From the IMG/VR virus record IMGVR_UViG_3300011547_000001: a stretch of DNA of 64,000 nt; one strand, 5' to 3'. Within the stretch, counting starts at the first letter, position 1; each line of letters starts with the position of its first letter. The stretch is from an uncultured virus (IMG/VR IMGVR_UViG_3300011547_000001) (taxonomy: Duplodnaviria; Heunggongvirae; Uroviricota; Caudoviricetes). The notes below the pieces were generated by a model. That model had not been told where the DNA came from and searched no databases. It worked only from the letters and a program-made list of their open reading frames with translations. Positions 1 to 64,000 of this stretch are shown piece after piece. A program made the position numbers and the translations under genes.

Positions 1-1
1 T

Positions 2-634
2 CAATACGAACGAGGGAATATTGCTCCAGAGTGAACCCTTCTTCCCGTACAGACCAGCAAAGTCACTGGCCAGCTTTTCACACCACTCATCAGGAGAGAC
101 AGGATCATCACTCGCTAACGCATTCAATCGAACATGCTCAACCACTACCTTGGCAGGATTAGGGAATAGCACGTCCGTCATAAGTCGTACAGTATTGGCC
201 AGCGTAATGACCTGACTGTCTACAGAAAGCCTTGCCCCAGAGAAGGTCATGCGCCGACAGCACATGTGGATCATTTTGATTTCATCGACATCAAAGAATC
301 CATCGCCTTCTTCATTGAGGAAGACTAAAGCAAAAGCAGCAGAGGCATCGTGGGGGTGTTGCCCTTGATAAGCTCGACCTGTTTCCATGAGCATTGTTGC
401 GGCGTACGCTACAGAACGACTGTCTTCACTAATACGATAGAGTTCGCAGAGATCTCTTGTTACGAGGATTGCATTGCGCAACCACAAGTGATCGTAGTCC
501 TCTGGGTTTTGTTTCATGCGATTAAACAACCGCATGATGAAGTTCAACGGTAGGTAAGAACCCGTGATTGTCAGGATATCCTGAAAGGCGTTAAGATCCT
601 TGAGATCCTTGGCACGGAAGCGTTTACCGGACAT
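2..634 (-). CDS. HD-domain-like protein with degenerate motif; 3' end runs off the window
   Basis: Manual translation: ATG at 634 after AAGGAG, open to the window edge (MSGKRFRAKDLKDL...YDHLW...AATMLMETGRAY..HPHDASA). Helical layout resembles an HD phosphohydrolase, but LHDIG reads LMETG. Not in the ORF track. Confidence 0.6.
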   Translation of the reverse strand, partial: MSGKRFRAKDLKDLNAFQDILTITGSYLPLNFIMRLFNRMKQNPEDYDHLWLRNAILVTRDLCELYRISEDSRSVAYAATMLMETGRAYQGQHPHDASAAFALVFLNEEGDGFFDVDEIKMIHMCCRRMTFSGARLSVDSQVITLANTVRLMTDVLFPNPAKVVVEHVRLNALASDDPVSPDEWCEKLASDFAGLYGKKGSLWSNIPSFVL

Positions 635-690
635 GGCACTCTCCTTGACAAAATAAAAAGAGTTGGGGGATTCCACATCCCCCGATCTAT

Positions 691-1201
691 TTAATCGACA
701 TCCGTCAGACTCTTGAAGTTATCTTGGTCATCAAACCGCGAAACCATGGTGTTTGGTTTGCAGTCATCACGGAACGTCTCTTCTTGGGTGCCGGCGACTA
801 CTGTAAGGTAACCTTCTTTCTTGCCAGCACGGTCAGTCANNNNNNNNNNNNNNNNNNNNNNNNNNNNNNNNNNNNNNNNNNNCCGTTGTGAACTTCATGT
901 TGGTCTGCGTGTAGATCTCGCGGTTCTCCACGCCTTCGGCGCTAGAGTACTTAAACGAGCTGCCCATGTTGTTACCCGCCAGCACAACACGGTGGGAAGG
1001 CGTCTCAAGACTCTTCCCGTACAGAATGGTAAAGATATCAGTGGAAGGGTTTCGACTGACCAGCAACTGCTTACCAGACACGGTCTCACACATCAGCAAC
1101 GTATCTTCCATTTGCAGATGTTGAGGTTTCTTCATATCCGCAACGGCAATCGTTTCAGACAATGCAGCCAGAAAGATCAGTACTACCGAAATCAATTTCA
1201 T
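691..1201 (-). CDS. Putative secreted/periplasmic protein, interrupted by an N-gap
   Basis: N-terminus MKLISVVLIFLAALSETIAVA looks like a signal peptide. After the gap at 840-882 an open frame continues (DRAGKKEGYLTVVAG...LTDVD*) to TAA at 691. Confidence 0.65.
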
Positions 1202-1280
1202 GATAACTCCGAGGGTTGGATTATTAATCTCCCCAAAAAATAATAAGTGAGCGGTTAGGCTCACTTATTATTCAAGGGTG

Positions 1281-1778
1281 TTACACTTTGTTGTGCATGA
1301 AGTCATCGAGCTGATCCTTGGGAAGGCCCTTGACCATCTCGACGCCGGCGTTCACCATCTTGCGCACGCACTTGACCATGGTGTTGTACATGTTGTCCAG
1401 GTAAGTGCCGATGTTCTCGTTGACGTCCCAGCTGGTTACCACCATATGGAACTGAGCCAGCGTCAACGCGGAACCACCCAGCATCAGGTTCAGCGCTTCA
1501 TGCGAATTGTAGGTCAACATGAAGCGACCCACGCCCGGAGCTTTACGCTCGAACACGATCACGTTACCCAGCACAGTGCCGACGATGATCAGACGACGAC
1601 CGGTAGGGCAGGTGGATTTCACCACTTCACCGATCGACAGTTTCAGACCGTCGACAGCGCCATCGAAGTAACCCGTGCCGTTGGCCCAGGTTGGATCGAA
1701 TGGAACGACTGCGGTGATGTTTTCCAGAGCAAGTTCGAACGCGCGTTGCAGTTCGATGGTAGGGTCAAAGTTTCCCAT
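1281..1778 (-). CDS. Hypothetical early protein (165 aa)
   Basis: ATG with AGGAGG SD, biased codons, directly downstream of the early-promoter motif at 1838-1873. Confidence 0.8.
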   Translation of the reverse strand: MGNFDPTIELQRAFELALENITAVVPFDPTWANGTGYFDGAVDGLKLSIGEVVKSTCPTGRRLIIVGTVLGNVIVFERKAPGVGRFMLTYNSHEALNLMLGGSALTLAQFHMVVTSWDVNENIGTYLDNMYNTMVKCVRKMVNAGVEMVKGLPKDQLDDFMHNKV

Positions 1779-1837
1779 GTGGCCTCCTAAGGCTTAGATT
1801 GATTAAAGTTACTTGACTTTAATAGTCTTACTCACCC

Positions 1838-1873
1838 TAGTTATATAGACCTCAAAAGAACTGCAACTTAAAA
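1838..1873 (-). promoter_or_regulatory. Putative phage early promoter, extended form
   Basis: Minus strand TTTTAAGTTGCAGTTCTTTTGAGGTCTATATAACTA matches the motif repeated in seven intergenic regions. Confidence 0.7.
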
Positions 1874-1880
1874 ATAGACG

Positions 1881-1919
1881 TATACTCCGTACGGGCCCAA
1901 AAGGCCCGTACGGAGTATA
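1881..1919. terminator. Intrinsic terminator hairpin (17-bp stem)
   Basis: TATACTCCGTACGGGCC-CAAAA-GGCCCGTACGGAGTATA directly after the stop of ORF 1925-2572. Confidence 0.8.
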
Positions 1920-1924
1920 GTTGT

Positions 1925-2572
1925 TTACACGAGTGTTCTAACCTTGCTGCCGATTACCAGCCTGCTAACGCTTTCGTATTGGACCACGCCTTTTACCGGA
2001 TACAACATCAGGTGCGGAACACACGAGGCATACTTCGTGAAGTTGTCCTTGAAGTCCTCCCGCAGACTGGCTTTGAGGTAAGCCGTAGCCAGAGTGCCTG
2101 GTTTAGCATACAGCTTGGCTTGCTTCTCCAGCTCATGCGGGTTATCACCCACCTCACCCCAACTGCGTTGCATGCGGCTTTCCAGCATCAGCCATTCCCA
2201 CAACAGATCGGGATTGTCTTCTACCCAGTTCTTCTCTTCGACGAAGTTATCAAAGAGCTGAGTGCGCTGAGGGGATTCTGCAACGTAGTAAGGTGACTTC
2301 TCAGGAATGTCTTCCAAGTCGACTGTGTACTCGTACAACTCACTACCTTTGAACCACACCGGATGCCCTTTCCCGAAGATCCCATCCATGACTTCAGAGG
2401 GGATCGGTTCAAAGAAGAACGAGATGTGGTCACAGTAAGGAAGCGACGGCCAAGGCATTTGCCTGCGAGCATTCAGCCTGGCCAACTTGATCTCGATAGG
2501 AGCCATTGTTCCCGAAGCTGCTTTGGTGAGCAACTCAGGATATAACTCCTTCGAGTAATGATAGAGTTTCAA
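1925..2572 (-). CDS. Hypothetical protein, possibly ADP-ribosyltransferase-like fold
   Basis: 215-aa ORF with N-terminal LYHYS, then HISFFFEP and LYEY. The fold call is inference. Confidence 0.7.
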   Translation of the reverse strand: MKLYHYSKELYPELLTKAASGTMAPIEIKLARLNARRQMPWPSLPYCDHISFFFEPIPSEVMDGIFGKGHPVWFKGSELYEYTVDLEDIPEKSPYYVAESPQRTQLFDNFVEEKNWVEDNPDLLWEWLMLESRMQRSWGEVGDNPHELEKQAKLYAKPGTLATAYLKASLREDFKDNFTKYASCVPHLMLYPVKGVVQYESVSRLVIGSKVRTLV

Positions 2573-2573
2573 A

Positions 2574-3332
2574 TTACACCTCGTTCAACACAGGGACTTT
2601 AATGCTGACCCCCTTACCTGCATCAGTTGGACGAGTACCGTCACGAACTTGCTTGCAGTAAGCACACTTACCACCACAGCCCTTAGGGGTGGGTTTGAAA
2701 CGCTCCCTGATGGCCTCCAGATGAGGCAGGGCGCTGTCAAACAACTTACCCAGGGGTAGGGTAGCGTCCAGCACTACATAGCGCTCAGGATAGCGCTCAG
2801 CGATCATCAGGTACTCTTTACGCAGTCGCTCCTTAACAGTAAACGCTGCGCGATCGAAAACGTCTGTGGCTTTCTCTTGTTCGGAGAGCCTGGAGTCTGC
2901 AACTTCAGCAGGAGCGTCCAAAATAAAAGTAAGCTCAGGGTAAAGGCCAATAGCCAGCTGATGGATACCCACCAAGCTGGCCATGTCACAACCATTGACG
3001 TGGTGTTGGTGTACAAAGGTGGAATCAGCAAAGCGGTCAGTGATAACCACCTTGCCTTCTTCCAACGCAGGTTTGATCACCTTGCCAATGTTTTCCGAAC
3101 GAGAAGCATTGAACAGCAACGCTACCGTCATGGGCTCCAGTGGGGAGGACTCACCGGGGATTCCATTACGGCAATATTGCCGCAATACTTCAGCTCCTTT
3201 GGTCCCACCTGGTTCACGCGTATACAGACAGGGGACACCCCACTCATTGAGGAGATGAACCGCCCATTCAGTAAACGTGCTCTTACCAGCCCCACCGATA
3301 CCTTCAACGGCAATGAGCATTCCTGGTTGCAT
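2574..3332 (-). CDS. tmk: Thymidylate (dTMP) kinase
   Basis: P-loop IAVEGIGGAGKST, TREPGGT, LLFNASR and VITDRF motifs. ATG at 3332 follows an AAGGA SD. Confidence 0.95.
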   Translation of the reverse strand: MQPGMLIAVEGIGGAGKSTFTEWAVHLLNEWGVPCLYTREPGGTKGAEVLRQYCRNGIPGESSPLEPMTVALLFNASRSENIGKVIKPALEEGKVVITDRFADSTFVHQHHVNGCDMASLVGIHQLAIGLYPELTFILDAPAEVADSRLSEQEKATDVFDRAAFTVKERLRKEYLMIAERYPERYVVLDATLPLGKLFDSALPHLEAIRERFKPTPKGCGGKCAYCKQVRDGTRPTDAGKGVSIKVPVLNEV

Positions 3333-3342
3333 GATCGTTTCC

Positions 3343-3531
3343 TTACTTATTGGTTGGAACGGCGAGATCGATACTGAAGACATGGACAATGGGAGGATTG
3401 AGTGGTTTCACAAAACTCCCACTGTTGTGTTTGTCATGCGGAGCGCGTTCTGGTGGAACGGCCGGCATAACTTTACCAAGGCTCTGGAGAAGCTTCGGAT
3501 CGATCTCGGTTGGTGTCTGAGTGTTTTTCAT
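3343..3531 (-). CDS. Small hypothetical protein (62 aa)
   Basis: Fills the gap between the PP-loop gene and tmk on the same strand, with GGGGAG upstream of the ATG. Confidence 0.5.
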   Translation of the reverse strand: MKNTQTPTEIDPKLLQSLGKVMPAVPPERAPHDKHNSGSFVKPLNPPIVHVFSIDLAVPTNK

Positions 3532-3575
3532 GGCAGGGGCTCCCCTATTAGTTTCAATAGGATTACCCCTGTCGA

Positions 3576-4751
3576 TTACGCCTCGTCTACCAGCTCAACC
3601 AACGCACCGCCAACGTGGTTCTTGTCTTTCTCTTCACCGCCCTCTTGTTCTTGAAGACGGTGTTTAGCGCGCTCCAGCAGCTCAGGTGATGGATCGGCTA
3701 CCGACCACCCACCAAACGCCACAATAGTCGCGCCACCGTGAGGGTAGATGCGAATTCGCTTCCCAGTTGGATTATTCAGCTCGTCAGTGATGAAGGCCAA
3801 CGCCTTTTCTTCTTCCGCCTTCTTCGCCGCTTCCTGCTTCGCCTGGAGCACTTCGGGGAAGAGATCGTAGTACGCCGAAGTGACGAAACCAGAGAAGATG
3901 GTGAATGCCCGACTAGGGGTGTCGAAGGCGGTCAATTTATAAAGATGTATTTCGTTCATCTTGAGGATGAACCCAGCCGCATTCTCCGGTAGGCCCACGT
4001 CTTCAGGGGTAGAACGTCCAGCCAAATAACGCTCGGCGGCCGACAGTTCGCTAACCTGGTACTCCCAGTGCTCGCCGCACATCTCTTCCTTGATGCCGGT
4101 AAGTTTCCAGTCACTACGCTTGTGGTCGTAAACGTTGTAAACAATCTTGTCGGAATAACTTTCGCCAGAGCCAGTATGGATAACCAAATGGCGAAGCTCT
4201 TGTGGAATAATGTCCAGGATTTCTTGTTTGGACAAATTCCAGAGAGGGGCGTAGAAGCGAGGGCCGGTACGATCCGAATTACTGAACACCGTCATCTGTC
4301 TTGGCAGGTTCAGCAACTGTTCGTACTGCTCGGCGCTGAAATCATAGGGGTTCCAGGACGATTCGAAAATATCATCCTTGATCCAGCCAATCCAGACGAC
4401 CGGACGATAATCCTTGAGATGATAACGCTGGATGTCCATCATCCCCAGGAGCACGCAGAACTGTTGCGTGACGTTGTTGCAGACCATGTGGGAGACTGCA
4501 TCGCGACCCTGCCGGGCTGGCTCATAGGGACATTTTGCCATACCCATCACTTCGCGAACGGTCCCTGGGTAATTCAGCGTCTTCACCGCTTCGACAATAC
4601 GCTGAGCGTTGATGTACTCGAACGCGAAAGTGTCGTGGTTGTTCGAAACGTTGATAACACTGAGGATGACGTTATGCCCCTCCTTCAGCGCCTTTACCAG
4701 AGCCGCAGTCGATTCCAAACCACAGCTGAACGCAATATGAATGTTAGCCAT
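3576..4751 (-). CDS. Adenine-nucleotide alpha-hydrolase (PP-loop/QueC-like) protein
   Basis: N-terminal IHIAFSCGLEST (variant of SGGxDS) and later APLWNLSKQEI (PLxxxxKxEI) are typical of HUP/PP-loop enzymes. Confidence 0.65.
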   Translation of the reverse strand: MANIHIAFSCGLESTAALVKALKEGHNVILSVINVSNNHDTFAFEYINAQRIVEAVKTLNYPGTVREVMGMAKCPYEPARQGRDAVSHMVCNNVTQQFCVLLGMMDIQRYHLKDYRPVVWIGWIKDDIFESSWNPYDFSAEQYEQLLNLPRQMTVFSNSDRTGPRFYAPLWNLSKQEILDIIPQELRHLVIHTGSGESYSDKIVYNVYDHKRSDWKLTGIKEEMCGEHWEYQVSELSAAERYLAGRSTPEDVGLPENAAGFILKMNEIHLYKLTAFDTPSRAFTIFSGFVTSAYYDLFPEVLQAKQEAAKKAEEEKALAFITDELNNPTGKRIRIYPHGGATIVAFGGWSVADPSPELLERAKHRLQEQEGGEEKDKNHVGGALVELVDEA

Positions 4752-4808
4752 TTCTAAAACCCCCAAACAAGAATAAGGCCAGGGGATCCGAAGACCCCCT
4801 GGAAGAAG

Positions 4809-6491
4809 TTACAGTTTGCCAGCGGCCGCGATTTCGGTCAGGTAGTTGTCAGCCCAGAGGCCCAGGTGCGGGATGATGTAAGCCGACCACGGCTCGAAGT
4901 CCCAGTCCACCAGCTGAACATCGATCTGGTCAGGGGTATCCAGCCACCAGCCGTCTTCAGTTTTTGGGTGGATGATGGACTGCTTGTCACCGTCGACGAA
5001 AGCCACACGGTTGTTCACTTCACGCGCACGCGGTTGCAGGAACAGTGCGGTGATCAGTTGCTGCGCGGTGTACCAGCCGACGAACTCGTTGTTTGGTTCG
5101 ATCAGTTCGACCTCGGCACCATCAGGGACCAGGTGGCTCATCACCACACCGAAGTGATGGTTACCGACGTAGCCTTGCTGGCGCTGGCTATCACGCACGA
5201 AGCCCTGGATGTTGGCGGTCTGAGCCACGTCGTGGGTGATGTCTTCACCGTTGAGAGTGACACGGATTTCTTCCAGCGATTCACGGTGCGACGAAACGAA
5301 GGCAGTCTGCGCCACGTCCATTTCGGCAGTGCGAACGCCATTTGCGAAGAGGCCAAAGAAGTCCTTGTGGGCTTCTGCGTGGCCGCCGGTGCCGAGGGAG
5401 AAGACGGAGGTCAGTTGCTTCTCGCTGTCCTTGTTCTTCTTGTTGCGCTTGTACACCATGAACTCGATGTCGCCGTTGCGCACACGGAAGTGCAGGCCGT
5501 AGCCGATCAGCTGGCAGACCAGGTCGAGCTTGGCCAGGAGTTCACGACGGCCGCCCATGGCGCCCAGGTTCAGCTGAGTCAGCATGTCAGCGGACTCTTT
5601 ACCGGCGAGGTTGATGTTGCAGTAATGCTCGCCCAGGACCGAGTTGACGATCGGTGGGTAGACGCCCAGGGTGAATTCAGGTTTGCCGGCTTTGACAACA
5701 GGGGTTTCTTGTGCAGACATTGGCGCTTCCTTTTCAGGGGTGAGAGAAACAGGGGGGTTGTTATGTGGATTTTCCACCATGCGCTTTACGGCTCCCAGGA
5801 TCTTGTCCATGTTGTTGCCGATGTCGTCAGCGCAGAGGATAGGGTTTTCATTTACCAGCACGTTGAAGATAGCGCTCTCCCCCTCAACTTTGTGAGGAGA
5901 GATCCAGCCCAGCATTTCCACGCCATCGTGGGAGATGCGAATGCGGTCGGGATACTTGCCGTTACCGGAGGGATAGAGGATGAACGGGGTCTCCTCGTCC
6001 GGCTTGGCCTTGGTGGTGAAGGTGACGGTCCACCCGGTGTCCAGATAGGTCACCACATCATCCCGTAGACCGCTCAGCCATTTGCTGAACAACTTGTCCA
6101 GGCCGGCTTCTGGTTTCAACAGACCAGCGACCTGAGCGGCGTTCTCGGCCTTCTCCACAGACATCTTGAACAGCCGATCGAAGACCTGTTGAAGAGCGTC
6201 CTTGATCATGGAAACTGGGTAGGCATCAGAATGTTCAGTCTCGGCCCAGTAGACGTACGCGATTGGTCCGGCTGATTGCGCGTACTTACCGATGTGGGTG
6301 ATTTCCAGGGCATCGCGAAGCTTGCTGATGCAGGGCTTTACAACGAAGGTAAACGACCTATCGATGCCCTGGCGGGTGTGTTGGATTTCCACTTCATAGC
6401 CTGTGATACCGTTGTCGAAGATCTTCAGGTCGCGAAGCCTGCTGTACAGCTCCGTGATCTCGGGATCGGTTACTCCAATGAATCCACTCAC
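4809..6491 (-). CDS. Hypothetical protein (~560 aa)
   Basis: Long ORF. Likely GTG start at 6491 with AGGAG SD, overlapping the upstream stop (GTGA). Confidence 0.8.
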   Translation of the reverse strand: MSGFIGVTDPEITELYSRLRDLKIFDNGITGYEVEIQHTRQGIDRSFTFVVKPCISKLRDALEITHIGKYAQSAGPIAYVYWAETEHSDAYPVSMIKDALQQVFDRLFKMSVEKAENAAQVAGLLKPEAGLDKLFSKWLSGLRDDVVTYLDTGWTVTFTTKAKPDEETPFILYPSGNGKYPDRIRISHDGVEMLGWISPHKVEGESAIFNVLVNENPILCADDIGNNMDKILGAVKRMVENPHNNPPVSLTPEKEAPMSAQETPVVKAGKPEFTLGVYPPIVNSVLGEHYCNINLAGKESADMLTQLNLGAMGGRRELLAKLDLVCQLIGYGLHFRVRNGDIEFMVYKRNKKNKDSEKQLTSVFSLGTGGHAEAHKDFFGLFANGVRTAEMDVAQTAFVSSHRESLEEIRVTLNGEDITHDVAQTANIQGFVRDSQRQQGYVGNHHFGVVMSHLVPDGAEVELIEPNNEFVGWYTAQQLITALFLQPRAREVNNRVAFVDGDKQSIIHPKTEDGWWLDTPDQIDVQLVDWDFEPWSAYIIPHLGLWADNYLTEIAAAGKL

Positions 6492-7339
6492 AGTGATCGC
6501 TCCTGTTGCATTTTCTGAATGCCAAACCGATGGCAACGTTCGTAATTGAATCCGGTCTTCATGTGGTACCAGATAACCCATTCCAGCGAGACCTCACGAT
6601 AAGGACCCACCGCGATCTCAGGCTCCCTGAACATAATGTAATTCTGAGCCTTGATCTTTTCGGAGTCCGCTCGCAGCCGTTCTTTGACCTTGTTCATTTC
6701 ACCGATTGGGTCGAGATCCAGCGGAGTTGTGCTCCCCTGAGCGGTCTTGGTGGTGTGCTGACGAACATACCAGAGTGTCCAAGGATTCTCTTCCGCTGCG
6801 ATAGACTCACAGAGGAAAGGACTCGGCTCTTTCGCATTCGGGCAATAGAGGGCATTCTCCAGTGCAAAAATACGGTAAGGCTTTTGATGGACAGATTCGA
6901 TTTCTTCCACGATCTCGATATGGGTAAGCTGATTGTGTACCTCGATCGGGACATCGTTCCACGACATCATGAGCGTGTTACTGTGTGTGATACGCCAGGT
7001 ACCATCTGGCAATTCGTCCAGATGGTAGAACTCTTTACCGCCGTCGACCATTTGCACGGTGTACTTGGTGATCTCACGCCTTACGCCGTGAATGATAACA
7101 CCTGGATTACCAACTTCAGGACGATCGAATTTGATTTCCTTGACCAGTTCTCCTCCGTGGTGCTGCATGCCATCGAGCAGCAACCAGCTGTTGCCCTTAC
7201 GCTCAAAATGGATAAAGTGCAACGCGTTGTCAGAGAGACCCTTCAGACGGTTGTAAGCAACCTTGACGTAACAAAAGGCCCCACCCTTACCAACGGAATG
7301 GTTGAAACGGCATTCGTAATAAGGTTTAGACTTAGCCAT
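6488..7339 (-). CDS. Hypothetical protein (~283 aa)
   Basis: ORF with probable start MAKSKPYY at 7339, translationally coupled to the next gene. Confidence 0.75.
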   Translation of the reverse strand: MAKSKPYYECRFNHSVGKGGAFCYVKVAYNRLKGLSDNALHFIHFERKGNSWLLLDGMQHHGGELVKEIKFDRPEVGNPGVIIHGVRREITKYTVQMVDGGKEFYHLDELPDGTWRITHSNTLMMSWNDVPIEVHNQLTHIEIVEEIESVHQKPYRIFALENALYCPNAKEPSPFLCESIAAEENPWTLWYVRQHTTKTAQGSTTPLDLDPIGEMNKVKERLRADSEKIKAQNYIMFREPEIAVGPYREVSLEWVIWYHMKTGFNYERCHRFGIQKMQQERSL

Positions 7340-7412
7340 GGTCGAATTCTCATGTTGCAAAAAAGAAAGAGAGTAAGAATGGCTAAGGAAAGTCCCTAGC
7401 CATTCACTGGTG

Positions 7413-7871
7413 TTACTTGCTGAACAGCGCGGTGGCCTGGGCGATCTGCGCTTCACGCTGATCGGTCAGCCAGGTGGTGGCGACATCGCTGTGGACGTAG
7501 TCGACGGCAGTGGTGCTGCGGCCGTATTCCCAGGCTTCGTTTTCACCCAGGGTGCCGACTTGCTGACGCAGGCGATGTTCGGAGTTGATGGTGAGGCCGC
7601 CCATGGCGAAGGTTGCAGTGCCGGCGGTCATCTTTTCGTTCTGCGCATGGGCCAGGCGGGTCAGCTCGGCGTTGGCGACTTCGACGGCCGAAGCGGTGTT
7701 GTTGATGAACTCGACGTGAGTGGCGATGGATTCAGGGGTGACGCCTTCCGGGAGGGTGACTGCGTCATGGCCGAAGACGGTGTGGTAGGTAGCTTTGTCG
7801 TATACGCCTTTCTCGACCAGTTGCTTGACAGCTGCTGCTTGTTGTTCGGCGTAATCTTTGTTCAAGCTCAT
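7413..7871 (-). CDS. Hypothetical protein, probably highly expressed (152 aa)
   Basis: Strong codon bias, GAGG SD, own early promoter about 110 nt upstream, and a hairpin at about 7380-7402 downstream. Confidence 0.85.
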   Translation of the reverse strand: MSLNKDYAEQQAAAVKQLVEKGVYDKATYHTVFGHDAVTLPEGVTPESIATHVEFINNTASAVEVANAELTRLAHAQNEKMTAGTATFAMGGLTINSEHRLRQQVGTLGENEAWEYGRSTTAVDYVHSDVATTWLTDQREAQIAQATALFSK

Positions 7872-7983
7872 GTGTAGCCTCTTCAGTCTTTTAGTGAATT
7901 GGGTGAAAACGAAGCCCTTTGAAAACCCACAACAGAAAGGAACGGTACCCTTCCGCCAGGTGGTAAACCTGTGGCTTCTACCA

Positions 7984-8006
7984 TAGTGATATAGGTTTGT
8001 AATTTT
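7984..8006 (-). promoter_or_regulatory. Putative phage early promoter
   Basis: Minus strand AAAATTACAAACCTATATCACTA. Confidence 0.7.
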
Positions 8007-8007
8007 C

Positions 8008-9432
8008 TTACTTGTCTTTCAATGCATCGAGATCAACATCAGGCGACCCAACAGGCAGCTTGATTTCGATCCCGGTCTTTTGTGCCTGGTCGACCACTTC
8101 TTCCACGGTCAGTTTGTCGTCACCGAGCAGTGGGCGCAGCGCCGGGTTCAGTTCGGAGAACTTTTCACGATTGCCTTCTTCGTGATTGAAGTAGGTGGTG
8201 ATTTTTTCCGCCAGTTCGACCACCTCGTCGGAGTAACCCAGCGATTCAGCGCCGGTGTACATTTCCAGACCGGAAAGACGCGGCTTTTCTGACGACAAAC
8301 GACTGGTGCGCAGGACGCTGTACTTGTCGAACAGATCCTGTTTCTGTTGATCGGTCAGCCCGTCGATCGACTTGTTGAGCGCTTCAAGATAGTCTTCTTC
8401 GCTATCGAACTGAACTGGAGAAAGTGTCAACGAGCTTTCACGCAGACCCTCCACCAGAGTGGGTGCATCCAGCTGGGAAGCGGACAGAACTTCAGCCATC
8501 CGCGGGTTTTGATCGAAGAAGGCTTTACGCGCCGCGGCCAGCTCGCCGATGATGTCGTCTTCCCCGGTGAGGGTGATCGGCTTCATTTCTGGCATGGAGA
8601 GCATGGTGGTCCAGCTGTGGCCGGAGAAGGTCTCGTCGGTGGAGAAGAAGAACGAGTCGCCGTTCGGCAGATGAACCGCGACGTTGTCGTAACCTTGGAC
8701 CAGCACGTGACGGAGGGTTTGCGATGGATCGGGATCGTTTTCGTCAACGGAGATGACGGCCTGATGCTTGACGAAGCGCGGGAACATGTCCAGCTGGTTC
8801 AGTTCGACACGGTCTTCGGGGAACGATTGCACGTTCTCGATGAGTTGACCGATGAACTTGGGCGAACCCAGAACATCTGCCTTCAGCAGCTTCTCGAACA
8901 TGTCGACCGCGTCTGGGTAATCCAGCGGGGCGGCTTCCGGGGACGGACTCAGCTCGTAACGCAGGGCCAGGTACTTGACCAGGCTTTCAGCCCGTTCACG
9001 AACGTTGGCACCCAGGGCGAAGTCGATCAGCATTTCGTCCATGCCGAACAGGCGAGAGCAGATGATCTTGAACAGCGGCAGGTTGCTGTCGAACTCGGTG
9101 GCGTTGATACGGTTGATCACAGCCATGTTGGTGAAGTTTTCGCGTTCGATGGTACCCTTGGTCCAGGTAACAGACAGTGCACCGCGAGAAGCCATGTACT
9201 GCGCCACCAGCTTGGCCAGATAAGCGTTGCACGCCTCGGTCTTGGCCTGGGAGGTGAAGACACCCTTGATCAGGTGTTCCTTGGTGTTGGCGTCGAAGCT
9301 TTGTTCCCAGGTGGCAATGGAAGTGTCGTGGAGAACGTTCACGATGACCGCACTGTGCACCGCGTTGCGCACATCGTTGATGAAAGCGATGTGGTCCAGT
9401 TGCGCGTTGCCGAGTTGTACTTGATCCAACAT
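8008..9432 (-). CDS. Hypothetical protein (474 aa)
   Basis: Long codon-biased ORF with AGGAG SD. Confidence 0.85.
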   Translation of the reverse strand: MLDQVQLGNAQLDHIAFINDVRNAVHSAVIVNVLHDTSIATWEQSFDANTKEHLIKGVFTSQAKTEACNAYLAKLVAQYMASRGALSVTWTKGTIERENFTNMAVINRINATEFDSNLPLFKIICSRLFGMDEMLIDFALGANVRERAESLVKYLALRYELSPSPEAAPLDYPDAVDMFEKLLKADVLGSPKFIGQLIENVQSFPEDRVELNQLDMFPRFVKHQAVISVDENDPDPSQTLRHVLVQGYDNVAVHLPNGDSFFFSTDETFSGHSWTTMLSMPEMKPITLTGEDDIIGELAAARKAFFDQNPRMAEVLSASQLDAPTLVEGLRESSLTLSPVQFDSEEDYLEALNKSIDGLTDQQKQDLFDKYSVLRTSRLSSEKPRLSGLEMYTGAESLGYSDEVVELAEKITTYFNHEEGNREKFSELNPALRPLLGDDKLTVEEVVDQAQKTGIEIKLPVGSPDVDLDALKDK

Positions 9433-9532
9433 TGTGTTTCTCCTAATGGAACAGCGGTGATTTACATATGAATAGGAATTCGGTATAAAAACATATAAGA
9501 CCAGGACCGGTGTTACCCGGCCCTGGTTTCAC

Positions 9533-10384
9533 TCAACGGAAGAGCGCAAGCGAGTTGCTGCTGCGAACAACTTGAACCTTTTCGTTGTGATGGTGGCGCT
9601 TCTTGAGGTCATTCACCATGTCCAGGACACGGTTGTGGGCCTCGGTACCAGCAAAGCGTTCCATCATGCCTTCTTTCTTCAGGTCACGCTCGATGACGTA
9701 GAGGAACTCGTCGAACGAAGCGGACATGGCAGCTTCCACATCGGAAACAGCCAGCTGACTGGTCATGAGATCTTCCAGACCCGCGGTACGGTGCTTGCAG
9801 GCATTCAACATGCCTTGCTCGATCACCATATCGTAAGTCGAGAAGTAATCCACCTCACGAACCATCGCGCCGAGCTTGGTCGGCTTGATCACGGTGCGAA
9901 TGCTGAACGCCGTGTTTATGTCCGGATCTTCCAGGCTGTCCTGCATGATCTGCTTGTGGATACCGAACGGGCGAACCTCGATACGGTTGTGAACAGGATC
10001 GTTCACACCACCTGTCATATCCCAGTGGATTTTCCGGATGGAACCACAGACATGAGGCTCCAGAACAGTGCGCAGGCGATGGATCCACTGGAACACGTCG
10101 GTGATCGGGGTCTGAACNNNNNNNNNNTATTCAAAGTAGTACTGAGGCGGGTGCCCCAGCTCGCACTGTACCTGGCCTTCGCTCACACGACGGTTCAGGT
10201 CACTGTCCTCGCGCATGCACTCTTGCACGTACTCGTTGAAACGGTAGCGGATGCCAGCACGGTTCGGGATGTTGAAACCACCAGCATTGATCAGGTAGTA
10301 GATACCACCCGCCATTGGTTTCAGAATACCCCGCTTGCCGCTTTGTGGGAGGATTGTGTTGCCGAAAGACAGAGTCTGGCTCAT
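9533..10384 (-). CDS. Prohead (head maturation) serine protease, phiKZ gp175-like
   Basis: ELGHP catalytic-His motif and AFSIR catalytic-Ser motif. Position near the vRNAP beta gene as in phiKZ-like phages. Contains a 10-N gap. Confidence 0.85.
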   Translation of the reverse strand: MSQTLSFGNTILPQSGKRGILKPMAGGIYYLINAGGFNIPNRAGIRYRFNEYVQECMREDSDLNRRVSEGQVQCELGHPPQYYFEXXXXVQTPITDVFQWIHRLRTVLEPHVCGSIRKIHWDMTGGVNDPVHNRIEVRPFGIHKQIMQDSLEDPDINTAFSIRTVIKPTKLGAMVREVDYFSTYDMVIEQGMLNACKHRTAGLEDLMTSQLAVSDVEAAMSASFDEFLYVIERDLKKEGMMERFAGTEAHNRVLDMVNDLKKRHHHNEKVQVVRSSNSLALFR

Positions 10385-11106
10385 TCCGGCACCCCCTTGA
10401 TAACTTTTTCCATGTCGGTAACTTTCTGGTCGGGGTTAACGATAGCTGCCAACGTGTTGTCCTGAAGCCAGCCGCCTGTCAGTTTGGAGAACGTACCGTC
10501 TACCAGCAAGGCGGAGTTATTGAGCCCCACGATCGCAGGCTCGCGACCTTCGAGCATTGCCTTGCTGTTACGGTAGGGTCTTGTCAGTTCATCAGGATCC
10601 CTGAACATAAACCCGTCATAAACCCGAGTTACCTGAGGAGTGCTACCCACAGGCGCCCCACTCTCGTACTGAGCGTTGTCGAACATACCCGACAACTCCT
10701 CTTTCTTGAGATACCACGGAATGCGCGCGTAGTGCTTAAACTCCAGGTAATACTGGTTCGGCTTGTTGGGGTCTTGAAGAACGGCCAAACTCTCAATGAG
10801 CGTGTCGCCCTTCATAAACTCCATCAAGATGTACTGCTCGCCCTTGATAGAAACCTCGCGGATCGTCAAGGGCAGCAGAGTGAAGTCAGCCAACGCCACA
10901 ATGGGGGCGTAAGCCACCCCCGGAATGACCACCCCGATAACGGCCACCGTCTGAACCTTCTCGCCCACTACGGCCATACCGTTCTCGGTAAAGCGTTTCG
11001 GGATATACAGTTCCAAATCCCGATTCGCCGTTACCGAGTTGTCGGGATTTACGGTGTACGCCTTTCGGATGAGGTCAGCATCATGTTTCAGATTGACCAG
11101 GTCCAT
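10381..11106 (-). CDS. Conserved phiKZ-like core protein (gp176 position)
   Basis: 241 aa, ATGA overlap with the protease gene; synteny. Confidence 0.7.
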   Translation of the reverse strand: MDLVNLKHDADLIRKAYTVNPDNSVTANRDLELYIPKRFTENGMAVVGEKVQTVAVIGVVIPGVAYAPIVALADFTLLPLTIREVSIKGEQYILMEFMKGDTLIESLAVLQDPNKPNQYYLEFKHYARIPWYLKKEELSGMFDNAQYESGAPVGSTPQVTRVYDGFMFRDPDELTRPYRNSKAMLEGREPAIVGLNNSALLVDGTFSKLTGGWLQDNTLAAIVNPDQKVTDMEKVIKGVPE

Positions 11107-11109
11107 GCG

Positions 11110-12645
11110 TTACTCCAGCAGGCGGGAAACGATCAGCTCGATCATGGCAACGTGCAGACGCTCACGCTGGCTACGAACGTTGTCTTCCTCGGCCATGACG
11201 AAGGTAGCGGCGATGAGGTCAGCCGCCATGGTGCAGCCGATAGCCCGCAGGTAGCGAACGACCAGGTTGGTGCTCAGGATGGCCGCAGTACGGTCATCGA
11301 TCCCCACCCCTTCAACCGAGTCGCTACCGGCTACATCAGGGCCATTGGTGCCGCACCGTTCACTGACAATCGCGTAGACCGTGTTCAGTTCGTCGGAGAA
11401 GTTCTTGTACACCCAGTCGTGCAGACTCTGACCGGATTCCAGTTGCTTCTCGATGCGCTCGCGGCGGATTGGATCGGAAGAGAACTTGACAATGGCTTCC
11501 AGTGCACCCTTACGGAACACCACGCGACTTTCTTCAGTCAGCTTGGCGGCGCAGTTCGCGAAGTAGTTCCGCGCGTGCATTGCCGAAGGGGCAACGTCGT
11601 TGATGAAGTCGCTCACGGTCACGTTCTGGCCGGTCAGACGACCGTAGTACATGCCCATCAGGACTTCCTGGAACGAGTGGTTACCCGCCGTGATTTTCTC
11701 CAGCAGCTCATCGGTGTAATACACCTTGAGATCGCCGACCAGGAAAGGAACGTTCTCGAACACGCCACGGTCACCCGATTTCAGGACGACCGGTTCTTTC
11801 TGCTGGATAACCAGACGCTGTGCGCGATACGCCAGGATCAGTTTTTTCAGGTTGAGCAGGTAGACGGTGAAACCATGGAACAGCAGGTTGACGTACTCGC
11901 GGTAGTCGGCCAGCGAACCCGCCTTTAGCCACGGTACTGGATCGTCACAGCTGCGCATCTTGGTCAGGACCACGTACGCCTTCAGCAAGCGCGCGATATC
12001 GACCGACTTGATGGCGGAGAAGTCAAAGGTCCACTTGTCGTCGGACTTGAACGTCTCACGCAGGTCGTAACGTTCGTTGATCGTGCTGACGGCGTAGCTC
12101 AGGCTGCACTCGGGGTTATCGAGCACCGCACAGACTTCCGGGTGGTTGGTGGCCACGAATGCCTTGATGTCGGCGTCCGACGGGTAGTCGAAGGTCAGAC
12201 GTTCCAACTGACCCAGCCCGACAGCCGAATACGAAAGCGTGGTATCAGACGGCGAGGTCGGGAACAACGACGAGTCAAAGAACTTGTCGTCGACATTCAC
12301 GAACTGCACGCTGAAACGGCCGCAGGCGCGATCAGACAACATCTTCGGCGAATAGAGGATGCTGGTGTCTTTTGCGATCAGCTGCGCCAGAGGAGTGCCC
12401 TGGGTGCGGATGGTTTCCTGGGTCTCGCGGATGATCTCAGCGAGACGGGTACTGGAGGCTTCGAGGATGTCGCTGTGGGCGTTGTGCTCGGTGGCGTCGA
12501 GAACCTGTTCACGGAAGATGTCGGGAGTCAGCTGGAAGCCGTTCACCGAGACTTCGTTCAGACCTTGAACGACTGGGCCCGGAACCAGGGTACCGCCGCC
12601 TGCGGCAATCAGTTCACCGATGGCCAGACTGGATTTGCGAATCAT
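11110..12645 (-). CDS. Conserved phiKZ-like core/virion protein (gp177 position)
   Basis: 511-aa ORF in the late operon; synteny. Confidence 0.7.
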   Translation of the reverse strand: MIRKSSLAIGELIAAGGGTLVPGPVVQGLNEVSVNGFQLTPDIFREQVLDATEHNAHSDILEASSTRLAEIIRETQETIRTQGTPLAQLIAKDTSILYSPKMLSDRACGRFSVQFVNVDDKFFDSSLFPTSPSDTTLSYSAVGLGQLERLTFDYPSDADIKAFVATNHPEVCAVLDNPECSLSYAVSTINERYDLRETFKSDDKWTFDFSAIKSVDIARLLKAYVVLTKMRSCDDPVPWLKAGSLADYREYVNLLFHGFTVYLLNLKKLILAYRAQRLVIQQKEPVVLKSGDRGVFENVPFLVGDLKVYYTDELLEKITAGNHSFQEVLMGMYYGRLTGQNVTVSDFINDVAPSAMHARNYFANCAAKLTEESRVVFRKGALEAIVKFSSDPIRRERIEKQLESGQSLHDWVYKNFSDELNTVYAIVSERCGTNGPDVAGSDSVEGVGIDDRTAAILSTNLVVRYLRAIGCTMAADLIAATFVMAEEDNVRSQRERLHVAMIELIVSRLLE

Positions 12646-12815
12646 TACTCACCCCCTTTCTTCAGACGAGCAGTGAGTGCTTTCGCAATCTTCTCATCCT
12701 GGACGGCTTCAGGGAGCGGCGAGATGTACTCCAGCCCCACCTTAGCGATGGTACGTTTCACCAGCTCGGTAACGTTAGCTGCCGTAACGGTGGTTTCGAT
12801 AAACTTGTTCGACAT
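12645..12815 (-). CDS. Small protein (56 aa), below the ORF-track cutoff
   Basis: AAGGAG SD plus ATG at 12815; MSNKFIETTVTAANVTELVKRTIAKVGLEYISPLPEAVQDEKIAKALTARLKKGGE*; TAATG coupling to the next gene. Confidence 0.75.
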   Translation of the reverse strand: MSNKFIETTVTAANVTELVKRTIAKVGLEYISPLPEAVQDEKIAKALTARLKKGGE

Positions 12816-12833
12816 GTGCCGACTCCTTGTGAA

Positions 12834-13748
12834 TTAAACAGGAGCCTGTTCGACAGCACGATTGGCTGGCAGCAGGCCCTTGTAGTATGCGGTGTAGACC
12901 GTGGTGTTGATCTCGCCAACGGTAATGACACCGTCTTTATTGAAATCGAAACCGTTGTTCTGCAAGTAAGACTTGACTTCAATCTTGATGTCAGAGTCTT
13001 TACGGAACAGAATCTCATCAGGCTTCTTGCCAACCGCGGCTGGGTAGAAGATGGTGAGGTAGAAATCTTCCAGGCGGGTGTAACGCTTACCGCGCTTCAT
13101 CCACATCTCGAAGTACTTGAACGCCAGGTCAAGCTGATCCAGCTGGGACATCTTGATGATATCAGCCAGCGGGATACCCAGGTCCTTCGCAGCCATCTCG
13201 CCGAACTGGATCAGACCGTAGTAGTTCGAACCACCGTTGTTGCGCTTGGCAGGATCGAACGTACCGCCAGACTCGAAGTACATGCAGGCCATCAGGGCAT
13301 GCGGTGCCTCAGCCCACAGGTTCCACTTCCTGCACCAGGCACGAACCTTGGCCACGAACTCCGGAGAAACCAGGGCAGACCACGCAGCGCCATAAACAGG
13401 AAGCTTGTTGTACGCGCGGTAGCTGGAGAACACTTTGCTGAAACCAGCATAGGTGTTGGTGCCCAGACCGGAGATGCCATCGACGGCACCAGGGTACAGG
13501 TTGAACAGCTTCAGATTGCTCTGAATGTCCTTGATGCCCTGCAAGGCACCTGCTTCACCGACTGCTTTGCTGATGGCCAGCGGTTTGGTACGACCGCCGT
13601 TGATGCGGTGATGATAGTCGTTGAACAGAGCCAGCGCACCGTCTGAGGTGTTCTTACCCCAAGCACCGTCGATGGTGCCGGGGTAAACCCCGGCCTCCTT
13701 CAACAGAACCTGGATGTCACGCACTGCGTTGAGCATCCGATAGTTCAT
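12834..13748 (-). CDS. Modular endolysin (N-terminal peptidoglycan-binding repeats plus lysozyme-like/lytic transglycosylase domain), EL188-like
   Basis: PG-binding motifs YPGTIDGAWGKNT and YPGAVDGISG; catalytic FESGGTF...GLIQF; FKYFEMWMKRGKRYTRLEDFYLTIF matches my recollection of phage EL gp188. Confidence 0.92.
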   Translation of the reverse strand: MNYRMLNAVRDIQVLLKEAGVYPGTIDGAWGKNTSDGALALFNDYHHRINGGRTKPLAISKAVGEAGALQGIKDIQSNLKLFNLYPGAVDGISGLGTNTYAGFSKVFSSYRAYNKLPVYGAAWSALVSPEFVAKVRAWCRKWNLWAEAPHALMACMYFESGGTFDPAKRNNGGSNYYGLIQFGEMAAKDLGIPLADIIKMSQLDQLDLAFKYFEMWMKRGKRYTRLEDFYLTIFYPAAVGKKPDEILFRKDSDIKIEVKSYLQNNGFDFNKDGVITVGEINTTVYTAYYKGLLPANRAVEQAPV

Positions 13749-16700
13749 TAGTCCTTCCCTCTGTAAATACGGATGAAGTTTTGGGTGACCTGGTAAGTCA
13801 GTTCGTTCGAGGCCAACTTGTCGCGCAAGCTCAGTACCATCCGGTTGAACATACCTTTAAAGCTTGCTTTGACATCGATCTGTCGACCGTCCTTCGTCCA
13901 AATGGCCTTGTCCATGATGTCCCCTACAGTGCCTTTCATCTGGTTGCCCAGTACGAACTTGTCGGCGGTGGTGCTAGGGTCCATCGATTCAACCACGATG
14001 CGGACAGAAACCCGCTCTGGAGGAAGGATAGGCTTGTTGACGGTCATCGAGTTGTTGACCACACCTTTCTTGACCGGATCGGCGATGTCAGCTTTACGAG
14101 CACGTACCGCATCAGCTGCCTTGATGAACTTTTTAAGGCTCGGAGACAGTTGATCTTCAGTGGCGTTGTACTCAACCGAAATGTCGACAATCTTGCCGTG
14201 GTGGTTCGAACGTACCTGCTTGATGCCCAGTCGGTTTACATCAGAAACGAGTTGATTTTCGTCGACCTCGCCACCGAGGTGGCCGTCTTCGTATTCGCAT
14301 AAAATCGCGTCGTAATCAACTTCATCGCCGACTTTAACCTTCCAACTGATGTTCTGGTTGGCGTTCAAACTGAAGCGGTTAGGCTTCAGGTAAGGCGTGA
14401 CCGATTGGTCTGCCAAGTGAGCAGCCACAGCGAGGGAGTCCTCGTAGGTAGTCTCGTCCTCAATGAGCGCTACACGTACCATCATCCCTACTTTCAGAAC
14501 CACCTGCCCAGGGCAGAAGATATCACGCTGGAACCAGGAATCATCCCAACCGATCACATCGCCCGCCTGGAACTTGTCGCCTACCTTCAGGTCAGTCACA
14601 CGGGTGTGGCGGTGCATTTCACCGCTCGCCTCACCAATCTTCAGACCCAGTGGGTATTTGTCAGTTGTCCCATCCTTGTACTTCACGGAGATGTAATCAT
14701 CGCCCATGGCCACCACTTGGCCGTCGTCTTGTGCGATCTTGCTGTACAGCTCGGACGTACGGTGAGCCGCAACGCTGTCGTAGCCAGTGCGGGTAATGTT
14801 CGGACCGTAGTTCGTAGCCGTTACCGCTTGACTCCACTGCGTCGAGGTAAACATCCCCCGCTTAGGGTCGTCCTTGGACATACCGAACGCAAGGTTACCC
14901 GTTACAGAAGACAGACCCGAAATGCTAGGCTTCTCACCCACTGCGATGTTGCCGCTGTAGTCAGAGATCCGTGGGTCACTGGTGGTGTAGGTGACGAAGC
15001 CCACCTTACCACTGTCCTTGTTCGCTTCCGAGAAACACCCCGGTAGCTATCAAGCTGCACGCGCGCACGCTTAACGATCGAGATCTCACCACGGCCACCC
15101 ACACCCCCGAAGGTCACTTCTTCCTGGTCTTTGAGTTGGTGAACGGGGTTCACTTCCTCTACCAAGTTGACGGACGTGTCAGTGATAATTTTCATCGTCA
15201 CTGCTTCTGGGTTGAAGTCGATCTTGTGCTTACGACCTTTACCTTTGTTGCGATACATCCGAATGGCCTTGCACCATTCGCGGTAGATATGCCCTGGGAA
15301 GCGCTCGTAGCCCACCAGGCGCTGTTCTTCCAGTTCTACCTCATGACGACTCCAGTCCGTCATCAACATCTTCGCAGCGTCCAGCAGGAGCCACGGGAAG
15401 GACACCGAGTAACCCAGGCGTTTCAGCTCTGCCTTGGTGATCGGGTCAATGAAGAGGTCGTGCATGTTCTTCATTTCCTGGAACTGCTTAGGACGGACCT
15501 TAGGGTCACCCATCAGCGGAACCCAGACACCCTGGTCGTTCAAGTTGACACGACTGAAGTTGCTGATGTTGTTCAAACGAGGCATCCCACCAAAGATCAG
15601 CGTTGGAAGCTTCTCACGGCGGTTGAAGATCAGATGCTCATCGTTGAAGGTGATTGCGTATTCGTCTTCGCTGAGCTTAGCGCGAGTACCAATCGGGACG
15701 GTGCGGGTAGTTGCTTTGGTAACACTCAGCAGCTTGTCGATGCCGAAGTAGTAGCACAGCACCACACCCAACGGGAACATGTAGCCGCCAATGTTGATAA
15801 CGGCGTATTCCGTAGGTGCTTTCGCAGTGCTGATCCCCAGCTGACCGTCCAGCGTCCCGATGTTCACACCGCCGACGTACAGGTTACCGTAGCTGTCGAT
15901 GGTAATCGGGTCACTGCCTTTAACCCCAATCAGGAAGTCATCAGGCTTGGTGTGCTTGCTGAACTCAGGATGTTCCTTCAACAGTTTTGCAATGTTGAAG
16001 TCCAACGTGAGGTCGCCTGCCTTGATCCATTGGAACTTAGCAGACATGATGGTGTACAGACGAGGAGGGTCGTAGTCACCGTTGAAACTGTCACCCCGGT
16101 TGAACGATACCCCACCATCTTTCTGAGCCGCCCGATGGACGATCTGCTTGATCAGCCATTCGCCCAGGTTATCAACACGCTTTTGGCTACGGCTAACCAT
16201 GAGTTTGATGTCATAGTAGCTGGTGAGTGCAACCTTGAACTTGTTGATTTTCCGGATAGGGCGCTCCATGCGTTGCAGTTGCATGTGACTCTTAACGCCG
16301 TCCACCGTGAACGAGCCGTCTTTGGCCACGCGTGGAACGCGGATGACGTAGGTGCCTTGTTCGCCGTCTACCGGATGGAGCTGAATGGTATAAACGTCGT
16401 AGACACCTTCCACACCATGTACGACTTCATGACGGAAATCGTTGATGGCGATACCGGCGTTCTGCAAGCCCAGGATCATCATCATGGTGTGTTTGTGGAG
16501 GAACTTGTCGGCGTAGCCCTGCTTGAGGACTTTGGCGCGACTACGCAGCATGCTCTTGTCGATAACCACCGGCAGGCGTGCTTTGATCTCAGCGTCAGCC
16601 TTCAGCGTCTTGAGGTCTTCCGGGTTTACCTGGGCGTATTCCTCCATGGTTTGACCGTTGGACAGTTCGATGTGCTTGAACTGGGTACCCTTACGCATGA

Positions 16701-18162
16701 AGAATTGCTGCTCAGCTACCGTCAGGATACCTTCTCGCGCACGCTCTTCCAGAGCAGCGGCGATACCACTTTCGTAGGAAGGGAACGGGTCTTTGTTGGT
16801 GGAGACCTCCGCAACAACCTTCTCTTGTTCGAGGAGACTGTCGTCTACTTCGGAGGTCCATTCTTCAGCGTCTTCAACAGAAGTTCGATCTCCCGATCCT
16901 CCCTCGGTTTCATCAGGTCCGTTGTTAGACTTTTGAACACCAGAGAGAACATCAGCGAGAGAGCGATCATCAGAATTATCTGGCCCAGTGTCAACTTCGC
17001 CAGGAACCGCTCCGACTCGTCCTTGATCGGGCTCTTGCCCTTTTCCTTTCTGAGCTTTCGACGCGCCTCCAGCCACTGCGGGATCTTGCGTTTCTTTTCC
17101 TGCTCCTCCGGCATTTTCATTCTCCTTGATAACTTCCAGCTCCGGAACAGAATCCCGAATCATGTTCATGAACGCCAGGTACACGCGCTTCGATACGTTG
17201 AGGCGTTTTACATGACCAGCCCGGTGACTTATCTGAGGCGGAGTATAGGTCTTACCCTTAGCCTTGGCTTTCTCCTCTTCCTCGGCGTTTTTAGCCGCGG
17301 TCTTCTCGATGTAGCGTTGATCGTAAAGCTCGTCCAGCCAGCTCTTCAGCGTCGCCATGTGGATGACCAGGCAACGACTGTTCGAGACGAAGATGAGATG
17401 GAGGGCTTCCAGCGACTTGGGCGTCAGCTTATTGAAAAGCGAATACTCGTAGTCGCCGAAGAGGAAGGCCAGCATGTCCAGCAGCCAGTACGAGCTTTCT
17501 GCCTTGACCGCCCCAACCATTTGGTTGTTAGGCACCGGCAGACCGTTCTGGAAACTACGGACGTAGTGATCGAAGTCAATGCTCAGATCAGCGAAGCCTG
17601 GCAGGTTGATCGGGAGGTCAATGCGCATGAACTGCTTGCGATCGCCGCGACCCGATTCTTCGTTGATGCCATTCATCATCTGACTGAAATGGTTGTAGTA
17701 CATCTCGTAGTTGACGAACACCGTAGGACGGGGTTGCCACATGCGATTTGTCAAACCATAGTTCTTGACAACGAGGACTTTCTCCTTGTTGTAAACCGTT
17801 CCGATGTTCTGCGTCCACTGGTAGACGTAGTGAGTACCACGATAGGCTTGGATGGCCTTCTTGATCTCAATCGGAAGTGAACGACCACTCCCCATGACGG
17901 GAGTAAAGGTGGAGACGAAATCAATAAAGACTTCGCCGGTGTAGTTGCTGATGAACGCCTCGGAGGTCGATGGACCGTAGTCTTCACCATTACGAGGCAG
18001 GAAGTGGATCAGGCTGTTACGGGGCAACGAGATTTCGCCAATCCCATGGAACTGCGGATTAACCAACTCTTGGCGCTTGCGCTGTACGAAGAAGCGAAAG
18101 AACTCGTTATACGTAACCGCCATTGCCTCCAGTCCAGCGACATCCGACAATGCGGTCGTCAT
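13748..18162 (-). CDS. Virion RNA polymerase beta subunit, N-terminal/major part (phiKZ gp178-like); frameshifted near 15033
   Basis: ORFs 14902-18162 and 13748-15004 join into about 1470 aa through ...GV/xSEANKDSGKVG. Motifs include GSFTVDGVK..MQLQR, VEEVNPVHQLK, YEDS and ADKFVLGNQMKG. Confidence 0.9.
14298..14306 (-). promoter_or_regulatory. Putative late promoter (GATTTTATG) for the endolysin-protease operon
   Basis: Same 9-mer as at 19468 and 37953. phiKZ late promoters carry a TATG core. Confidence 0.4.
16845..17120 (-). CDS. Overprinted single-TM membrane protein nested in the RNAP beta gene; candidate holin/antiholin
   Basis: AAGGAG-A-ATG-AAA-ATG start, basic N-terminus, hydrophobic LTLGQIILMIALSLMFSLVF and genome-preferred codons in the alternative frame. 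Confidence 0.65.
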   Translation of the reverse strand: MKMPEEQEKKRKIPQWLEARRKLRKEKGKSPIKDESERFLAKLTLGQIILMIALSLMFSLVFKSLTTDLMKPREDREIELLLKTLKNGPPK

Positions 18163-19781
18163 GCAAATTCCTCCATGCCGCTTGTGGCGGCCTTAAGCAT
18201 AAACAGAATGGGTTCGCTGATAGGGTCATAGAGGAAACGACCACTGCCAGAAATGTAGTAATCACGCTTGCCGAACAGTTCGCGGACCTGCTCTTTACTG
18301 TCCTCACCGTTCACGCTGTTGCAGTTGAGTTGGTCACCGTCGTGGTCGGAGTCGTAACCGGATTCACGAGAAGGGTCTACCGACATGGCGTCAAAGTAGT
18401 TGTACCGCGCAACCTTGTGAGGGTAGCGCATGCACGTACCGATCTCATTCCACTCACTGTCCATGATGCGGCGACGAGTAGCGCCAGAAATGGTCAGGAG
18501 GTTGGGCAACGCCGGAACGATAGAACCGATACCAATGATCGGGTACCGTGTCTGCTGGCTGAGCTGATCCATGATCGCGGCCTGGCAAGACAGGTAGAAC
18601 AACTCGATGTAGTTGATCGGCGTGACAAACTTGCGGTCCTTACCTTCTGGCAGATCGTTGATGTCGTGGAGGACACAAACCTCTTTGCCATCGTCATAAA
18701 CCAAGGCCAGGTAGTAGCCGTCGATCTTGATGGGCTTGGAACGCAGGTGGACGTTGGAGAAGCCGTTGAACAGTTTGGTCAGGCCAGTGGCCGTGGTCCA
18801 TTTCTCAACGATGTTGGATGACACCTCAACGTATTCCCAGTTGAGGGTCTTCATGTTCACCAACTTGGCCGTTTGCGTCCCCATGGTGAAAATGGAATCC
18901 AGGTACTTGCTCAGCAGCGCGTGGATACAGATCGCTGGGTGGTTGAGCATGGCCTGGTACAGCCCGATGTCGGTGGAGTTGGGGCTAACCCCCGTGGACT
19001 CCGACAGGAAGGGACGACTGACCTTACGTGCAGTAATAACGTTACGCGTACCGTTCTGCACACCCCGAGTAGACACACGGCGCTGGAAGTAACCACCCTT
19101 GCCGTCGAACAGACCGAAGATGTACTGGTCGATGTCCATGTAGGCGCTTTGGATACCCCAGCGTACGGCGTCGTACAGTGGGTTTACTTTGTCGTCGGGT
19201 GTTCCGATGCTGACGCCTCGTGTACGGAAGATGAGCTTTCGGTAGAGTTCGGTGATTTCTGGTTCGACGACTGAACCGTTGGGTTGGAATTGGATATCGC
19301 GGATGCCAGCCGGAGGAACAAGGACTTTGGCAGCAACAGCGACTTCCTTGAAGTTACTAACGAGTTCAACACGTTGCTTCCTCTTGTGAGATTCGTTCAG
19401 CTGGAAGACGAGGTCCTGGAAATGCTCCATAAAGAAAGCAAAACCGGTCTGACCTTCGATCATGTTGGATTTTATGAAATCCTTCGCCTTGGCATCCCAT
19501 ACGGCGTATTCCGCGCCTTTAAGAATTCCGAGGTACAGCCCTTTCAATTGAATCAGGGCTTTTAGGTAAGTTGGGTTGAAAATATCCAGCTTGGTGTCGA
19601 TGTACGCTTCAGTGCGTTCTCGCTCAGTACTACCCAGCTTACCGAAGATGTCAATCGAGTACAGCCCCTTTTCATCAAGGTTCTGCGTCATGCCTTCGAA
19701 AGCGTCGGTAGAGGTAATCTGTTTGAAAACACCCGGTACTACCTTTCGAAAGTCCAACAACGATAGGTTAGTCGGTTTCAT
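18159..19781 (-). CDS. Virion RNA polymerase beta' subunit (phiKZ gp180-like)
   Basis: GLYSIDIFG, GTRNVITA, TRYPI and the metal-binding DSDHDGD motif. Start MKPTNL at 19781. Confidence 0.92.
   Translation of the reverse strand: MKPTNLSLLDFRKVVPGVFKQITSTDAFEGMTQNLDEKGLYSIDIFGKLGSTERERTEAYIDTKLDIFNPTYLKALIQLKGLYLGILKGAEYAVWDAKAKDFIKSNMIEGQTGFAFFMEHFQDLVFQLNESHKRKQRVELVSNFKEVAVAAKVLVPPAGIRDIQFQPNGSVVEPEITELYRKLIFRTRGVSIGTPDDKVNPLYDAVRWGIQSAYMDIDQYIFGLFDGKGGYFQRRVSTRGVQNGTRNVITARKVSRPFLSESTGVSPNSTDIGLYQAMLNHPAICIHALLSKYLDSIFTMGTQTAKLVNMKTLNWEYVEVSSNIVEKWTTATGLTKLFNGFSNVHLRSKPIKIDGYYLALVYDDGKEVCVLHDINDLPEGKDRKFVTPINYIELFYLSCQAAIMDQLSQQTRYPIIGIGSIVPALPNLLTISGATRRRIMDSEWNEIGTCMRYPHKVARYNYFDAMSVDPSRESGYDSDHDGDQLNCNSVNGEDSKEQVRELFGKRDYYISGSGRFLYDPISEPILFMLKAATSGMEEFA
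19468..19476 (+). promoter_or_regulatory. Putative late promoter (GATTTTATG) for the tail hydrolase gene, antisense inside beta'
   Basis: TATG-core motif about 330 nt upstream of ATG 19805; the intergenic space is too short to hold a promoter. Confidence 0.4.
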
Positions 19782-19804
19782 GATTGACCTACAGGAGTAA
19801 AGAG

Positions 19805-22800
19805 ATGGATGATTGGGATAACGACAACTGGGATAATGACGATCCCTTTGCGGGCGACTTTGACTTTGATACTGACTTCGACAAGCCCGCATCCAGTAAA
19901 GGTTTCCTTAGCAGTTTCGTAAGTGGTTTCCTCGGCGGCGTTGTCGGGAAAACCATCGGTGATACGGATGCACGGATCGACACGCTGAAGATGGTTCTTC
20001 CGCGCACGTGGACCAATGCGTTCAGCAACATGCGTCAGCTGAATGAGATGCGTCGTGAAGTCCTACAGGACATCAAAGCCGAGAGTTATCAGGCTGTAGA
20101 CGATCTTCAGTACTTGGCCGGCCGGGCAGCTAAAGCGCTCTCCGGCAAGGTCCCCAATAGAATTTCCGAAGGCTTCCTTTCTTTCAGCCAACGTGACTTT
20201 TCTGACTGGGAAAAAAGTGAGGGTTACTCCGCCCCAGAACTCGCCATGGGCGATGTTTCCGAGGAAGAAGTCAGCGCACTGATCCAGTCGGAAGACGCTA
20301 ACTCCATGCTGGAACGGGAGACGGCGGAGAACGTTGGCGAACGCACCATTGGCATGATGACAGAGATCGGTGGTCGCAGTATCGCCAACCTGTCCCACAT
20401 CAATACGTCGATGGTCCGTAGCAACCAGTTACTCGAAGAGTTGGTGAACTACCAACGTCGTGTGAAGACGCGTAATGACGCCCTTCAGCTTAACGTCATG
20501 GCACGACAGTACTTGACCAGCGCCAAGTTCTACAAGTTCATGGAAGCAGCGCAACACCGTTCCATTGACGAGCTGAAACAGATCAACAAGTACGCGCGTA
20601 TGTCCGACTATGAGAAGACCTCTCATAGCGATGCGTTCAAGCGCAGTCTCCGTGACTCGATTTTCAACACCGCTAAGAGTCAGTTTGGTGGTATCCGGGA
20701 ATTCATCACTGAACGTTTCTCCAAGGAGAATCGTGATGAGATAACCGGTTCGCTTGGTGAGATCACCAGTAGCCTGCGCATGGCTGCCGAGATGACCGAC
20801 GGCATGGACTTCAACATTGGTAACATGCTGGGCAATGCTGCCGCTGGCATGTTCATCAATAACCTGCCACGGATGATCAAGTCGGATAAAGGTCAGGAGT
20901 ACGTCGCCAAGTTCAAGAAGCAATTCCCTGAGCTGGGCAAGTGGGCGACCGATGCGTATATTCGTCTGGGTGATCTTGGACACGTAGCGTCTTACGTGAC
21001 CGGTAACGCCGAAGGCTTGATGAACACCCTGTCGAAACATTACAAGGGTGGTTTCTCCGACGAGCCAGAAAGCTACGACGAATACCTGGGAACCCTCGCT
21101 GATCAGAAGGATGCGATCAGTCGGTTCGAGTGGGAGATTGTTAGCAAGGCCCGTATGGCGGCTAACAAGACCCTGAGCGGCGTTCTGGACAACGTGTGGA
21201 GTGGTAACAACACTACGTTCGACCTGCAACGCCGTACGCTCGCCGACAGCCATGAGCGCGCCCTCTGGACCAAACGGGATAGCCGTACCCTGGTGGAAGA
21301 GATTCCGGCCTGGCTGGCTAACATCCACCTGTCGCTGGAGAAATTCCGGACGGGTAACGATGACCTGCGTATGGCGTCTTACGACTACGTGCGTGGTGGC
21401 TTCATTACCCATCAGCAAAAGGTTCAGGCAACGCTCAGCAAGGTGCTGGATAACAGCGGGTTCGAATATCAGGCTGGCGCGGCCATGCGTTTGGCTGAAG
21501 GTATTGACAAGGACAACGCCCTGTCGCCTGAGGCTAAGAAAGCACTCGCTTTCCGCCTGGCCCGTGACACCGACAAAAAGCTGGGGATCAACCCGTACAA
21601 CTATATCAACATGGAGGATGGTGACGACCCACTCGACGCGATGAGTCCGAAGCACAAAGCAGAGATCGAAAAGATCATGCGTGCTAACTTCGGTATCACC
21701 GACGAGCATGTCAAGAAGTTCTTCGAAGATGGGACTGAATACGATCGTGGTAAGTTGGCTGCGTACATGCCGACCGAAGCAGGTCGCGAGCTGTTGGCGA
21801 GTCTCTATGAACAAGCCAACAGCCTGGGGACGTTCCTTCCTGATGTTGGCCGTGACGTAGACCTCCTTAAGAGCACCGGTTGGTACGACGCGCTCAAGGA
21901 AACCGGTATCATCAAGAAGAACGAATACGGTCACGACGGACTGCCAACTGAAATAATGTGGCGGACCCTGATGAATCGTATCAACGATCCGGCTTACCGT
22001 GCGGGCATGCCTGTCCCTGACGCTCTGCCAGACCCTACAAGGCCGTTTGGTGGTTCGGGTGGTCCATTGCCACCATCTCCGTCCAAAGGCGGTCCTAAGG
22101 GCGGTCCTAGACCTCCTGTGCCGGGCACTCCTACGGGTGCTCTCGAAGTCAAGGGGATGGATGAGCTGGTTAAGTCCATGAAGGACCTGACCGGTGATAA
22201 GGGCTTGGCCAGTGTGCTCAAGAACTTCGATACCTCCCTGAACGGCAGACTTCAAGCACAATCGCCGTTGGCAGACCTGGGTCCCCTCAACTCGAACACC
22301 ACCACCATGACGGAGCAGCTTAAAACCCTGCTCGAGCTGGCAGGTAATCGCAACGATACCCTGCTCAAGATACTTGAGCGTCAGCCGTCTGAGAAACAAC
22401 AACCCACCAAGGACGAGGAGTCCAAGATCCAGCGCGCCAAGCGTAGCCTCATTGAACGTGTTAAGAGCTTCTCGCTCAAAGACACCTTCGACAAAGGCGT
22501 GGACATTCTCCTTGACCATGAACCACTGATTCTGGGTGGTCTCGCGACACTGGCTTATCACAACCCTCACGCGGCTGCGTTGGTGGGTGGCGGTGCCGCG
22601 GCGGCGATGGTTTATACCAAGATCCGCACCTTGGCTAAAATGCGTAGCGCTGAGGATGACGAGGACCTTTACGAGGAAGGATCTGACACGCCCATCCTCG
22701 AAGCTGATAAGCTGGCGAAAGGTAAGTACTACGACGCCACTAAAGGGTTCCTGATCAAGTCCTGGAAAGATATCTCGGGGAGTGTTAAGGACACCGTCAC

Positions 22801-25800
22801 GGATACCGTTATTGGTGCTCGCCGTTTGGCGGGTAAGCTGTTCACTGCCGAGAACAAGGAGGTGTTCCTGAGCGGTCTGAACAAGATCCGTGAGCTGATG
22901 GTCAAAGCCTGGAAGTTTGCAGACCCGTTTGGTCGTTTCATGAACCAAAAGGATCGGCTGGTTAAGCGGTTCTACCAGATGGACGTGTATAAGGAAGGGG
23001 CTAAAACTCCGACCTTGCTGGGCAAAAGCTTTGACGGTGGGGCGTATTGGAGACGCGACACCGAAGACAACATGATTCCGCTTAAAGGCTGGAATGACAT
23101 TGACGGTCCGGTCTATGACCGGGATGGCAACGTGCTCATTACTCAGGAAGAGTATGATCGTGGCCTTGTAACGTCGATGGGGGTGAGTGTTAACAAGATG
23201 GGTGCAGCTGCGCGCAAGCTCGGTGGCTACCTGAAACGCACGCTCCTCAAGGCCAAGGATAAAGCAGTTCCGTTCATGACGGGAGCCAAGGATAAAGTCA
23301 AGGATGCCTTTACCGCGGATTACTCCCCAATCGTCAATTCGGTTGATCGTATCTATCACCTGCTCCTGGAACACTGGGGTTATCAGCAGGGGATGGTTGC
23401 CGCTGGTTCCCCCGAAGAGGCCCTGGAGATTCCGGAGGCTGAACAGGAGCGTCGGGAGAAACAGGACACCGAGGAGCCGAAAGGTACTGGTAAAAACCTC
23501 CACCAAGTTATCAACGAGAAACTCGCTGAACAAGTAGAAGGATCCCCTAACCCAATTCCAAAAGAAAAGGAGAAGGAAAAGGTTCGTCTTAACTCTGCGG
23601 CTGACAAGGAAGATAAGGCCAAAGAGAAGAAGCGTGGGCGCATGATGGATGCCATTATCACCATCGCCCAGAGTTTCGGCTTCGGTGAGAAGAAAGGCGA
23701 TGAGGACAAGAAGCGACCTGGTCTGTTCGGTTTGTTGATGAGCGGTCTTGGTGGCATCACGACTGTCCTGGGTGGGATCTCCACCTTCTTCACCAAAACG
23801 CTGTGGTCGGGGGTTAAGATCCTCACGCGGTTTGCCACAGTGGGCTTTAACGTGCTCCCGTTGATGCTCAGGGGCATTACGGCTGTTGCTAAGGGTGTTG
23901 CTGCCTTGGTGGCTGGTCGTGGCCTGGGTAACGCTGTAGACAGCGTACGAGATGGCTGGGGCGGTCCTGACCTTGATGACCTTCCTGACCTCGAAGAGCC
24001 AGAAGAAGGCAAAAAGAAAAAAGGCAATCAGAACGCCAACGGTGGAGACGAAGGCGAAGAAGGCAAGAAAAAGAAAAACGGTGCGGGTGGTAACAGCAAA
24101 CAACGCCGTCGTAATCGCCGTAAGGGTAAACCGCCCGCGGGTAACCCTGGGAAGAAGAAATCCCAGGCTAACCCTAACAACAAGAAGAAGCCAACCCCTA
24201 AACCAAAACCCACGCCTGTGCCAGAGCCACCCGCTCCTAAGGTTACACCACCGAAAGGTGGATGGGGTGGTAAGGCGATGTTTGGTGCCAAGGCAATTGG
24301 GATGGGGATGGTCGCCGGGATGGCGACGGACACTCTGCTGGATGCGGGTGTTATCGACGAAGGCGGGATGTTCGATAAGGTAGGACATGGCGTTGAAACA
24401 GTGGGTAACGCAGTTGGTATGTACCAAATGGGGACTGCGGCGGCTGGGGCACTTGGCTTTGATCTTAGCCTGAGCGCCATGTTGCCTTTGGCCATGACGG
24501 CAGGTCGTGCCGCTGTTACGTTGGCTGCGCCTATTCTGATGAACCCGTATGTACTGGGGGCATTGGCAGTTGGTGCCGCCGGCTACGGGCTCTACCGTTA
24601 CATCACCCGTGGTAAGGGTAAGCAGATTGAGCTGCGTTTGGCTCAGTACGGTGTTGCTGACGTTGATAGCGATCTGGCCCAGAAGATCTTCAAAGCTGAG
24701 CAGATGCTGCAAGAGTTCGTCGTGTTGGGGAATGCTCGTGCCTCTTTGGACAAGAAAGCCCCAGTGGAACAGGTCATCAAGATGTTTGTTGAGGACCCAA
24801 CCAACAAGAATGAAATCGGTGCAGTGTTCAGTTGGTTCAATGGACGCTTCAAGCCAGTCTTCTTGACCTACATGGCTTGCCTTGACGTTGTTAAGATGAA
24901 GACGTTCAAGGAGTACGACGACTCCAGCAACCAAGATGTTTACAAAGTCGCCAAGCAAACCCACGCTGCTCTTGGTTCGGTGATGCCTTACCCGTACTCG
25001 ATCGTTGCTAAGATCGACCGGGATACACCGATCATGGGTGAGAAGACCACCATCATTCACGTCAATAAGCTGCTGGTAGATCTGAAAGCCTACGTCGATC
25101 GTAAGAGCGACAAAGAGGACCAGCTCCCTGTTACCACAGCAGCAAGTGCTGAATACCTGCAACGTGAAAAGAGTGCTATTGAAAAGGCGCTCCAGGATCC
25201 GCGTAAGAACTTTGGCACCGGTGTTGAATCGATCCAGAAACAAGACCGCGCGCGAGCGCGACTCACTGAGATCGAGAAGCAGCTTAATCAGCCGAGTACC
25301 AACTTCAAGCCAGGTACTCCGGTAGCAGACGTCTTCATCAAAGACCTGTTGCCACCAGATCGTGCCATGGACCTACTCACTGCCATTCGCGTGGCGTGCT
25401 ACGGTAACGATGAAGATATCCCATGGCGTGTCGAAGCTGTGCTCCGTCTGGAACGCTACTGTGAGCAATTCTTTGTAGTCAACGGAGATAGCGTCAAATT
25501 CACTGGTAACATCCCTGAAATCTACGGTGTATTCAAGGATGCGTTCAGGTCGACTCGTTGGAGTCAGGACGATTGGTGCTTGTGGTTCCGCGATCGCTTC
25601 TTGCCGGTAATGACCCGGTACGTGGAACAAGTCAACCAATACCGTCGTGGTAAACCTGGTGTGGTCTGGAAGACACTCTCGGTAACCGCACGGTACGAGA
25701 TCGCAAGATCGTTGGTAGACACGCAGGTAACGGTTAGTGGGCTGTTTGGGGGTACTACCTCAGTGTGGAACGTGCGAGCGTCTCCATTCCAAGGAACACG

Positions 25801-27923
25801 TTCTCCTGAAAGGTCTGACAAAGTTGACCGTATGCTTAAGCTACTGGGTGAGGCTAGCACCACTGCTAAGCTTCGTGACCCTGAGCTGGAAGCTGGACGC
25901 ACCAGGACGAAAGACTGGGCCAAGACAATCTCCCCTCACGCACCAGGCGGCGGGTTCACTGAGAACAAGCCTAACCTGACCACGCCTCAGACGGCTAAAA
26001 CCCGGCTGGACTTGGCAACTGGGGGAATGTACGGAACCAACACCAACCGTGGCGCCGGCACTGGTATTACCAACGGCATGAACGGGGTGTATAAAACACC
26101 TGAGAACTCGTTCGGGTATAAACCGCTCACCGGGGATTCGGACACGAGTCACTTGGACATGAGCGGTGTTAAGACCAGTTCGGGTAAAGACCAGGGTGTT
26201 AAGGTTCCTAAGAAGCTCGCTGAACAGCTGATCATTCGTGAGATGCTGAAACAGGGCTTTACTGACCCACGTGAAATCGCAATGCAATTGGCCCTGACTA
26301 ACTACGAGTCCGGTGGGTACTCCAAGACCGTAGAAAACATGAAGTACTCCAGCCCACAAAGGCTGATGAGTCTCTTCAAGGAAGTCAGGAACTTAACGCA
26401 GGCAGAGCAACTGATTAAAGGCGGTGAAGAAGCTATCGCCAACACGGTATACGGCGGAGGTAAAGGGGCAACCCTGGGCAACACTCAGCCGGGAGATGGT
26501 TTCCGTTATCGTGGTCGCGGCTTTAACCAGCTGACGGGTCGTGGTAACTATGCCAAGTACGGGCAACTCTTGGGTATCGATCTGGTTAACAAGCCGGAGT
26601 TGGTATCTGAAGACCCGAACGTGATGGCTGCTGTAGCGGTGGAGTTCTACAAGCAAAGCAAGCAGATGCAGAGCATTAAGCAGACTGGTGACTTTGGGTA
26701 CGCGGCTCGCGGTCTTAACGGCGGCAATGCACTCCCTGGCATGGATAAGCGTTACTCCATGTACTTGGACTATCTGAAGCAACTCCAGGAAGGCAAGCTC
26801 AAGGCTGATGAAGATGCAGCTAATGGGGTTAATACACCAGAGGCACCACCTACCGGTGGGGGTGATCCGGGTAGCATGTACGGTTCGCCAACCCCGCAGG
26901 CTCAAGGGGGTGGAACAGGTCCAATGCTGGGAGCGGGTGCGCCTTCTCCTTCTGCGGCTNNNNNNNNNNCAGCCGTCGTACGGTACTGATCCAGCCGGCC
27001 CTCCAGGCTTCGGCCCACAAGGCCCAGGGAACAGTTCTGGTCTTCGTCTTAAATCGCCTGAGGCGGTTGCCGGGGGTAAATCCCACCCTGGCATTGAGGC
27101 TCTTGCACGGCTTATTCAGTCGACGGTTCCGGGCTTCCGGTACTTCTCCGCACTGAACGACGCTTACCACCACACCAAGCCGGGTAACTCGAAACACAAG
27201 TCGGGATTGGCGCTCGATTTCACGCTCGTTAACGGCATCGCCGGTAGCGACCAGGCGTGCAACAAGCTGTTCGAGATGATGGGTCAAGCTGGCCTTAGCC
27301 GGGGAGACTTCATGGTGATCAACGAATACCGCCGGCAAACCCGGAATGGTACAGGGGGTCACGTCCACTTCCACTTCACCTCCGCTCAATCGGCTGATAA
27401 GTACATGGCGGCCGCAGGCGGGCAGCAGCAACAACCAGGCGAGGAAGCACCTGCAAGTGCTCCAACTCAAAATCAATCGGCTGACACGGGTACCCCTGTG
27501 GCACCACCGGAAGATTTGACCATAGCTCAAAAGGCTAAGAACAAACTTGCAGAGATGGGTAATGTTGGGAAGCTTGAAGTTGATCCTAGCAAACCCTACT
27601 CTTCCCTGCCATTGCCTGGACAGGAGAAAGGGCCAACCGGTAACCCACAAGGTCCGACTGCGCCTACTGGCCAAGGTGCGCCACAGCAAGCGGGGGCGCA
27701 ACCTCCGGGTGCCAGACCGCCAGCAGCCACTCCACCTGCTCCGCCAGCCAAGTCGTCCGAGACGGACAAGGCGATCGCGGAAGGACTCCAGGCTCTTGCG
27801 GCCGCAATTGCCGCGGGTAACCAGGACAACAATCAGCTCCTTGGAGCTATTGCTAAACTCTTGGAAGCCAATGGCAAAGCCCAGCAACAGCAGGGTAAAC
27901 GCCCAAGCATGGTTGAGGCGTAA
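19805..27923 (+). CDS. Tail tape-measure-like virion protein with GH19 lysozyme and M15-like peptidase domains (phiKZ gp181 position)
   Basis: ORFs 19784-26989 and 26808-27923 join across the N-gap at 26960-26969. GH19 motifs YESGG, GDGFRYRGRGFNQLTGRGNY and LNGG; peptidase motifs SKHKSGLALDF and GHVHFH. Confidence 0.88.
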
Positions 27924-27930
27924 CCAATAC

Positions 27931-27957
27931 GGGTGGGGGAAACCCCACCCTTTCTTT
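27931..27957 (+). terminator. Intrinsic terminator with GAAA tetraloop
   Basis: GGGTGGGG-GAAA-CCCCACCC followed by TTTCTTT. Confidence 0.8.
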
Positions 27958-27980
27958 AACCCGATGGAGCGAGAAAACCT

Positions 27981-30158
27981 ATGGCTCAGGTGAGTACGCG
28001 AGACAGAGACATCATCACCAAATCCTTTCGCATGCTCACGAGAGGTGCCGCTTCCAGCGACATGATCCAAATGCTCGACTGGGATAAATATTTCAACGTC
28101 TTCAGTAGCGCTACTGGGGATAACCGCTACGTTAACACCGTGGCGCAATCAAGTCCTGCCACCGACCCGCGTTACGGGCGGATGATGCAAACCCGAGAGG
28201 GTGGCTTCGGCAGCATGCACAAAGAAATGATTGAAGACAACGTTACGCTGGTAACCCTGACAGCGTGTACGGCTCAGTTCGCTGGTCTGTTGAGCTTCAT
28301 CACCAACATGTTCAGTCCCACTGCGGCGATTATTGCCAACAAAGGTCGTGCGCCCTCCCTTGCTTTCTACATGGGGCAGGCATTGGGTTCGATCACCTTC
28401 GTTGGTATGCAGCTGGTCAGCATCGGCGTGCAAACCTTGGCGTTCCTTATGGACTCGCCCAAGAACAACTTCTACACCGCTAAGCCGGCCATGGGTGCTT
28501 ACATCATGGCAGCTACCGGTGTACTCAACGATTTCATGCTGAAGCTGGGTTATACCGACACCGTCTTCCCAAAACTCAACCAGCAACAGCAAGACCCGCT
28601 TCATGGTCTGAAACCTGATTACGACAACTCCAAGGCTGTCCAGGACCTTAGCTGGTTGTTCCCTGATTCCGTCAACCAAGACGGTACCATCGACCTGATG
28701 CGGATGGTGATGAAGGGAACACGTAAGCACCGGATGATGTTGATCGAGTTGGCCAAGATGGACAACGCGGTAGATATCACGACACCTGACGAGAAGTTCG
28801 TACGCGCGCAACAACTCATCGAGGAAATGAACTTCGACGAAGCTGTTATTGCTGGTCGTCCTTCGGTGGAATACGTTGAACGTGAAATGGGGACGGTGGG
28901 TCGTGTTCGTGGTGAGGGTGAAGGTAACTACGTCGAACAAGACAGTGCTTACCTGAACCGTTCCGCTTACGAGAACATGAACAACGCTGAACAAGCGCTT
29001 CCTGATTTCACCACGCAGCCAGGTGGCGCTGTAGGTGGAGCCGCTGCTGCCGCAGGCATTCAGCCTATGAACGAAGTGTCGGCTTACGGAACAGGAACCC
29101 CTCCCCTGAACCCAAACAGCCCAGCTGGTCGACCGACACCCGCTTCACCCAGCGCGGATCCAACAATCGCCAACGGTCAGCAGATTTTCTATGAAGACGA
29201 TCCCAACGACCGTACTTGGGCGACGGATATTCTCGACTTGGTACAAACTGGTTTCTACGGTGGGCTGGATGGTGTTACGTTCAGGGTAGAGGGTAGTACT
29301 GGTGCGGTGACGGATACCTTTAGTAACTCTTCTGGACCGTCTCCAATGGCTCAGAAGTTCAACTCGATCGTGAAAGCCGCAACGGACTTCAAGTTCGACA
29401 TTGCTGGTGGTGCCACGGGTATCGGTATCATCGACGGTATCATGAACACCGTTAAGGAAGCGGCGATTGGCTACCTGTCGGGAACTGTGATCGGAAATAT
29501 TCCGCTGGCGTTGATGAACAACTCCTACGTGAAGATTGCTGACCACTGGGACGGTTCTACCACCAACCTGCACAAAGAGCACTACAGCATCTACTCTGAC
29601 TGCACCTACGGTCATCCGTATGAACAAGTGCACAAGATCTGGACACTGTTGTCTTTGTTCCTGCCGTTCGTGGCAGCGTTCAGTGCGGGTGGTTCGAGTT
29701 ACACCACTCCGTTCCTGGTTAAGGCGTTCTGCCAATCCCGCTCGATCATTCGTACGGGGCTGATTACCCAGGCCGTGTTTACCTTTGGTACTGGTGACGC
29801 CGGCTGGACCCGTGACCGTAAGCCACTCAACCTGAAGATTGACTTCGAGGTGACCGACCTTGAACCGATCATCACCGTTCCAATTGACCGCTCTCTCAGC
29901 CTGTTGGATTTGACCAACCCTGCTTCGGTCGCACAGCGTCTGTTCACTGACGACACCGGTTACAACAACTGGACGTCTCGGGTAACCGGCATGCAGTACC
30001 TTGACACTGTACTGCGCTACAGCCGTTTGAACCGTAACCTCACGGGTATCGTGATGGACATGAAGACCAGCATTCGTGCTGACAACATCGCTGCAAAAGT
30101 AAACGACTCCATCATTGGCGACCTTGGCCGCATATTCACAAAACCAGTAGCGCGTTGA
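27981..30158 (+). CDS. Virion structural protein (phiKZ gp182-like)
   Basis: 725 aa directly after the gp181-like gene, with GGAG SD; synteny. Confidence 0.75.
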   Translation: MAQVSTRDRDIITKSFRMLTRGAASSDMIQMLDWDKYFNVFSSATGDNRYVNTVAQSSPATDPRYGRMMQTREGGFGSMHKEMIEDNVTLVTLTACTAQFAGLLSFITNMFSPTAAIIANKGRAPSLAFYMGQALGSITFVGMQLVSIGVQTLAFLMDSPKNNFYTAKPAMGAYIMAATGVLNDFMLKLGYTDTVFPKLNQQQQDPLHGLKPDYDNSKAVQDLSWLFPDSVNQDGTIDLMRMVMKGTRKHRMMLIELAKMDNAVDITTPDEKFVRAQQLIEEMNFDEAVIAGRPSVEYVEREMGTVGRVRGEGEGNYVEQDSAYLNRSAYENMNNAEQALPDFTTQPGGAVGGAAAAAGIQPMNEVSAYGTGTPPLNPNSPAGRPTPASPSADPTIANGQQIFYEDDPNDRTWATDILDLVQTGFYGGLDGVTFRVEGSTGAVTDTFSNSSGPSPMAQKFNSIVKAATDFKFDIAGGATGIGIIDGIMNTVKEAAIGYLSGTVIGNIPLALMNNSYVKIADHWDGSTTNLHKEHYSIYSDCTYGHPYEQVHKIWTLLSLFLPFVAAFSAGGSSYTTPFLVKAFCQSRSIIRTGLITQAVFTFGTGDAGWTRDRKPLNLKIDFEVTDLEPIITVPIDRSLSLLDLTNPASVAQRLFTDDTGYNNWTSRVTGMQYLDTVLRYSRLNRNLTGIVMDMKTSIRADNIAAKVNDSIIGDLGRIFTKPVAR

Positions 30159-30159
30159 A

Positions 30160-30197
30160 CTATAACCCTCTGCTCCCTAGGGAGCAGAGGGTTATAG
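30160..30197. terminator. 38-bp perfect palindrome; probable bidirectional terminator
   Basis: CTATAACCCTCTGCTCCCT|AGGGAGCAGAGGGTTATAG between convergent genes. Confidence 0.85.
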
Positions 30198-30200
30198 GGT

Positions 30201-31316
30201 TTATTTATCGAACTGAGCTGCGTTGGGGAACATGGACCGCAACTGGTCAATGGGCTTGGTTTCTTTGAACTGACCAGCAAAGGCAACCAACGGGATGATC
30301 TCGGGCCATTGCAGCAGCAGCACTTTCATGTCAGCGCTGACGTTCATGATCAAACCCAGGTTGTAAGCCTTACCAAAGGCCGTGTAACGGTAGTACCATT
30401 CTTCACCGGCAATACCAGAGACTACGGACTTAAGCTTGGCTAATACGGCCGGGTGGTCTTCTGGATAGACCCCGTCGTCAAACTTGAACTTGGAGAACAA
30501 GTCAGAAATGAAGTTAGGGTATTTGCCCAGTAACGTCATCCGACTCTCGGTTTCCATCAGCTTCAAAAGAGCGTCCATGCTTTCCAGGTCACCGTTGGTG
30601 ATGGCGGTTTGCATGGCTACCAAGGTAGCGTCACGACGCAGTGCATAGAAACCAGGGGGGTAGGCTGCGTACAGTTTGGCGTAGCTGCCCGTCATGCCGT
30701 ATCCAACAGCGTTATACAAAACGTTGTTGTAGATGGCCCCTTTCACGCTGTAGTCGAGGAATTCATCGATCCCGATGGTGTCCCCCACCATACGGAGTAC
30801 TTGCTGACCAACTTGCCCGCGCCAGTTCTTGTTGACGCGGAATTCAGTCCCATTCGCAGTGAGAATGCTGCCGATGTTCAAACCAGTAATGCGCTTGAAT
30901 TCAGCACTCACCCCACTGGCAATCTTCCGCATAACACCCGACTTACCATTAACAGGATAGCCCAACGATCCACCCACAGCGGCGATAATAGCGTCATCGC
31001 TGAAGGTTACACCGTCTCGCCCAACACGGATAGCTTTGGTGATATCGGACGTTTTAAGAAGACCGCCGGTAATGAACCCCACAATACCGTCGAGTTCTTC
31101 CACAACAGAACTGCGGTACTGGCTGATCGTGCCACTGACTGAGGTATCCCGTGCGGTTTTGAGCGCTACCCCTTCCTTGATGTTCTTGGCAGTGGCGTCC
31201 ATGGGCGTCAACGTGGAGCTGTTAACGTTTTTCATGGCATTGTTCGTATTACTCTGGAAGGCTGAAAGCTTTTCCCCCAGATTCAATCCAGAAAACATGT
31301 CCATTGGTTTCTCCAA
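30201..31316 (-). CDS. Probable virion structural protein (~370 aa)
   Basis: Long ORF in the core region; function inferred from context only. Confidence 0.7.
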   Translation of the reverse strand: MEKPMDMFSGLNLGEKLSAFQSNTNNAMKNVNSSTLTPMDATAKNIKEGVALKTARDTSVSGTISQYRSSVVEELDGIVGFITGGLLKTSDITKAIRVGRDGVTFSDDAIIAAVGGSLGYPVNGKSGVMRKIASGVSAEFKRITGLNIGSILTANGTEFRVNKNWRGQVGQQVLRMVGDTIGIDEFLDYSVKGAIYNNVLYNAVGYGMTGSYAKLYAAYPPGFYALRRDATLVAMQTAITNGDLESMDALLKLMETESRMTLLGKYPNFISDLFSKFKFDDGVYPEDHPAVLAKLKSVVSGIAGEEWYYRYTAFGKAYNLGLIMNVSADMKVLLLQWPEIIPLVAFAGQFKETKPIDQLRSMFPNAAQFDK

Positions 31317-31337
31317 GGAGACAAAAATAAAAGGAAC

Positions 31338-31359
31338 TGAGTGGGGTTAACCCCACTCA
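31338..31359. terminator. 22-bp perfect palindrome/terminator
   Basis: TGAGTGGGG-TTAA-CCCCACTCA, followed by a T-rich tract on the minus strand. Confidence 0.75.
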
Positions 31360-31365
31360 TTCCAT

Positions 31366-31833
31366 TCACGACTTATCAGGATCTTCTTTGAGGTCGTCGG
31401 CTGGGCCTCGGTCCGGACCCATTACGCCGATAATGTCAGAGACTTCGATGATGTTTCCATCTTCGTCCTTAACCCTCATGATTAACTCGCAAGACCTCAT
31501 CCTTAAAATTGACAGCCCTTCCATCAGCTTGTTGTGCGTCATTGAATCTTTCTGGAAGAACGTTTCCTTGATATTGCCAACACGAGTCCCGCGTTCACTC
31601 TTCAACTTCTCTGGCGTTTTACCTGCGCTTGGAATACTCCAATCGAGATAATGCCGTAGATAGTTCCCCCATTTCTGTGGATTCATTTCAAGCTTATTGA
31701 TTAAGGCCCTGAACAACCGAGCGGGCGCGTCAATAAGCAAATCATCTGGGACATATTTATCGGGAGAAATGTTGCTCATCTTGGAGGCTTTAAGGGCTCT
31801 CCTGGTCTTTATGGGCTTTTCTTCATTTGCCAT
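31366..31833 (-). CDS. Hypothetical core protein (155 aa)
   Basis: GGAGG SD; overlaps the upstream gene. Confidence 0.75.
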   Translation of the reverse strand: MANEEKPIKTRRALKASKMSNISPDKYVPDDLLIDAPARLFRALINKLEMNPQKWGNYLRHYLDWSIPSAGKTPEKLKSERGTRVGNIKETFFQKDSMTHNKLMEGLSILRMRSCELIMRVKDEDGNIIEVSDIIGVMGPDRGPADDLKEDPDKS

Positions 31834-32434
31834 TCAACCTCCAGAGTCTTACGTCTAACGCCACCTTCATCACTGAGATGACGTCCATGACGACCAACTT
31901 GAAATAAGGGCTAGTGATGAAATGCTTAATAGCCGGATTCCAGGGCAGTTGCTTCTGATCGTCGTGAACGACGCCATCCTCATCACGTGGATTCCGATGG
32001 CAGTAAACTCCCATCAGAAGAAGCGAACTATTCAAGAAATAGTTCGTACTAGGGTCATTGCTATACCACTTCGTGAACCTTTCTTGGGTCGATTGATCAG
32101 GCGTCTTGAAGTAAACTTCGAGCAGCTCGATCTCGTTGTTGAACACCTTCGCCAAGCACGTTGAAATGCGTCCAGAGCTACGAGTGTGCAACTTCGGTAC
32201 CAACCCATCGACATAGTTGTAATCGTCGTTAAAACTAACCGTAGAGCGCTCCAAGCAATCGTATAGGTCGTGTATCTGATCTACGAATCGCACGGTTGAA
32301 GAAAAGAACCTGGCTTCAAAGCGTTCTAGCTCCAGTAGCATCTCTTCGCAGTACTTCTTTTCAGCAACTTTCCCGATGAGTGGAAATCGGAAGAGCGCTT
32401 TCAAAACAGTGAAGCGGTTAAAGATCATAGACAT
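31823..32434 (-). CDS. Hypothetical protein (203 aa)
   Basis: AGGAG SD, directly downstream of an early promoter. Confidence 0.8.
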   Translation of the reverse strand: MSMIFNRFTVLKALFRFPLIGKVAEKKYCEEMLLELERFEARFFSSTVRFVDQIHDLYDCLERSTVSFNDDYNYVDGLVPKLHTRSSGRISTCLAKVFNNEIELLEVYFKTPDQSTQERFTKWYSNDPSTNYFLNSSLLLMGVYCHRNPRDEDGVVHDDQKQLPWNPAIKHFITSPYFKLVVMDVISVMKVALDVRLWRLNGK

Positions 32435-32451
32435 TTCTCCTAAGTCCCACT

Positions 32452-32472
32452 CTAGTAATATAGGTTTAAAAA
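32452..32472 (-). promoter_or_regulatory. Putative phage early promoter
   Basis: Minus strand TTTTTAAACCTATATTACTAG contains TATATTAC, the phiKZ early-promoter core. Confidence 0.75.
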
Positions 32473-32475
32473 TTT

Positions 32476-33057
32476 ATGAGTACGCCAGCCGTCGTAGAAC
32501 AAGCACCGGTCGCCCCTAAGCCGATGGCGGTGACCATGGAACAAGTCATGGCAGAGGAAACCGCTCCTCCTCTTCCACTCAGGACCGGTCATATCCAAGA
32601 CCAACAAGTCGCCGACATCATGACACTCTTGCAGGGTGCCTTGGTTCGGAAGGAAGAAGACGAAGACCAGGTCAGCCTGGTAGACGTCCTCCAGAAGCAC
32701 CGGGCCCTGTTGGTCAATTACGCCACCCAGCAATACCTGAGCAACCCAAAAAGCGCTTCGTTACTGGAGGGTATTGTCTCCCTTATTGGTCACATGGAGA
32801 AAGCCGTTCGTGATGACCGTAAGGAACGCGCCAAGAAGAAAGACAGTGAGAACAACGTCTTGGCTTTCAACCAAATGGTCGATGCCATGAAGTCCATCTC
32901 CGCCGGTAAGATTGCTTTGCCTGTCTTCGACGTGAAGTCGTTCATCCTGGATCCCACTCAGTCGCTGCTGGCCGCTGCGCCTGACGTAGCCCCGATCAAG
33001 CCAGGCGAACTGGTACAAGGTAACCAAGTTGTAGGGATCGATGGTACCCCGGTCTAA
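32476..33057 (+). CDS. Hypothetical core protein (193 aa)
   Basis: Codon-biased ORF followed by a hairpin at about 33064-33099. Confidence 0.8.
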   Translation: MSTPAVVEQAPVAPKPMAVTMEQVMAEETAPPLPLRTGHIQDQQVADIMTLLQGALVRKEEDEDQVSLVDVLQKHRALLVNYATQQYLSNPKSASLLEGIVSLIGHMEKAVRDDRKERAKKKDSENNVLAFNQMVDAMKSISAGKIALPVFDVKSFILDPTQSLLAAAPDVAPIKPGELVQGNQVVGIDGTPV

Positions 33058-33103
33058 AAAAAAATAAACCACTTACTCCTTTGGGGGTAAGTGGTTTATA
33101 GCG

Positions 33104-34066
33104 TCACGCCGGTGTCGCTCTTTTGAATGTATATCCTTTATGAGTCCTGAGTTTCCCATTTATAACCTTCGACACACTGGATTCATCAAAACCTAAAGCG
33201 AGTAATTTAGGTTTACCCCCTCTTATAACGACTACCTCACCGGTCGACAGGTTAGTGGCTAGTATGTCCGGCTTTACGCCCTTACCGAGCGCCGTGATAG
33301 AATTAAAGATCTCGTCCGAAATACTTCTTGGTAAGTTCAAAATGTCTTGTTGACTAGCAAATGAAAATGAACAATTCAGATGACTCTCCACCACACCAAG
33401 ACAGCATCTACTTACAGCTTCTTTGAAGAAGCCCCGATCCTTCATCTCCTTCGACCCGATTAGTATAAATTCATGCCCCTTAAAGGGCCCTCCAAGGACC
33501 CTACCCTTCACAGGCTTATTTGCGTAATGATTTTCTGCACTAGGGACTAGTCCCGTGGAAGTTGCGTGGGCGACATTTTCTAACCCGGTGCACCATTCAA
33601 GATTGGTCGACTCGCAGTTTTCTTTAATGCCGTTCAGATGATTGACCTGTAGGTTTTTTGGGTGAACGGGGCCTAACTCCTTCAATACGGGTGTAAACGA
33701 ACAAGCAACAGCCCGATGCAGCAAAAGTTTTATTTGTTTACTTCCTTTGATCGAGACGTTGAACCGCACGTAACCTCTAGCATTTAGAGCGGTTGTGATT
33801 ACTAATGGTTCTTTACCACGCAGCGATATTATCCTCCCTCTATTACTAACGTAGTACTTATACGGTTTGATAACCGCGGGCAAAGAATTATCCTTGCGAA
33901 GCTCTTCGCATTTATAATAAACGAGCGGTACGAAAACTTCATAATCTGGATTCGCCTTTACTTTCTCCTCCACCTTACTCTTCATGAGGTGGAGGTTAAA
34001 TGGAAATGGCGTAACGATATAAGAATCTAGTTCTTCTTGATTGAATAAATCTTTAAGGAAATTCAT
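33104..34066 (-). mobile_element. Free-standing HNH homing endonuclease (NUMOD4-like, HNH and NUMOD1-like domains)
   Basis: YYVSNRGRI, LHRAVACSF, VNHLNGIKENCESTNLEWCT...NVAHA and C-terminal THKGYTF. Visibly more AT-rich than the flanks. Confidence 0.9.
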
Positions 34067-34091
34067 AACGACGTCCTATCACTGTGGTACA

Positions 34092-34114
34092 CCAGTGATA
34101 TAGGTTTGTTAAAA
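34092..34114 (-). promoter_or_regulatory. Putative phage early promoter driving the HNH gene
   Basis: Minus strand TTTTAACAAACCTATATCACTGG. Confidence 0.7.
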
Positions 34115-34159
34115 CACAGGACTCATTTGTCGACATCAACGGAAACGCGGTATAAAGGT

Positions 34160-34193
34160 TACTCCGGTAGGGGCCTAGGCCCCTACCGGAGTA
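34160..34193. terminator. 34-bp perfect palindrome/terminator
   Basis: TACTCCGGTAGGGGCCT|AGGCCCCTACCGGAGTA. Confidence 0.85.
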
Positions 34194-34201
34194 TAGCCGG
34201 T

Positions 34202-34942
34202 TCATTTCCCATGGTCATATACATCGTGGTTAATCGGAATCCACCGAGTAACCAATGACAATGAGGCACCCGTCCTGACGATGATCTCGTCAACAGTACC
34301 CGTGATGTACTCACTCTGAGTCACCAGGATGTTCGGCACCAAGAATGCCGTCTCAGGGATAGGGTGAGCGGCGAGCGTGTTGAAGAGGTGCTCGCTACTG
34401 GCACTGGTGAGGATGTCATAAATCAAAACATAGTTGTAACTACCGTATTGCGTCCCCACAGCACCCTTCGGATTAAACCGAGTGAGCTTTACCGTCACGA
34501 ACCCTTTGAGAGCGGTCAAACAATAAGCCACAAGGTCTTTCTCAAGAGCCTCATCAAACTCGTAAGGGAACGTGTTGATGGTGAGGTCGATCCCCGAGAT
34601 GTCGATGGGACGATCCGTGATCTGCTCTTGTTCCAGAATAATCGTTACCAGCTTATCCAGGATCTTCGACGGATAGTAGAACATCCAGTCGCTAATACTG
34701 CGTTTCTCCCACAGTTCGAGATACTTAGCCCGGTTAATACCGAAGTCAGGATACTCGAACGTGTCAAGACTACGTTCCTTGTAGTTCTTAGCGATGTACA
34801 GATCCCACAGGGAATCCCCCTTTTGCTTACGCAGCTCGTACGACAGATTTGCCTCGGCCTGCGTAAGCAAAAGACACAGCAGCCCACGACGTGAATCGTA
34901 GATGCTGTCGACGTCAGTCAGAACTGAAATGCGACGATTCAT
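34202..34942 (-). CDS. Conserved hypothetical protein (phiKZ gp147 position)
   Basis: 246 aa with N-terminal VLTDVDSIYDSR; ATGA coupling. Confidence 0.75.
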   Translation of the reverse strand: MNRRISVLTDVDSIYDSRRGLLCLLLTQAEANLSYELRKQKGDSLWDLYIAKNYKERSLDTFEYPDFGINRAKYLELWEKRSISDWMFYYPSKILDKLVTIILEQEQITDRPIDISGIDLTINTFPYEFDEALEKDLVAYCLTALKGFVTVKLTRFNPKGAVGTQYGSYNYVLIYDILTSASSEHLFNTLAAHPIPETAFLVPNILVTQSEYITGTVDEIIVRTGASLSLVTRWIPINHDVYDHGK

Positions 34943-35382
34943 TTCTGACCCCCCTTAGCTGGCTCCTCAGGCACTACCTGGAGAACCATCATGTCGCCGT
35001 AGGTACGGATCATCAGGAAGCAGGTATAACTGAACTTGCCGTGGCTCGCATGCTTTGACGCCGTCTGACCGCCTGGCGTCTCGACGAGGATCTTGTCGAA
35101 AGCGTTCAGAAAGTCGTTGATAAGCCGCTGACGCTGAGGACCCAGGTCGGTGTAGACTTGCATCTGGATATTCAGCCAACGGTCATACAGCACGCTAGCG
35201 TTTGTCTCGTGGTTACCGATGGAACCCATGAACGCGTCAAACGCAGGACCCATGTTTACCAGCGGCTGGTGAAAGGCGCTGAAAAAGAATCCCTTGATCG
35301 ATGCTCGGGTTTCATCGGTTTCCGCACTCAGATCGCTGAACAGAGCCGTGATGACCTGTTTAACGTGAGTCAAGTCATCCAT
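34939..35382 (-). CDS. Conserved hypothetical protein (phiKZ gp148 position)
   Basis: 147-aa coupled ORF; synteny. Confidence 0.75.
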   Translation of the reverse strand: MDDLTHVKQVITALFSDLSAETDETRASIKGFFFSAFHQPLVNMGPAFDAFMGSIGNHETNASVLYDRWLNIQMQVYTDLGPQRQRLINDFLNAFDKILVETPGGQTASKHASHGKFSYTCFLMIRTYGDMMVLQVVPEEPAKGGQK

Positions 35383-36061
35383 AGCGTTTATCCAGGTTGT
35401 TGTCGATGCCGCGAGCGCGCATCAGGTAGTGAGCGGTACGGAGTACCTTGGGAATGGTCCCGCGGCGCAGTGCGCTGTTGGTGGTGGTTTTACCCGTGGT
35501 GAGCAAGTCGTTCTTGAAAGCCTTGTAAGCTTCCAGGTCGCCACCCTTCACGTTGTACAGTTCGTTCGCCATGATGGTAAGACCCAGGTTCCGCAGAACC
35601 GTGATCTCTGGCATACTGATACCCGTACTACGACTTACCCCCATTACCTGGCCGGTCATGTCGTCGATGTTGGTGTCGTCTTTTGCGGCGGAGAACTTCT
35701 TCACCAGCATCTGACGTTGTTTACGGAACTCAGCCATGCCGACGATCGCTTTATACGACGTCAGGCCCTTGGCGCCGGTATCGGCGTCATAGATGACCAA
35801 CTGCTGTTCTACGTTCACCCCGTACTTCTTGGAGAGACGCAGCAGGTTCTCGTAGTTGATCATTTCGTTGGGGTCGTAGTTACTCGCCCAGATCGCCAGA
35901 GAACCTTGCTTTTCGACCTTGTCGACGAACTCATCGAACTGAGCGTCGTTCATGGCCTCGAACAGGCTTGAATAGATCAGTCGGTTACCACCACCTTTGG
36001 TAACCTCCCCCATGTAGTCGAGTACGTAGGTCTCGGCCGCCTTGCGGTTACTTTTGGCCAT
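35375..36061 (-). CDS. Virion RNA polymerase beta subunit, C-terminal part (phiKZ gp149-like)
   Basis: RKQRQMLVKKFS, DDMTGQV, ISMPE and NVKGGD resemble the beta C-terminal clamp/switch region; adjacent to the UvsX locus. Confidence 0.8.
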   Translation of the reverse strand: MAKSNRKAAETYVLDYMGEVTKGGGNRLIYSSLFEAMNDAQFDEFVDKVEKQGSLAIWASNYDPNEMINYENLLRLSKKYGVNVEQQLVIYDADTGAKGLTSYKAIVGMAEFRKQRQMLVKKFSAAKDDTNIDDMTGQVMGVSRSTGISMPEITVLRNLGLTIMANELYNVKGGDLEAYKAFKNDLLTTGKTTTNSALRRGTIPKVLRTAHYLMRARGIDNNLDKRYG

Positions 36062-36446
36062 CGACCGGTCTCCGTTCGTACTTGTAATGGGTCATGGTCT
36101 TACCAGTCTCGGTAGCCACTTCCCGTACGGTGGTCATGTAGGGGTCATCGGGGGTATTGCTGACCGCCACCATTTCTTCGAACAGCAACGCCGTGTTTTC
36201 CAGCGTCTGACCGAAGGCCGTCTTGTTCTTGTCGTCGATCTCGATCACGGAGAAATCGGAATCGATGTTGCTGACCCCGTACTTACCGGAAATGGTAAAG
36301 AACGAGATTGCCGTCTGGAGACGAGCTGCGCGCTCGGCCAATGCCTTCTTCAGACGGGCCAGGTAGTCGGTGGGGTCTTTACACAGGTTTCTGAAATTGC
36401 CATCAGCAACAACCAACACGGCGCTACTGGAGCTTTGGATTTCCAT
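36048..36446 (-). CDS. Hypothetical protein (132 aa)
   Basis: GAGGAAGGA SD; overlaps the next gene. Confidence 0.75.
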   Translation of the reverse strand: MEIQSSSSAVLVVADGNFRNLCKDPTDYLARLKKALAERAARLQTAISFFTISGKYGVSNIDSDFSVIEIDDKNKTAFGQTLENTALLFEEMVAVSNTPDDPYMTTVREVATETGKTMTHYKYERRPVDGQK

Positions 36447-36511
36447 GTCGTCCTTCCTCTAATGGGTAGTGCGGGGGTTTCTCCAAACTCAAACCCCCTT
36501 ATAAATTGGTT

Positions 36512-37936
36512 TTATTTCACCCAGTAGGCTTCACGCTCGCCAAGAGCAACCTTGAGGAGTTCCATAGTGGTGACGGTTTTCTTCTTGATATCCGGGTTGA
36601 TGAACCAGTAGTCCACGGTGTTTTCCAGGATATCGTCCCAGCTCAAGCCAAGGTCTTTGATCTTGGTGTAAAGCTCTTGCGGGGTAATGCGGTATTTCGG
36701 ATCCAGCCCCAGCCAGAAGTATTGCATGAACCACATCTGGAAGCAGATGGTGATGGCACGTTCCAGCTTTGCGTCATCATGCAGCTTCTTGCGAATGGTG
36801 GTGCGTCCCACCTTGCACTCGGGGTACAGCACACATACATGGCTGTTACCGCCTTCCAGGCCGAACTGGTTCGAGGTCTTGATCGAGTGGTACATCGACA
36901 GACCAACCTGGATGCCTAGGCTCTGGGAACCAATAAAGAAAAGGTTACCACCAGAAGAGCCACTCTTGTTACGGTAAGGAACAATGGAATAGTAAATGAG
37001 GTCAGGGTTTTCACGGGCGTCTGCGTCTACGACTACGTCACTGCCAAAGGGATTGGGGTACATCCACTCTTGCCCTTGCTTGAGCGCACTACCCCGGATA
37101 ATTTCGAAACCGATTTGCGGAAGACGCATCAAGGACTTAGGTGCCTTGAGTTTCTTCCCTTGACGAATGAAGACCGACTCTTTCTCGAGCGGTTTACCCG
37201 TCATGTTGATAACGTCGACCACTTGCGCAGTCCAGAACTGGTACATCCCCGCCACACCGCCAAGGTTGTTGGAGTCCTCGTACACGATACGGCGCATGTT
37301 GCCAATCTTCATGTCACGGGTGTTCTGCGTACCGCCGGCGTCCACGTCTTCGTCCTGGAAGTGCTCGGAGACCTTGTTGAACTGGAGTTCAGAGATGGAG
37401 TCAACCACCAGCACGCCAGGGTTCAGGATCTTGAGAGGCTTACCTTCGTTGTCAGGGTACGGAGTGATGATGTAGACGTCTTCTTTGTTCTTGACCGCCA
37501 ACTTGACTTTATCGGCATAGTCTTTAACGAAGTTGTGGATCGACGTCCCGTCCATTTCAGCGTTACTGCTGAAGTAGAAGAAACGCTTGTTGAAGATCTC
37601 GCGATAGAAGTAACCTTCTTCGCCGACCATACGGTCTACGCGTTCTGCCAGACGTTTCACCATGAAGGTGGCTTCCACGTCCTTCATGAACACAACGGAC
37701 GTACAGATACGTACCAGAATGGCCGCCATGTTCTCTACGAGCCACCCGGTTTTCTGCGTGTTGTTACCACCCACGATCGCGTTGTTTCGACCAGCACCGC
37801 CGTTCAGATAGGTGATGCCGTCAGGTCCCACCAAATATTCGCCCGTCACCATGTCGGTAATTGGGTTGGTGTTGATAGATGGGATAACGATATCAGCCGA
37901 CTTCATGTCCTTAAGAAACTCATACGGTAATGCCAT
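36512..37936 (-). CDS. uvsX: UvsX/RecA-like recombinase (phiKZ gp152-like)
   Basis: Divergent Walker A (GGNNTQKT), Walker B LVVDSISE and RNKSGSSG; synteny. Confidence 0.82.
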   Translation of the reverse strand: MALPYEFLKDMKSADIVIPSINTNPITDMVTGEYLVGPDGITYLNGGAGRNNAIVGGNNTQKTGWLVENMAAILVRICTSVVFMKDVEATFMVKRLAERVDRMVGEEGYFYREIFNKRFFYFSSNAEMDGTSIHNFVKDYADKVKLAVKNKEDVYIITPYPDNEGKPLKILNPGVLVVDSISELQFNKVSEHFQDEDVDAGGTQNTRDMKIGNMRRIVYEDSNNLGGVAGMYQFWTAQVVDVINMTGKPLEKESVFIRQGKKLKAPKSLMRLPQIGFEIIRGSALKQGQEWMYPNPFGSDVVVDADARENPDLIYYSIVPYRNKSGSSGGNLFFIGSQSLGIQVGLSMYHSIKTSNQFGLEGGNSHVCVLYPECKVGRTTIRKKLHDDAKLERAITICFQMWFMQYFWLGLDPKYRITPQELYTKIKDLGLSWDDILENTVDYWFINPDIKKKTVTTMELLKVALGEREAYWVK

Positions 37937-37952
37937 GACAATGGGTCTTCCT

Positions 37953-37961
37953 GATTTTATG
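37953..37961 (+). promoter_or_regulatory. Putative late promoter (GATTTTATG)
   Basis: Intergenic, 85 nt upstream of the probable structural gene at 38046. Confidence 0.5.
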
Positions 37962-38045
37962 AACTTTAATCACTAAGGGCTTATTATTGCAAGAGGCAAT
38001 CCAAAATCAGCCCTCCCCTAAACTATACCAATACCGAGGTCAGTA

Positions 38046-38849
38046 ATGGAAAATTTCATCCAGCTTGTGAAGTACCCTGAACCGATGAGCGTACAGGGCT
38101 TCGAAGCTCTGAGCATCGGCGATAGCTTCAATCTCTTCTTCAAAGAGTTCAGCACGTCTGTCGACAAAAAGATGGCTGCTCTGAGCAAGAGTGTCCACCA
38201 AGTCAACATCGACCACGCCAAGAAGCACATCAAATCGGCCGGTGTCATGTACGTCAAAAACACCGGTCAAGAGATCCTGACCCCGGAAGGTTTTGCGCCC
38301 GGAATGGGCAGCATGATGGCCCATACCAAATCCGTAATTGCAGGCGTATACCTCATCGCCAGCCTGCGTACTGAATCGGCAAGACTATATGATTGGATGA
38401 AACAAATCCTCACTCAGGGACGCGTTGACCAGTCGTTTGGTTGGACCATTTCCGACTTCGGCCGGGCTGTCGATCGTACCGAAAACTTCATCAAAAACCT
38501 CCCTGATCGGGGTCGTTCCGTTCGTTACACGCTGGGTCAGGTGTACATGAGCTTTGAAGAGTTCTACGACGTCGTGAACGAGTTCAACCACACCGTCAGT
38601 ACTCTGGGTGGTCGTGACGTCGAAATGATCGCACGCGATCTCTCCAACGTTTACAGTCTCAGCCAACTGCTGGTGAAGAAGGTCAAGTCGAGCGAATTCA
38701 CCCTGCCGCTGGAAGGCATCAATGACATCGAAGCAGTGGTCAACAAGTTCATCAACCTGACCAACATCTGTGGGGCGGTCATGGTGCTCCTGAACGAGCT
38801 TACGGCGGTGTTTACCGCTCAGGCTGACGCCATCTGCAAGATGAAGTAA
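38046..38849 (+). CDS. Probable virion structural protein (phiKZ gp153 position)
   Basis: 267 aa, divergent from uvsX, GAGG SD; synteny. Confidence 0.72.
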   Translation: MENFIQLVKYPEPMSVQGFEALSIGDSFNLFFKEFSTSVDKKMAALSKSVHQVNIDHAKKHIKSAGVMYVKNTGQEILTPEGFAPGMGSMMAHTKSVIAGVYLIASLRTESARLYDWMKQILTQGRVDQSFGWTISDFGRAVDRTENFIKNLPDRGRSVRYTLGQVYMSFEEFYDVVNEFNHTVSTLGGRDVEMIARDLSNVYSLSQLLVKKVKSSEFTLPLEGINDIEAVVNKFINLTNICGAVMVLLNELTAVFTAQADAICKMK

Positions 38850-38863
38850 GAAGCAGCCATAAC

Positions 38864-38898
38864 TACCCCTAGGGAGCCCAGGAGGCTCCCTAGGGGTA
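38864..38898. terminator. Bidirectional terminator hairpin
   Basis: TACCCCTAGGGAGCC-CAGGA-GGCTCCCTAGGGGTA between convergent genes. Confidence 0.85.
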
Positions 38899-38907
38899 AT
38901 CACTTAT

Positions 38908-40412
38908 TCACGCCTTACGACCGAGATCGTCCAAGCTCAATACTTTCAAGCCAGCAGCCGCACTGACCAGAATGTAAATGAACTCTTCCGTCTCTACCAG
39001 CGTGCCGTAACGGATACCGGTGTCGTTACTGGTGTCTGTCANNNNNNNNNNTTTGGATCAGACACCGAGTTAAAGGAGTTACGATCAGGAATATCCAGAC
39101 CCACCGACAACATGATCTCCACCGGCTTCACGGCTTTGGGATGCCCGACCTTAACCTTGAAGACACTCTTGAGCTGAGTGAAGTCAGGTTTCAGTTTAAG
39201 CTTCGTAACGCCCTTGCCATTAACCTCTTTGGTGTAGATCTCGTCGGTAATGTCGTAGAACGACATGTTCCCGAACTTGTTGTGCTCATCACGGTTCTTG
39301 AACGCATTATAGGTGATATCCATGTCATTCAAGAAGTCGCGAATCCGATATGACATGAGAACTGGGCTGATCAGCTCAATGAGAACTGGTCGGCCGTTCT
39401 TCTTCACGATGGGGGATACCATCGAGGTCTGATCGGGAATAGCGGGAATCGAGTTCAGCAACCGCGTGACGTCTTTTGTAACGATGTTGTTCAGATCACC
39501 TGCCGACAAGTACCCGTTAGGGTTTTGAATCTTGCTGGCCGTCAGGTCGAAGAGTTTATCCAGAACAGCGATAGGCTTCTTCGTGAACAACTTCGAATAC
39601 GTCACGTCAGGTGTGATTTTGCCGTAGTAGCTTTTGTCAGGTTCTACCTTGCCAAAACCGTACACCCTGAATCCATCGATCTTGTCGTAGAACTGCTCTC
39701 GATTGTTCGACTGGAAATACCAACGAGAAGCCGTTACCAGTTTGTTGAAGTCTGACTCTGGCTCTTCGTAGATCTTCCGAGGAGTCGTCTCGAAGACAAT
39801 CTCCTTGCTGAAACCAAACACTGAACTGGCTTCAGCCAAGTCACACTGTCGATTTGCATCACGATTACCCAGACCACCTTCAGCCGCACCAGCAAGATCG
39901 AGGATAACTTTCTTATCCATCTTCTCCATGGTGTCGAGGTGATCAATGCACTCGATGATCAATTCCAGCTCAGCCGCACTGGGAATCGCCGTACCGAACT
40001 TGAAGTCATCCTTTTCCAGTTGCTTTGGCTTTACCCGCAGCAGCGTGTCCAGCTCCCTGTGAGGCGCTACAACGCACAAGTTCTTGTAAGGCGACCCATG
40101 TACTATGAACTCGCGTAAAACACGCTCAAAACCCGCCAGAATGGCTTCCAGGTGGCTTCCTACATTAGGTACCGTCATTGTGACGATATCCTCTACCTGC
40201 ACCACCGTGTTTGCCTTCTGGCGGTTACCCGTGTAGTAACCGTTAGACGTCGGCACATCCTTGGCCAACGTCTTCTTACCTTCTTTGGTGAGGTCGTAGG
40301 TATACCCATGACCTCCCAAATAATGCAGTCGCTCCTTCTTTGGACCAGGGAGATCCAAGAACTTCGCAATCAGGTAAACTACCATGTTCACCTTGCAGAT
40401 GATTTCTTCCAT
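38908..40412 (-). CDS. RNase H-like protein (phiKZ gp155 position) with an apparently degenerate active site
   Basis: GGHGYTY and GLGNRDAN motifs plus synteny. The frame continues past the N-gap at 39042-39051 (..GIRYGTLVET..LGRKA*) to TGA at 38908. Confidence 0.7.
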
Positions 40413-40472
40413 CGTCGTAACCCTTAAGAGGTGTGAGCCCACGGTATAATTCCGTTGGGGTTAAATAACACT

Positions 40473-40931
40473 TTAGGGCTTTTTGGGCGTTTGGGTGAGG
40501 TTGATCAACGCCTCGTTGTTCTTACGCAACAGGTCGTTTACTTCCAAGGTTTTGATCAAATGCAGCCTCAGCCAGTGGTTGTCAGACGATAGTTTAGCGT
40601 TCACTTTTAGCAACAGAACGTTTTCCTCCTTCACTTCATTGTTTTGAGCCGTAAGAGCTTCGTTGATGCGGAGGAAGTTATTGATGGGACCTCCCCCTTC
40701 CGTGTCGAACAGCAACTTGACACGGGCCACCGCTTGCTCCATATCTTGCAGTTCTATGTTCTTATTCAGGTTGGAAACTCCAAGTGCAACACAAACGCAA
40801 CCTAGAATACAAACGAGGAAAATACAAGACGCAAGTGCCGACGTTAACTGGGCTTCTACAGTCTCCCCTTTTACCATAGCCAGGACAAATTCTATGAATC
40901 TGTCGGCCAGCTCTTTTATGAGCTTATACAT
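40473..40931 (-). CDS. Single-TM membrane protein with C-terminal coiled coil
   Basis: Hydrophobic ALASCIFLVCILGCVCVALGV followed by a heptad-rich C-terminus. Confidence 0.75.
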   Translation of the reverse strand: MYKLIKELADRFIEFVLAMVKGETVEAQLTSALASCIFLVCILGCVCVALGVSNLNKNIELQDMEQAVARVKLLFDTEGGGPINNFLRINEALTAQNNEVKEENVLLLKVNAKLSSDNHWLRLHLIKTLEVNDLLRKNNEALINLTQTPKKP

Positions 40932-40961
40932 GGGAACTTCCTTACTTCAGAGGTGAAGGTG

Positions 40962-42351
40962 ATGAGTGTCGTTTATCTGTCTTTTGGCAGTGTAGCAAAG
41001 CTCCATAACAACAGTCTACTGACTGTCTCTCCAATTGGCGAATTGACGAACAAAGCACGTACCTACGCCAAAGACCCAGGTGTGTTTTCGCTCATCACTG
41101 ACAGCGAAACCATTCTCTACAATTTCCTCAGCCAGCGTGATGGTGTGGACATCCTCTTGCCCCAAGCGCAAGCGGAAGTACAGATCAATATCGCCAACTG
41201 GCTTTATGCGCGGGCAAAGACCGGTCATATCACTGGCAGCCGTCCCGCGACACTGGCGTTGCTGAAAGCCGAGTTCACCAACGGTGTTGAAATTACCGAC
41301 ATCGGTGAAATGGTTACCAACAACGCCATCTGGCTTCCGAGTTTCGTGCAAGGCAAGATGACCGTTGGGAGCGAGTCCCACGAGTTCATCATGTGGATGG
41401 CGGATGCCTACTTCCGCGATCAGTACCCGGTGGTTTCTTTTACTGCGGTTCATCCGCTGCCGTTGGCAGAAATGGACACGGTGTTCGACCTCAACTACCG
41501 GGAACTCGATGCTCGCCTGGCCAAAGAAACGCCAGACATCATCGAGCAGCGTACGAAGGCCCTGACCCAGAACGCCGCCTGGCCTTACACCGAGCGTAAG
41601 GTGGTTTCGTTCCAGATCATGGACCTGATCAACGTTCCGAGTTACAGCGTTGGTTATTGGGCCTATCTGGAATGGGGTAACGGCGAAGATGCTGAGGATC
41701 AACTCTTCACCCAGCTCCAGAACGAGATCCTGGCCAACACAGTACATACCCGCGAAGAGTGGGACGAGAAGATCCCTGACCTGTTCAATCCGATCGAGTT
41801 CTACGTCATCCCGTCTTTCAACCGCACCGGCCTTGTTCAAAAGACCAACGGCGCCAAGCAGTTCTCCCCCATCTTCGACCTTGAAACGGGTCGTGAGTTG
41901 GTGGACTTCTACCTGACCCCGAATATGACCGAGGACCACGTCATAAAATCCATGCAGGTGGTTCCACACCTGTACAAGTCGTTCAGCTGCGCTTTCGTCG
42001 GCAAACTGAACAACCGCGAAGGCATGANNNNNNNNNNNNNNNNNNNNNNNNNNNNNNNNNNNNNNNNNNNNNNNNNNGAAGAAAGTCACGGCGTTGTATC
42101 CTGACTATTCTCTTATTTCGCCGCTGGATTCTGACGCGGGTGAGATGAACCCTGAAACCACCGAGTTCATTCGTCAAATGGAGAACCTGTTGGCAGCCGC
42201 TGAAGTGGTTACGCCTATCAGCCTTCCCCCATCTGGCATCACCCGCATTACCCGCTTCGGCAAGGTCTACGTCGCCAAGCGCGTGGGTAAAGCGAAGTTC
42301 ATCGTGATGACTCGCTGGCAAATGGTGGAAGACGGCTTGGTGGAGGCTTGA
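40962..42351 (+). CDS. Probable virion structural protein (phiKZ gp157 position), split by an N-gap
   Basis: ORFs 40953-42104 and 42094-42351 join across the gap at 42028-42077. Confidence 0.72.
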
Positions 42352-42354
42352 TAG

Positions 42355-42993
42355 ATGGCCGATCAACAGAACCTACCTACCTATAAGGCGGAGGGGCGTT
42401 TCGAAGCGCTCTTCCCCTTCGACCAGGTTGTAAAACCTGAGATCTACTACACCGTACACGCCATCGAAAGTATCACCAAGATGGAAGTCGAAAAGGAAAA
42501 CCTCTACGAGCTGATGTTTGCTCCGATCGGGGTTACCCAAGAAGACTACCCAACCATCATGGAACGGGCCAAGTCTAACGACGCAGCAGTGGTTACATTG
42601 CTGGATCGTAACAACTCGCCTGTGTATGTGTTCAGCACGTACTTCAAGTCGTTCCCTCAGGTAGATGGTGTTACCTACGAGATCATGTGTCTCGTGGCCA
42701 ACCTGGGCCCTCAAATGCCCAACAATGCCGATTTGATTGAACAGACCCGTCAGCACATGACACAGTACATCCTCGACACACTGGGGATTGCTGCGACGGT
42801 AACGTTGGGTACTGTTCCGACGATTGGCTATGTAAGCGCAGAACAAGCTGAGGCGTTCGAGAACAGCCGTAAAGAGCTGATCACGAATACCACCAACGAC
42901 ATCTCCAGGATTCGTGAGCTGGAGGCCCAGGTACTGCGGTTGCAGAACTACGTCTTAAAGCTGGAAGCGGCAGTCCCTACCCCCGATCCTTAA
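42355..42993 (+). CDS. Conserved hypothetical/virion protein (212 aa)
   Basis: GGAGG SD, C-terminal coiled coil, followed by a hairpin at 43007-43037. Confidence 0.8.
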   Translation: MADQQNLPTYKAEGRFEALFPFDQVVKPEIYYTVHAIESITKMEVEKENLYELMFAPIGVTQEDYPTIMERAKSNDAAVVTLLDRNNSPVYVFSTYFKSFPQVDGVTYEIMCLVANLGPQMPNNADLIEQTRQHMTQYILDTLGIAATVTLGTVPTIGYVSAEQAEAFENSRKELITNTTNDISRIRELEAQVLRLQNYVLKLEAAVPTPDP

Positions 42994-43048
42994 AAGGCAG
43001 CTATACCCCTACCCAGCCCCTTACAGGCTGGGTAGGGACTATGGCCGG

Positions 43049-44350
43049 TTACTTGGCAGGACGAATAGTACCCACAGGAATACCGTCAGTCGGGTCAGCC
43101 TTCACACGCCAGGTGTAGGGCTTGATCATCGGGTGCTGGGAGACCTGGAGTTGGCCGGCCACAGAGTCGACGAACGACTGGGTGTAACGGTTGAGGATCA
43201 GCTGCTTAAAGTTCAGCTCAGGCACCACTACCGGAACAGGTCGCTTGGTCAGGTCGTCATAGGAGTAAACAACCCACTCCTGTACGTCCAGACCGATGTT
43301 CGGACGACCGTAGTTGTCCAGCGCCTTCATGACCATGCTGACCACTTCCAGGACTTGGTCACGACCATGACGCGGGTCGAAGACGTAAGCCTTTTCGATG
43401 AAGTGGCTGGCTGCCAGCAGCTGGGACTTCAGCACGTCTTCCCAGGTCCTGATGATGACTGGGTGTTCACGCAGGCGAGCACGAGCATTGGCGATCAGCT
43501 TGTTCAGACCATTGGCACCGTTGATGATCCGCTTGACCATGACCTGGGTTTTCTTCGGGTACATGTACCAGTCGTTGATGCTGACTGGATCATTACCGAT
43601 TTCGATCTCACCGGATTCTGGAAGTTTGGGATAAACCCGTTCCAGGCTGGTGATGATCTGGGTGAAATCGGAGTTACCCTTGAAGGCCAGGTAGAGGTCG
43701 TGGTCATGGCGTTCAACACACGCGCCCATGTTGCGCGCCAACGCAGTGATCTCGCCGATCTTCTCGTTCATGGTCTTACGGAACCATTCAACGGTTAGAT
43801 CCAGCGCCTCGAAGTCACCGTCGAATAGGTCGTCCATTTCGTTGGTGCCGCCGTTGGTGCAGAGCCAGGAGAGCGGCAACTCTATAGGAGCATCCAGCTT
43901 GATCTCCGGGAACATGGGAATGCCCCAGTACAGGCGGTTGCGGAAGAGGATCGTGTCGACCTCGAACATGTACTCTTCCGGTTTGAACGTGGCGATTCCT
44001 TCACCACGCGCCTTAGTCAGCAGGTCGATCACGCGTTCGTAGTCGGCCGTACGAGTGGCGTAGGTGAAAGACATCTCGCCGGCCTGGAAGCGCAGGAAGG
44101 TGACAGGCATTTCACCGAAGAAGCCGTCGTAGGTCAGCGCATAGGTATCTTCGGAAACCTCGGGGTGCTTCACCGCGAAGAAGTGACGGAGAGCGAAGAC
44201 CTCTTTACGGGCTTGTGGGTCCAGGACGTCGATGTAATGTCCGGTGTGTTCTGCGTTAATTTCCTTGGGTTCATCCAGGAAACGCACCATCCTCATCCCG
44301 TGGAAGATGTGTTCTTTACCGGTGAATTCGATTTGTTCAGACATGTGCAA
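43049..44350 (-). CDS. Hypothetical protein (~430 aa)
   Basis: Long codon-biased ORF. Confidence 0.8.
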   Translation of the reverse strand: MHMSEQIEFTGKEHIFHGMRMVRFLDEPKEINAEHTGHYIDVLDPQARKEVFALRHFFAVKHPEVSEDTYALTYDGFFGEMPVTFLRFQAGEMSFTYATRTADYERVIDLLTKARGEGIATFKPEEYMFEVDTILFRNRLYWGIPMFPEIKLDAPIELPLSWLCTNGGTNEMDDLFDGDFEALDLTVEWFRKTMNEKIGEITALARNMGACVERHDHDLYLAFKGNSDFTQIITSLERVYPKLPESGEIEIGNDPVSINDWYMYPKKTQVMVKRIINGANGLNKLIANARARLREHPVIIRTWEDVLKSQLLAASHFIEKAYVFDPRHGRDQVLEVVSMVMKALDNYGRPNIGLDVQEWVVYSYDDLTKRPVPVVVPELNFKQLILNRYTQSFVDSVAGQLQVSQHPMIKPYTWRVKADPTDGIPVGTIRPAK

Positions 44351-44352
44351 CC

Positions 44353-45552
44353 TTACTCCTGGGTAGATTTTTCTTTACGAAGGTGGGCTTCAACACGATC
44401 CAACTCAGCTTCGTTCAATTCGTAGAAACTGTAGAAGTCCCGATCATTACCGTTTGCCATACCATGGCACGTCTGTTGATAAGTCTCGGTAAGTGTGACG
44501 AAGTTGAAGTGCAGCCCTTCCGCAATCTCGAAGCGCACAAAGGTATGCCATTCACCTGGTTGCATTGCGATACCAATATCGGCAACGACGATCTGTGGGA
44601 AGATCTGGATGGAGGCTGGGAAGCGGTGGTGGATAAAGGCATAGAGCCCGTTGAGTTCGTCGGCCTGTTCTTGGCTGCAAAGCAACATCCCTGGGCCCAA
44701 CACCCGGTCTACCCCAGGCAGACCAGCAAAGGAATCCGTCTCCACCACGGTTGTCAGTCTTTTGACAAGCTCTTCTGAGGATTGCACCCCCAGACCCAAG
44801 GGAGGGGTTGTGTAGGTGGCAAATGGTGGGCGGTCGATAGAGTCCTTGGTACCCTCGTAAATGAAACGGGGTCTGTTAACGTTGTTCCTCAGACGAAGGC
44901 GTGGGCGCCCGCTGTTCTCGTCATCGGCATGGCTTTCTTTCAGTCTGTCGTACAGACGGTTACCTAACGTGACCATACGGTCCATGATAGGGGTTGCGAA
45001 CATCTCCAGCATCTCTGGACTTGCTTCTGTAGCCAATGGGTTACGGTGGTCCAAAGCTCCTGGCCAAATGGGTGGGTGAACAATCCCCTCCAAATCAACG
45101 ATGCCACCTGGTAAACGAGGCTTGAAGTAGATGATCAATCCACCCAAGGTGAACTCGTCCTTGGCCTTCTCGAATTCGAAGAAGAGTTCCACGTTGGAGC
45201 CAGTACCGCACCAGGCAATGATGTTACCATCGGAGCAGTGTTCCCAGTCGGTCACCGAAGCCAGCGATTTGTCATTAACATCCTGGCAGATGTAATGGAA
45301 GTCGAACTCCTTCAGCCAATAGCTATAGGACGTCGTCTCCAACTGGAAACGAATCCAGAAACCGGGGAAGGTGTCCAACACCCCTGGATACGAATAGATT
45401 TCAGGCACCTCAGCAATCATGGGGTGCATGCGCTGGAAGATCTTGTGGAAGGTCTCCGCCCCCTTTACCAAATACGGACTACCGCCACCCTTCACGAAAT
45501 GCGGGTTCAAATCGCTGGCACCGTGGTGGTTGGTCATTTGTACTAATTTCAT
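44353..45552 (-). CDS. Hypothetical protein (399 aa)
   Basis: AAGGAG SD; long ORF. Confidence 0.8.
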   Translation of the reverse strand: MKLVQMTNHHGASDLNPHFVKGGGSPYLVKGAETFHKIFQRMHPMIAEVPEIYSYPGVLDTFPGFWIRFQLETTSYSYWLKEFDFHYICQDVNDKSLASVTDWEHCSDGNIIAWCGTGSNVELFFEFEKAKDEFTLGGLIIYFKPRLPGGIVDLEGIVHPPIWPGALDHRNPLATEASPEMLEMFATPIMDRMVTLGNRLYDRLKESHADDENSGRPRLRLRNNVNRPRFIYEGTKDSIDRPPFATYTTPPLGLGVQSSEELVKRLTTVVETDSFAGLPGVDRVLGPGMLLCSQEQADELNGLYAFIHHRFPASIQIFPQIVVADIGIAMQPGEWHTFVRFEIAEGLHFNFVTLTETYQQTCHGMANGNDRDFYSFYELNEAELDRVEAHLRKEKSTQE

Positions 45553-45576
45553 GCGTTACTCCTTAAGGACAAGTCC

Positions 45577-48411
45577 ATGTTGAATTTGTTTGCTGTAGCC
45601 GTTAAACAGGCGGGGGTGTTCANNNNNNNNNNTGTTTCGTACAAAGCGTTGGCAACGGACATCGAAAAGTATTACAGCACCTCGTTGATCAACAAGTACA
45701 TGTCGAAACGAGAAACCTGGGATACCATCAAGGTCCATGATTTCTTCTTGCTGGAATTGCGCGACATCCTGGAAGCGCTGTTACAGGTACGTAACCTGCG
45801 TAGCCGCAGGCGTGACCTGTCGCAATTGAAACACCTCATCGAGACCGAGACCTGGGTTAAGGATACAGTGATCCCTACTGGTCCTTCTTTTGACTTCAAG
45901 AAGCTGAATCGCTTCAAGACGAAACTCTACATCACTCAACGGGAGTTCTTGGAACAGTATCCTGTTATCACCCACAGTTACCACCTGAAAGGACTGGCCC
46001 TAGATGCCAAGGCAGGCAGTGGCAAAGCCATGCCGCTTAATACACTGGTAAAGGTACCGGGTGGCTGGCACAAGTTGGGTGAGCTTAGTATAGGTAGTCC
46101 AGTTGTAGGACCCAAGGGCAACATCGCCACGGTTACTGGCGNNNNNNNNNNTTATCCACAAGGGCTTACTGAGGTCTACCGCTTCCACTTTGAAGATGGC
46201 CGTCAGGCAGATTCTCACCCTCTTCACTTGTGGGAAGTGATTGAATCTGATTTGGGGGATGAGCCTAATCAAAGGGTTAGTATCACCACCACCCAGGACA
46301 TCGTTAACCACTTCATGCAGTTCGGCTACTCGTTGCCGCTGGTGAGCGAGATTGGCGGAAGTGATACTCCGCCTAGCGTTAATGCTAAAAACATCGTAGA
46401 CGCCCTTGTAGAGCCTGGAGCGGTGTTTGATGAAGCACTGCTGGAACTTCCTTACAACGACCGCCTGGATATACTCCAGGAAATTGTGGCAACCACTACC
46501 TGCCATGTGAGCGAGGGTAATCTGGCTCTGTTCGCTGATGACCTTCACGTCGCCAAAGCGTTCCAACGGTTGATATGGAGTGTTGGCGGGACGGCGAAGT
46601 ACGGAACGCGTGGCAGTAAGCACGTCGTCTTCTTCAAGCACCGTGAAGCGCGCTACATCATTGCGGTGAAGACGCCCGGCTACCTCGACGACGATTACTT
46701 CACTCCGAAAGGATTGAAGATCACGTCCGTGGTTAAAGTGGACCCCCAAGAGACGCTGTGTATCAGCATCGACAGTGAGGATAAACTCTTCGTTGTTGAT
46801 GACTACGTGGTTACTCACAACACGTTTACAGCGCTGGTATGGTCGCAGTTGGTTAGCGATAACCCCACCATGGTTCTGTGTCCTCTGAATATCGTGGACG
46901 AGGTGTGGATAAAGGAGCCCCTCAAACACTTCAATCGCCCTCCTAAGGTCTGGACGTCCAAGTCAGGACTGCCATTGAAAGAAGGGTATGATTACTACAT
47001 CGTACACTACGACTACCTCCAACGTGAAGGCTACGGACTCCTCACCAAGTTCCTCAAGGCGTATAAGGACAAGCACAAGGAAGGGTTAGATCTCATCGTA
47101 GACGAGTCGCATAACTTCAACGAGATCAAAGCCAAGCAGACGCAGCGGCTTATCGAGTTGTGCGATGCGGATTTGTTCGGTAATGCGCTTCCAATGTCGG
47201 GCACACTGTTTAAGGCATTGGGTCGAGAAGTCTTCCCGATCATGTGCATGATTGCCAAGAACTTCGATCAGTATGCACGGGCTGGTTTCGAAGGGAGTTA
47301 CGGGCGTAATCGTCCTGCACTCATGGACCTGCTGTCTAAAAGAATTGGCCGCAGTAAGTTCACCATTCCAGAGATTCAAGGAATGGGTGAGGCTCCTCCG
47401 TTTGAGATCATCAAGGTTCAGTTCCCTGGCAGTGACCGTTACACGCTGGATGCGATTCGGCTGCAAATGCAGACGTACATCTCGGAGCGTATGCGGTTCT
47501 ACAACAAGCACATGCCTGAGTTCATCGAGTTCTACAACGACGTGATTGGTCGTTATGAATTCTCCATCCAGAAGTACCCCAAGGACCTGGCGGACCTACA
47601 ACGCTATAAGGCGATTGTTAACCGCTTCCGTACCCAGGGGTATAACAACTTCACGGATGCGCCTGACAGCGTGTTCTGTAAGGCTGTGGAGGAGGACATC
47701 GAGCGTGGGCTCAGGGGGCGTGAGTTGTCTGACTTCCGCAGTATCAAGTCAGCGGTGAAGTACCTGGGGCTTAAGCTGCGCGGTGAAGCATTGGGTAACG
47801 TGTTGGGGCGTGCTCGCATTGAAGCGATCAAGGAAATGATCTCTCATGCTAACCTTGAGAAATATATTCTGGACGTTGAGAAGAAGACCCTCATCTTTAC
47901 GTCCTACGTGGAAAGTCTCAAGATAGCTCAGGACGACCTAGGGGCTAAGGGTTTCAACATGGTAACTGTCTACGGCGAGAACAGCCATGAACGGGACGCC
48001 ACTGTTGAACGTTTCAGGAACGATCCAAATGTCAACCCGCTGGGCGCTACGTACGAGAGCCTACGGGAAGGTTATCCGTTGATCATGGCCAACCAGATCA
48101 TTGGGCTGGATTCTCCGTTCAGGGACTACATCATCAAGCAAGTGAAGGCCCGTATCTGGCGGATCGGACAGGACGCACCCCAATGCTACTTCCGGATGTT
48201 GGATATGGATACAGGAGACAAACTGAATATCCTGACGCGCAGTCTGGACATCCTAGCCTGGAGTAAAGAACAGGTTGATGCTCTCCTGGGTAACGTGGAT
48301 AACTCCGCGGTGTTTGCGACGGTGACGGGCGAAGAAGCGTTTGAGTACAGCTACGAGCCCATCCCGGTTCCGCTTGATGGTAGTAACTGCGCGCTTGCTT
48401 TGTTTGTCTAA
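45577..48411 (+). CDS. SF2 (SNF2/DEAD-like) helicase containing an intein
   Basis: Walker A AGSGK|T, Walker B IVDESHN, motif III MSGT and motif VI QVKARIWRIGQ. Confidence 0.9.
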   Translation: MLNLFAVAVKQAGVFXXXXVSYKALATDIEKYYSTSLINKYMSKRETWDTIKVHDFFLLELRDILEALLQVRNLRSRRRDLSQLKHLIETETWVKDTVIPTGPSFDFKKLNRFKTKLYITQREFLEQYPVITHSYHLKGLALDAKAGSGKAMPLNTLVKVPGGWHKLGELSIGSPVVGPKGNIATVTGXXXXYPQGLTEVYRFHFEDGRQADSHPLHLWEVIESDLGDEPNQRVSITTTQDIVNHFMQFGYSLPLVSEIGGSDTPPSVNAKNIVDALVEPGAVFDEALLELPYNDRLDILQEIVATTTCHVSEGNLALFADDLHVAKAFQRLIWSVGGTAKYGTRGSKHVVFFKHREARYIIAVKTPGYLDDDYFTPKGLKITSVVKVDPQETLCISIDSEDKLFVVDDYVVTHNTFTALVWSQLVSDNPTMVLCPLNIVDEVWIKEPLKHFNRPPKVWTSKSGLPLKEGYDYYIVHYDYLQREGYGLLTKFLKAYKDKHKEGLDLIVDESHNFNEIKAKQTQRLIELCDADLFGNALPMSGTLFKALGREVFPIMCMIAKNFDQYARAGFEGSYGRNRPALMDLLSKRIGRSKFTIPEIQGMGEAPPFEIIKVQFPGSDRYTLDAIRLQMQTYISERMRFYNKHMPEFIEFYNDVIGRYEFSIQKYPKDLADLQRYKAIVNRFRTQGYNNFTDAPDSVFCKAVEEDIERGLRGRELSDFRSIKSAVKYLGLKLRGEALGNVLGRARIEAIKEMISHANLEKYILDVEKKTLIFTSYVESLKIAQDDLGAKGFNMVTVYGENSHERDATVERFRNDPNVNPLGATYESLREGYPLIMANQIIGLDSPFRDYIIKQVKARIWRIGQDAPQCYFRMLDMDTGDKLNILTRSLDILAWSKEQVDALLGNVDNSAVFATVTGEEAFEYSYEPIPVPLDGSNCALALFV
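46027..46821 (+). mobile_element. Class 3 intein in the helicase Walker A motif
   Basis: Starts AMPLNTLV (Ala1), block B HPLHLW, block F ETLCISID, ends VVTHN|T. Confidence 0.9.
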
Positions 48412-48430
48412 ACAAAAAGAAAACCAATAG

Positions 48431-48458
48431 CCTACCTCTGCCCTAGGGCAGAGGTAGG
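48431..48458. terminator. 28-bp perfect palindrome/bidirectional terminator
   Basis: CCTACCTCTGCCCT|AGGGCAGAGGTAGG between convergent genes. Confidence 0.85.
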
Positions 48459-48468
48459 TAAGGAATTC

Positions 48469-48762
48469 TTACTCGGGACGCGGTTCGGTCCAGCCGGATT
48501 GTTCGGCGTAGAAGAGTTCGTCGTCTTCCTCTTCTTCGTCATTCCAGCCAGCGTCGTCAGCCAGCGTCGTCATGTCGTTGCGCACTTTGCTGATTTCACG
48601 GTCAGTCTGGTTTATCTGGTTGCTGATGTCGTCGGTGTTTTCGTTGGCGTAATGACGACGAGAGTACTCATCTTCTTCGTCAGCGCGGCGAATTTCCAAA
48701 GATTGTTCTTTGGCTTCGAGTTCGGCGTACTCGGCTTCGTATTGTTCTTGAGTCTTGGTCAT
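48469..48762 (-). CDS. Small highly acidic protein (97 aa)
   Basis: AAGGA SD; roughly one third Asp/Glu. Confidence 0.8.
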   Translation of the reverse strand: MTKTQEQYEAEYAELEAKEQSLEIRRADEEDEYSRRHYANENTDDISNQINQTDREISKVRNDMTTLADDAGWNDEEEEDDELFYAEQSGWTEPRPE

Positions 48763-48816
48763 AGCGGTATTCCTTAAAAGAAGAGGGAGGGGTTATCCCC
48801 TCCGGATGTTTGGTGA

Positions 48817-49224
48817 TCAGAAACGACTGTACTCGATTTCTTCTTCGGACATGCCATCGTAGAAGTGATCGATGGTCTTCTGCTCGTGAACAACTTCCCC
48901 ACGATCCCATGCCATCAGCATCCGTGACTTGTGATCCACGGATACGAAATAGCAAGGATAAAGTGAGGACAACATCTGACCCAATGGTTTAATGTCTTCC
49001 TTCTTGAAAGGATAGACGTAAATCTGAGCCCCGCCCATATCCACAACCAGCTTAAGGTCATCGAAGAACTGAGGAATTTCTTCCGCCTCTTCGCACTCAA
49101 CCCCCAGCTGTTCCGCGCGCCAGTCTTCAAGCGCAAAACGAACGTCACCCATCTTGCCAATGACAATGTTGCCGAAGTTCAGCTCGAAGCCGCACGCAGC
49201 CATACGAATCAAAGCCTTAGCCAT
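48817..49224 (-). CDS. Hypothetical early protein (135 aa)
   Basis: AAGGAG SD. Confidence 0.8.
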   Translation of the reverse strand: MAKALIRMAACGFELNFGNIVIGKMGDVRFALEDWRAEQLGVECEEAEEIPQFFDDLKLVVDMGGAQIYVYPFKKEDIKPLGQMLSSLYPCYFVSVDHKSRMLMAWDRGEVVHEQKTIDHFYDGMSEEEIEYSRF

Positions 49225-49235
49225 GGAAAATCTCC

Positions 49236-49541
49236 TTACAGATAACGAGTGGCGAATTGAGGGTCTTCAGACATCAGCTTGAGCAGCGAAGGACTCCCCT
49301 TAACGAGCGGGCTCATCTTCACATCGAACACGCCACCCTTACGGATGTGCATAGTGCCCAACTGGAATCCGTGTTCATCGCTGGCGAATTCGATGAAGTC
49401 ACCCTCGTTGCAGTAGGTCATAGCCAACTGCATCATGCGAGGCATCGCGGTGTCGAGGTAGCTGTACCGACGAACCATGATGATATCCTTGGATTTACCA
49501 CGCGTCATGGTGGCAACAATACGGCGAGGATTAGTAGTCAT
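49236..49541 (-). CDS. Hypothetical early protein (101 aa)
   Basis: GGAG SD; first gene after an early promoter. Confidence 0.8.
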   Translation of the reverse strand: MTTNPRRIVATMTRGKSKDIIMVRRYSYLDTAMPRMMQLAMTYCNEGDFIEFASDEHGFQLGTMHIRKGGVFDVKMSPLVKGSPSLLKLMSEDPQFATRYL

Positions 49542-49583
49542 GGGATTACTCCAAATGTGAAAGACATGATTGTCTTATTCACA

Positions 49584-49620
49584 CTGGTTATATAGGTTTA
49601 AAAAGAAATGCAACTTAAAT
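49584..49620 (-). promoter_or_regulatory. Putative phage early promoter, extended form
   Basis: Minus strand ATTTAAGTTGCATTTCTTTTTAAACCTATATAACCAG. Confidence 0.75.
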
Positions 49621-49651
49621 ATTCCTGCTACCCCTAGGGGTAGCAGGAATA
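49620..49651. terminator. 32-bp perfect palindrome/terminator
   Basis: TATTCCTGCTACCCCT|AGGGGTAGCAGGAATA. Confidence 0.85.
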
Positions 49652-49658
49652 CTAGTCC

Positions 49659-50792
49659 TTAGAACATACGCTCCTTGAAGTCAACAACCTCGAAATGGTT
49701 ACCTCCGCGCAGAAGCACTACAGGGTGCACCGCCTTGTCGTAGAACTCCGTGGTTGGGTAGATCGTATCGCGGGTGTATTCCAGTCCTTCATAGCCGCGG
49801 TCGTCACGCAGCGCTGCCAGGATTTTGCTAACCAGCTCGCTGATACTGTGTCCCCGGAGAATGTTGGGGAAGTGTTGCTGGAGTGTGGAGACCTGTTCGT
49901 GAACGTACAGGAACTTGACGACTTCAGGGGTGTCCTGGAAGATAACCCGGGGCAGCTCGAACGAGATGTCCTGGATAGTCTTACGCAGTGGTGGGGAGGA
50001 GAACCCGTAGTCTCTGAGCTTGGGACGAATGGGTTTCTGCGGTTCCACCATGACGCCAGAGCCGTTACGGCTGGTCTGGTAGAGGGAAACACCGCGGTAG
50101 TCCGCGTCGGCGCCATTACAGCGAATAACGTTAAGCAGACCGATCGGGAATTCCTCGTCGACGAAAGGAGCACCAGCAATTTGTTCCAGCGTACCGATAA
50201 CGATCAGGCTCCAGCCAGTAACCAGTGGCAGTGGGGTGGAGGGGAACGTAGCCGGAAGGCTGTCCAGCACGCTCTGGAGAGTAGCTCCGTTGATAGGCCA
50301 GTGACCCGCCATATAACGGTCGTTCAGATAGCGCGAAATGATCGCCACTGGATTGTGGTCACCGCCCGCGGACATGAACGGAGACAACAGATGAAGAACA
50401 TCCACGACCAACGGATACTCTTCTTGCCCAGGGCCGGTATGGACTGGGTATTTACGCCCGGGGTGTTTGGACAGGAAATTGACAACGGAGCCCAGGGTTT
50501 TGAATTCACGAAGCTCACCAACGAGATCGGTCGGATCCAGCTGGTCGATGGTCCTTACGGAGAAGAAACAGGCAGTCAGGTTTTCCTGATACTCGCGTTC
50601 TTCAGTCCCTGGGAAGAAACCGAGCGAGGTGAAACGGGCTTCTGGTTTCACCTCGGCACTGAGACGGTGTTCTTTGTCCAGGATCCCGACGAACTTCAAA
50701 AGCTCTTCGCCGTGCGTTTCGAACTGGTCAGCCACAGAGCGCGCCCAGATCTTTTCCATTTCGTCGAAAGTCTTACCTTGTGACATGGTCAT
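49659..50792 (-). CDS. Hypothetical protein (377 aa)
   Basis: Long ORF with ATGA coupling. Confidence 0.8.
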   Translation of the reverse strand: MTMSQGKTFDEMEKIWARSVADQFETHGEELLKFVGILDKEHRLSAEVKPEARFTSLGFFPGTEEREYQENLTACFFSVRTIDQLDPTDLVGELREFKTLGSVVNFLSKHPGRKYPVHTGPGQEEYPLVVDVLHLLSPFMSAGGDHNPVAIISRYLNDRYMAGHWPINGATLQSVLDSLPATFPSTPLPLVTGWSLIVIGTLEQIAGAPFVDEEFPIGLLNVIRCNGADADYRGVSLYQTSRNGSGVMVEPQKPIRPKLRDYGFSSPPLRKTIQDISFELPRVIFQDTPEVVKFLYVHEQVSTLQQHFPNILRGHSISELVSKILAALRDDRGYEGLEYTRDTIYPTTEFYDKAVHPVVLLRGGNHFEVVDFKERMF

Positions 50793-51127
50793 TCTCCGTT
50801 TAGGTAGGTCTTTTCAATATAGTCGAGCGCTTCGACCAGCGAGTCAAAACCAGGGCGGAAGTCGCCCGGTTCGGTGTCTTCAAAATTCAATTTCCAACCA
50901 CGCCAGTCATGTTGCCGCTGAACAATTTTGAAATCATTAAGGTCAATGTTGTGTGTCGAGTACCGGGCCTCAGAGCTCAGATAGATCATTTCACCGATGG
51001 CGGTGACTCGACGCTGGATATCTTCTAACCGTTCTTTATTTTCAGCGACTTCCTTTTCGAAGTGAGCAGCGTTTGCTGCATCAAGATCGGCTTCAGATGG
51101 ACATGGTTTTATTTTCTCCATCACCAT
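50789..51127 (-). CDS. Hypothetical protein (~110 aa)
   Basis: AAGGAG SD within the upstream gene. Confidence 0.7.
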   Translation of the reverse strand: MVMEKIKPCPSEADLDAANAAHFEKEVAENKERLEDIQRRVTAIGEMIYLSSEARYSTHNIDLNDFKIVQRQHDWRGWKLNFEDTEPGDFRPGFDSLVEALDYIEKTYLNGE

Positions 51128-51671
51128 TCTCCTTGGGTTGTTTGGTGGCCATGGTGAGTAACCGATTAAGATCGGAATTGTCGATTGGTGTATGGACGAG
51201 TTCTTCTTTGCCGAACAGGCGCTTCACCAACAGCTTGAGCCTGTGCCAGCGGGTGATCTTTTTGAGCGGAGGATGTTTGATGTCGGGCTCTCCGTTATAG
51301 AGCTTGTTGTAGTAGACCCATTCTCCACCGCGACCGTCGATGCTGGCATTGAAGTGCTGGAGATAGGCCGAGTGGCCACGCTGGGTCAGCGCATTAACCA
51401 GCGTATCGAGATCATGGTAATTGAGCACGTAGAGCGTGTTGTGAACAAGGTAGCTGTTGTAAGACGCCTTGGTGCCATGGACAACCTTTACGCGCATATC
51501 CTCTACGAAATGCACTACCTTGACGCGTTTGGGAGTAAGGCCCAACAGTAATAGGACCTCTTTACGAGCCAGGCACTTGACACCACCAACGGTAGCCATC
51601 ATCAATGGACCGTAAGTGAACTTGCTCCCCCTTGGATGCCTTACAACAATTTTAACCGGCGGTTTAGCCAT
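51093..51671 (-). CDS. Hypothetical basic protein (~192 aa)
   Basis: GGGAG SD before MAKPPVK. Confidence 0.7.
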   Translation of the reverse strand: MAKPPVKIVVRHPRGSKFTYGPLMMATVGGVKCLARKEVLLLLGLTPKRVKVVHFVEDMRVKVVHGTKASYNSYLVHNTLYVLNYHDLDTLVNALTQRGHSAYLQHFNASIDGRGGEWVYYNKLYNGEPDIKHPPLKKITRWHRLKLLVKRLFGKEELVHTPIDNSDLNRLLTMATKQPKENGDGENKTMSI

Positions 51672-51730
51672 TACTCCCTTCCCTGTGTTGATTAAATACA
51701 AAATATAGAAAAGCGCGTATAAAAGAAATA

Positions 51731-51754
51731 CGTTAGGGGCCTAGGCCCCTAACG
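51731..51754. terminator. 24-bp perfect palindrome/terminator
   Basis: CGTTAGGGGCCT|AGGCCCCTAACG. Confidence 0.8.
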
Positions 51755-51755
51755 G

Positions 51756-51947
51756 TTACAGCAGGCCCATCAATCCGGCGAGCTTTTCAACAGCGAGGTA
51801 CAGCGACCACGGAGTCCAGATAGCGAAGAGGGTAGAGATAACACCCTTAGCCAGCACAATCCCGTAGAAGTACAGGAACACGAACAACACGATTACAGCG
51901 AACTTGAAGTTGCTGAAACCGAAAACTACCCTGACGCTATTTGCCAT
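51756..51947 (-). CDS. Small two-TM membrane protein (63 aa)
   Basis: MANSVRVVFGFSNFKFAVIVLFVFLYFYGIVLAKGVISTLFAIWTPWSLYLAVEKL... Confidence 0.7.
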   Translation of the reverse strand: MANSVRVVFGFSNFKFAVIVLFVFLYFYGIVLAKGVISTLFAIWTPWSLYLAVEKLAGLMGLL

Positions 51948-52104
51948 AACGTTTAAGCCCCCGTAGGCGTTCGACGTTGTTGTCGATGAGGATATCGAGC
52001 TGCCTGGCGCGTGTGTACTCACCTTGTCTCAGTGCTACCCGACGAAGGTGCATTTGTTTCTTGATTGCACACCCAAGCACGCGGATCTGTTCCTTTACTT
52101 GCAT
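51937..52104 (-). CDS. Small basic hypothetical protein
   Basis: Tightly packed in the early cassette; probable start MQVKEQ. Confidence 0.6.
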   Translation of the reverse strand: MQVKEQIRVLGCAIKKQMHLRRVALRQGEYTRARQLDILIDNNVERLRGLKRYGK

Positions 52105-52106
52105 AG

Positions 52107-52343
52107 CTACACCCATGGGTTGAGATTCCTCGAAAGGCAATTGGGGTATTGAGCGTAGTATGCGGTTGCCAGTTTGTCGGCATTTTCAGCGACCTGAACA
52201 CCCTGTTCGTGGAAGTAGTCCCGTTGGGTGGTATCTGGGGTGTTGGCACTGAGGTTGAACAATTGACCAGCTTGTGCGTATGCGTTATCCATCTCAGCCT
52301 TCTTAGCCAAACGCGCACGAATTTCTGTTACGTCCATCATCAC
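52107..52343 (-). CDS. Small hypothetical protein (78 aa)
   Basis: AAGGA SD. Confidence 0.7.
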   Translation of the reverse strand: MMMDVTEIRARLAKKAEMDNAYAQAGQLFNLSANTPDTTQRDYFHEQGVQVAENADKLATAYYAQYPNCLSRNLNPWV

Positions 52344-52362
52344 TTGTTATCCTTACAGTGAG

Positions 52363-52470
52363 TTACAAGAAAAGCTTGACAACCCGAGCGGTCTCCAAAA
52401 CACAAGAGACAAAGAAACCGCCCAGAATCAAGCAGCCCGCTATAAAAGCTAACAGGCTAATGACTTTCAT
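52363..52470 (-). CDS. 35-aa hydrophobic membrane peptide
   Basis: MKVISLLAFIAGCLILGGFFVSCVLETARVVKLFL*; GAGGA SD and ATGA overlap with the upstream stop. Confidence 0.6.
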   Translation of the reverse strand: MKVISLLAFIAGCLILGGFFVSCVLETARVVKLFL

Positions 52471-52883
52471 TCCGAGTCCTCGTTTACACTGATACAATAG
52501 TTCTCAGTGCTGTACATGAACTTACCTTTGATATACTTGGCATACGCCCATGCCTTTTCTATCAACTCCTGAGATTGAATGGCGCAGTACTCCCGCATGT
52601 GCGTCGACTCGAAGTGTTTTGCTTCTTCGCGACTCGCTTCAGCGGCGTTGACGTGCTCGATAACTTTATTAATCCAGTAGTTGTCACCGAGTTTAGCCGT
52701 TACATCGAACCCCTCAGGAATAGGTGTTCCCCAAGGTACATTTTCCATAGGGACGAACTTATGGAACTTGGTCGCATTGTCTACGATCCAAGTATTCTTC
52801 GTAGGGATGGGCGTGGGGTTATTCCTTTCGGCCTTACGCTTACGCTCCTCCCGCCACGCCTGCATATCAACTACTTTCCCCAT
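52467..52883 (-). CDS. Hypothetical protein (138 aa)
   Basis: Start MGKVVDM after a GGGGG SD-like tract. Confidence 0.7.
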   Translation of the reverse strand: MGKVVDMQAWREERKRKAERNNPTPIPTKNTWIVDNATKFHKFVPMENVPWGTPIPEGFDVTAKLGDNYWINKVIEHVNAAEASREEAKHFESTHMREYCAIQSQELIEKAWAYAKYIKGKFMYSTENYCISVNEDSE

Positions 52884-53181
52884 CTTCAACCCCCCCGCAG
52901 GCTTTCTCCAGAAAAGNNNNNNNNNNCTCCTCCAGGGCTTGATGCACTTTTGGGACATCCTCCAACTTGGCAGCAAAGAACTCGTGGGTTCTGTGATATT
53001 GCCACATGCACTCGAAGACAACGCCCTTGGCATAGTCATTGAGCGGATGAAAGAGAATCTTCTCCCGTCCGAACTCACACTCAACCAGCCATTCGATCCC
53101 AATGGCGATAATGCCAGGTTTGATCTCGAACGCAACGTTGTCACGATCGTCCAGCGGGGTCGGCCAGTGGCGTTTAGGCAT
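52867..53181 (-). CDS. Hypothetical protein (~104 aa, contains an N-gap)
   Basis: GGAG SD before MPKRHW. Confidence 0.6.
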   Translation of the reverse strand: MPKRHWPTPLDDRDNVAFEIKPGIIAIGIEWLVECEFGREKILFHPLNDYAKGVVFECMWQYHRTHEFFAAKLEDVPKVHQALEEXXXXFLEKACGGVEDGESS

Positions 53182-53491
53182 TTGCAATTTTCTCCATGTA
53201 ATAATCAATAGACATTCGAACAGATACGTCGTCGTACTTCTTACCCAGGAAAGTAAGAAGCGCGGGGATGTGAGTCGCCCGCTTTACAAAGAAGTGATGA
53301 CGTTCACCGTAGGCGTCCACAACTACAGTGATCCCCTTGAGGTAATCGTGGTGCATCTCATCCACGATCTTGACCCCTTTGAGCTGAGGGGAGGCGCTCA
53401 AAAACTCTTTAGGTCCAAGAGCCTGTTTACCCTCCCCACAGCAAAACACTACATGAGTGCTGTAGGTTGGTGCAGGAAACTTGTTACTCAT
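53174..53491 (-). CDS. Hypothetical protein (105 aa)
   Basis: AAGGAG SD; ATGA coupling. Confidence 0.7.
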   Translation of the reverse strand: MSNKFPAPTYSTHVVFCCGEGKQALGPKEFLSASPQLKGVKIVDEMHHDYLKGITVVVDAYGERHHFFVKRATHIPALLTFLGKKYDDVSVRMSIDYYMEKIANA

Positions 53492-53727
53492 ACAGATGCT
53501 CCTTCCTGTGAGCCATCGTTGATCGAGAGATCGAAACGATCGATCTGTTGCAACCGCTTCTCAAACAGAGCGGCCTTGTTGCGGGCCTCACGACTCAGTT
53601 CACGCAAGTAACGACGCGTTCTGTAATCGTGCTCAGCGCTTGCCCGACGGGAAAGTTTAGCAGCTTCTTGCCGCAGGGAATCAATACGTCGTTGCATCAT
53701 GGCTTTCAGCTTCTCTAAATTTTCCAT
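53488..53727 (-). CDS. Small basic coiled-coil protein (79 aa)
   Basis: First gene after the variant early promoter. Confidence 0.7.
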   Translation of the reverse strand: MENLEKLKAMMQRRIDSLRQEAAKLSRRASAEHDYRTRRYLRELSREARNKAALFEKRLQQIDRFDLSINDGSQEGASV

Positions 53728-53793
53728 CGAGCACCGCCTTAAAGATGTCGATTTGAAATGTTTAGCCCTAACGAATTAGGACGCCTAATCACT

Positions 53794-53814
53794 GTAATGA
53801 TGTAGGTCTGAAAA
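53794..53814 (-). promoter_or_regulatory. Variant early promoter
   Basis: Minus strand TTTTCAGACCTACATCATTAC; overlaps the hairpin TAGGTCT-GAAA-AGACCTA. Confidence 0.5.
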
Positions 53815-53888
53815 GACCTAGAATTTAACGTCCCTTAAACGGCGAAGCGGTCCTATCAATGGATGTTCCAGTACTATTTTATTTACTC

Positions 53889-53897
53889 AATTTTATG
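53889..53897 (+). promoter_or_regulatory. Putative late promoter (AATTTTATG) for the tail-fibre operon
   Basis: TATG-core motif 30 nt upstream of ATG 53927. Confidence 0.45.
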
Positions 53898-53926
53898 TCC
53901 CTGTTCCTCATTATGGATTAACCGCC

Positions 53927-54508
53927 ATGGCCTCTGTAAACGAACAACTTTTCCTGGACAGGTTCATCGAGTATAACAAACACCGTTATGCCGATAATCC
54001 GTCCTTTGTTGCAAAGCTGGACCAACTGGACATCGCCAACGTTACTTTCGGTGACTTCCAGCGGACCGAGAACACCCCCGGTGAAGTTCTCTACACCGTC
54101 GACATCTCATCGCCGAAGCTGTTCAACGGCGCGGAGCAGAGTTACAAACCCGCCAGTTATATCAGCGACAAAGCTTCCACCGTTGTCGAAGAGGAGCCGC
54201 TGACCCTGGAGGAGCTGCGTAAACGTGTTGTCCCCGGCATTTACAAACTCCTGGATGGAGAAAACGTAGTGGGGGCGGTACTGGTTTTGAATGGAGAGAA
54301 GACCACCGAAATGGTGCTCAACCTGGTGCAGGACAGCGCACGGTTTGATATCGATGAAGTGGGAATCATTATCGACGCACAAGTTGCGTCTGTGGACATT
54401 GAGTCCCACACCATCGTCGGTCGGTTGACTGTTGTGGAAGGTCTGTTTGATCAGTTCCCTCGCTACAACGGTCAATACCGCTGCGACGGTTCAGTTAGCG
54501 CACTTTAG
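53927..54508 (+). CDS. Probable tail/baseplate-associated virion protein (193 aa)
   Basis: First gene of the tail-fibre operon; C-terminal RYNGQYRCDG motif of a type seen in tail proteins. Confidence 0.7.
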   Translation: MASVNEQLFLDRFIEYNKHRYADNPSFVAKLDQLDIANVTFGDFQRTENTPGEVLYTVDISSPKLFNGAEQSYKPASYISDKASTVVEEEPLTLEELRKRVVPGIYKLLDGENVVGAVLVLNGEKTTEMVLNLVQDSARFDIDEVGIIIDAQVASVDIESHTIVGRLTVVEGLFDQFPRYNGQYRCDGSVSAL

Positions 54509-54521
54509 GCCAAGAGGATAG

Positions 54522-57500
54522 ATGATGGCTATCAATGACGAAACAGTAACACCCGGGGAACTCCAACCCATTCAGGAACCGGCGGTCTGGGTAGAACATC
54601 TGCCCGCAATGGAGAGTACCGTAATTCTCCGTGCTGGCGACGATGGTCTGGGTGCGTTGAACTTCCAGGCTCGCGCCCTGGACTCTCGTACCCGCTACCT
54701 GTTGGCCATGTTCAACGGCCTGACTGGTAACGGTATCATTCTGAAGGGTCATCTGGACTCCGAAGCAGAGCTGAACGCCATTCCAACCGAAGGGCTGCAA
54801 GTAGGTACCGCGTACTTCGTGGACTTCGCTCTGCGTGCGTGGAACGGCACCATCTGGGCCTCCTCCGGCAGCTTGCAGGGCGACCGTGGCATTACCCTGC
54901 TGGGGACCTGGCCCGATGAGTTGTCTCTGCCAAACGTGGCCGAGTACAAACTCGGTGATGCGTTCACCTGGAACCATGACGTATGGATCCTGGTCCCTGG
55001 TAACGAGGACACCGACCCGAACAAGTGGGAGAACCTGAACATCCGCGGTAAGGATGGTAAGAGCACCTACGAGATCTGGCTGGAAATCCCTGGTAATGAA
55101 GGCGGTTCGTACAACGACTTCATGATCGCTCAGAAAGGCCGTGATGGTGACGACGCACCTACCGCCTGGTTCAAACGTCCCGGCAACGAGGACAAGACCC
55201 TTGCTGACTACGACGCCTACTACAAGGGTTTGAAAGGCGATACGGGTGCGCCTCGTGCCGCATTCGTTGTAGCGGGTGCCAAAGCCACCACCGGCGATCT
55301 TCCACGCCCTGGTGACGAAACCAAAGCCTGGTACGTGGGTATCGACCTGTACGTCTGGGTCGAAGAAGACACCGATTACATCATGATCCCAGGTGTGGCC
55401 GGTAAGTCCATGTACGAGATGTGGCTCGAGAAACCCGGTAACGCCGGTAAGACCGAAGCCGAAATGTGGGAAGATCTAAAGGGTGAGCCTGGTAACGACT
55501 CTACTGTACCGGGCCCACCGGGTGCAGACGGTCGTAACCTGCGCAACCTGGGTACTCGCGAAAACGTGGCCGAGATCCGCGCTATCGAAGACCCCGATGA
55601 CCAAGATGCGTATTGCGCACTGGATACCGGCCATCTGTGGATGTACATCGTTCCGAAGAACGAAGAAGTCGGCGTCTGGACTGACCTCGGCCCATGGCGC
55701 GGTATTGACGGTAAAAACGCTTACGAACTCTGGTTGGAGGACGGTCACGAAGGGGCTTCCATTGAAGACTTCTGGAACTTCTTCCGTGGTACCAGCCTGG
55801 TTCTGCGTGGCGTTGTTCCTACCATGGCTGGTCTGCCAGCCAACCCAGAAGAGCAGTGGATCTACGGCGTCCGCGATGAAAGCACCGTCTACATGTATTT
55901 GGACGGCGGTTGGGTATCCATGGGTACCTTTGGCAAGGACGGCGAGAACGGCAAGTCGACCTTCCAGGAATGGAAAGACGACGGTCACCCTGACGGCACC
56001 CTGGAGGAGTTCTGGGAAGCGCAACGAGGTAAGGACGGGGTTAACCTGGACTACATCAAGATCCTCACCCCAGAGGCTCCTGAGCCGCCTGAACCTACCG
56101 AGGAGAACAAGGGCAAGGCGTACATTTCCGAAGACCACTACGTCTGGATCAACATCACTGGCTCCAACTGGGAGAACGCCGGCCCGTTCCAGCCAGCAGG
56201 TGAACGCGGTCTTGACGGTCAGATGTGGATCCCGAAAGGGATGGTGCCTACTGCCGCTGATCTGCCAGGCGCTCAAGTAGCTGAAAAAGGTTGGGCGTAC
56301 GGTGTTGCCGAGACCGGTTTGGTTCACGTTTACGACGGAGAATATTGGTCGGCTGGTATTGACCTGCGTTCCGTCGTACCTGGTCCACCGGGTAACGATG
56401 GCGCTCCTGGCGCGCTGATGCCGATTCTGGATATCTATGAGTCCATGGCGGAACTGGTAGCAGCCCATCCAACCGGTTCTCTGGGCGACGCGTATCTGAT
56501 CGTAGATGACAACGTTGAGCCTGCGATTCGTGATCTGGTCATCTGGTCTCCGTCCACCAGTGCTTGGAAGAACACCGGACCTGCTGGCATCCCTGGCGCG
56601 GACGGTAAAAAGGGTGAGCCTGGTAACGACTCTACTGTACCGGGCCCTCAGGGCAGTCGCTGGTTGAACCTTGATTCCCTCGAACCACCAAGCAATACCT
56701 TTAACGGCCGCGAAGGCGACTGGGCCGTCAACAAGCTTAACCGCATCTACTACAAGTCCCCTACCGGTTGGGTGCAGTGGGGTACTCTGGTAGCGGGTGA
56801 CGTCAACTCCCCTCTGCCATCGGAAGGCAAGGTTGTGCGTTATGGAACCACTTGGATCCCACTCCCAGTGGACGAAGTCATCAACCCACAAACTGGTGAG
56901 TATTACGTTCGCCAGCGCGTGGGAACAACCGATAAAACCGCTTGGGTTACCATGCCGAAAGGTATTGCCGACCTTAGCCTGAATAACGGCATTCAGTACG
57001 TTCGGGTCTTCGAGATTGATGGCACTGTTCCTATCTGGAAACAGATCGCGTTCCCAGAACCTGGTATCGGCGAGGTGCCGAATCCAGAAGAGAACGCCCT
57101 CTACCTGCGGAACGGTTTCGGGCATTCCTGGACGAAGTATGTCCAGGCACCAAGCAACGGCAAGACCTACGTCCAGAAGAATGGTGAGTTCATCTCCCTG
57201 GACCGTATGGACTATCCGATCAAACGGGTTAATGCCTCCGATACCCTGGACCCACTGGTTAACCAGGCACTGCGTATCGATAACAGCTCTGCAACCTCGA
57301 AGACCATCACGCTCAATGCGGGTGTCGGTGGTGGGGCTGGTGTTGAGCGCGCAATGCTCGTACCGGTGATCATTGTCGGTAAGGTGGGTGCGGTTACCTT
57401 CGCAGGCGCCAACGGCGTCACGCTGGAGTGGGATAAAGCCACTGTCCCGACGATCACGAACAAACTGACCATTCTGTCCTTCTTCTGGACGGGTGAGCAG

Positions 57501-57533
57501 TGGGTTGGTTCCGTCGGTCCTAAAGTACCTTGA
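54522..57533 (+). CDS. Tail fibre protein with collagen-like and tandem modular repeats
   Basis: N-terminal anchor (LNFQARALDSRTRYL), repeated GKSxYExWLE modules, GPPG/GEPG collagen stretches and Trp-rich ~50-aa repeats. Confidence 0.85.
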   Translation: MMAINDETVTPGELQPIQEPAVWVEHLPAMESTVILRAGDDGLGALNFQARALDSRTRYLLAMFNGLTGNGIILKGHLDSEAELNAIPTEGLQVGTAYFVDFALRAWNGTIWASSGSLQGDRGITLLGTWPDELSLPNVAEYKLGDAFTWNHDVWILVPGNEDTDPNKWENLNIRGKDGKSTYEIWLEIPGNEGGSYNDFMIAQKGRDGDDAPTAWFKRPGNEDKTLADYDAYYKGLKGDTGAPRAAFVVAGAKATTGDLPRPGDETKAWYVGIDLYVWVEEDTDYIMIPGVAGKSMYEMWLEKPGNAGKTEAEMWEDLKGEPGNDSTVPGPPGADGRNLRNLGTRENVAEIRAIEDPDDQDAYCALDTGHLWMYIVPKNEEVGVWTDLGPWRGIDGKNAYELWLEDGHEGASIEDFWNFFRGTSLVLRGVVPTMAGLPANPEEQWIYGVRDESTVYMYLDGGWVSMGTFGKDGENGKSTFQEWKDDGHPDGTLEEFWEAQRGKDGVNLDYIKILTPEAPEPPEPTEENKGKAYISEDHYVWINITGSNWENAGPFQPAGERGLDGQMWIPKGMVPTAADLPGAQVAEKGWAYGVAETGLVHVYDGEYWSAGIDLRSVVPGPPGNDGAPGALMPILDIYESMAELVAAHPTGSLGDAYLIVDDNVEPAIRDLVIWSPSTSAWKNTGPAGIPGADGKKGEPGNDSTVPGPQGSRWLNLDSLEPPSNTFNGREGDWAVNKLNRIYYKSPTGWVQWGTLVAGDVNSPLPSEGKVVRYGTTWIPLPVDEVINPQTGEYYVRQRVGTTDKTAWVTMPKGIADLSLNNGIQYVRVFEIDGTVPIWKQIAFPEPGIGEVPNPEENALYLRNGFGHSWTKYVQAPSNGKTYVQKNGEFISLDRMDYPIKRVNASDTLDPLVNQALRIDNSSATSKTITLNAGVGGGAGVERAMLVPVIIVGKVGAVTFAGANGVTLEWDKATVPTITNKLTILSFFWTGEQWVGSVGPKVP
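55478..56647 (+). repeat. 39-bp exact direct repeat (55478-55516 and 56609-56647)
   Basis: AAAGGGTGAGCCTGGTAACGACTCTACTGTACCGGGCCC occurs twice, 1131 bp apart and in frame. Confidence 0.9.
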
Positions 57534-57589
57534 TTCGGTGGGCCTTCCTTTCGGGGAAGGTCCATCCCCTTTCTGCAAAGGAATTCATC

Positions 57590-58255
57590 ATGATCGTTGA
57601 TCCCAATACCCTTTTGGTTCGCGTTGCTGAAGACGGTTCCACTGAATACCCGCTTCGTCTGTCGGACATGAAGCGTTGTTTCCCAAACACTTGGCTGCCC
57701 AGCGAAGACGTTGAGTCCGAACTGCTGGAAAGCCTCGGGGTGTTCGTGGTAGAACTTACCGAACGTCCAGTAGCGGACGTCGTCACTGAACTTCCACCTG
57801 TACTGGACGAAGAAGTCTGGCGGCAGGCGTGGTTCAGCCGTTCGTACACCCCAGAAGAGACTCAGTCGTCTCTGGACGGCTACAAAGCCAAACACCTGCT
57901 CAACATCGAAGCCTGGCGCGTGGCGCAGTTCCGCATCGGGTTCCCATTCCTCGCCCCTGACGCTGAGATCTATCACGTTCAAATCCGTGATACTGACCGC
58001 GTGAACATTCTGGGGCGTTACACCAAAGCCAAGGAGGCTATCGCCGAGAACAAAGAGGTGACGTTTGAATTCCGCATGTACGAGAACGTCTCGGTCACCC
58101 TCACGCCTGAAGAGATGGTGGAGATGGGCAACCAGAGCGATGCTCAAGTCCTGGCAGGTTATCAGCTCACTTGGTCTTTGAAAGATCAGACCACCAACGC
58201 GACCACCTTCGAAGAAATCCCACCCATCCCGGATGAGATGTTCACTGCGCTTTAA
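57590..58255 (+). CDS. Tail fibre assembly/chaperone protein (DUF4376-like)
   Basis: Follows the fibre gene; VQIRDTDRVNI...FRMYENVSVTLTPEEM...WSLKDQ pattern. Confidence 0.7.
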   Translation: MIVDPNTLLVRVAEDGSTEYPLRLSDMKRCFPNTWLPSEDVESELLESLGVFVVELTERPVADVVTELPPVLDEEVWRQAWFSRSYTPEETQSSLDGYKAKHLLNIEAWRVAQFRIGFPFLAPDAEIYHVQIRDTDRVNILGRYTKAKEAIAENKEVTFEFRMYENVSVTLTPEEMVEMGNQSDAQVLAGYQLTWSLKDQTTNATTFEEIPPIPDEMFTAL

Positions 58256-58266
58256 GGAGTATTTCC

Positions 58267-58974
58267 ATGATTGAATTACTCCCTTTCTCCGGGGTTGCTG
58301 AAGACTCCGGTAATAGCGCCGAAGGTTTCTTCTTCTACAACGGCCCGGGCACTCAGAGCATCGCCATCACCAAGTCAGGTGGAGCGAACTACGAGGCCAC
58401 TCCAACCATTGACGCCAAGACAATGGTGCTCACAGCCGTTACCGACCGGGTAACGATCACCCTGGGGACTGCAATTGATTTGCTCAACCAGGATTGGACG
58501 TTTGAGTGGTCCACCATCAACACGACCGATCAGGTTGCAGGCTATGCTTCGGAGGTTATGTTCCACTCCGGCGCGCCTGATGACTCCGCAGTGCTCATTG
58601 CGCGTTATGGTGATGCTGGCTTCGGAAACCGTCTTCAGTTCGGCGGTCGGATGGCAACGCTCCAGACGTGCTACGCAGCGCCTTTCAACAAGGCCAACAT
58701 GGTAGGTATGTTGAATCGTTTCGCCCTCGTCCAGAAAGACAAGAACATCTCGTTCTTCGCCAACGGCGTTAAACAACTGTTTGCCGCTGGCACGGGTTAT
58801 AGCTACGATATCCCGTCGTTTGTCAACGACGTGCAAGTTGCAAACCTGAGGCGCATCATCTTGGGGGATTGGCTGAATGGCGGTAGTGGTGCCGTTCCAG
58901 CTAAACGAGGGCCGATGCGTCTCACTATGGACGCACTCTACGACGCCAACTACACGCCAACACCAATCGGCTGA
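58267..58974 (+). CDS. Virion protein, probable lectin/LamG-like beta-sandwich
   Basis: DWTFEW, RFALVQKDKNISFFANGVKQ, RLTMDALYDANYTP. Confidence 0.65.
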   Translation: MIELLPFSGVAEDSGNSAEGFFFYNGPGTQSIAITKSGGANYEATPTIDAKTMVLTAVTDRVTITLGTAIDLLNQDWTFEWSTINTTDQVAGYASEVMFHSGAPDDSAVLIARYGDAGFGNRLQFGGRMATLQTCYAAPFNKANMVGMLNRFALVQKDKNISFFANGVKQLFAAGTGYSYDIPSFVNDVQVANLRRIILGDWLNGGSGAVPAKRGPMRLTMDALYDANYTPTPIG

Positions 58975-58993
58975 TTCGTACGGACGGTGGATT

Positions 58994-59659
58994 ATGATTG
59001 ATAACTTGCTGTATGTGAACGCATCAGGAGGGAATGATAATGGCTATCCTGACGACGATTTCTTAGGAGAGGTCACCGCTGCCAGTTTCATTACTGGTCC
59101 TGCGCTGGCGACTGCCATTGGCCTTACCTGGGGCGTAGAAATTAACACGGAGGTTGGGTGGCTGCGTTTCTTGGTCGCCGGCAAACAGGTATGGGTCGCT
59201 AAACGACCCTTCCGTTATCAGATCTCTTGGAACAATCTCAACGACATTGGTTGTGCGCTTGGGACTAAGACGATTTCATTTGGGGGCAAAACCTACAAGG
59301 TTCGTCTTATCCGTGCGGCGGAAGCCGATCCGTCCGCCTGGGATATTCCAACCCAAGGTCAGGATAACCCGGCTATATTCCAAGCCTCGGAATGGAATCG
59401 TCTCATCCTCAGGGTCAGCGCTAACAACCCTGGGCCGGCTGGTAACTGGGCCGCTTACACCGACGCTGATCTCGGGGTAGCAAGCGGGGCAGGAGCAAGG
59501 TCCCTGGGGATGGAGAGGATAGCCGCAAACCCTGGGTACAACGTTGGGCGCGGTTTCCCAGAAGCGCGGTGGGTAAACTACCAGAACCTCGGTGATGGTC
59601 CAGGCAACCCCTCGTTCAACAACCATGGCTGGCGGCCTGTATTGGAGCTGGTTGGATAA
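58994..59659 (+). CDS. Virion structural protein of the phiKZ gp131-like paralog family
   Basis: FLGEV, GWLRF..AKRPFRYQISW, SEWNRLI and GWRPVLEL motifs. Confidence 0.75.
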   Translation: MIDNLLYVNASGGNDNGYPDDDFLGEVTAASFITGPALATAIGLTWGVEINTEVGWLRFLVAGKQVWVAKRPFRYQISWNNLNDIGCALGTKTISFGGKTYKVRLIRAAEADPSAWDIPTQGQDNPAIFQASEWNRLILRVSANNPGPAGNWAAYTDADLGVASGAGARSLGMERIAANPGYNVGRGFPEARWVNYQNLGDGPGNPSFNNHGWRPVLELVG

Positions 59660-59668
59660 GGAGAAGTC

Positions 59669-60127
59669 ATGAGTACATTTACGCGCTTCAGTGCACAAGA
59701 GCAATTGGTTTATAACAAAAGCTTAAGCTTGCTGGCCGGTAAGGATATCTGGAACACTGTTCCTGGTTTCCGTTATTACATCGGTCATGAGGGATCCGGT
59801 GAGTACGTAGATGTCGAAAGTGGCTTCGCGACAGATGGTGGTACGATTCCTCGTATTGCCTGGTCGATCATTCCCGTGGTTGGGGAATACTCTCAGTGCT
59901 TCTCGTTACATGATAAGCTTTGCACCACGTACTACATCATCGTGGAGAACGAGAACGGCATCCGCAAGGTCCCCATTACTCGTAAACGCATTGACGAGAT
60001 CCTCAAGGAGTCCATGGACGTGATGGAAGTCACTCCTTGGAAGAAACATGTCATCATGACGTTCGTCACGCTGTACCGCTGGATCAAGAATCCGACTGAA
60101 CCAAAGCCGGTCTTCAAGCCAGTTTGA
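59669..60127 (+). CDS. DUF1353-family protein
   Basis: GFATDGGTIPR..W...LHDKL...RKRIDEIL. Confidence 0.85.
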   Translation: MSTFTRFSAQEQLVYNKSLSLLAGKDIWNTVPGFRYYIGHEGSGEYVDVESGFATDGGTIPRIAWSIIPVVGEYSQCFSLHDKLCTTYYIIVENENGIRKVPITRKRIDEILKESMDVMEVTPWKKHVIMTFVTLYRWIKNPTEPKPVFKPV

Positions 60128-60144
60128 AGCAAAAAAAGAAAGGT

Positions 60145-60176
60145 ATAACCAGGCTCCCCTAGGGGAGCCTGGTTAT
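60145..60176. terminator. 32-bp perfect palindrome/bidirectional terminator
   Basis: ATAACCAGGCTCCCCT|AGGGGAGCCTGGTTAT between convergent genes. Confidence 0.85.
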
Positions 60177-60181
60177 TACTG

Positions 60182-60715
60182 TTATACGAACTGCTCGATG
60201 TTTTCTTGTGCGTATTTCAAAGTACGAGCCGCCAGCTCTTCCGATTGATGCAGGTAGTTGAACTGAGCGAACATGGCTTCAACTTCCCATGGGAAGTGCA
60301 TGTAAGCACTAGGGAGTGGTTTGTGAACATTGTAGTATTCACCTTCCCAGTACAACTCTTCTTTGACAGTCTGAACCAAACGCCCAGACCGCACTTGCTT
60401 AACGTGTTCCAGCTCATGAACGATAACGCTTGGGATCGCACGGGGAACCAGGTGCTCTGGATACCCGGCGGTAGCAACCGAAACCTTCTCGGGGAACAGA
60501 ACCAAAGTCAGCTCTGTTTTGTCGCTACCATCCAGAACAGCCATGGTCTCCAGATTGATATGAGAGACAAAGGCTGCTGCGTTAACTTCCGCCGCATCTG
60601 GGAACATCTCATAATCACCCAACACAACAGTGACGTCATGCTCGCTGACCAGGTTAAAACTTTCCTCACCAAAGATGGTGATGAATTCTTCTTTGGTGCT
60701 GTTGAACAGTTTCAT
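60182..60715 (-). CDS. Zinc metallopeptidase-like protein (HEXXH)
   Basis: VHELEHVKQ with downstream PWEVEA; start MKLFN at 60715, downstream of an early promoter. Confidence 0.8.
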   Translation of the reverse strand: MKLFNSTKEEFITIFGEESFNLVSEHDVTVVLGDYEMFPDAAEVNAAAFVSHINLETMAVLDGSDKTELTLVLFPEKVSVATAGYPEHLVPRAIPSVIVHELEHVKQVRSGRLVQTVKEELYWEGEYYNVHKPLPSAYMHFPWEVEAMFAQFNYLHQSEELAARTLKYAQENIEQFV

Positions 60716-60757
60716 ATAAATACCTGTAGGGTTAGAACCATTAGTTGGTTTACTGCC

Positions 60758-60794
60758 CAGGTTATATAGGTTTGAAAACAAATGCAAGTTAAAT
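60758..60794 (-). promoter_or_regulatory. Putative phage early promoter, extended form
   Basis: Minus strand ATTTAACTTGCATTTGTTTTCAAACCTATATAACCTG. Confidence 0.75.
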
Positions 60795-60831
60795 ATAACC
60801 CTCTCTAGCCCCAGGGGCTAGAGAGGGTTAT
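60795..60831. terminator. Near-perfect palindrome/terminator (18-bp arms)
   Basis: ATAACCCTCTCTAGCCCC-A-GGGGCTAGAGAGGGTTAT. Confidence 0.85.
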
Positions 60832-60839
60832 TAGCGGGT

Positions 60840-61481
60840 TTAGACGAAGGTGTCTTTTGCTTTTGCCGGAGTAAGCTGTTCGACACGCTGGAGAAGGTTA
60901 CCCGCCTTGGTGCACGAGTAGACCACGTCGTTACCTTCATGAGTCTTGACGTAGTGTTTCACGCGCATCTCGTCGTGGTTGACTTCGGTCCTGATCCAGC
61001 GTTCGCCTTCGGCCAGGGTCGGAACAGTGGTGTTGTAGCCGATAACGTCCAGAGCACCCTCGCCAACCAAACCACCGAGGGTACCTTCGCCCAGGCGTTC
61101 ATTGACCCCATCGAGTTCCTTCTGACGGCGGGCCAGTTCTTCCTTATGACGCTCACCGATCTCAGCGCGGCGCTTGTCTACTTCCAGGGCCAGACGGTCC
61201 TGCCAGTTATCAGGATTCTCCAGATACAGGTTCAGCAGGAAGTGGATTACGAACGCCTGACTGGCTTCTTGAGAAGGCCCGATGTCCGGGTGAGAGGTTT
61301 GACGGAAGACGTCGGCGATGTTAAAGCACTGACGCGCGGGCATTCCCATGATGACATTAAGGGTATGGTTCAGCGGTGGGAGCTGTACGACAGGGCGCCC
61401 CTCGCCATCAGCTTGAATAGGAACAACAGGGAGTTGCAGACCACGGAATACAGTTTGATGTTCTTTGGTGAGTTCGTTCAT
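60840..61481 (-). CDS. Hypothetical protein (213 aa)
   Basis: AAGGA SD; ATGA coupling. Confidence 0.8.
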   Translation of the reverse strand: MNELTKEHQTVFRGLQLPVVPIQADGEGRPVVQLPPLNHTLNVIMGMPARQCFNIADVFRQTSHPDIGPSQEASQAFVIHFLLNLYLENPDNWQDRLALEVDKRRAEIGERHKEELARRQKELDGVNERLGEGTLGGLVGEGALDVIGYNTTVPTLAEGERWIRTEVNHDEMRVKHYVKTHEGNDVVYSCTKAGNLLQRVEQLTPAKAKDTFV

Positions 61482-62092
61482 TTGACTTGGTCCTTTTTCT
61501 TCGATCGGCGACTGATGATTTTAGTTGCACCCCGACGGAGTGCGGTGTACAAGGCTTCTTCAGGGAAGCTCTTCATGTCCCATTTGCGGGAATCTTTATT
61601 GCCGGTGCGCAGCGTTTGACCCTGACCTGGTAGATAGGTCATCGAGAAGGGAACTACCTCGACACCACCGTGCTTCTTGCGAATGCGACCGATGACGTGA
61701 ACACCTTCTGGATAGGTGCCTTCGAACAACTTCTCCCAGAAACTTGGGATCGTGCATGCGGTCTTGTTGAAGACATCTGGACCCATGTCGAGAGAACGTC
61801 TGAAGAACTGTGCGACAAAGTCCTTGGCGTTCTCTGCTTGACAGGCGATGATGTAACCAAACTGGAAGTGTTCTCGATGCGCCACGATGAGTGCACGATC
61901 TTCCTCCAGGAGCAACACGGTAAAACTCATCCGCATGCTATCTTGACGGTAGACGATCGCCCGCTTTACGGCACTATGCAGCGTGTACTGGAAATCTTCC
62001 TCAGCCTTTACAGGGGCCGCGTCAGCAAGATAGAATGCTGGGATACCGGTCTTCTTGCTGACTTGCACAACGTACTGCTTACCCGAGAACAA
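61478..62092 (-). CDS. Hypothetical protein (204 aa)
   Basis: TTG start after AGGA; long ORF. Confidence 0.75.
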   Translation of the reverse strand: MFSGKQYVVQVSKKTGIPAFYLADAAPVKAEEDFQYTLHSAVKRAIVYRQDSMRMSFTVLLLEEDRALIVAHREHFQFGYIIACQAENAKDFVAQFFRRSLDMGPDVFNKTACTIPSFWEKLFEGTYPEGVHVIGRIRKKHGGVEVVPFSMTYLPGQGQTLRTGNKDSRKWDMKSFPEEALYTALRRGATKIISRRSKKKDQVK

Positions 62093-62172
62093 TTGAGCAT
62101 CCTACCCCATGCCTTTCAAAGCCGAGGGCTCACTCGTTTCAAACATTAATGCCAGTTTGCTTTCCATATACC

Positions 62173-62709
62173 CTACTTGTAAGTCCTTGTCCAGCGGAAA
62201 TGAACATCCTCAGGCCCAACCTCTGCGAGTGGTTCCTTTGGATCGTTGAATGGGTGACTCCATGCAATCTTCGACTTGGTGGTATTCTTGACCTCAACTT
62301 CACCAACCAGCTTCATTTGCACTTCATCGAGAATCAGATATTCTTGGCTGACATGTGCGTCCCAGACCATACGGTTCTCGGTAAGCATGCCAGGTGTTAC
62401 AACCCGCTCATCTCCTTTGAATACTGGCGAGTACACAAAGAAGTTCATGTGCGGGTACTTGTTCTCCTTGAAGAACTTAACAACATTCGGGAATACACCA
62501 AGGAAACAACCTCGAATGCTGTCAGACACGGAGATGCGTCCTAGGTTTGGTTCGGGATACCATTCCTCATTGCCAGCGTGATTCTCATCTGGCTTTTGAT
62601 TGAACTCAGGATCCCAGACACCGGCGAGCTTTCCATTGAAACTGATATGGTACAACTGACCCACACCGAGTTTCGTTAACATTGACGCTGGGATACTTTT
62701 GACTTTCAT
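62173..62709 (-). CDS. Hypothetical protein, possibly ADP-ribosyltransferase-like fold
   Basis: LYHIS...RISVSDSIRGC...DAHVSQEYLI pattern; the fold call is inference. Confidence 0.7.
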   Translation of the reverse strand: MKVKSIPASMLTKLGVGQLYHISFNGKLAGVWDPEFNQKPDENHAGNEEWYPEPNLGRISVSDSIRGCFLGVFPNVVKFFKENKYPHMNFFVYSPVFKGDERVVTPGMLTENRMVWDAHVSQEYLILDEVQMKLVGEVEVKNTTKSKIAWSHPFNDPKEPLAEVGPEDVHFRWTRTYK

Positions 62710-62763
62710 ACGACACCTGTAAGTAAGTGGGTTCCTATCAAAAGATGGAACCCACTACCTGGG

Positions 62764-63525
62764 TTATCCCCTCATCCAGGGTTGGAAGTCACGAGCGTGC
62801 TTGTCGCGTACGCCCATCTTGGTGTACTCGTAGCGATCACCGCCGAGTACGAGCGGTTCAGCACGACGCACTTGCAGTTCCCGATGACCACCAGCGCCAG
62901 CGACCATATTGATCATGTGCATGCTGGCGCCGCGATTGGTAGGTGCGTTTTGCACGATCAGACCCTGGCTGATTTCTGCGGCCCGCTCCCGGATATTTTC
63001 TAGACGGGTGCGCATTCCGTCCAGCCATTCACGCAGATGAGTTCCGGGGAAGTGGCTTTTGGAGATCGGGGTTTCGTCGCTGATGATCCCGATAGTACCC
63101 CGGCGAAACCCACCCTGCATAACGATTTCCGACAGGATGTTGGACTTCGGACGATCACCGAGGAAAGATGGCCACGCAACAATGGTGGTCATCTCACCGC
63201 GCTTGAGGCCGCGATTTTCGAAAGTCGGATCTTCTTCCGTGCGGTGTTTGTGGGGTTCGTAACCTTTACCACTACCCACGCGGCAGTCCTTGGTGAGAGA
63301 TGAATGACCGGAGTGCTTGGAATTCAGCACGGCGTCGGAAGAACGATTGGCGTAGTAATGCTTACGCCTGGTGGTGACCGAGTCGATGTACTGAGGACCC
63401 AGGTCGTGGACGATGCGGTCGCCTACTACCAGCTCGTTGTAATCGTTGATCTTGACGGTGTCGATCGAGGTCACGATGTTGTGCTCAGCCATCAAGGCAA
63501 AGCCAATGGTGTTTTTCAGCTTCAT
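62764..63525 (-). CDS. Hypothetical protein (253 aa)
   Basis: ATGA coupling; long ORF. Confidence 0.75.
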   Translation of the reverse strand: MKLKNTIGFALMAEHNIVTSIDTVKINDYNELVVGDRIVHDLGPQYIDSVTTRRKHYYANRSSDAVLNSKHSGHSSLTKDCRVGSGKGYEPHKHRTEEDPTFENRGLKRGEMTTIVAWPSFLGDRPKSNILSEIVMQGGFRRGTIGIISDETPISKSHFPGTHLREWLDGMRTRLENIRERAAEISQGLIVQNAPTNRGASMHMINMVAGAGGHRELQVRRAEPLVLGGDRYEYTKMGVRDKHARDFQPWMRG

Positions 63526-63806
63526 TCACCGATACCTTTACGTTTGGCCCTTACCTTGGCCATGGCTTCTTTTACCCAATCAGGGCGTTCTTTGCTGCGG
63601 GGTTTGCGCTTCGGTTCAATCAGATGGGTCTGCGTGCGATCGACTACAAGCTCGTCTGGTTGAGAGATTGCGTGACCGTCTTTAAACACGGCCATCGACC
63701 GCCTTACATATGGAGTGGGCTGGCACATCATCTCCAACTCCTCCTGGCTCGGGCGATATCCCGCTTCGCCGTCGATTACATTGCCGTCTTTGTCCTTGAG
63801 ACCCAT
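63522..63806 (-). CDS. Hypothetical protein (94 aa)
   Basis: GGAGGAG SD before MGLKDKDG at 63806; the ORF track's upstream extension crosses an N-gap. Confidence 0.7.
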   Translation of the reverse strand: MGLKDKDGNVIDGEAGYRPSQEELEMMCQPTPYVRRSMAVFKDGHAISQPDELVVDRTQTHLIEPKRKPRSKERPDWVKEAMAKVRAKRKGIGE

Positions 63807-63879
63807 TACTTCTCCTCCAGAGAGCGTTTGGCCGTTTCCACGGCGCGTTGCAGCATGGCAACCGGGTCNNNNNNNNNNC

Positions 63880-64000
63880 TTCCCGGTCATTGAAGACCCG
63901 TCGATGGAGATTGCCCGCGCGTACGGCATGATTGACCCACAATCACCGACCAGCGCCACAGTACGAGCCACCTATGTGATTGATCCAAGCGGCTTGATCC
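63880..64000 (+). CDS. Peroxiredoxin (AhpC/TSA family) internal fragment
   Basis: FPVIEDPSMEIARAYGMIDPQSPTSATVRATYVIDPSGLI follows the Prx FP..D....IA.AYG......R.T..IDP.G signature; starts right after an N-gap. Confidence 0.8.

Follow-up and report, generated by a model that had tools for sequence, protein, structure and literature searches.

In a 64-kb viral sequence (64,000 nucleotides; "the window" below is this whole stretch of DNA), the gene encoding the beta subunit of the virion RNA polymerase (RNAP) harbours a second open reading frame. This nested ORF (16845..17120, minus strand) consists of 91 codons, counted from the first ATG, and a TAG stop, and is read in the +1 frame of the beta gene. 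The overlapping segment is dual coding and the nested frame is under purifying selection. Judged from its sequence and that of its relatives, the nested ORF is very probably a genuine gene that is translated and overprints beta. An initial sequence-only reading of the window had suggested a hidden gene at the RNAP beta linker; this suggestion is strongly supported by the presence of a homologous ORF in 23 of the 29 beta genes examined, and by the selection acting on the nested frame. Translation of the ORF, the topology of its product and any role in lysis are what we infer from these data.

Dual coding in the RNAP beta gene

The beta gene is of the EL gp186/phiKZ gp178 type and is split into two ORFs in the window. 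The first of these (14902..18162, minus strand) showed 53% identity to the RNAP beta of EL in a tblastn search, and is continued after a frame change by the second (13748..15004, minus strand). In the relatives the subunit is encoded by a single ORF of 1463–1528 residues, and identity to the IMG/VR relatives is 57–68%. The nested ORF starts 1042 nt into the first ORF, hence in its +1 frame, and overlaps beta residues about 348–440, where the beta frame reads as a linker rich in G, E, D, K and A. Coordinates and frame offset thereby confirm the 91-codon ORF that had been described in an alternative minus-strand frame over this linker. The accompanying claim, that the nested frame uses the usual codons of the genome and the RNAP frame atypical ones, is also confirmed. 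The CAI of the nested frame is 0.66, which is above all 466 control +1 windows, whereas that of the beta frame across the same stretch is 0.575, corresponding to the 3rd percentile of true-frame windows. GGA, the least used Gly codon (8%), occurs 11 times in the beta frame here. GC3 averages 0.63 across the gene, compared to 0.75 for the nested frame and 0.32 for the beta frame over this stretch.

The third-position diversity of beta is 0.3–0.5 elsewhere in the gene, and drops to 0.05–0.13 only over beta residues about 351–440. Counted by first, second and third beta codon position, variable sites number 44, 27 and 21 in the overlap versus 134, 74 and 356 in the flanks (p=3.5e-12). The independent pair of loci L007/L021 gave 23, 13 and 5 versus 37, 19 and 168 (p=7.7e-14). 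Apparent dN/dS values (NG86) are 0.11–0.41 for the nested frame, 0.8–3.1 for the beta frame and 0.05–0.18 for the flanks, and the codon periodicity shifts to the nested frame over the overlap. The comparison proposed together with the sequence-only reading had asked whether relatives keep an open frame, the SD, a TM helix and reduced synonymous variation; the open frame, a start codon, the TM helix and the reduced synonymous variation were all found to be conserved.

The length of the nested ORF alone is within chance expectation. In 45 genes taken from the window, the +1 frames contain seven ATG-initiated ORFs of at least 91 codons, and when codons were reshuffled synonymously with the linker amino acids fixed, the nested frame was open 41% of the time. 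Since long +1 ORFs are common and the frame is often open on reshuffling, the length is unremarkable. The same figures speak for the possibility that there is no gene, and that the open frame and its conservation are a by-product of the low-complexity linker composition or of a constraint at the nucleic-acid level. Across the family members openness is likewise likely given the linker amino acids (P 0.05–0.9) and, owing to the genetic code, E-rich codons automatically yield K-rich +1 frames and SD-like runs. We nevertheless regard this explanation as very improbable. Selection on beta only cannot explain why beta first positions evolve fastest and third positions slowest, and a three-base period is not expected from RNA structure. 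Beyond chance are the hydrophobic helix and the comparative evidence. None of 1000 synonymous reshuffles of the window's ORF attained the hydropathy of its helix. Among the 23 members, at most 2.6% of reshuffles did so in 17, and 7.7–25% in the other six. Furthermore, in phages that share only 33–53% beta identity, conservation is higher in the nested than in the beta frame, whereas control +1 ORFs decay in relatives, one being closed in 3/3 and the other having internal stops in 23/27. No IMG/VR relatives were obtained for the control regions 54522..57533 and 49659..50792.

Distribution and origin of the nested ORF

The beta genes with a homologous +1 ORF (75–116 codons) form one clade. Carriers include EL, RisingSun, Miami and OBP, phages of Vibrio, Aeromonas and Shewanella, and metagenomic relatives. 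The ORF is absent from the beta genes of phiKZ, 201phi2-1, RSF1, Xoo-sp14 and Desertfox. In D3 it is degenerate, and D3 was left out of alignment A2 as well as of the SD and charge counts. On the beta tree this distribution requires one gain and one loss. Three loci (L002, L008 and L012) that are near-identical to L001, L007 and L004 have open frames and were excluded from later counts, and L009, L013 and L015–L020 were excluded as duplicates.

An HMM built from 11 EL-like sequences, run against 1305 six-frame peptides, found the +1 ORF in 12 of 18 distant phage loci (E-values 2e-20 to 3.6e-4). When the HMM was made from the beta frame of the same nucleotides, scores were far lower, exemplified by EL with 21.8 bits versus 69.1 bits for the nested frame. 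A profile search for free-standing homologues, using a profile that matched four of five genomes carrying the nested ORF, found none in Desertfox, Xoo-sp14, RSF1, 201phi2-1 or phiKZ.

The family had no match in Pfam, PHROG or NCBIfam, where the few sporadic hits had E-values of about 0.01 or weaker, and none of the 23 members matched the holin families of PHROGs, Pfam and NCBIfam. A PDB sequence search with the family profile gave 0 hits, and the best score in the ESM Atlas was 0.84, with hypothetical clusters only. The nested ORF is annotated in none of the GenBank records examined. Searches for homologous proteins found two short proteins, unnamed or misnamed, with alignment A1, and none with alignment A2. 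A profile search of 1.84 billion proteins returned 11 hits. Six of these are short proteins of the same family from contigs of 309–40437 bases, annotated as hypothetical or spuriously named, and five are long proteins that match the basic region only.

The distribution points to a single birth of the ORF, which would have taken place in the acidic, disordered beta linker of an ancestor of the EL/RisingSun/Miami/OBP/Gorgonvirinae jumbo phages. Read one base later, the GAR and AAR codons of the linker would give Lys/Arg codons as well as SD-like purine runs, and its T-ending Asp, Ser, Gly and Val codons would give the hydrophobic helix in the +1 frame.

Start sites and predicted product

Directly upstream of the nested ORF is the SD-like hexamer AAGGAG (17122..17127, minus strand), which is formed by Lys-Glu codons of the beta frame. 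It is followed by an A and then by ATG-AAA-ATG-CCG-GAG, so that the spacing is 1 nt to the first ATG and 7 nt to the second. The second in-frame ATG (Met3; 17112..17114, minus strand) is the better-placed start and would give a product of 89 residues; the anti-SD duplex energy is -8.5 kcal/mol for this ATG and -4.5 kcal/mol for the first. The sequence-only reading had reported the SD and its spacings to both ATGs, and these can be read directly in the sequence. It had also proposed a dual-start holin/antiholin, which we do not find to be a conserved feature. A Met-Lys-Met start occurs in 1 of 23 members, namely the window's ORF, a second ATG no more than four codons from the first occurs in 6 of 23, and the spacing of the first ATG is poor. 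All 23 members have an ATG upstream of the hydrophobic helix. An SD duplex of -6 kcal/mol or stronger at an ATG is present in 15 of them, compared to 6.3% of 1649 background ATGs, an enrichment that is inflated because the linker is purine-rich. Ribosomes would start at an internal ATG behind a purine-rich SD, in the window most likely at Met3.

All 23 family members (75–116 residues) follow one plan, in which a basic N-terminus leads into a single hydrophobic helix and the protein ends in a short charged tail. In the window, the basic N-terminal region (16995..17111, minus strand), taken as residues 1–42, has a net charge of +7; it contains the invariant W16 and R20, and residues 15–28 are predicted to be helical. 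Short contigs from four sequencing runs, covering parts of 16000–18000, showed one low-depth variant, at 17065, which changes an amino acid of the nested frame (A19E) and falls on a beta third position, a point against our reading. The hydrophobic helix LTLGQIILMIALSLMFSLVF (16935..16994, minus strand; residues 43–62) is flanked by K42 and K63. In the AF2 model this stretch lies within a helix spanning residues 31–69, with a pLDDT of 80–90 over residues 41–60. The short charged C-terminal tail (16848..16934, minus strand; residues 63–91) has a conserved R76-E77..L motif and a conserved G88. Helix and tail are thus as they had been noted from the sequence of the window.

Across the 23 members, the best 17-residue hydropathy is 1.98–2.75, the basic N-terminus has 11–44 residues and the predicted periplasmic tail 25–59 residues. 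The C-terminal part is longer than the N-terminal part in the OBP/pEt-SU subgroup. By the positive-inside rule alone, the topology is probably N-in/C-out, with the net charge being higher on the N-terminal than on the C-terminal side in 19/23 members, equal in two and reversed in two. The product of 89–91 residues would accordingly consist of a basic cytoplasmic N-terminus of ~40 residues, one TM helix and an amphipathic periplasmic tail of ~30 residues.

A candidate holin and the alternatives

The beta gene adjoins a gene for an endolysin of the EL gp188 type (12834..13748, minus strand), and the nested ORF, which has the same orientation, begins 3.1 kb upstream of this gene rather than beside it, a point against a holin role. 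The endolysin (304 aa) carries a PG_binding_1 domain at its N-terminus, and no signal segment, TM segment or hydrophobic N-terminus was found in it. This agrees with the earlier statement that an endolysin without signal peptide directly follows the RNAP gene. The same order is found at 20 relatives' loci and in EL, and also in RisingSun, Miami, PDCC-1, pEt-SU, AVP1, FishSpeaker and Yubaba. After the endolysin comes a conserved soluble protein of 56 residues (EL gp189 type, phrog_17945; 12645..12815, minus strand), given here as context only. A search for spanins in the window revealed one lipobox-like ORF of 35 residues, and no lipoprotein ORF embedded in a 152-residue protein with a TM segment and a coiled coil.

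Classic features of holins are the small size, the single helix and the charged tail of the product, and the co-oriented position of its ORF upstream of a signal-less endolysin. A holin role of the nested ORF is plausible, as both the predicted topology and the position fit. We tentatively propose that the product may be a class III-type holin or holin-forming subunit through which the signal-less endolysin encoded after beta is released. The candidate holin would come from the same late transcript as the virion RNAP. More speculatively, it may have been born de novo by overprinting of the beta linker and have since then been the lysis timer of an entire branch among the nucleus-forming jumbo phages.

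Overprinted lysis genes are known, such as Rz1 inside Rz in lambda and E inside D in phiX174. Like these, the nested ORF would encode a small, membrane-directed protein in the +1 frame, from an internal start, and is fully contained in a longer gene of the same orientation. Unlike these, its host gene encodes an RNA polymerase subunit and not a lysis or scaffold protein, and the putative product resembles neither Rz1, a lipoprotein, nor E, an MraY inhibitor with an N-terminal TMD. In lambda S, which has three TMDs, the first helix is N-out and its flipping is retarded by Lys2. The window's ORF also begins with Met-Lys-Met, as in S105/S107, whereas its product has one helix, predicted to be N-in, behind ~40 residues with a net charge of +7. 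A three-TMD plan of the lambda S type was not found, as there is one hydrophobic helix only. One TMD and the N-in/C-out topology (predicted for the nested product) are shared with the class III holin T of T4, to which the nested family showed no homology in PHROGs or Pfam. The portion of PMC12894885 on T4 T gives it a large periplasmic domain, whereas the predicted periplasmic tail of the nested product has 25–59 residues.

The passages on phiKZ gp142 in Manohar et al. (2026, PMC12894885) describe it as a class III (IIIB) holin with one TMD, a predicted N-in/C-out topology, a cytoplasmic soluble domain and a periplasmic tail of about 30 residues, serving a soluble PG-binding transglycosylase endolysin. 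The nested product would share this gross plan of one TMD, predicted N-in/C-out topology and a small periplasmic tail. By the same passages, however, ~80 of the 131 residues of gp142 form an N-terminal helical bundle, compared to 11–44 basic residues in the nested N-terminus, and the gp142 gene stands free in a cassette together with spanins and the regulator gp143, whereas the nested gene is overprinted in RNAP beta. There is no sequence similarity between gp142 and the nested family (hhalign probability 0.2%). Homologs of gp142 were not detected in EL, RisingSun, Miami, OBP, USC-1 or AVP1; a search of 10 genomes gave a match in 201phi2-1 only, and the two families co-occur in none of the genomes searched. 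A complementary distribution of the two families was considered and dropped, since gp142 was also undetected in Desertfox, Xoo-sp14 and RSF1, which lack the nested ORF, and the pattern is therefore not clean.

A real single-pass membrane protein with a job other than lysis would be compatible with all evidence that the gene is real. The protein could, for instance, exclude superinfecting phages, tether an assembly or ejection step to the membrane, or modulate a host membrane process, and the location in beta would then reflect merely where an open, SD-rich and stop-poor frame existed. The synteny of beta and endolysin is older than the nested ORF. Desertfox has kept the order beta, transglycosylase, small ORF and structural genes without the nested ORF, which indicates that the ancestral arrangement worked with a holin encoded elsewhere; no SAR-like N-terminus was found in the Desertfox endolysin. 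Furthermore, no holin family was matched, and the window has other small membrane ORFs that are alternative holin candidates, one with two TMDs (phrog_16613; 51756..52022, minus strand) and one at 52363..52470 (minus strand). The conservation across several host genera, with the low dN/dS given above, also fits a non-lysis job, as holins are usually less steadily conserved. However, no positive evidence points to any alternative function, the product has the classic holin features, and the competing two-TMD ORF was not detected in EL, RisingSun, Miami, OBP or phiKZ, although this is weak evidence. We consider a non-lysis job somewhat less likely than the holin role.

Distinctly less probable is that the ORF is a real lysis gene whose product is not the hole-former, but assists a holin from another locus, either as a regulator (antiholin or holin partner) or as some other accessory. 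Relatives that lack the nested ORF but have this synteny must have their holin at another locus, and a later-born gene could be an added timer. The N-terminus, which is long, basic and probably cytoplasmic, is reminiscent of a regulatory domain such as that described for gp142 in PMC12894885. Against this, no partner was identified, and the two-TMD ORF of the window is not detectably conserved in the clade.

With the nested ORF, well-studied jumbo phages that serve in therapy or as models, EL and OBP among them, gain a conserved gene that is missing from their annotation. It would also represent a clean and datable gene birth by overprinting in a disordered linker, for which pre-event relatives can still be compared. 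Edits of the beta linker, including "synonymous" recodings, should not be regarded as neutral. As a candidate holin, the nested product is a concrete candidate for the missing holin of the branch that carries it, where the phiKZ-type gp142 was not found. The part of PMC13678102 that deals with an Aeromonas chimallivirus likewise reports that no holin gene was detected. If the holin proposal is true, overprinting would explain the lack of an annotated holin in the EL/OBP/RisingSun/Miami/Vibrio/Aeromonas/Shewanella branch, and the dose of holin would be coupled to the late beta mRNA.

The nested reading frame and its host gene

The window belongs to an EL-like jumbo phage; it has 52.5% G+C and nine masked N runs. 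Its ORF 14902..18162(-) encodes a virion RNAP beta subunit with 53% identity to that of EL, and 57–68% identity to those on 12 IMG/VR and nine metagenome contigs. The sequence-only reading had claimed a 91-codon ORF in an alternative minus-strand frame over the RNAP linker. This nested ORF is indeed present at 16845..17120(-), starting 1042 nt into the beta gene and thus in its +1 frame. The sequence AAGGAG (17122–17127(-)) is followed by A-ATG-AAA-ATG, and residues 43–62 form a hydrophobic stretch, LTLGQIILMIALSLMFSLVF. Across the nested ORF the beta frame encodes a G/E/D/K-rich linker. The same reading described usual codons in the nested frame and atypical ones in the RNAP frame, and this was confirmed: the nested-frame CAI of 0.66 exceeds all 466 control +1 windows, the beta-frame CAI over the overlap is 0.575 (3rd percentile among true frames; GGA occurs 11 times), and GC3 is 0.75 in the nested versus 0.32 in the beta frame.

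The beta gene also changes frame at 14902–15050(-), where the first ORF continues to 14902 and homology goes on in another frame (...SEANKDSGKVGF...). Compared with the relative's locus L010, a single base seems to have been inserted or lost, which may reflect an assembly error or a genuine split. In relatives beta is a single ORF of 1463–1528 residues; the beta genes of EL and FishSpeaker are also in two pieces.

The length of the nested ORF is by itself little evidence. The +1 frames of 45 window genes contain seven ATG-ORFs with 91 codons or more, and synonymous reshuffling with the linker amino acids fixed left the +1 frame open in 41% of trials, because G/E/D/K/A codons seldom make +1 stops. 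Further long +1-frame ORFs lie within large genes at 55597–56280, 21252–21644, 23952–24383 and 49718–50116 (227, 130, 143 and 132 codons); no relatives were found for two of their host genes. Very long antisense ORFs are found opposite beta (15136–17880(+), 914 codons) and opposite the gene for a 2401-residue protein (20429–25243(-), 1604 codons). Nothing marks these as genes, and they illustrate the stop-poor non-coding frames of the genome.

Conservation and coding of the nested frame

The sequence-only reading had proposed comparing relatives for an open frame, a retained TM helix and reduced synonymous variation, all of which were observed. In a beta alignment of the window and 14 distinct relatives the +1 frame is open in 15/15 rows, from a stop just upstream of an ATG to a stop within the conserved beta motif xVDD, and every product combines a basic N-terminus with a single hydrophobic helix and a tail that carries an E-x-R-E..L motif. 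Stops abound in the +2 frame of this alignment. Adding 17 GenBank phages and phiKZ gave 29 beta genes, leaving out L002, L008 and L012 (near-copies of L001, L007 and L004, with the +1 frame open in the first alignment) and the duplicates L009, L013 and L015–L020. The nested ORF is present in 23 of these: the window, 10 metagenomic relatives, EL, RisingSun, Miami, USC-1, PDCC-1, OBP, AVP1, AH04, FishSpeaker, N1M2, pEt-SU and Survivor. It is absent from beta of Desertfox, Xoo-sp14, RSF1, 201phi2-1 and phiKZ. In Aeromonas phage D3 (L031, 1574–1897) the homologous +1 frame is still open and encodes a hydrophobic stretch, but its tail is diverged and it goes unrecognised by the family profile; this copy is possibly decaying or fast-evolving. 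A branch with 100% SH-aLRT separates the carriers from the rest in a quick IQ-TREE beta tree with midpoint rooting only and long branches flagged, and on this midpoint-rooted tree their pattern requires one gain and one loss (D3). By tblastn, Survivor-type ORFs were found in 19 phage records and EL-type ORFs in nine, where the annotation beneath the matches is the beta gene alone.

That the nested ORF is not a gene is very improbable. A non-circular HMM from 11 EL-like nested sequences, searched against 1305 six-frame peptides, detects the +1 ORF in 12/12 distant carriers (E 2e-20 to 3.6e-4) and matches nothing in six non-carriers. The beta-frame HMM of the same nucleotides is far weaker (EL 21.8 vs 69.1 bits), detecting only 6/12 distant carriers with E up to 10. 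Among five close relatives, differences at beta codon positions 1/2/3 follow the usual pattern in the flanks (0.11/0.06/0.34); in the overlap they are 0.225/0.134/0.135, which in the nested phase reads 0.153/0.101/0.252. Variable sites number 44/27/21 in the overlap versus 134/74/356 in the flanks (p=3.5e-12), and 23/13/5 versus 37/19/168 in the independent pair L007/L021 (p=7.7e-14). A composition artefact or RNA structure cannot give a three-base period shifted by one. Scanned along 785 codons in a sliding window, the third-position diversity of beta drops to 0.05–0.13 solely at residues ~351–440, the nested ORF spanning residues 348–440. Nei-Gojobori ratios for 15 pairs are 0.11–0.41 in the nested frame, 0.8–3.1 in the beta frame on the same bases and 0.05–0.18 in the flanks. 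The beta frame is likewise open in 29/29 genes; selection therefore acts on both frames. Codon choice also matters for the hydrophobic helix: its hydropathy is attained by at most 2.6% of synonymous reshuffles in 17/23 members and by 7.7–25% in the remaining six. As controls, a 90-codon +1 ORF in 45577..48411 is closed in 3/3 relatives, and a 79-codon +1 ORF at another site in beta (17751..17990) is interrupted by stops in 23/27.

Predicted protein and start site

AlphaFold2 with an 11-row alignment predicts helices at residues 15–28, 31–69 and 73–87 (mean pLDDT 69.6; 80–90 over residues 41–60). Net charge is +3 to +15 N-terminally and -2 to +8 C-terminally, and is higher at the N-terminus in 19/23 members, which by the positive-inside rule suggests an N-in/C-out topology. 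No family match was found in Pfam, PHROGs or NCBIfam, and no sequence match in the PDB; the ESM Atlas yielded nothing beyond hypothetical clusters. Searching 1.84 billion proteins with a profile gave 11 matches, six of them short members of this family, hypothetical or spuriously named.

An ATG lies upstream of the helix in every member; 15/23 have one whose SD pairs with an anti-SD motif at -6 kcal/mol or better, against 6.3% of 1649 background ATGs, a contrast inflated by the purine-rich linker. The dual-start holin/antiholin reading found no support as a feature of the family: Met-Lys-Met occurs in 1/23 members, the window only (in five others a second ATG follows within four codons), and in the window it is the second ATG that the SD serves. 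In lambda the mechanism operates on a first helix that is N-out; it would not carry over to an N-in helix preceded by a net +7 region.

Possible role in lysis and origin

A holin is a tentative assignment for the nested product. As had been claimed, an endolysin without signal peptide (304 residues, PG_binding_1) directly follows beta in the window; it does likewise in 20 fetched loci, EL, RisingSun, Miami, PDCC-1, pEt-SU, AVP1, FishSpeaker and Yubaba, and in OBP the endolysin gp279 adjoins beta gp278 (PMC3352856). According to a recent report, the phiKZ class III holin gp142 has a single TMD, N-in/C-out, its N-domain lying in the cytoplasm and a small tail in the periplasm (PMC12894885), the same gross plan as predicted for the nested protein. 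Homologues of gp142 were detected in 201phi2-1 and in none of six carrier genomes searched, and an Aeromonas chimallivirus paper records that a holin gene was not detected (PMC13678102).

The nested product being a membrane protein with a non-lysis role is a somewhat less likely alternative, and its being another lysis accessory is unlikely. The signal-less endolysin, the plan shared with gp142, the lack of gp142 matches in carriers and the precedents for overprinted lysis genes, Rz1 and phiX174 E, favour lysis. Against it, the nested protein has no homology to gp142, which was also undetected in the non-carriers Desertfox, Xoo-sp14 and RSF1. In Desertfox the same beta-transglycosylase-small ORF-structural block occurs but lacks the nested ORF, so the synteny is older than the nested gene and hence not diagnostic. 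The window's other small membrane ORFs also speak against a lysis role. Two cluster in an intergenic gap and are alternative lysis or holin candidates: 51756–52022(-) (63–88 residues, two hydrophobic helices; phrog_16613, function unknown), undetected in EL, RisingSun, Miami, OBP and phiKZ, and 52363–52497(-) (also given as 52363..52470; 35–44 residues, lipobox-like IAGC). A third, 40473–40931(-), encodes 152 residues with one TM helix after ~30 residues and a long helical/coiled-coil-like tail (phrog_18283, function unknown); its plan resembles an i-spanin, and no lipoprotein ORF was found embedded in or adjacent to it.

Directly after the endolysin lies a conserved gene for a 56-residue soluble protein (12645–12815(-); EL gp189 type, phrog_17945), syntenic in 20 loci and EL, with small ORFs at the equivalent place in Miami and Desertfox. 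The 2401-residue protein (19784–26989(+)), encoded divergently beside the RNAP genes, has a C-terminal Glyco_hydro_19-like lysozyme domain and looks like the virion-associated peptidoglycan hydrolase of phiKZ gp181 type.

Non-carriers likewise have an acidic linker at this beta site. Read one base on, GAR codons become AAG/AGG, and GAG/GAA runs supply SD-like sequence, so that an acidic linker lends itself to the birth of a basic ORF that is free of stops and preceded by an RBS; the stop comes from the conserved V-D-D codons of beta. In the passages covered of the literature on jumbo-phage holins, overlapping RNAP genes, EL188, Chimalliviridae and phage Miami, a gene lying within RNAP beta is nowhere mentioned. 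Overprinted small membrane proteins are already known as a kind; what is new is the nested-ORF family, how widely it occurs and the gene that hosts it.
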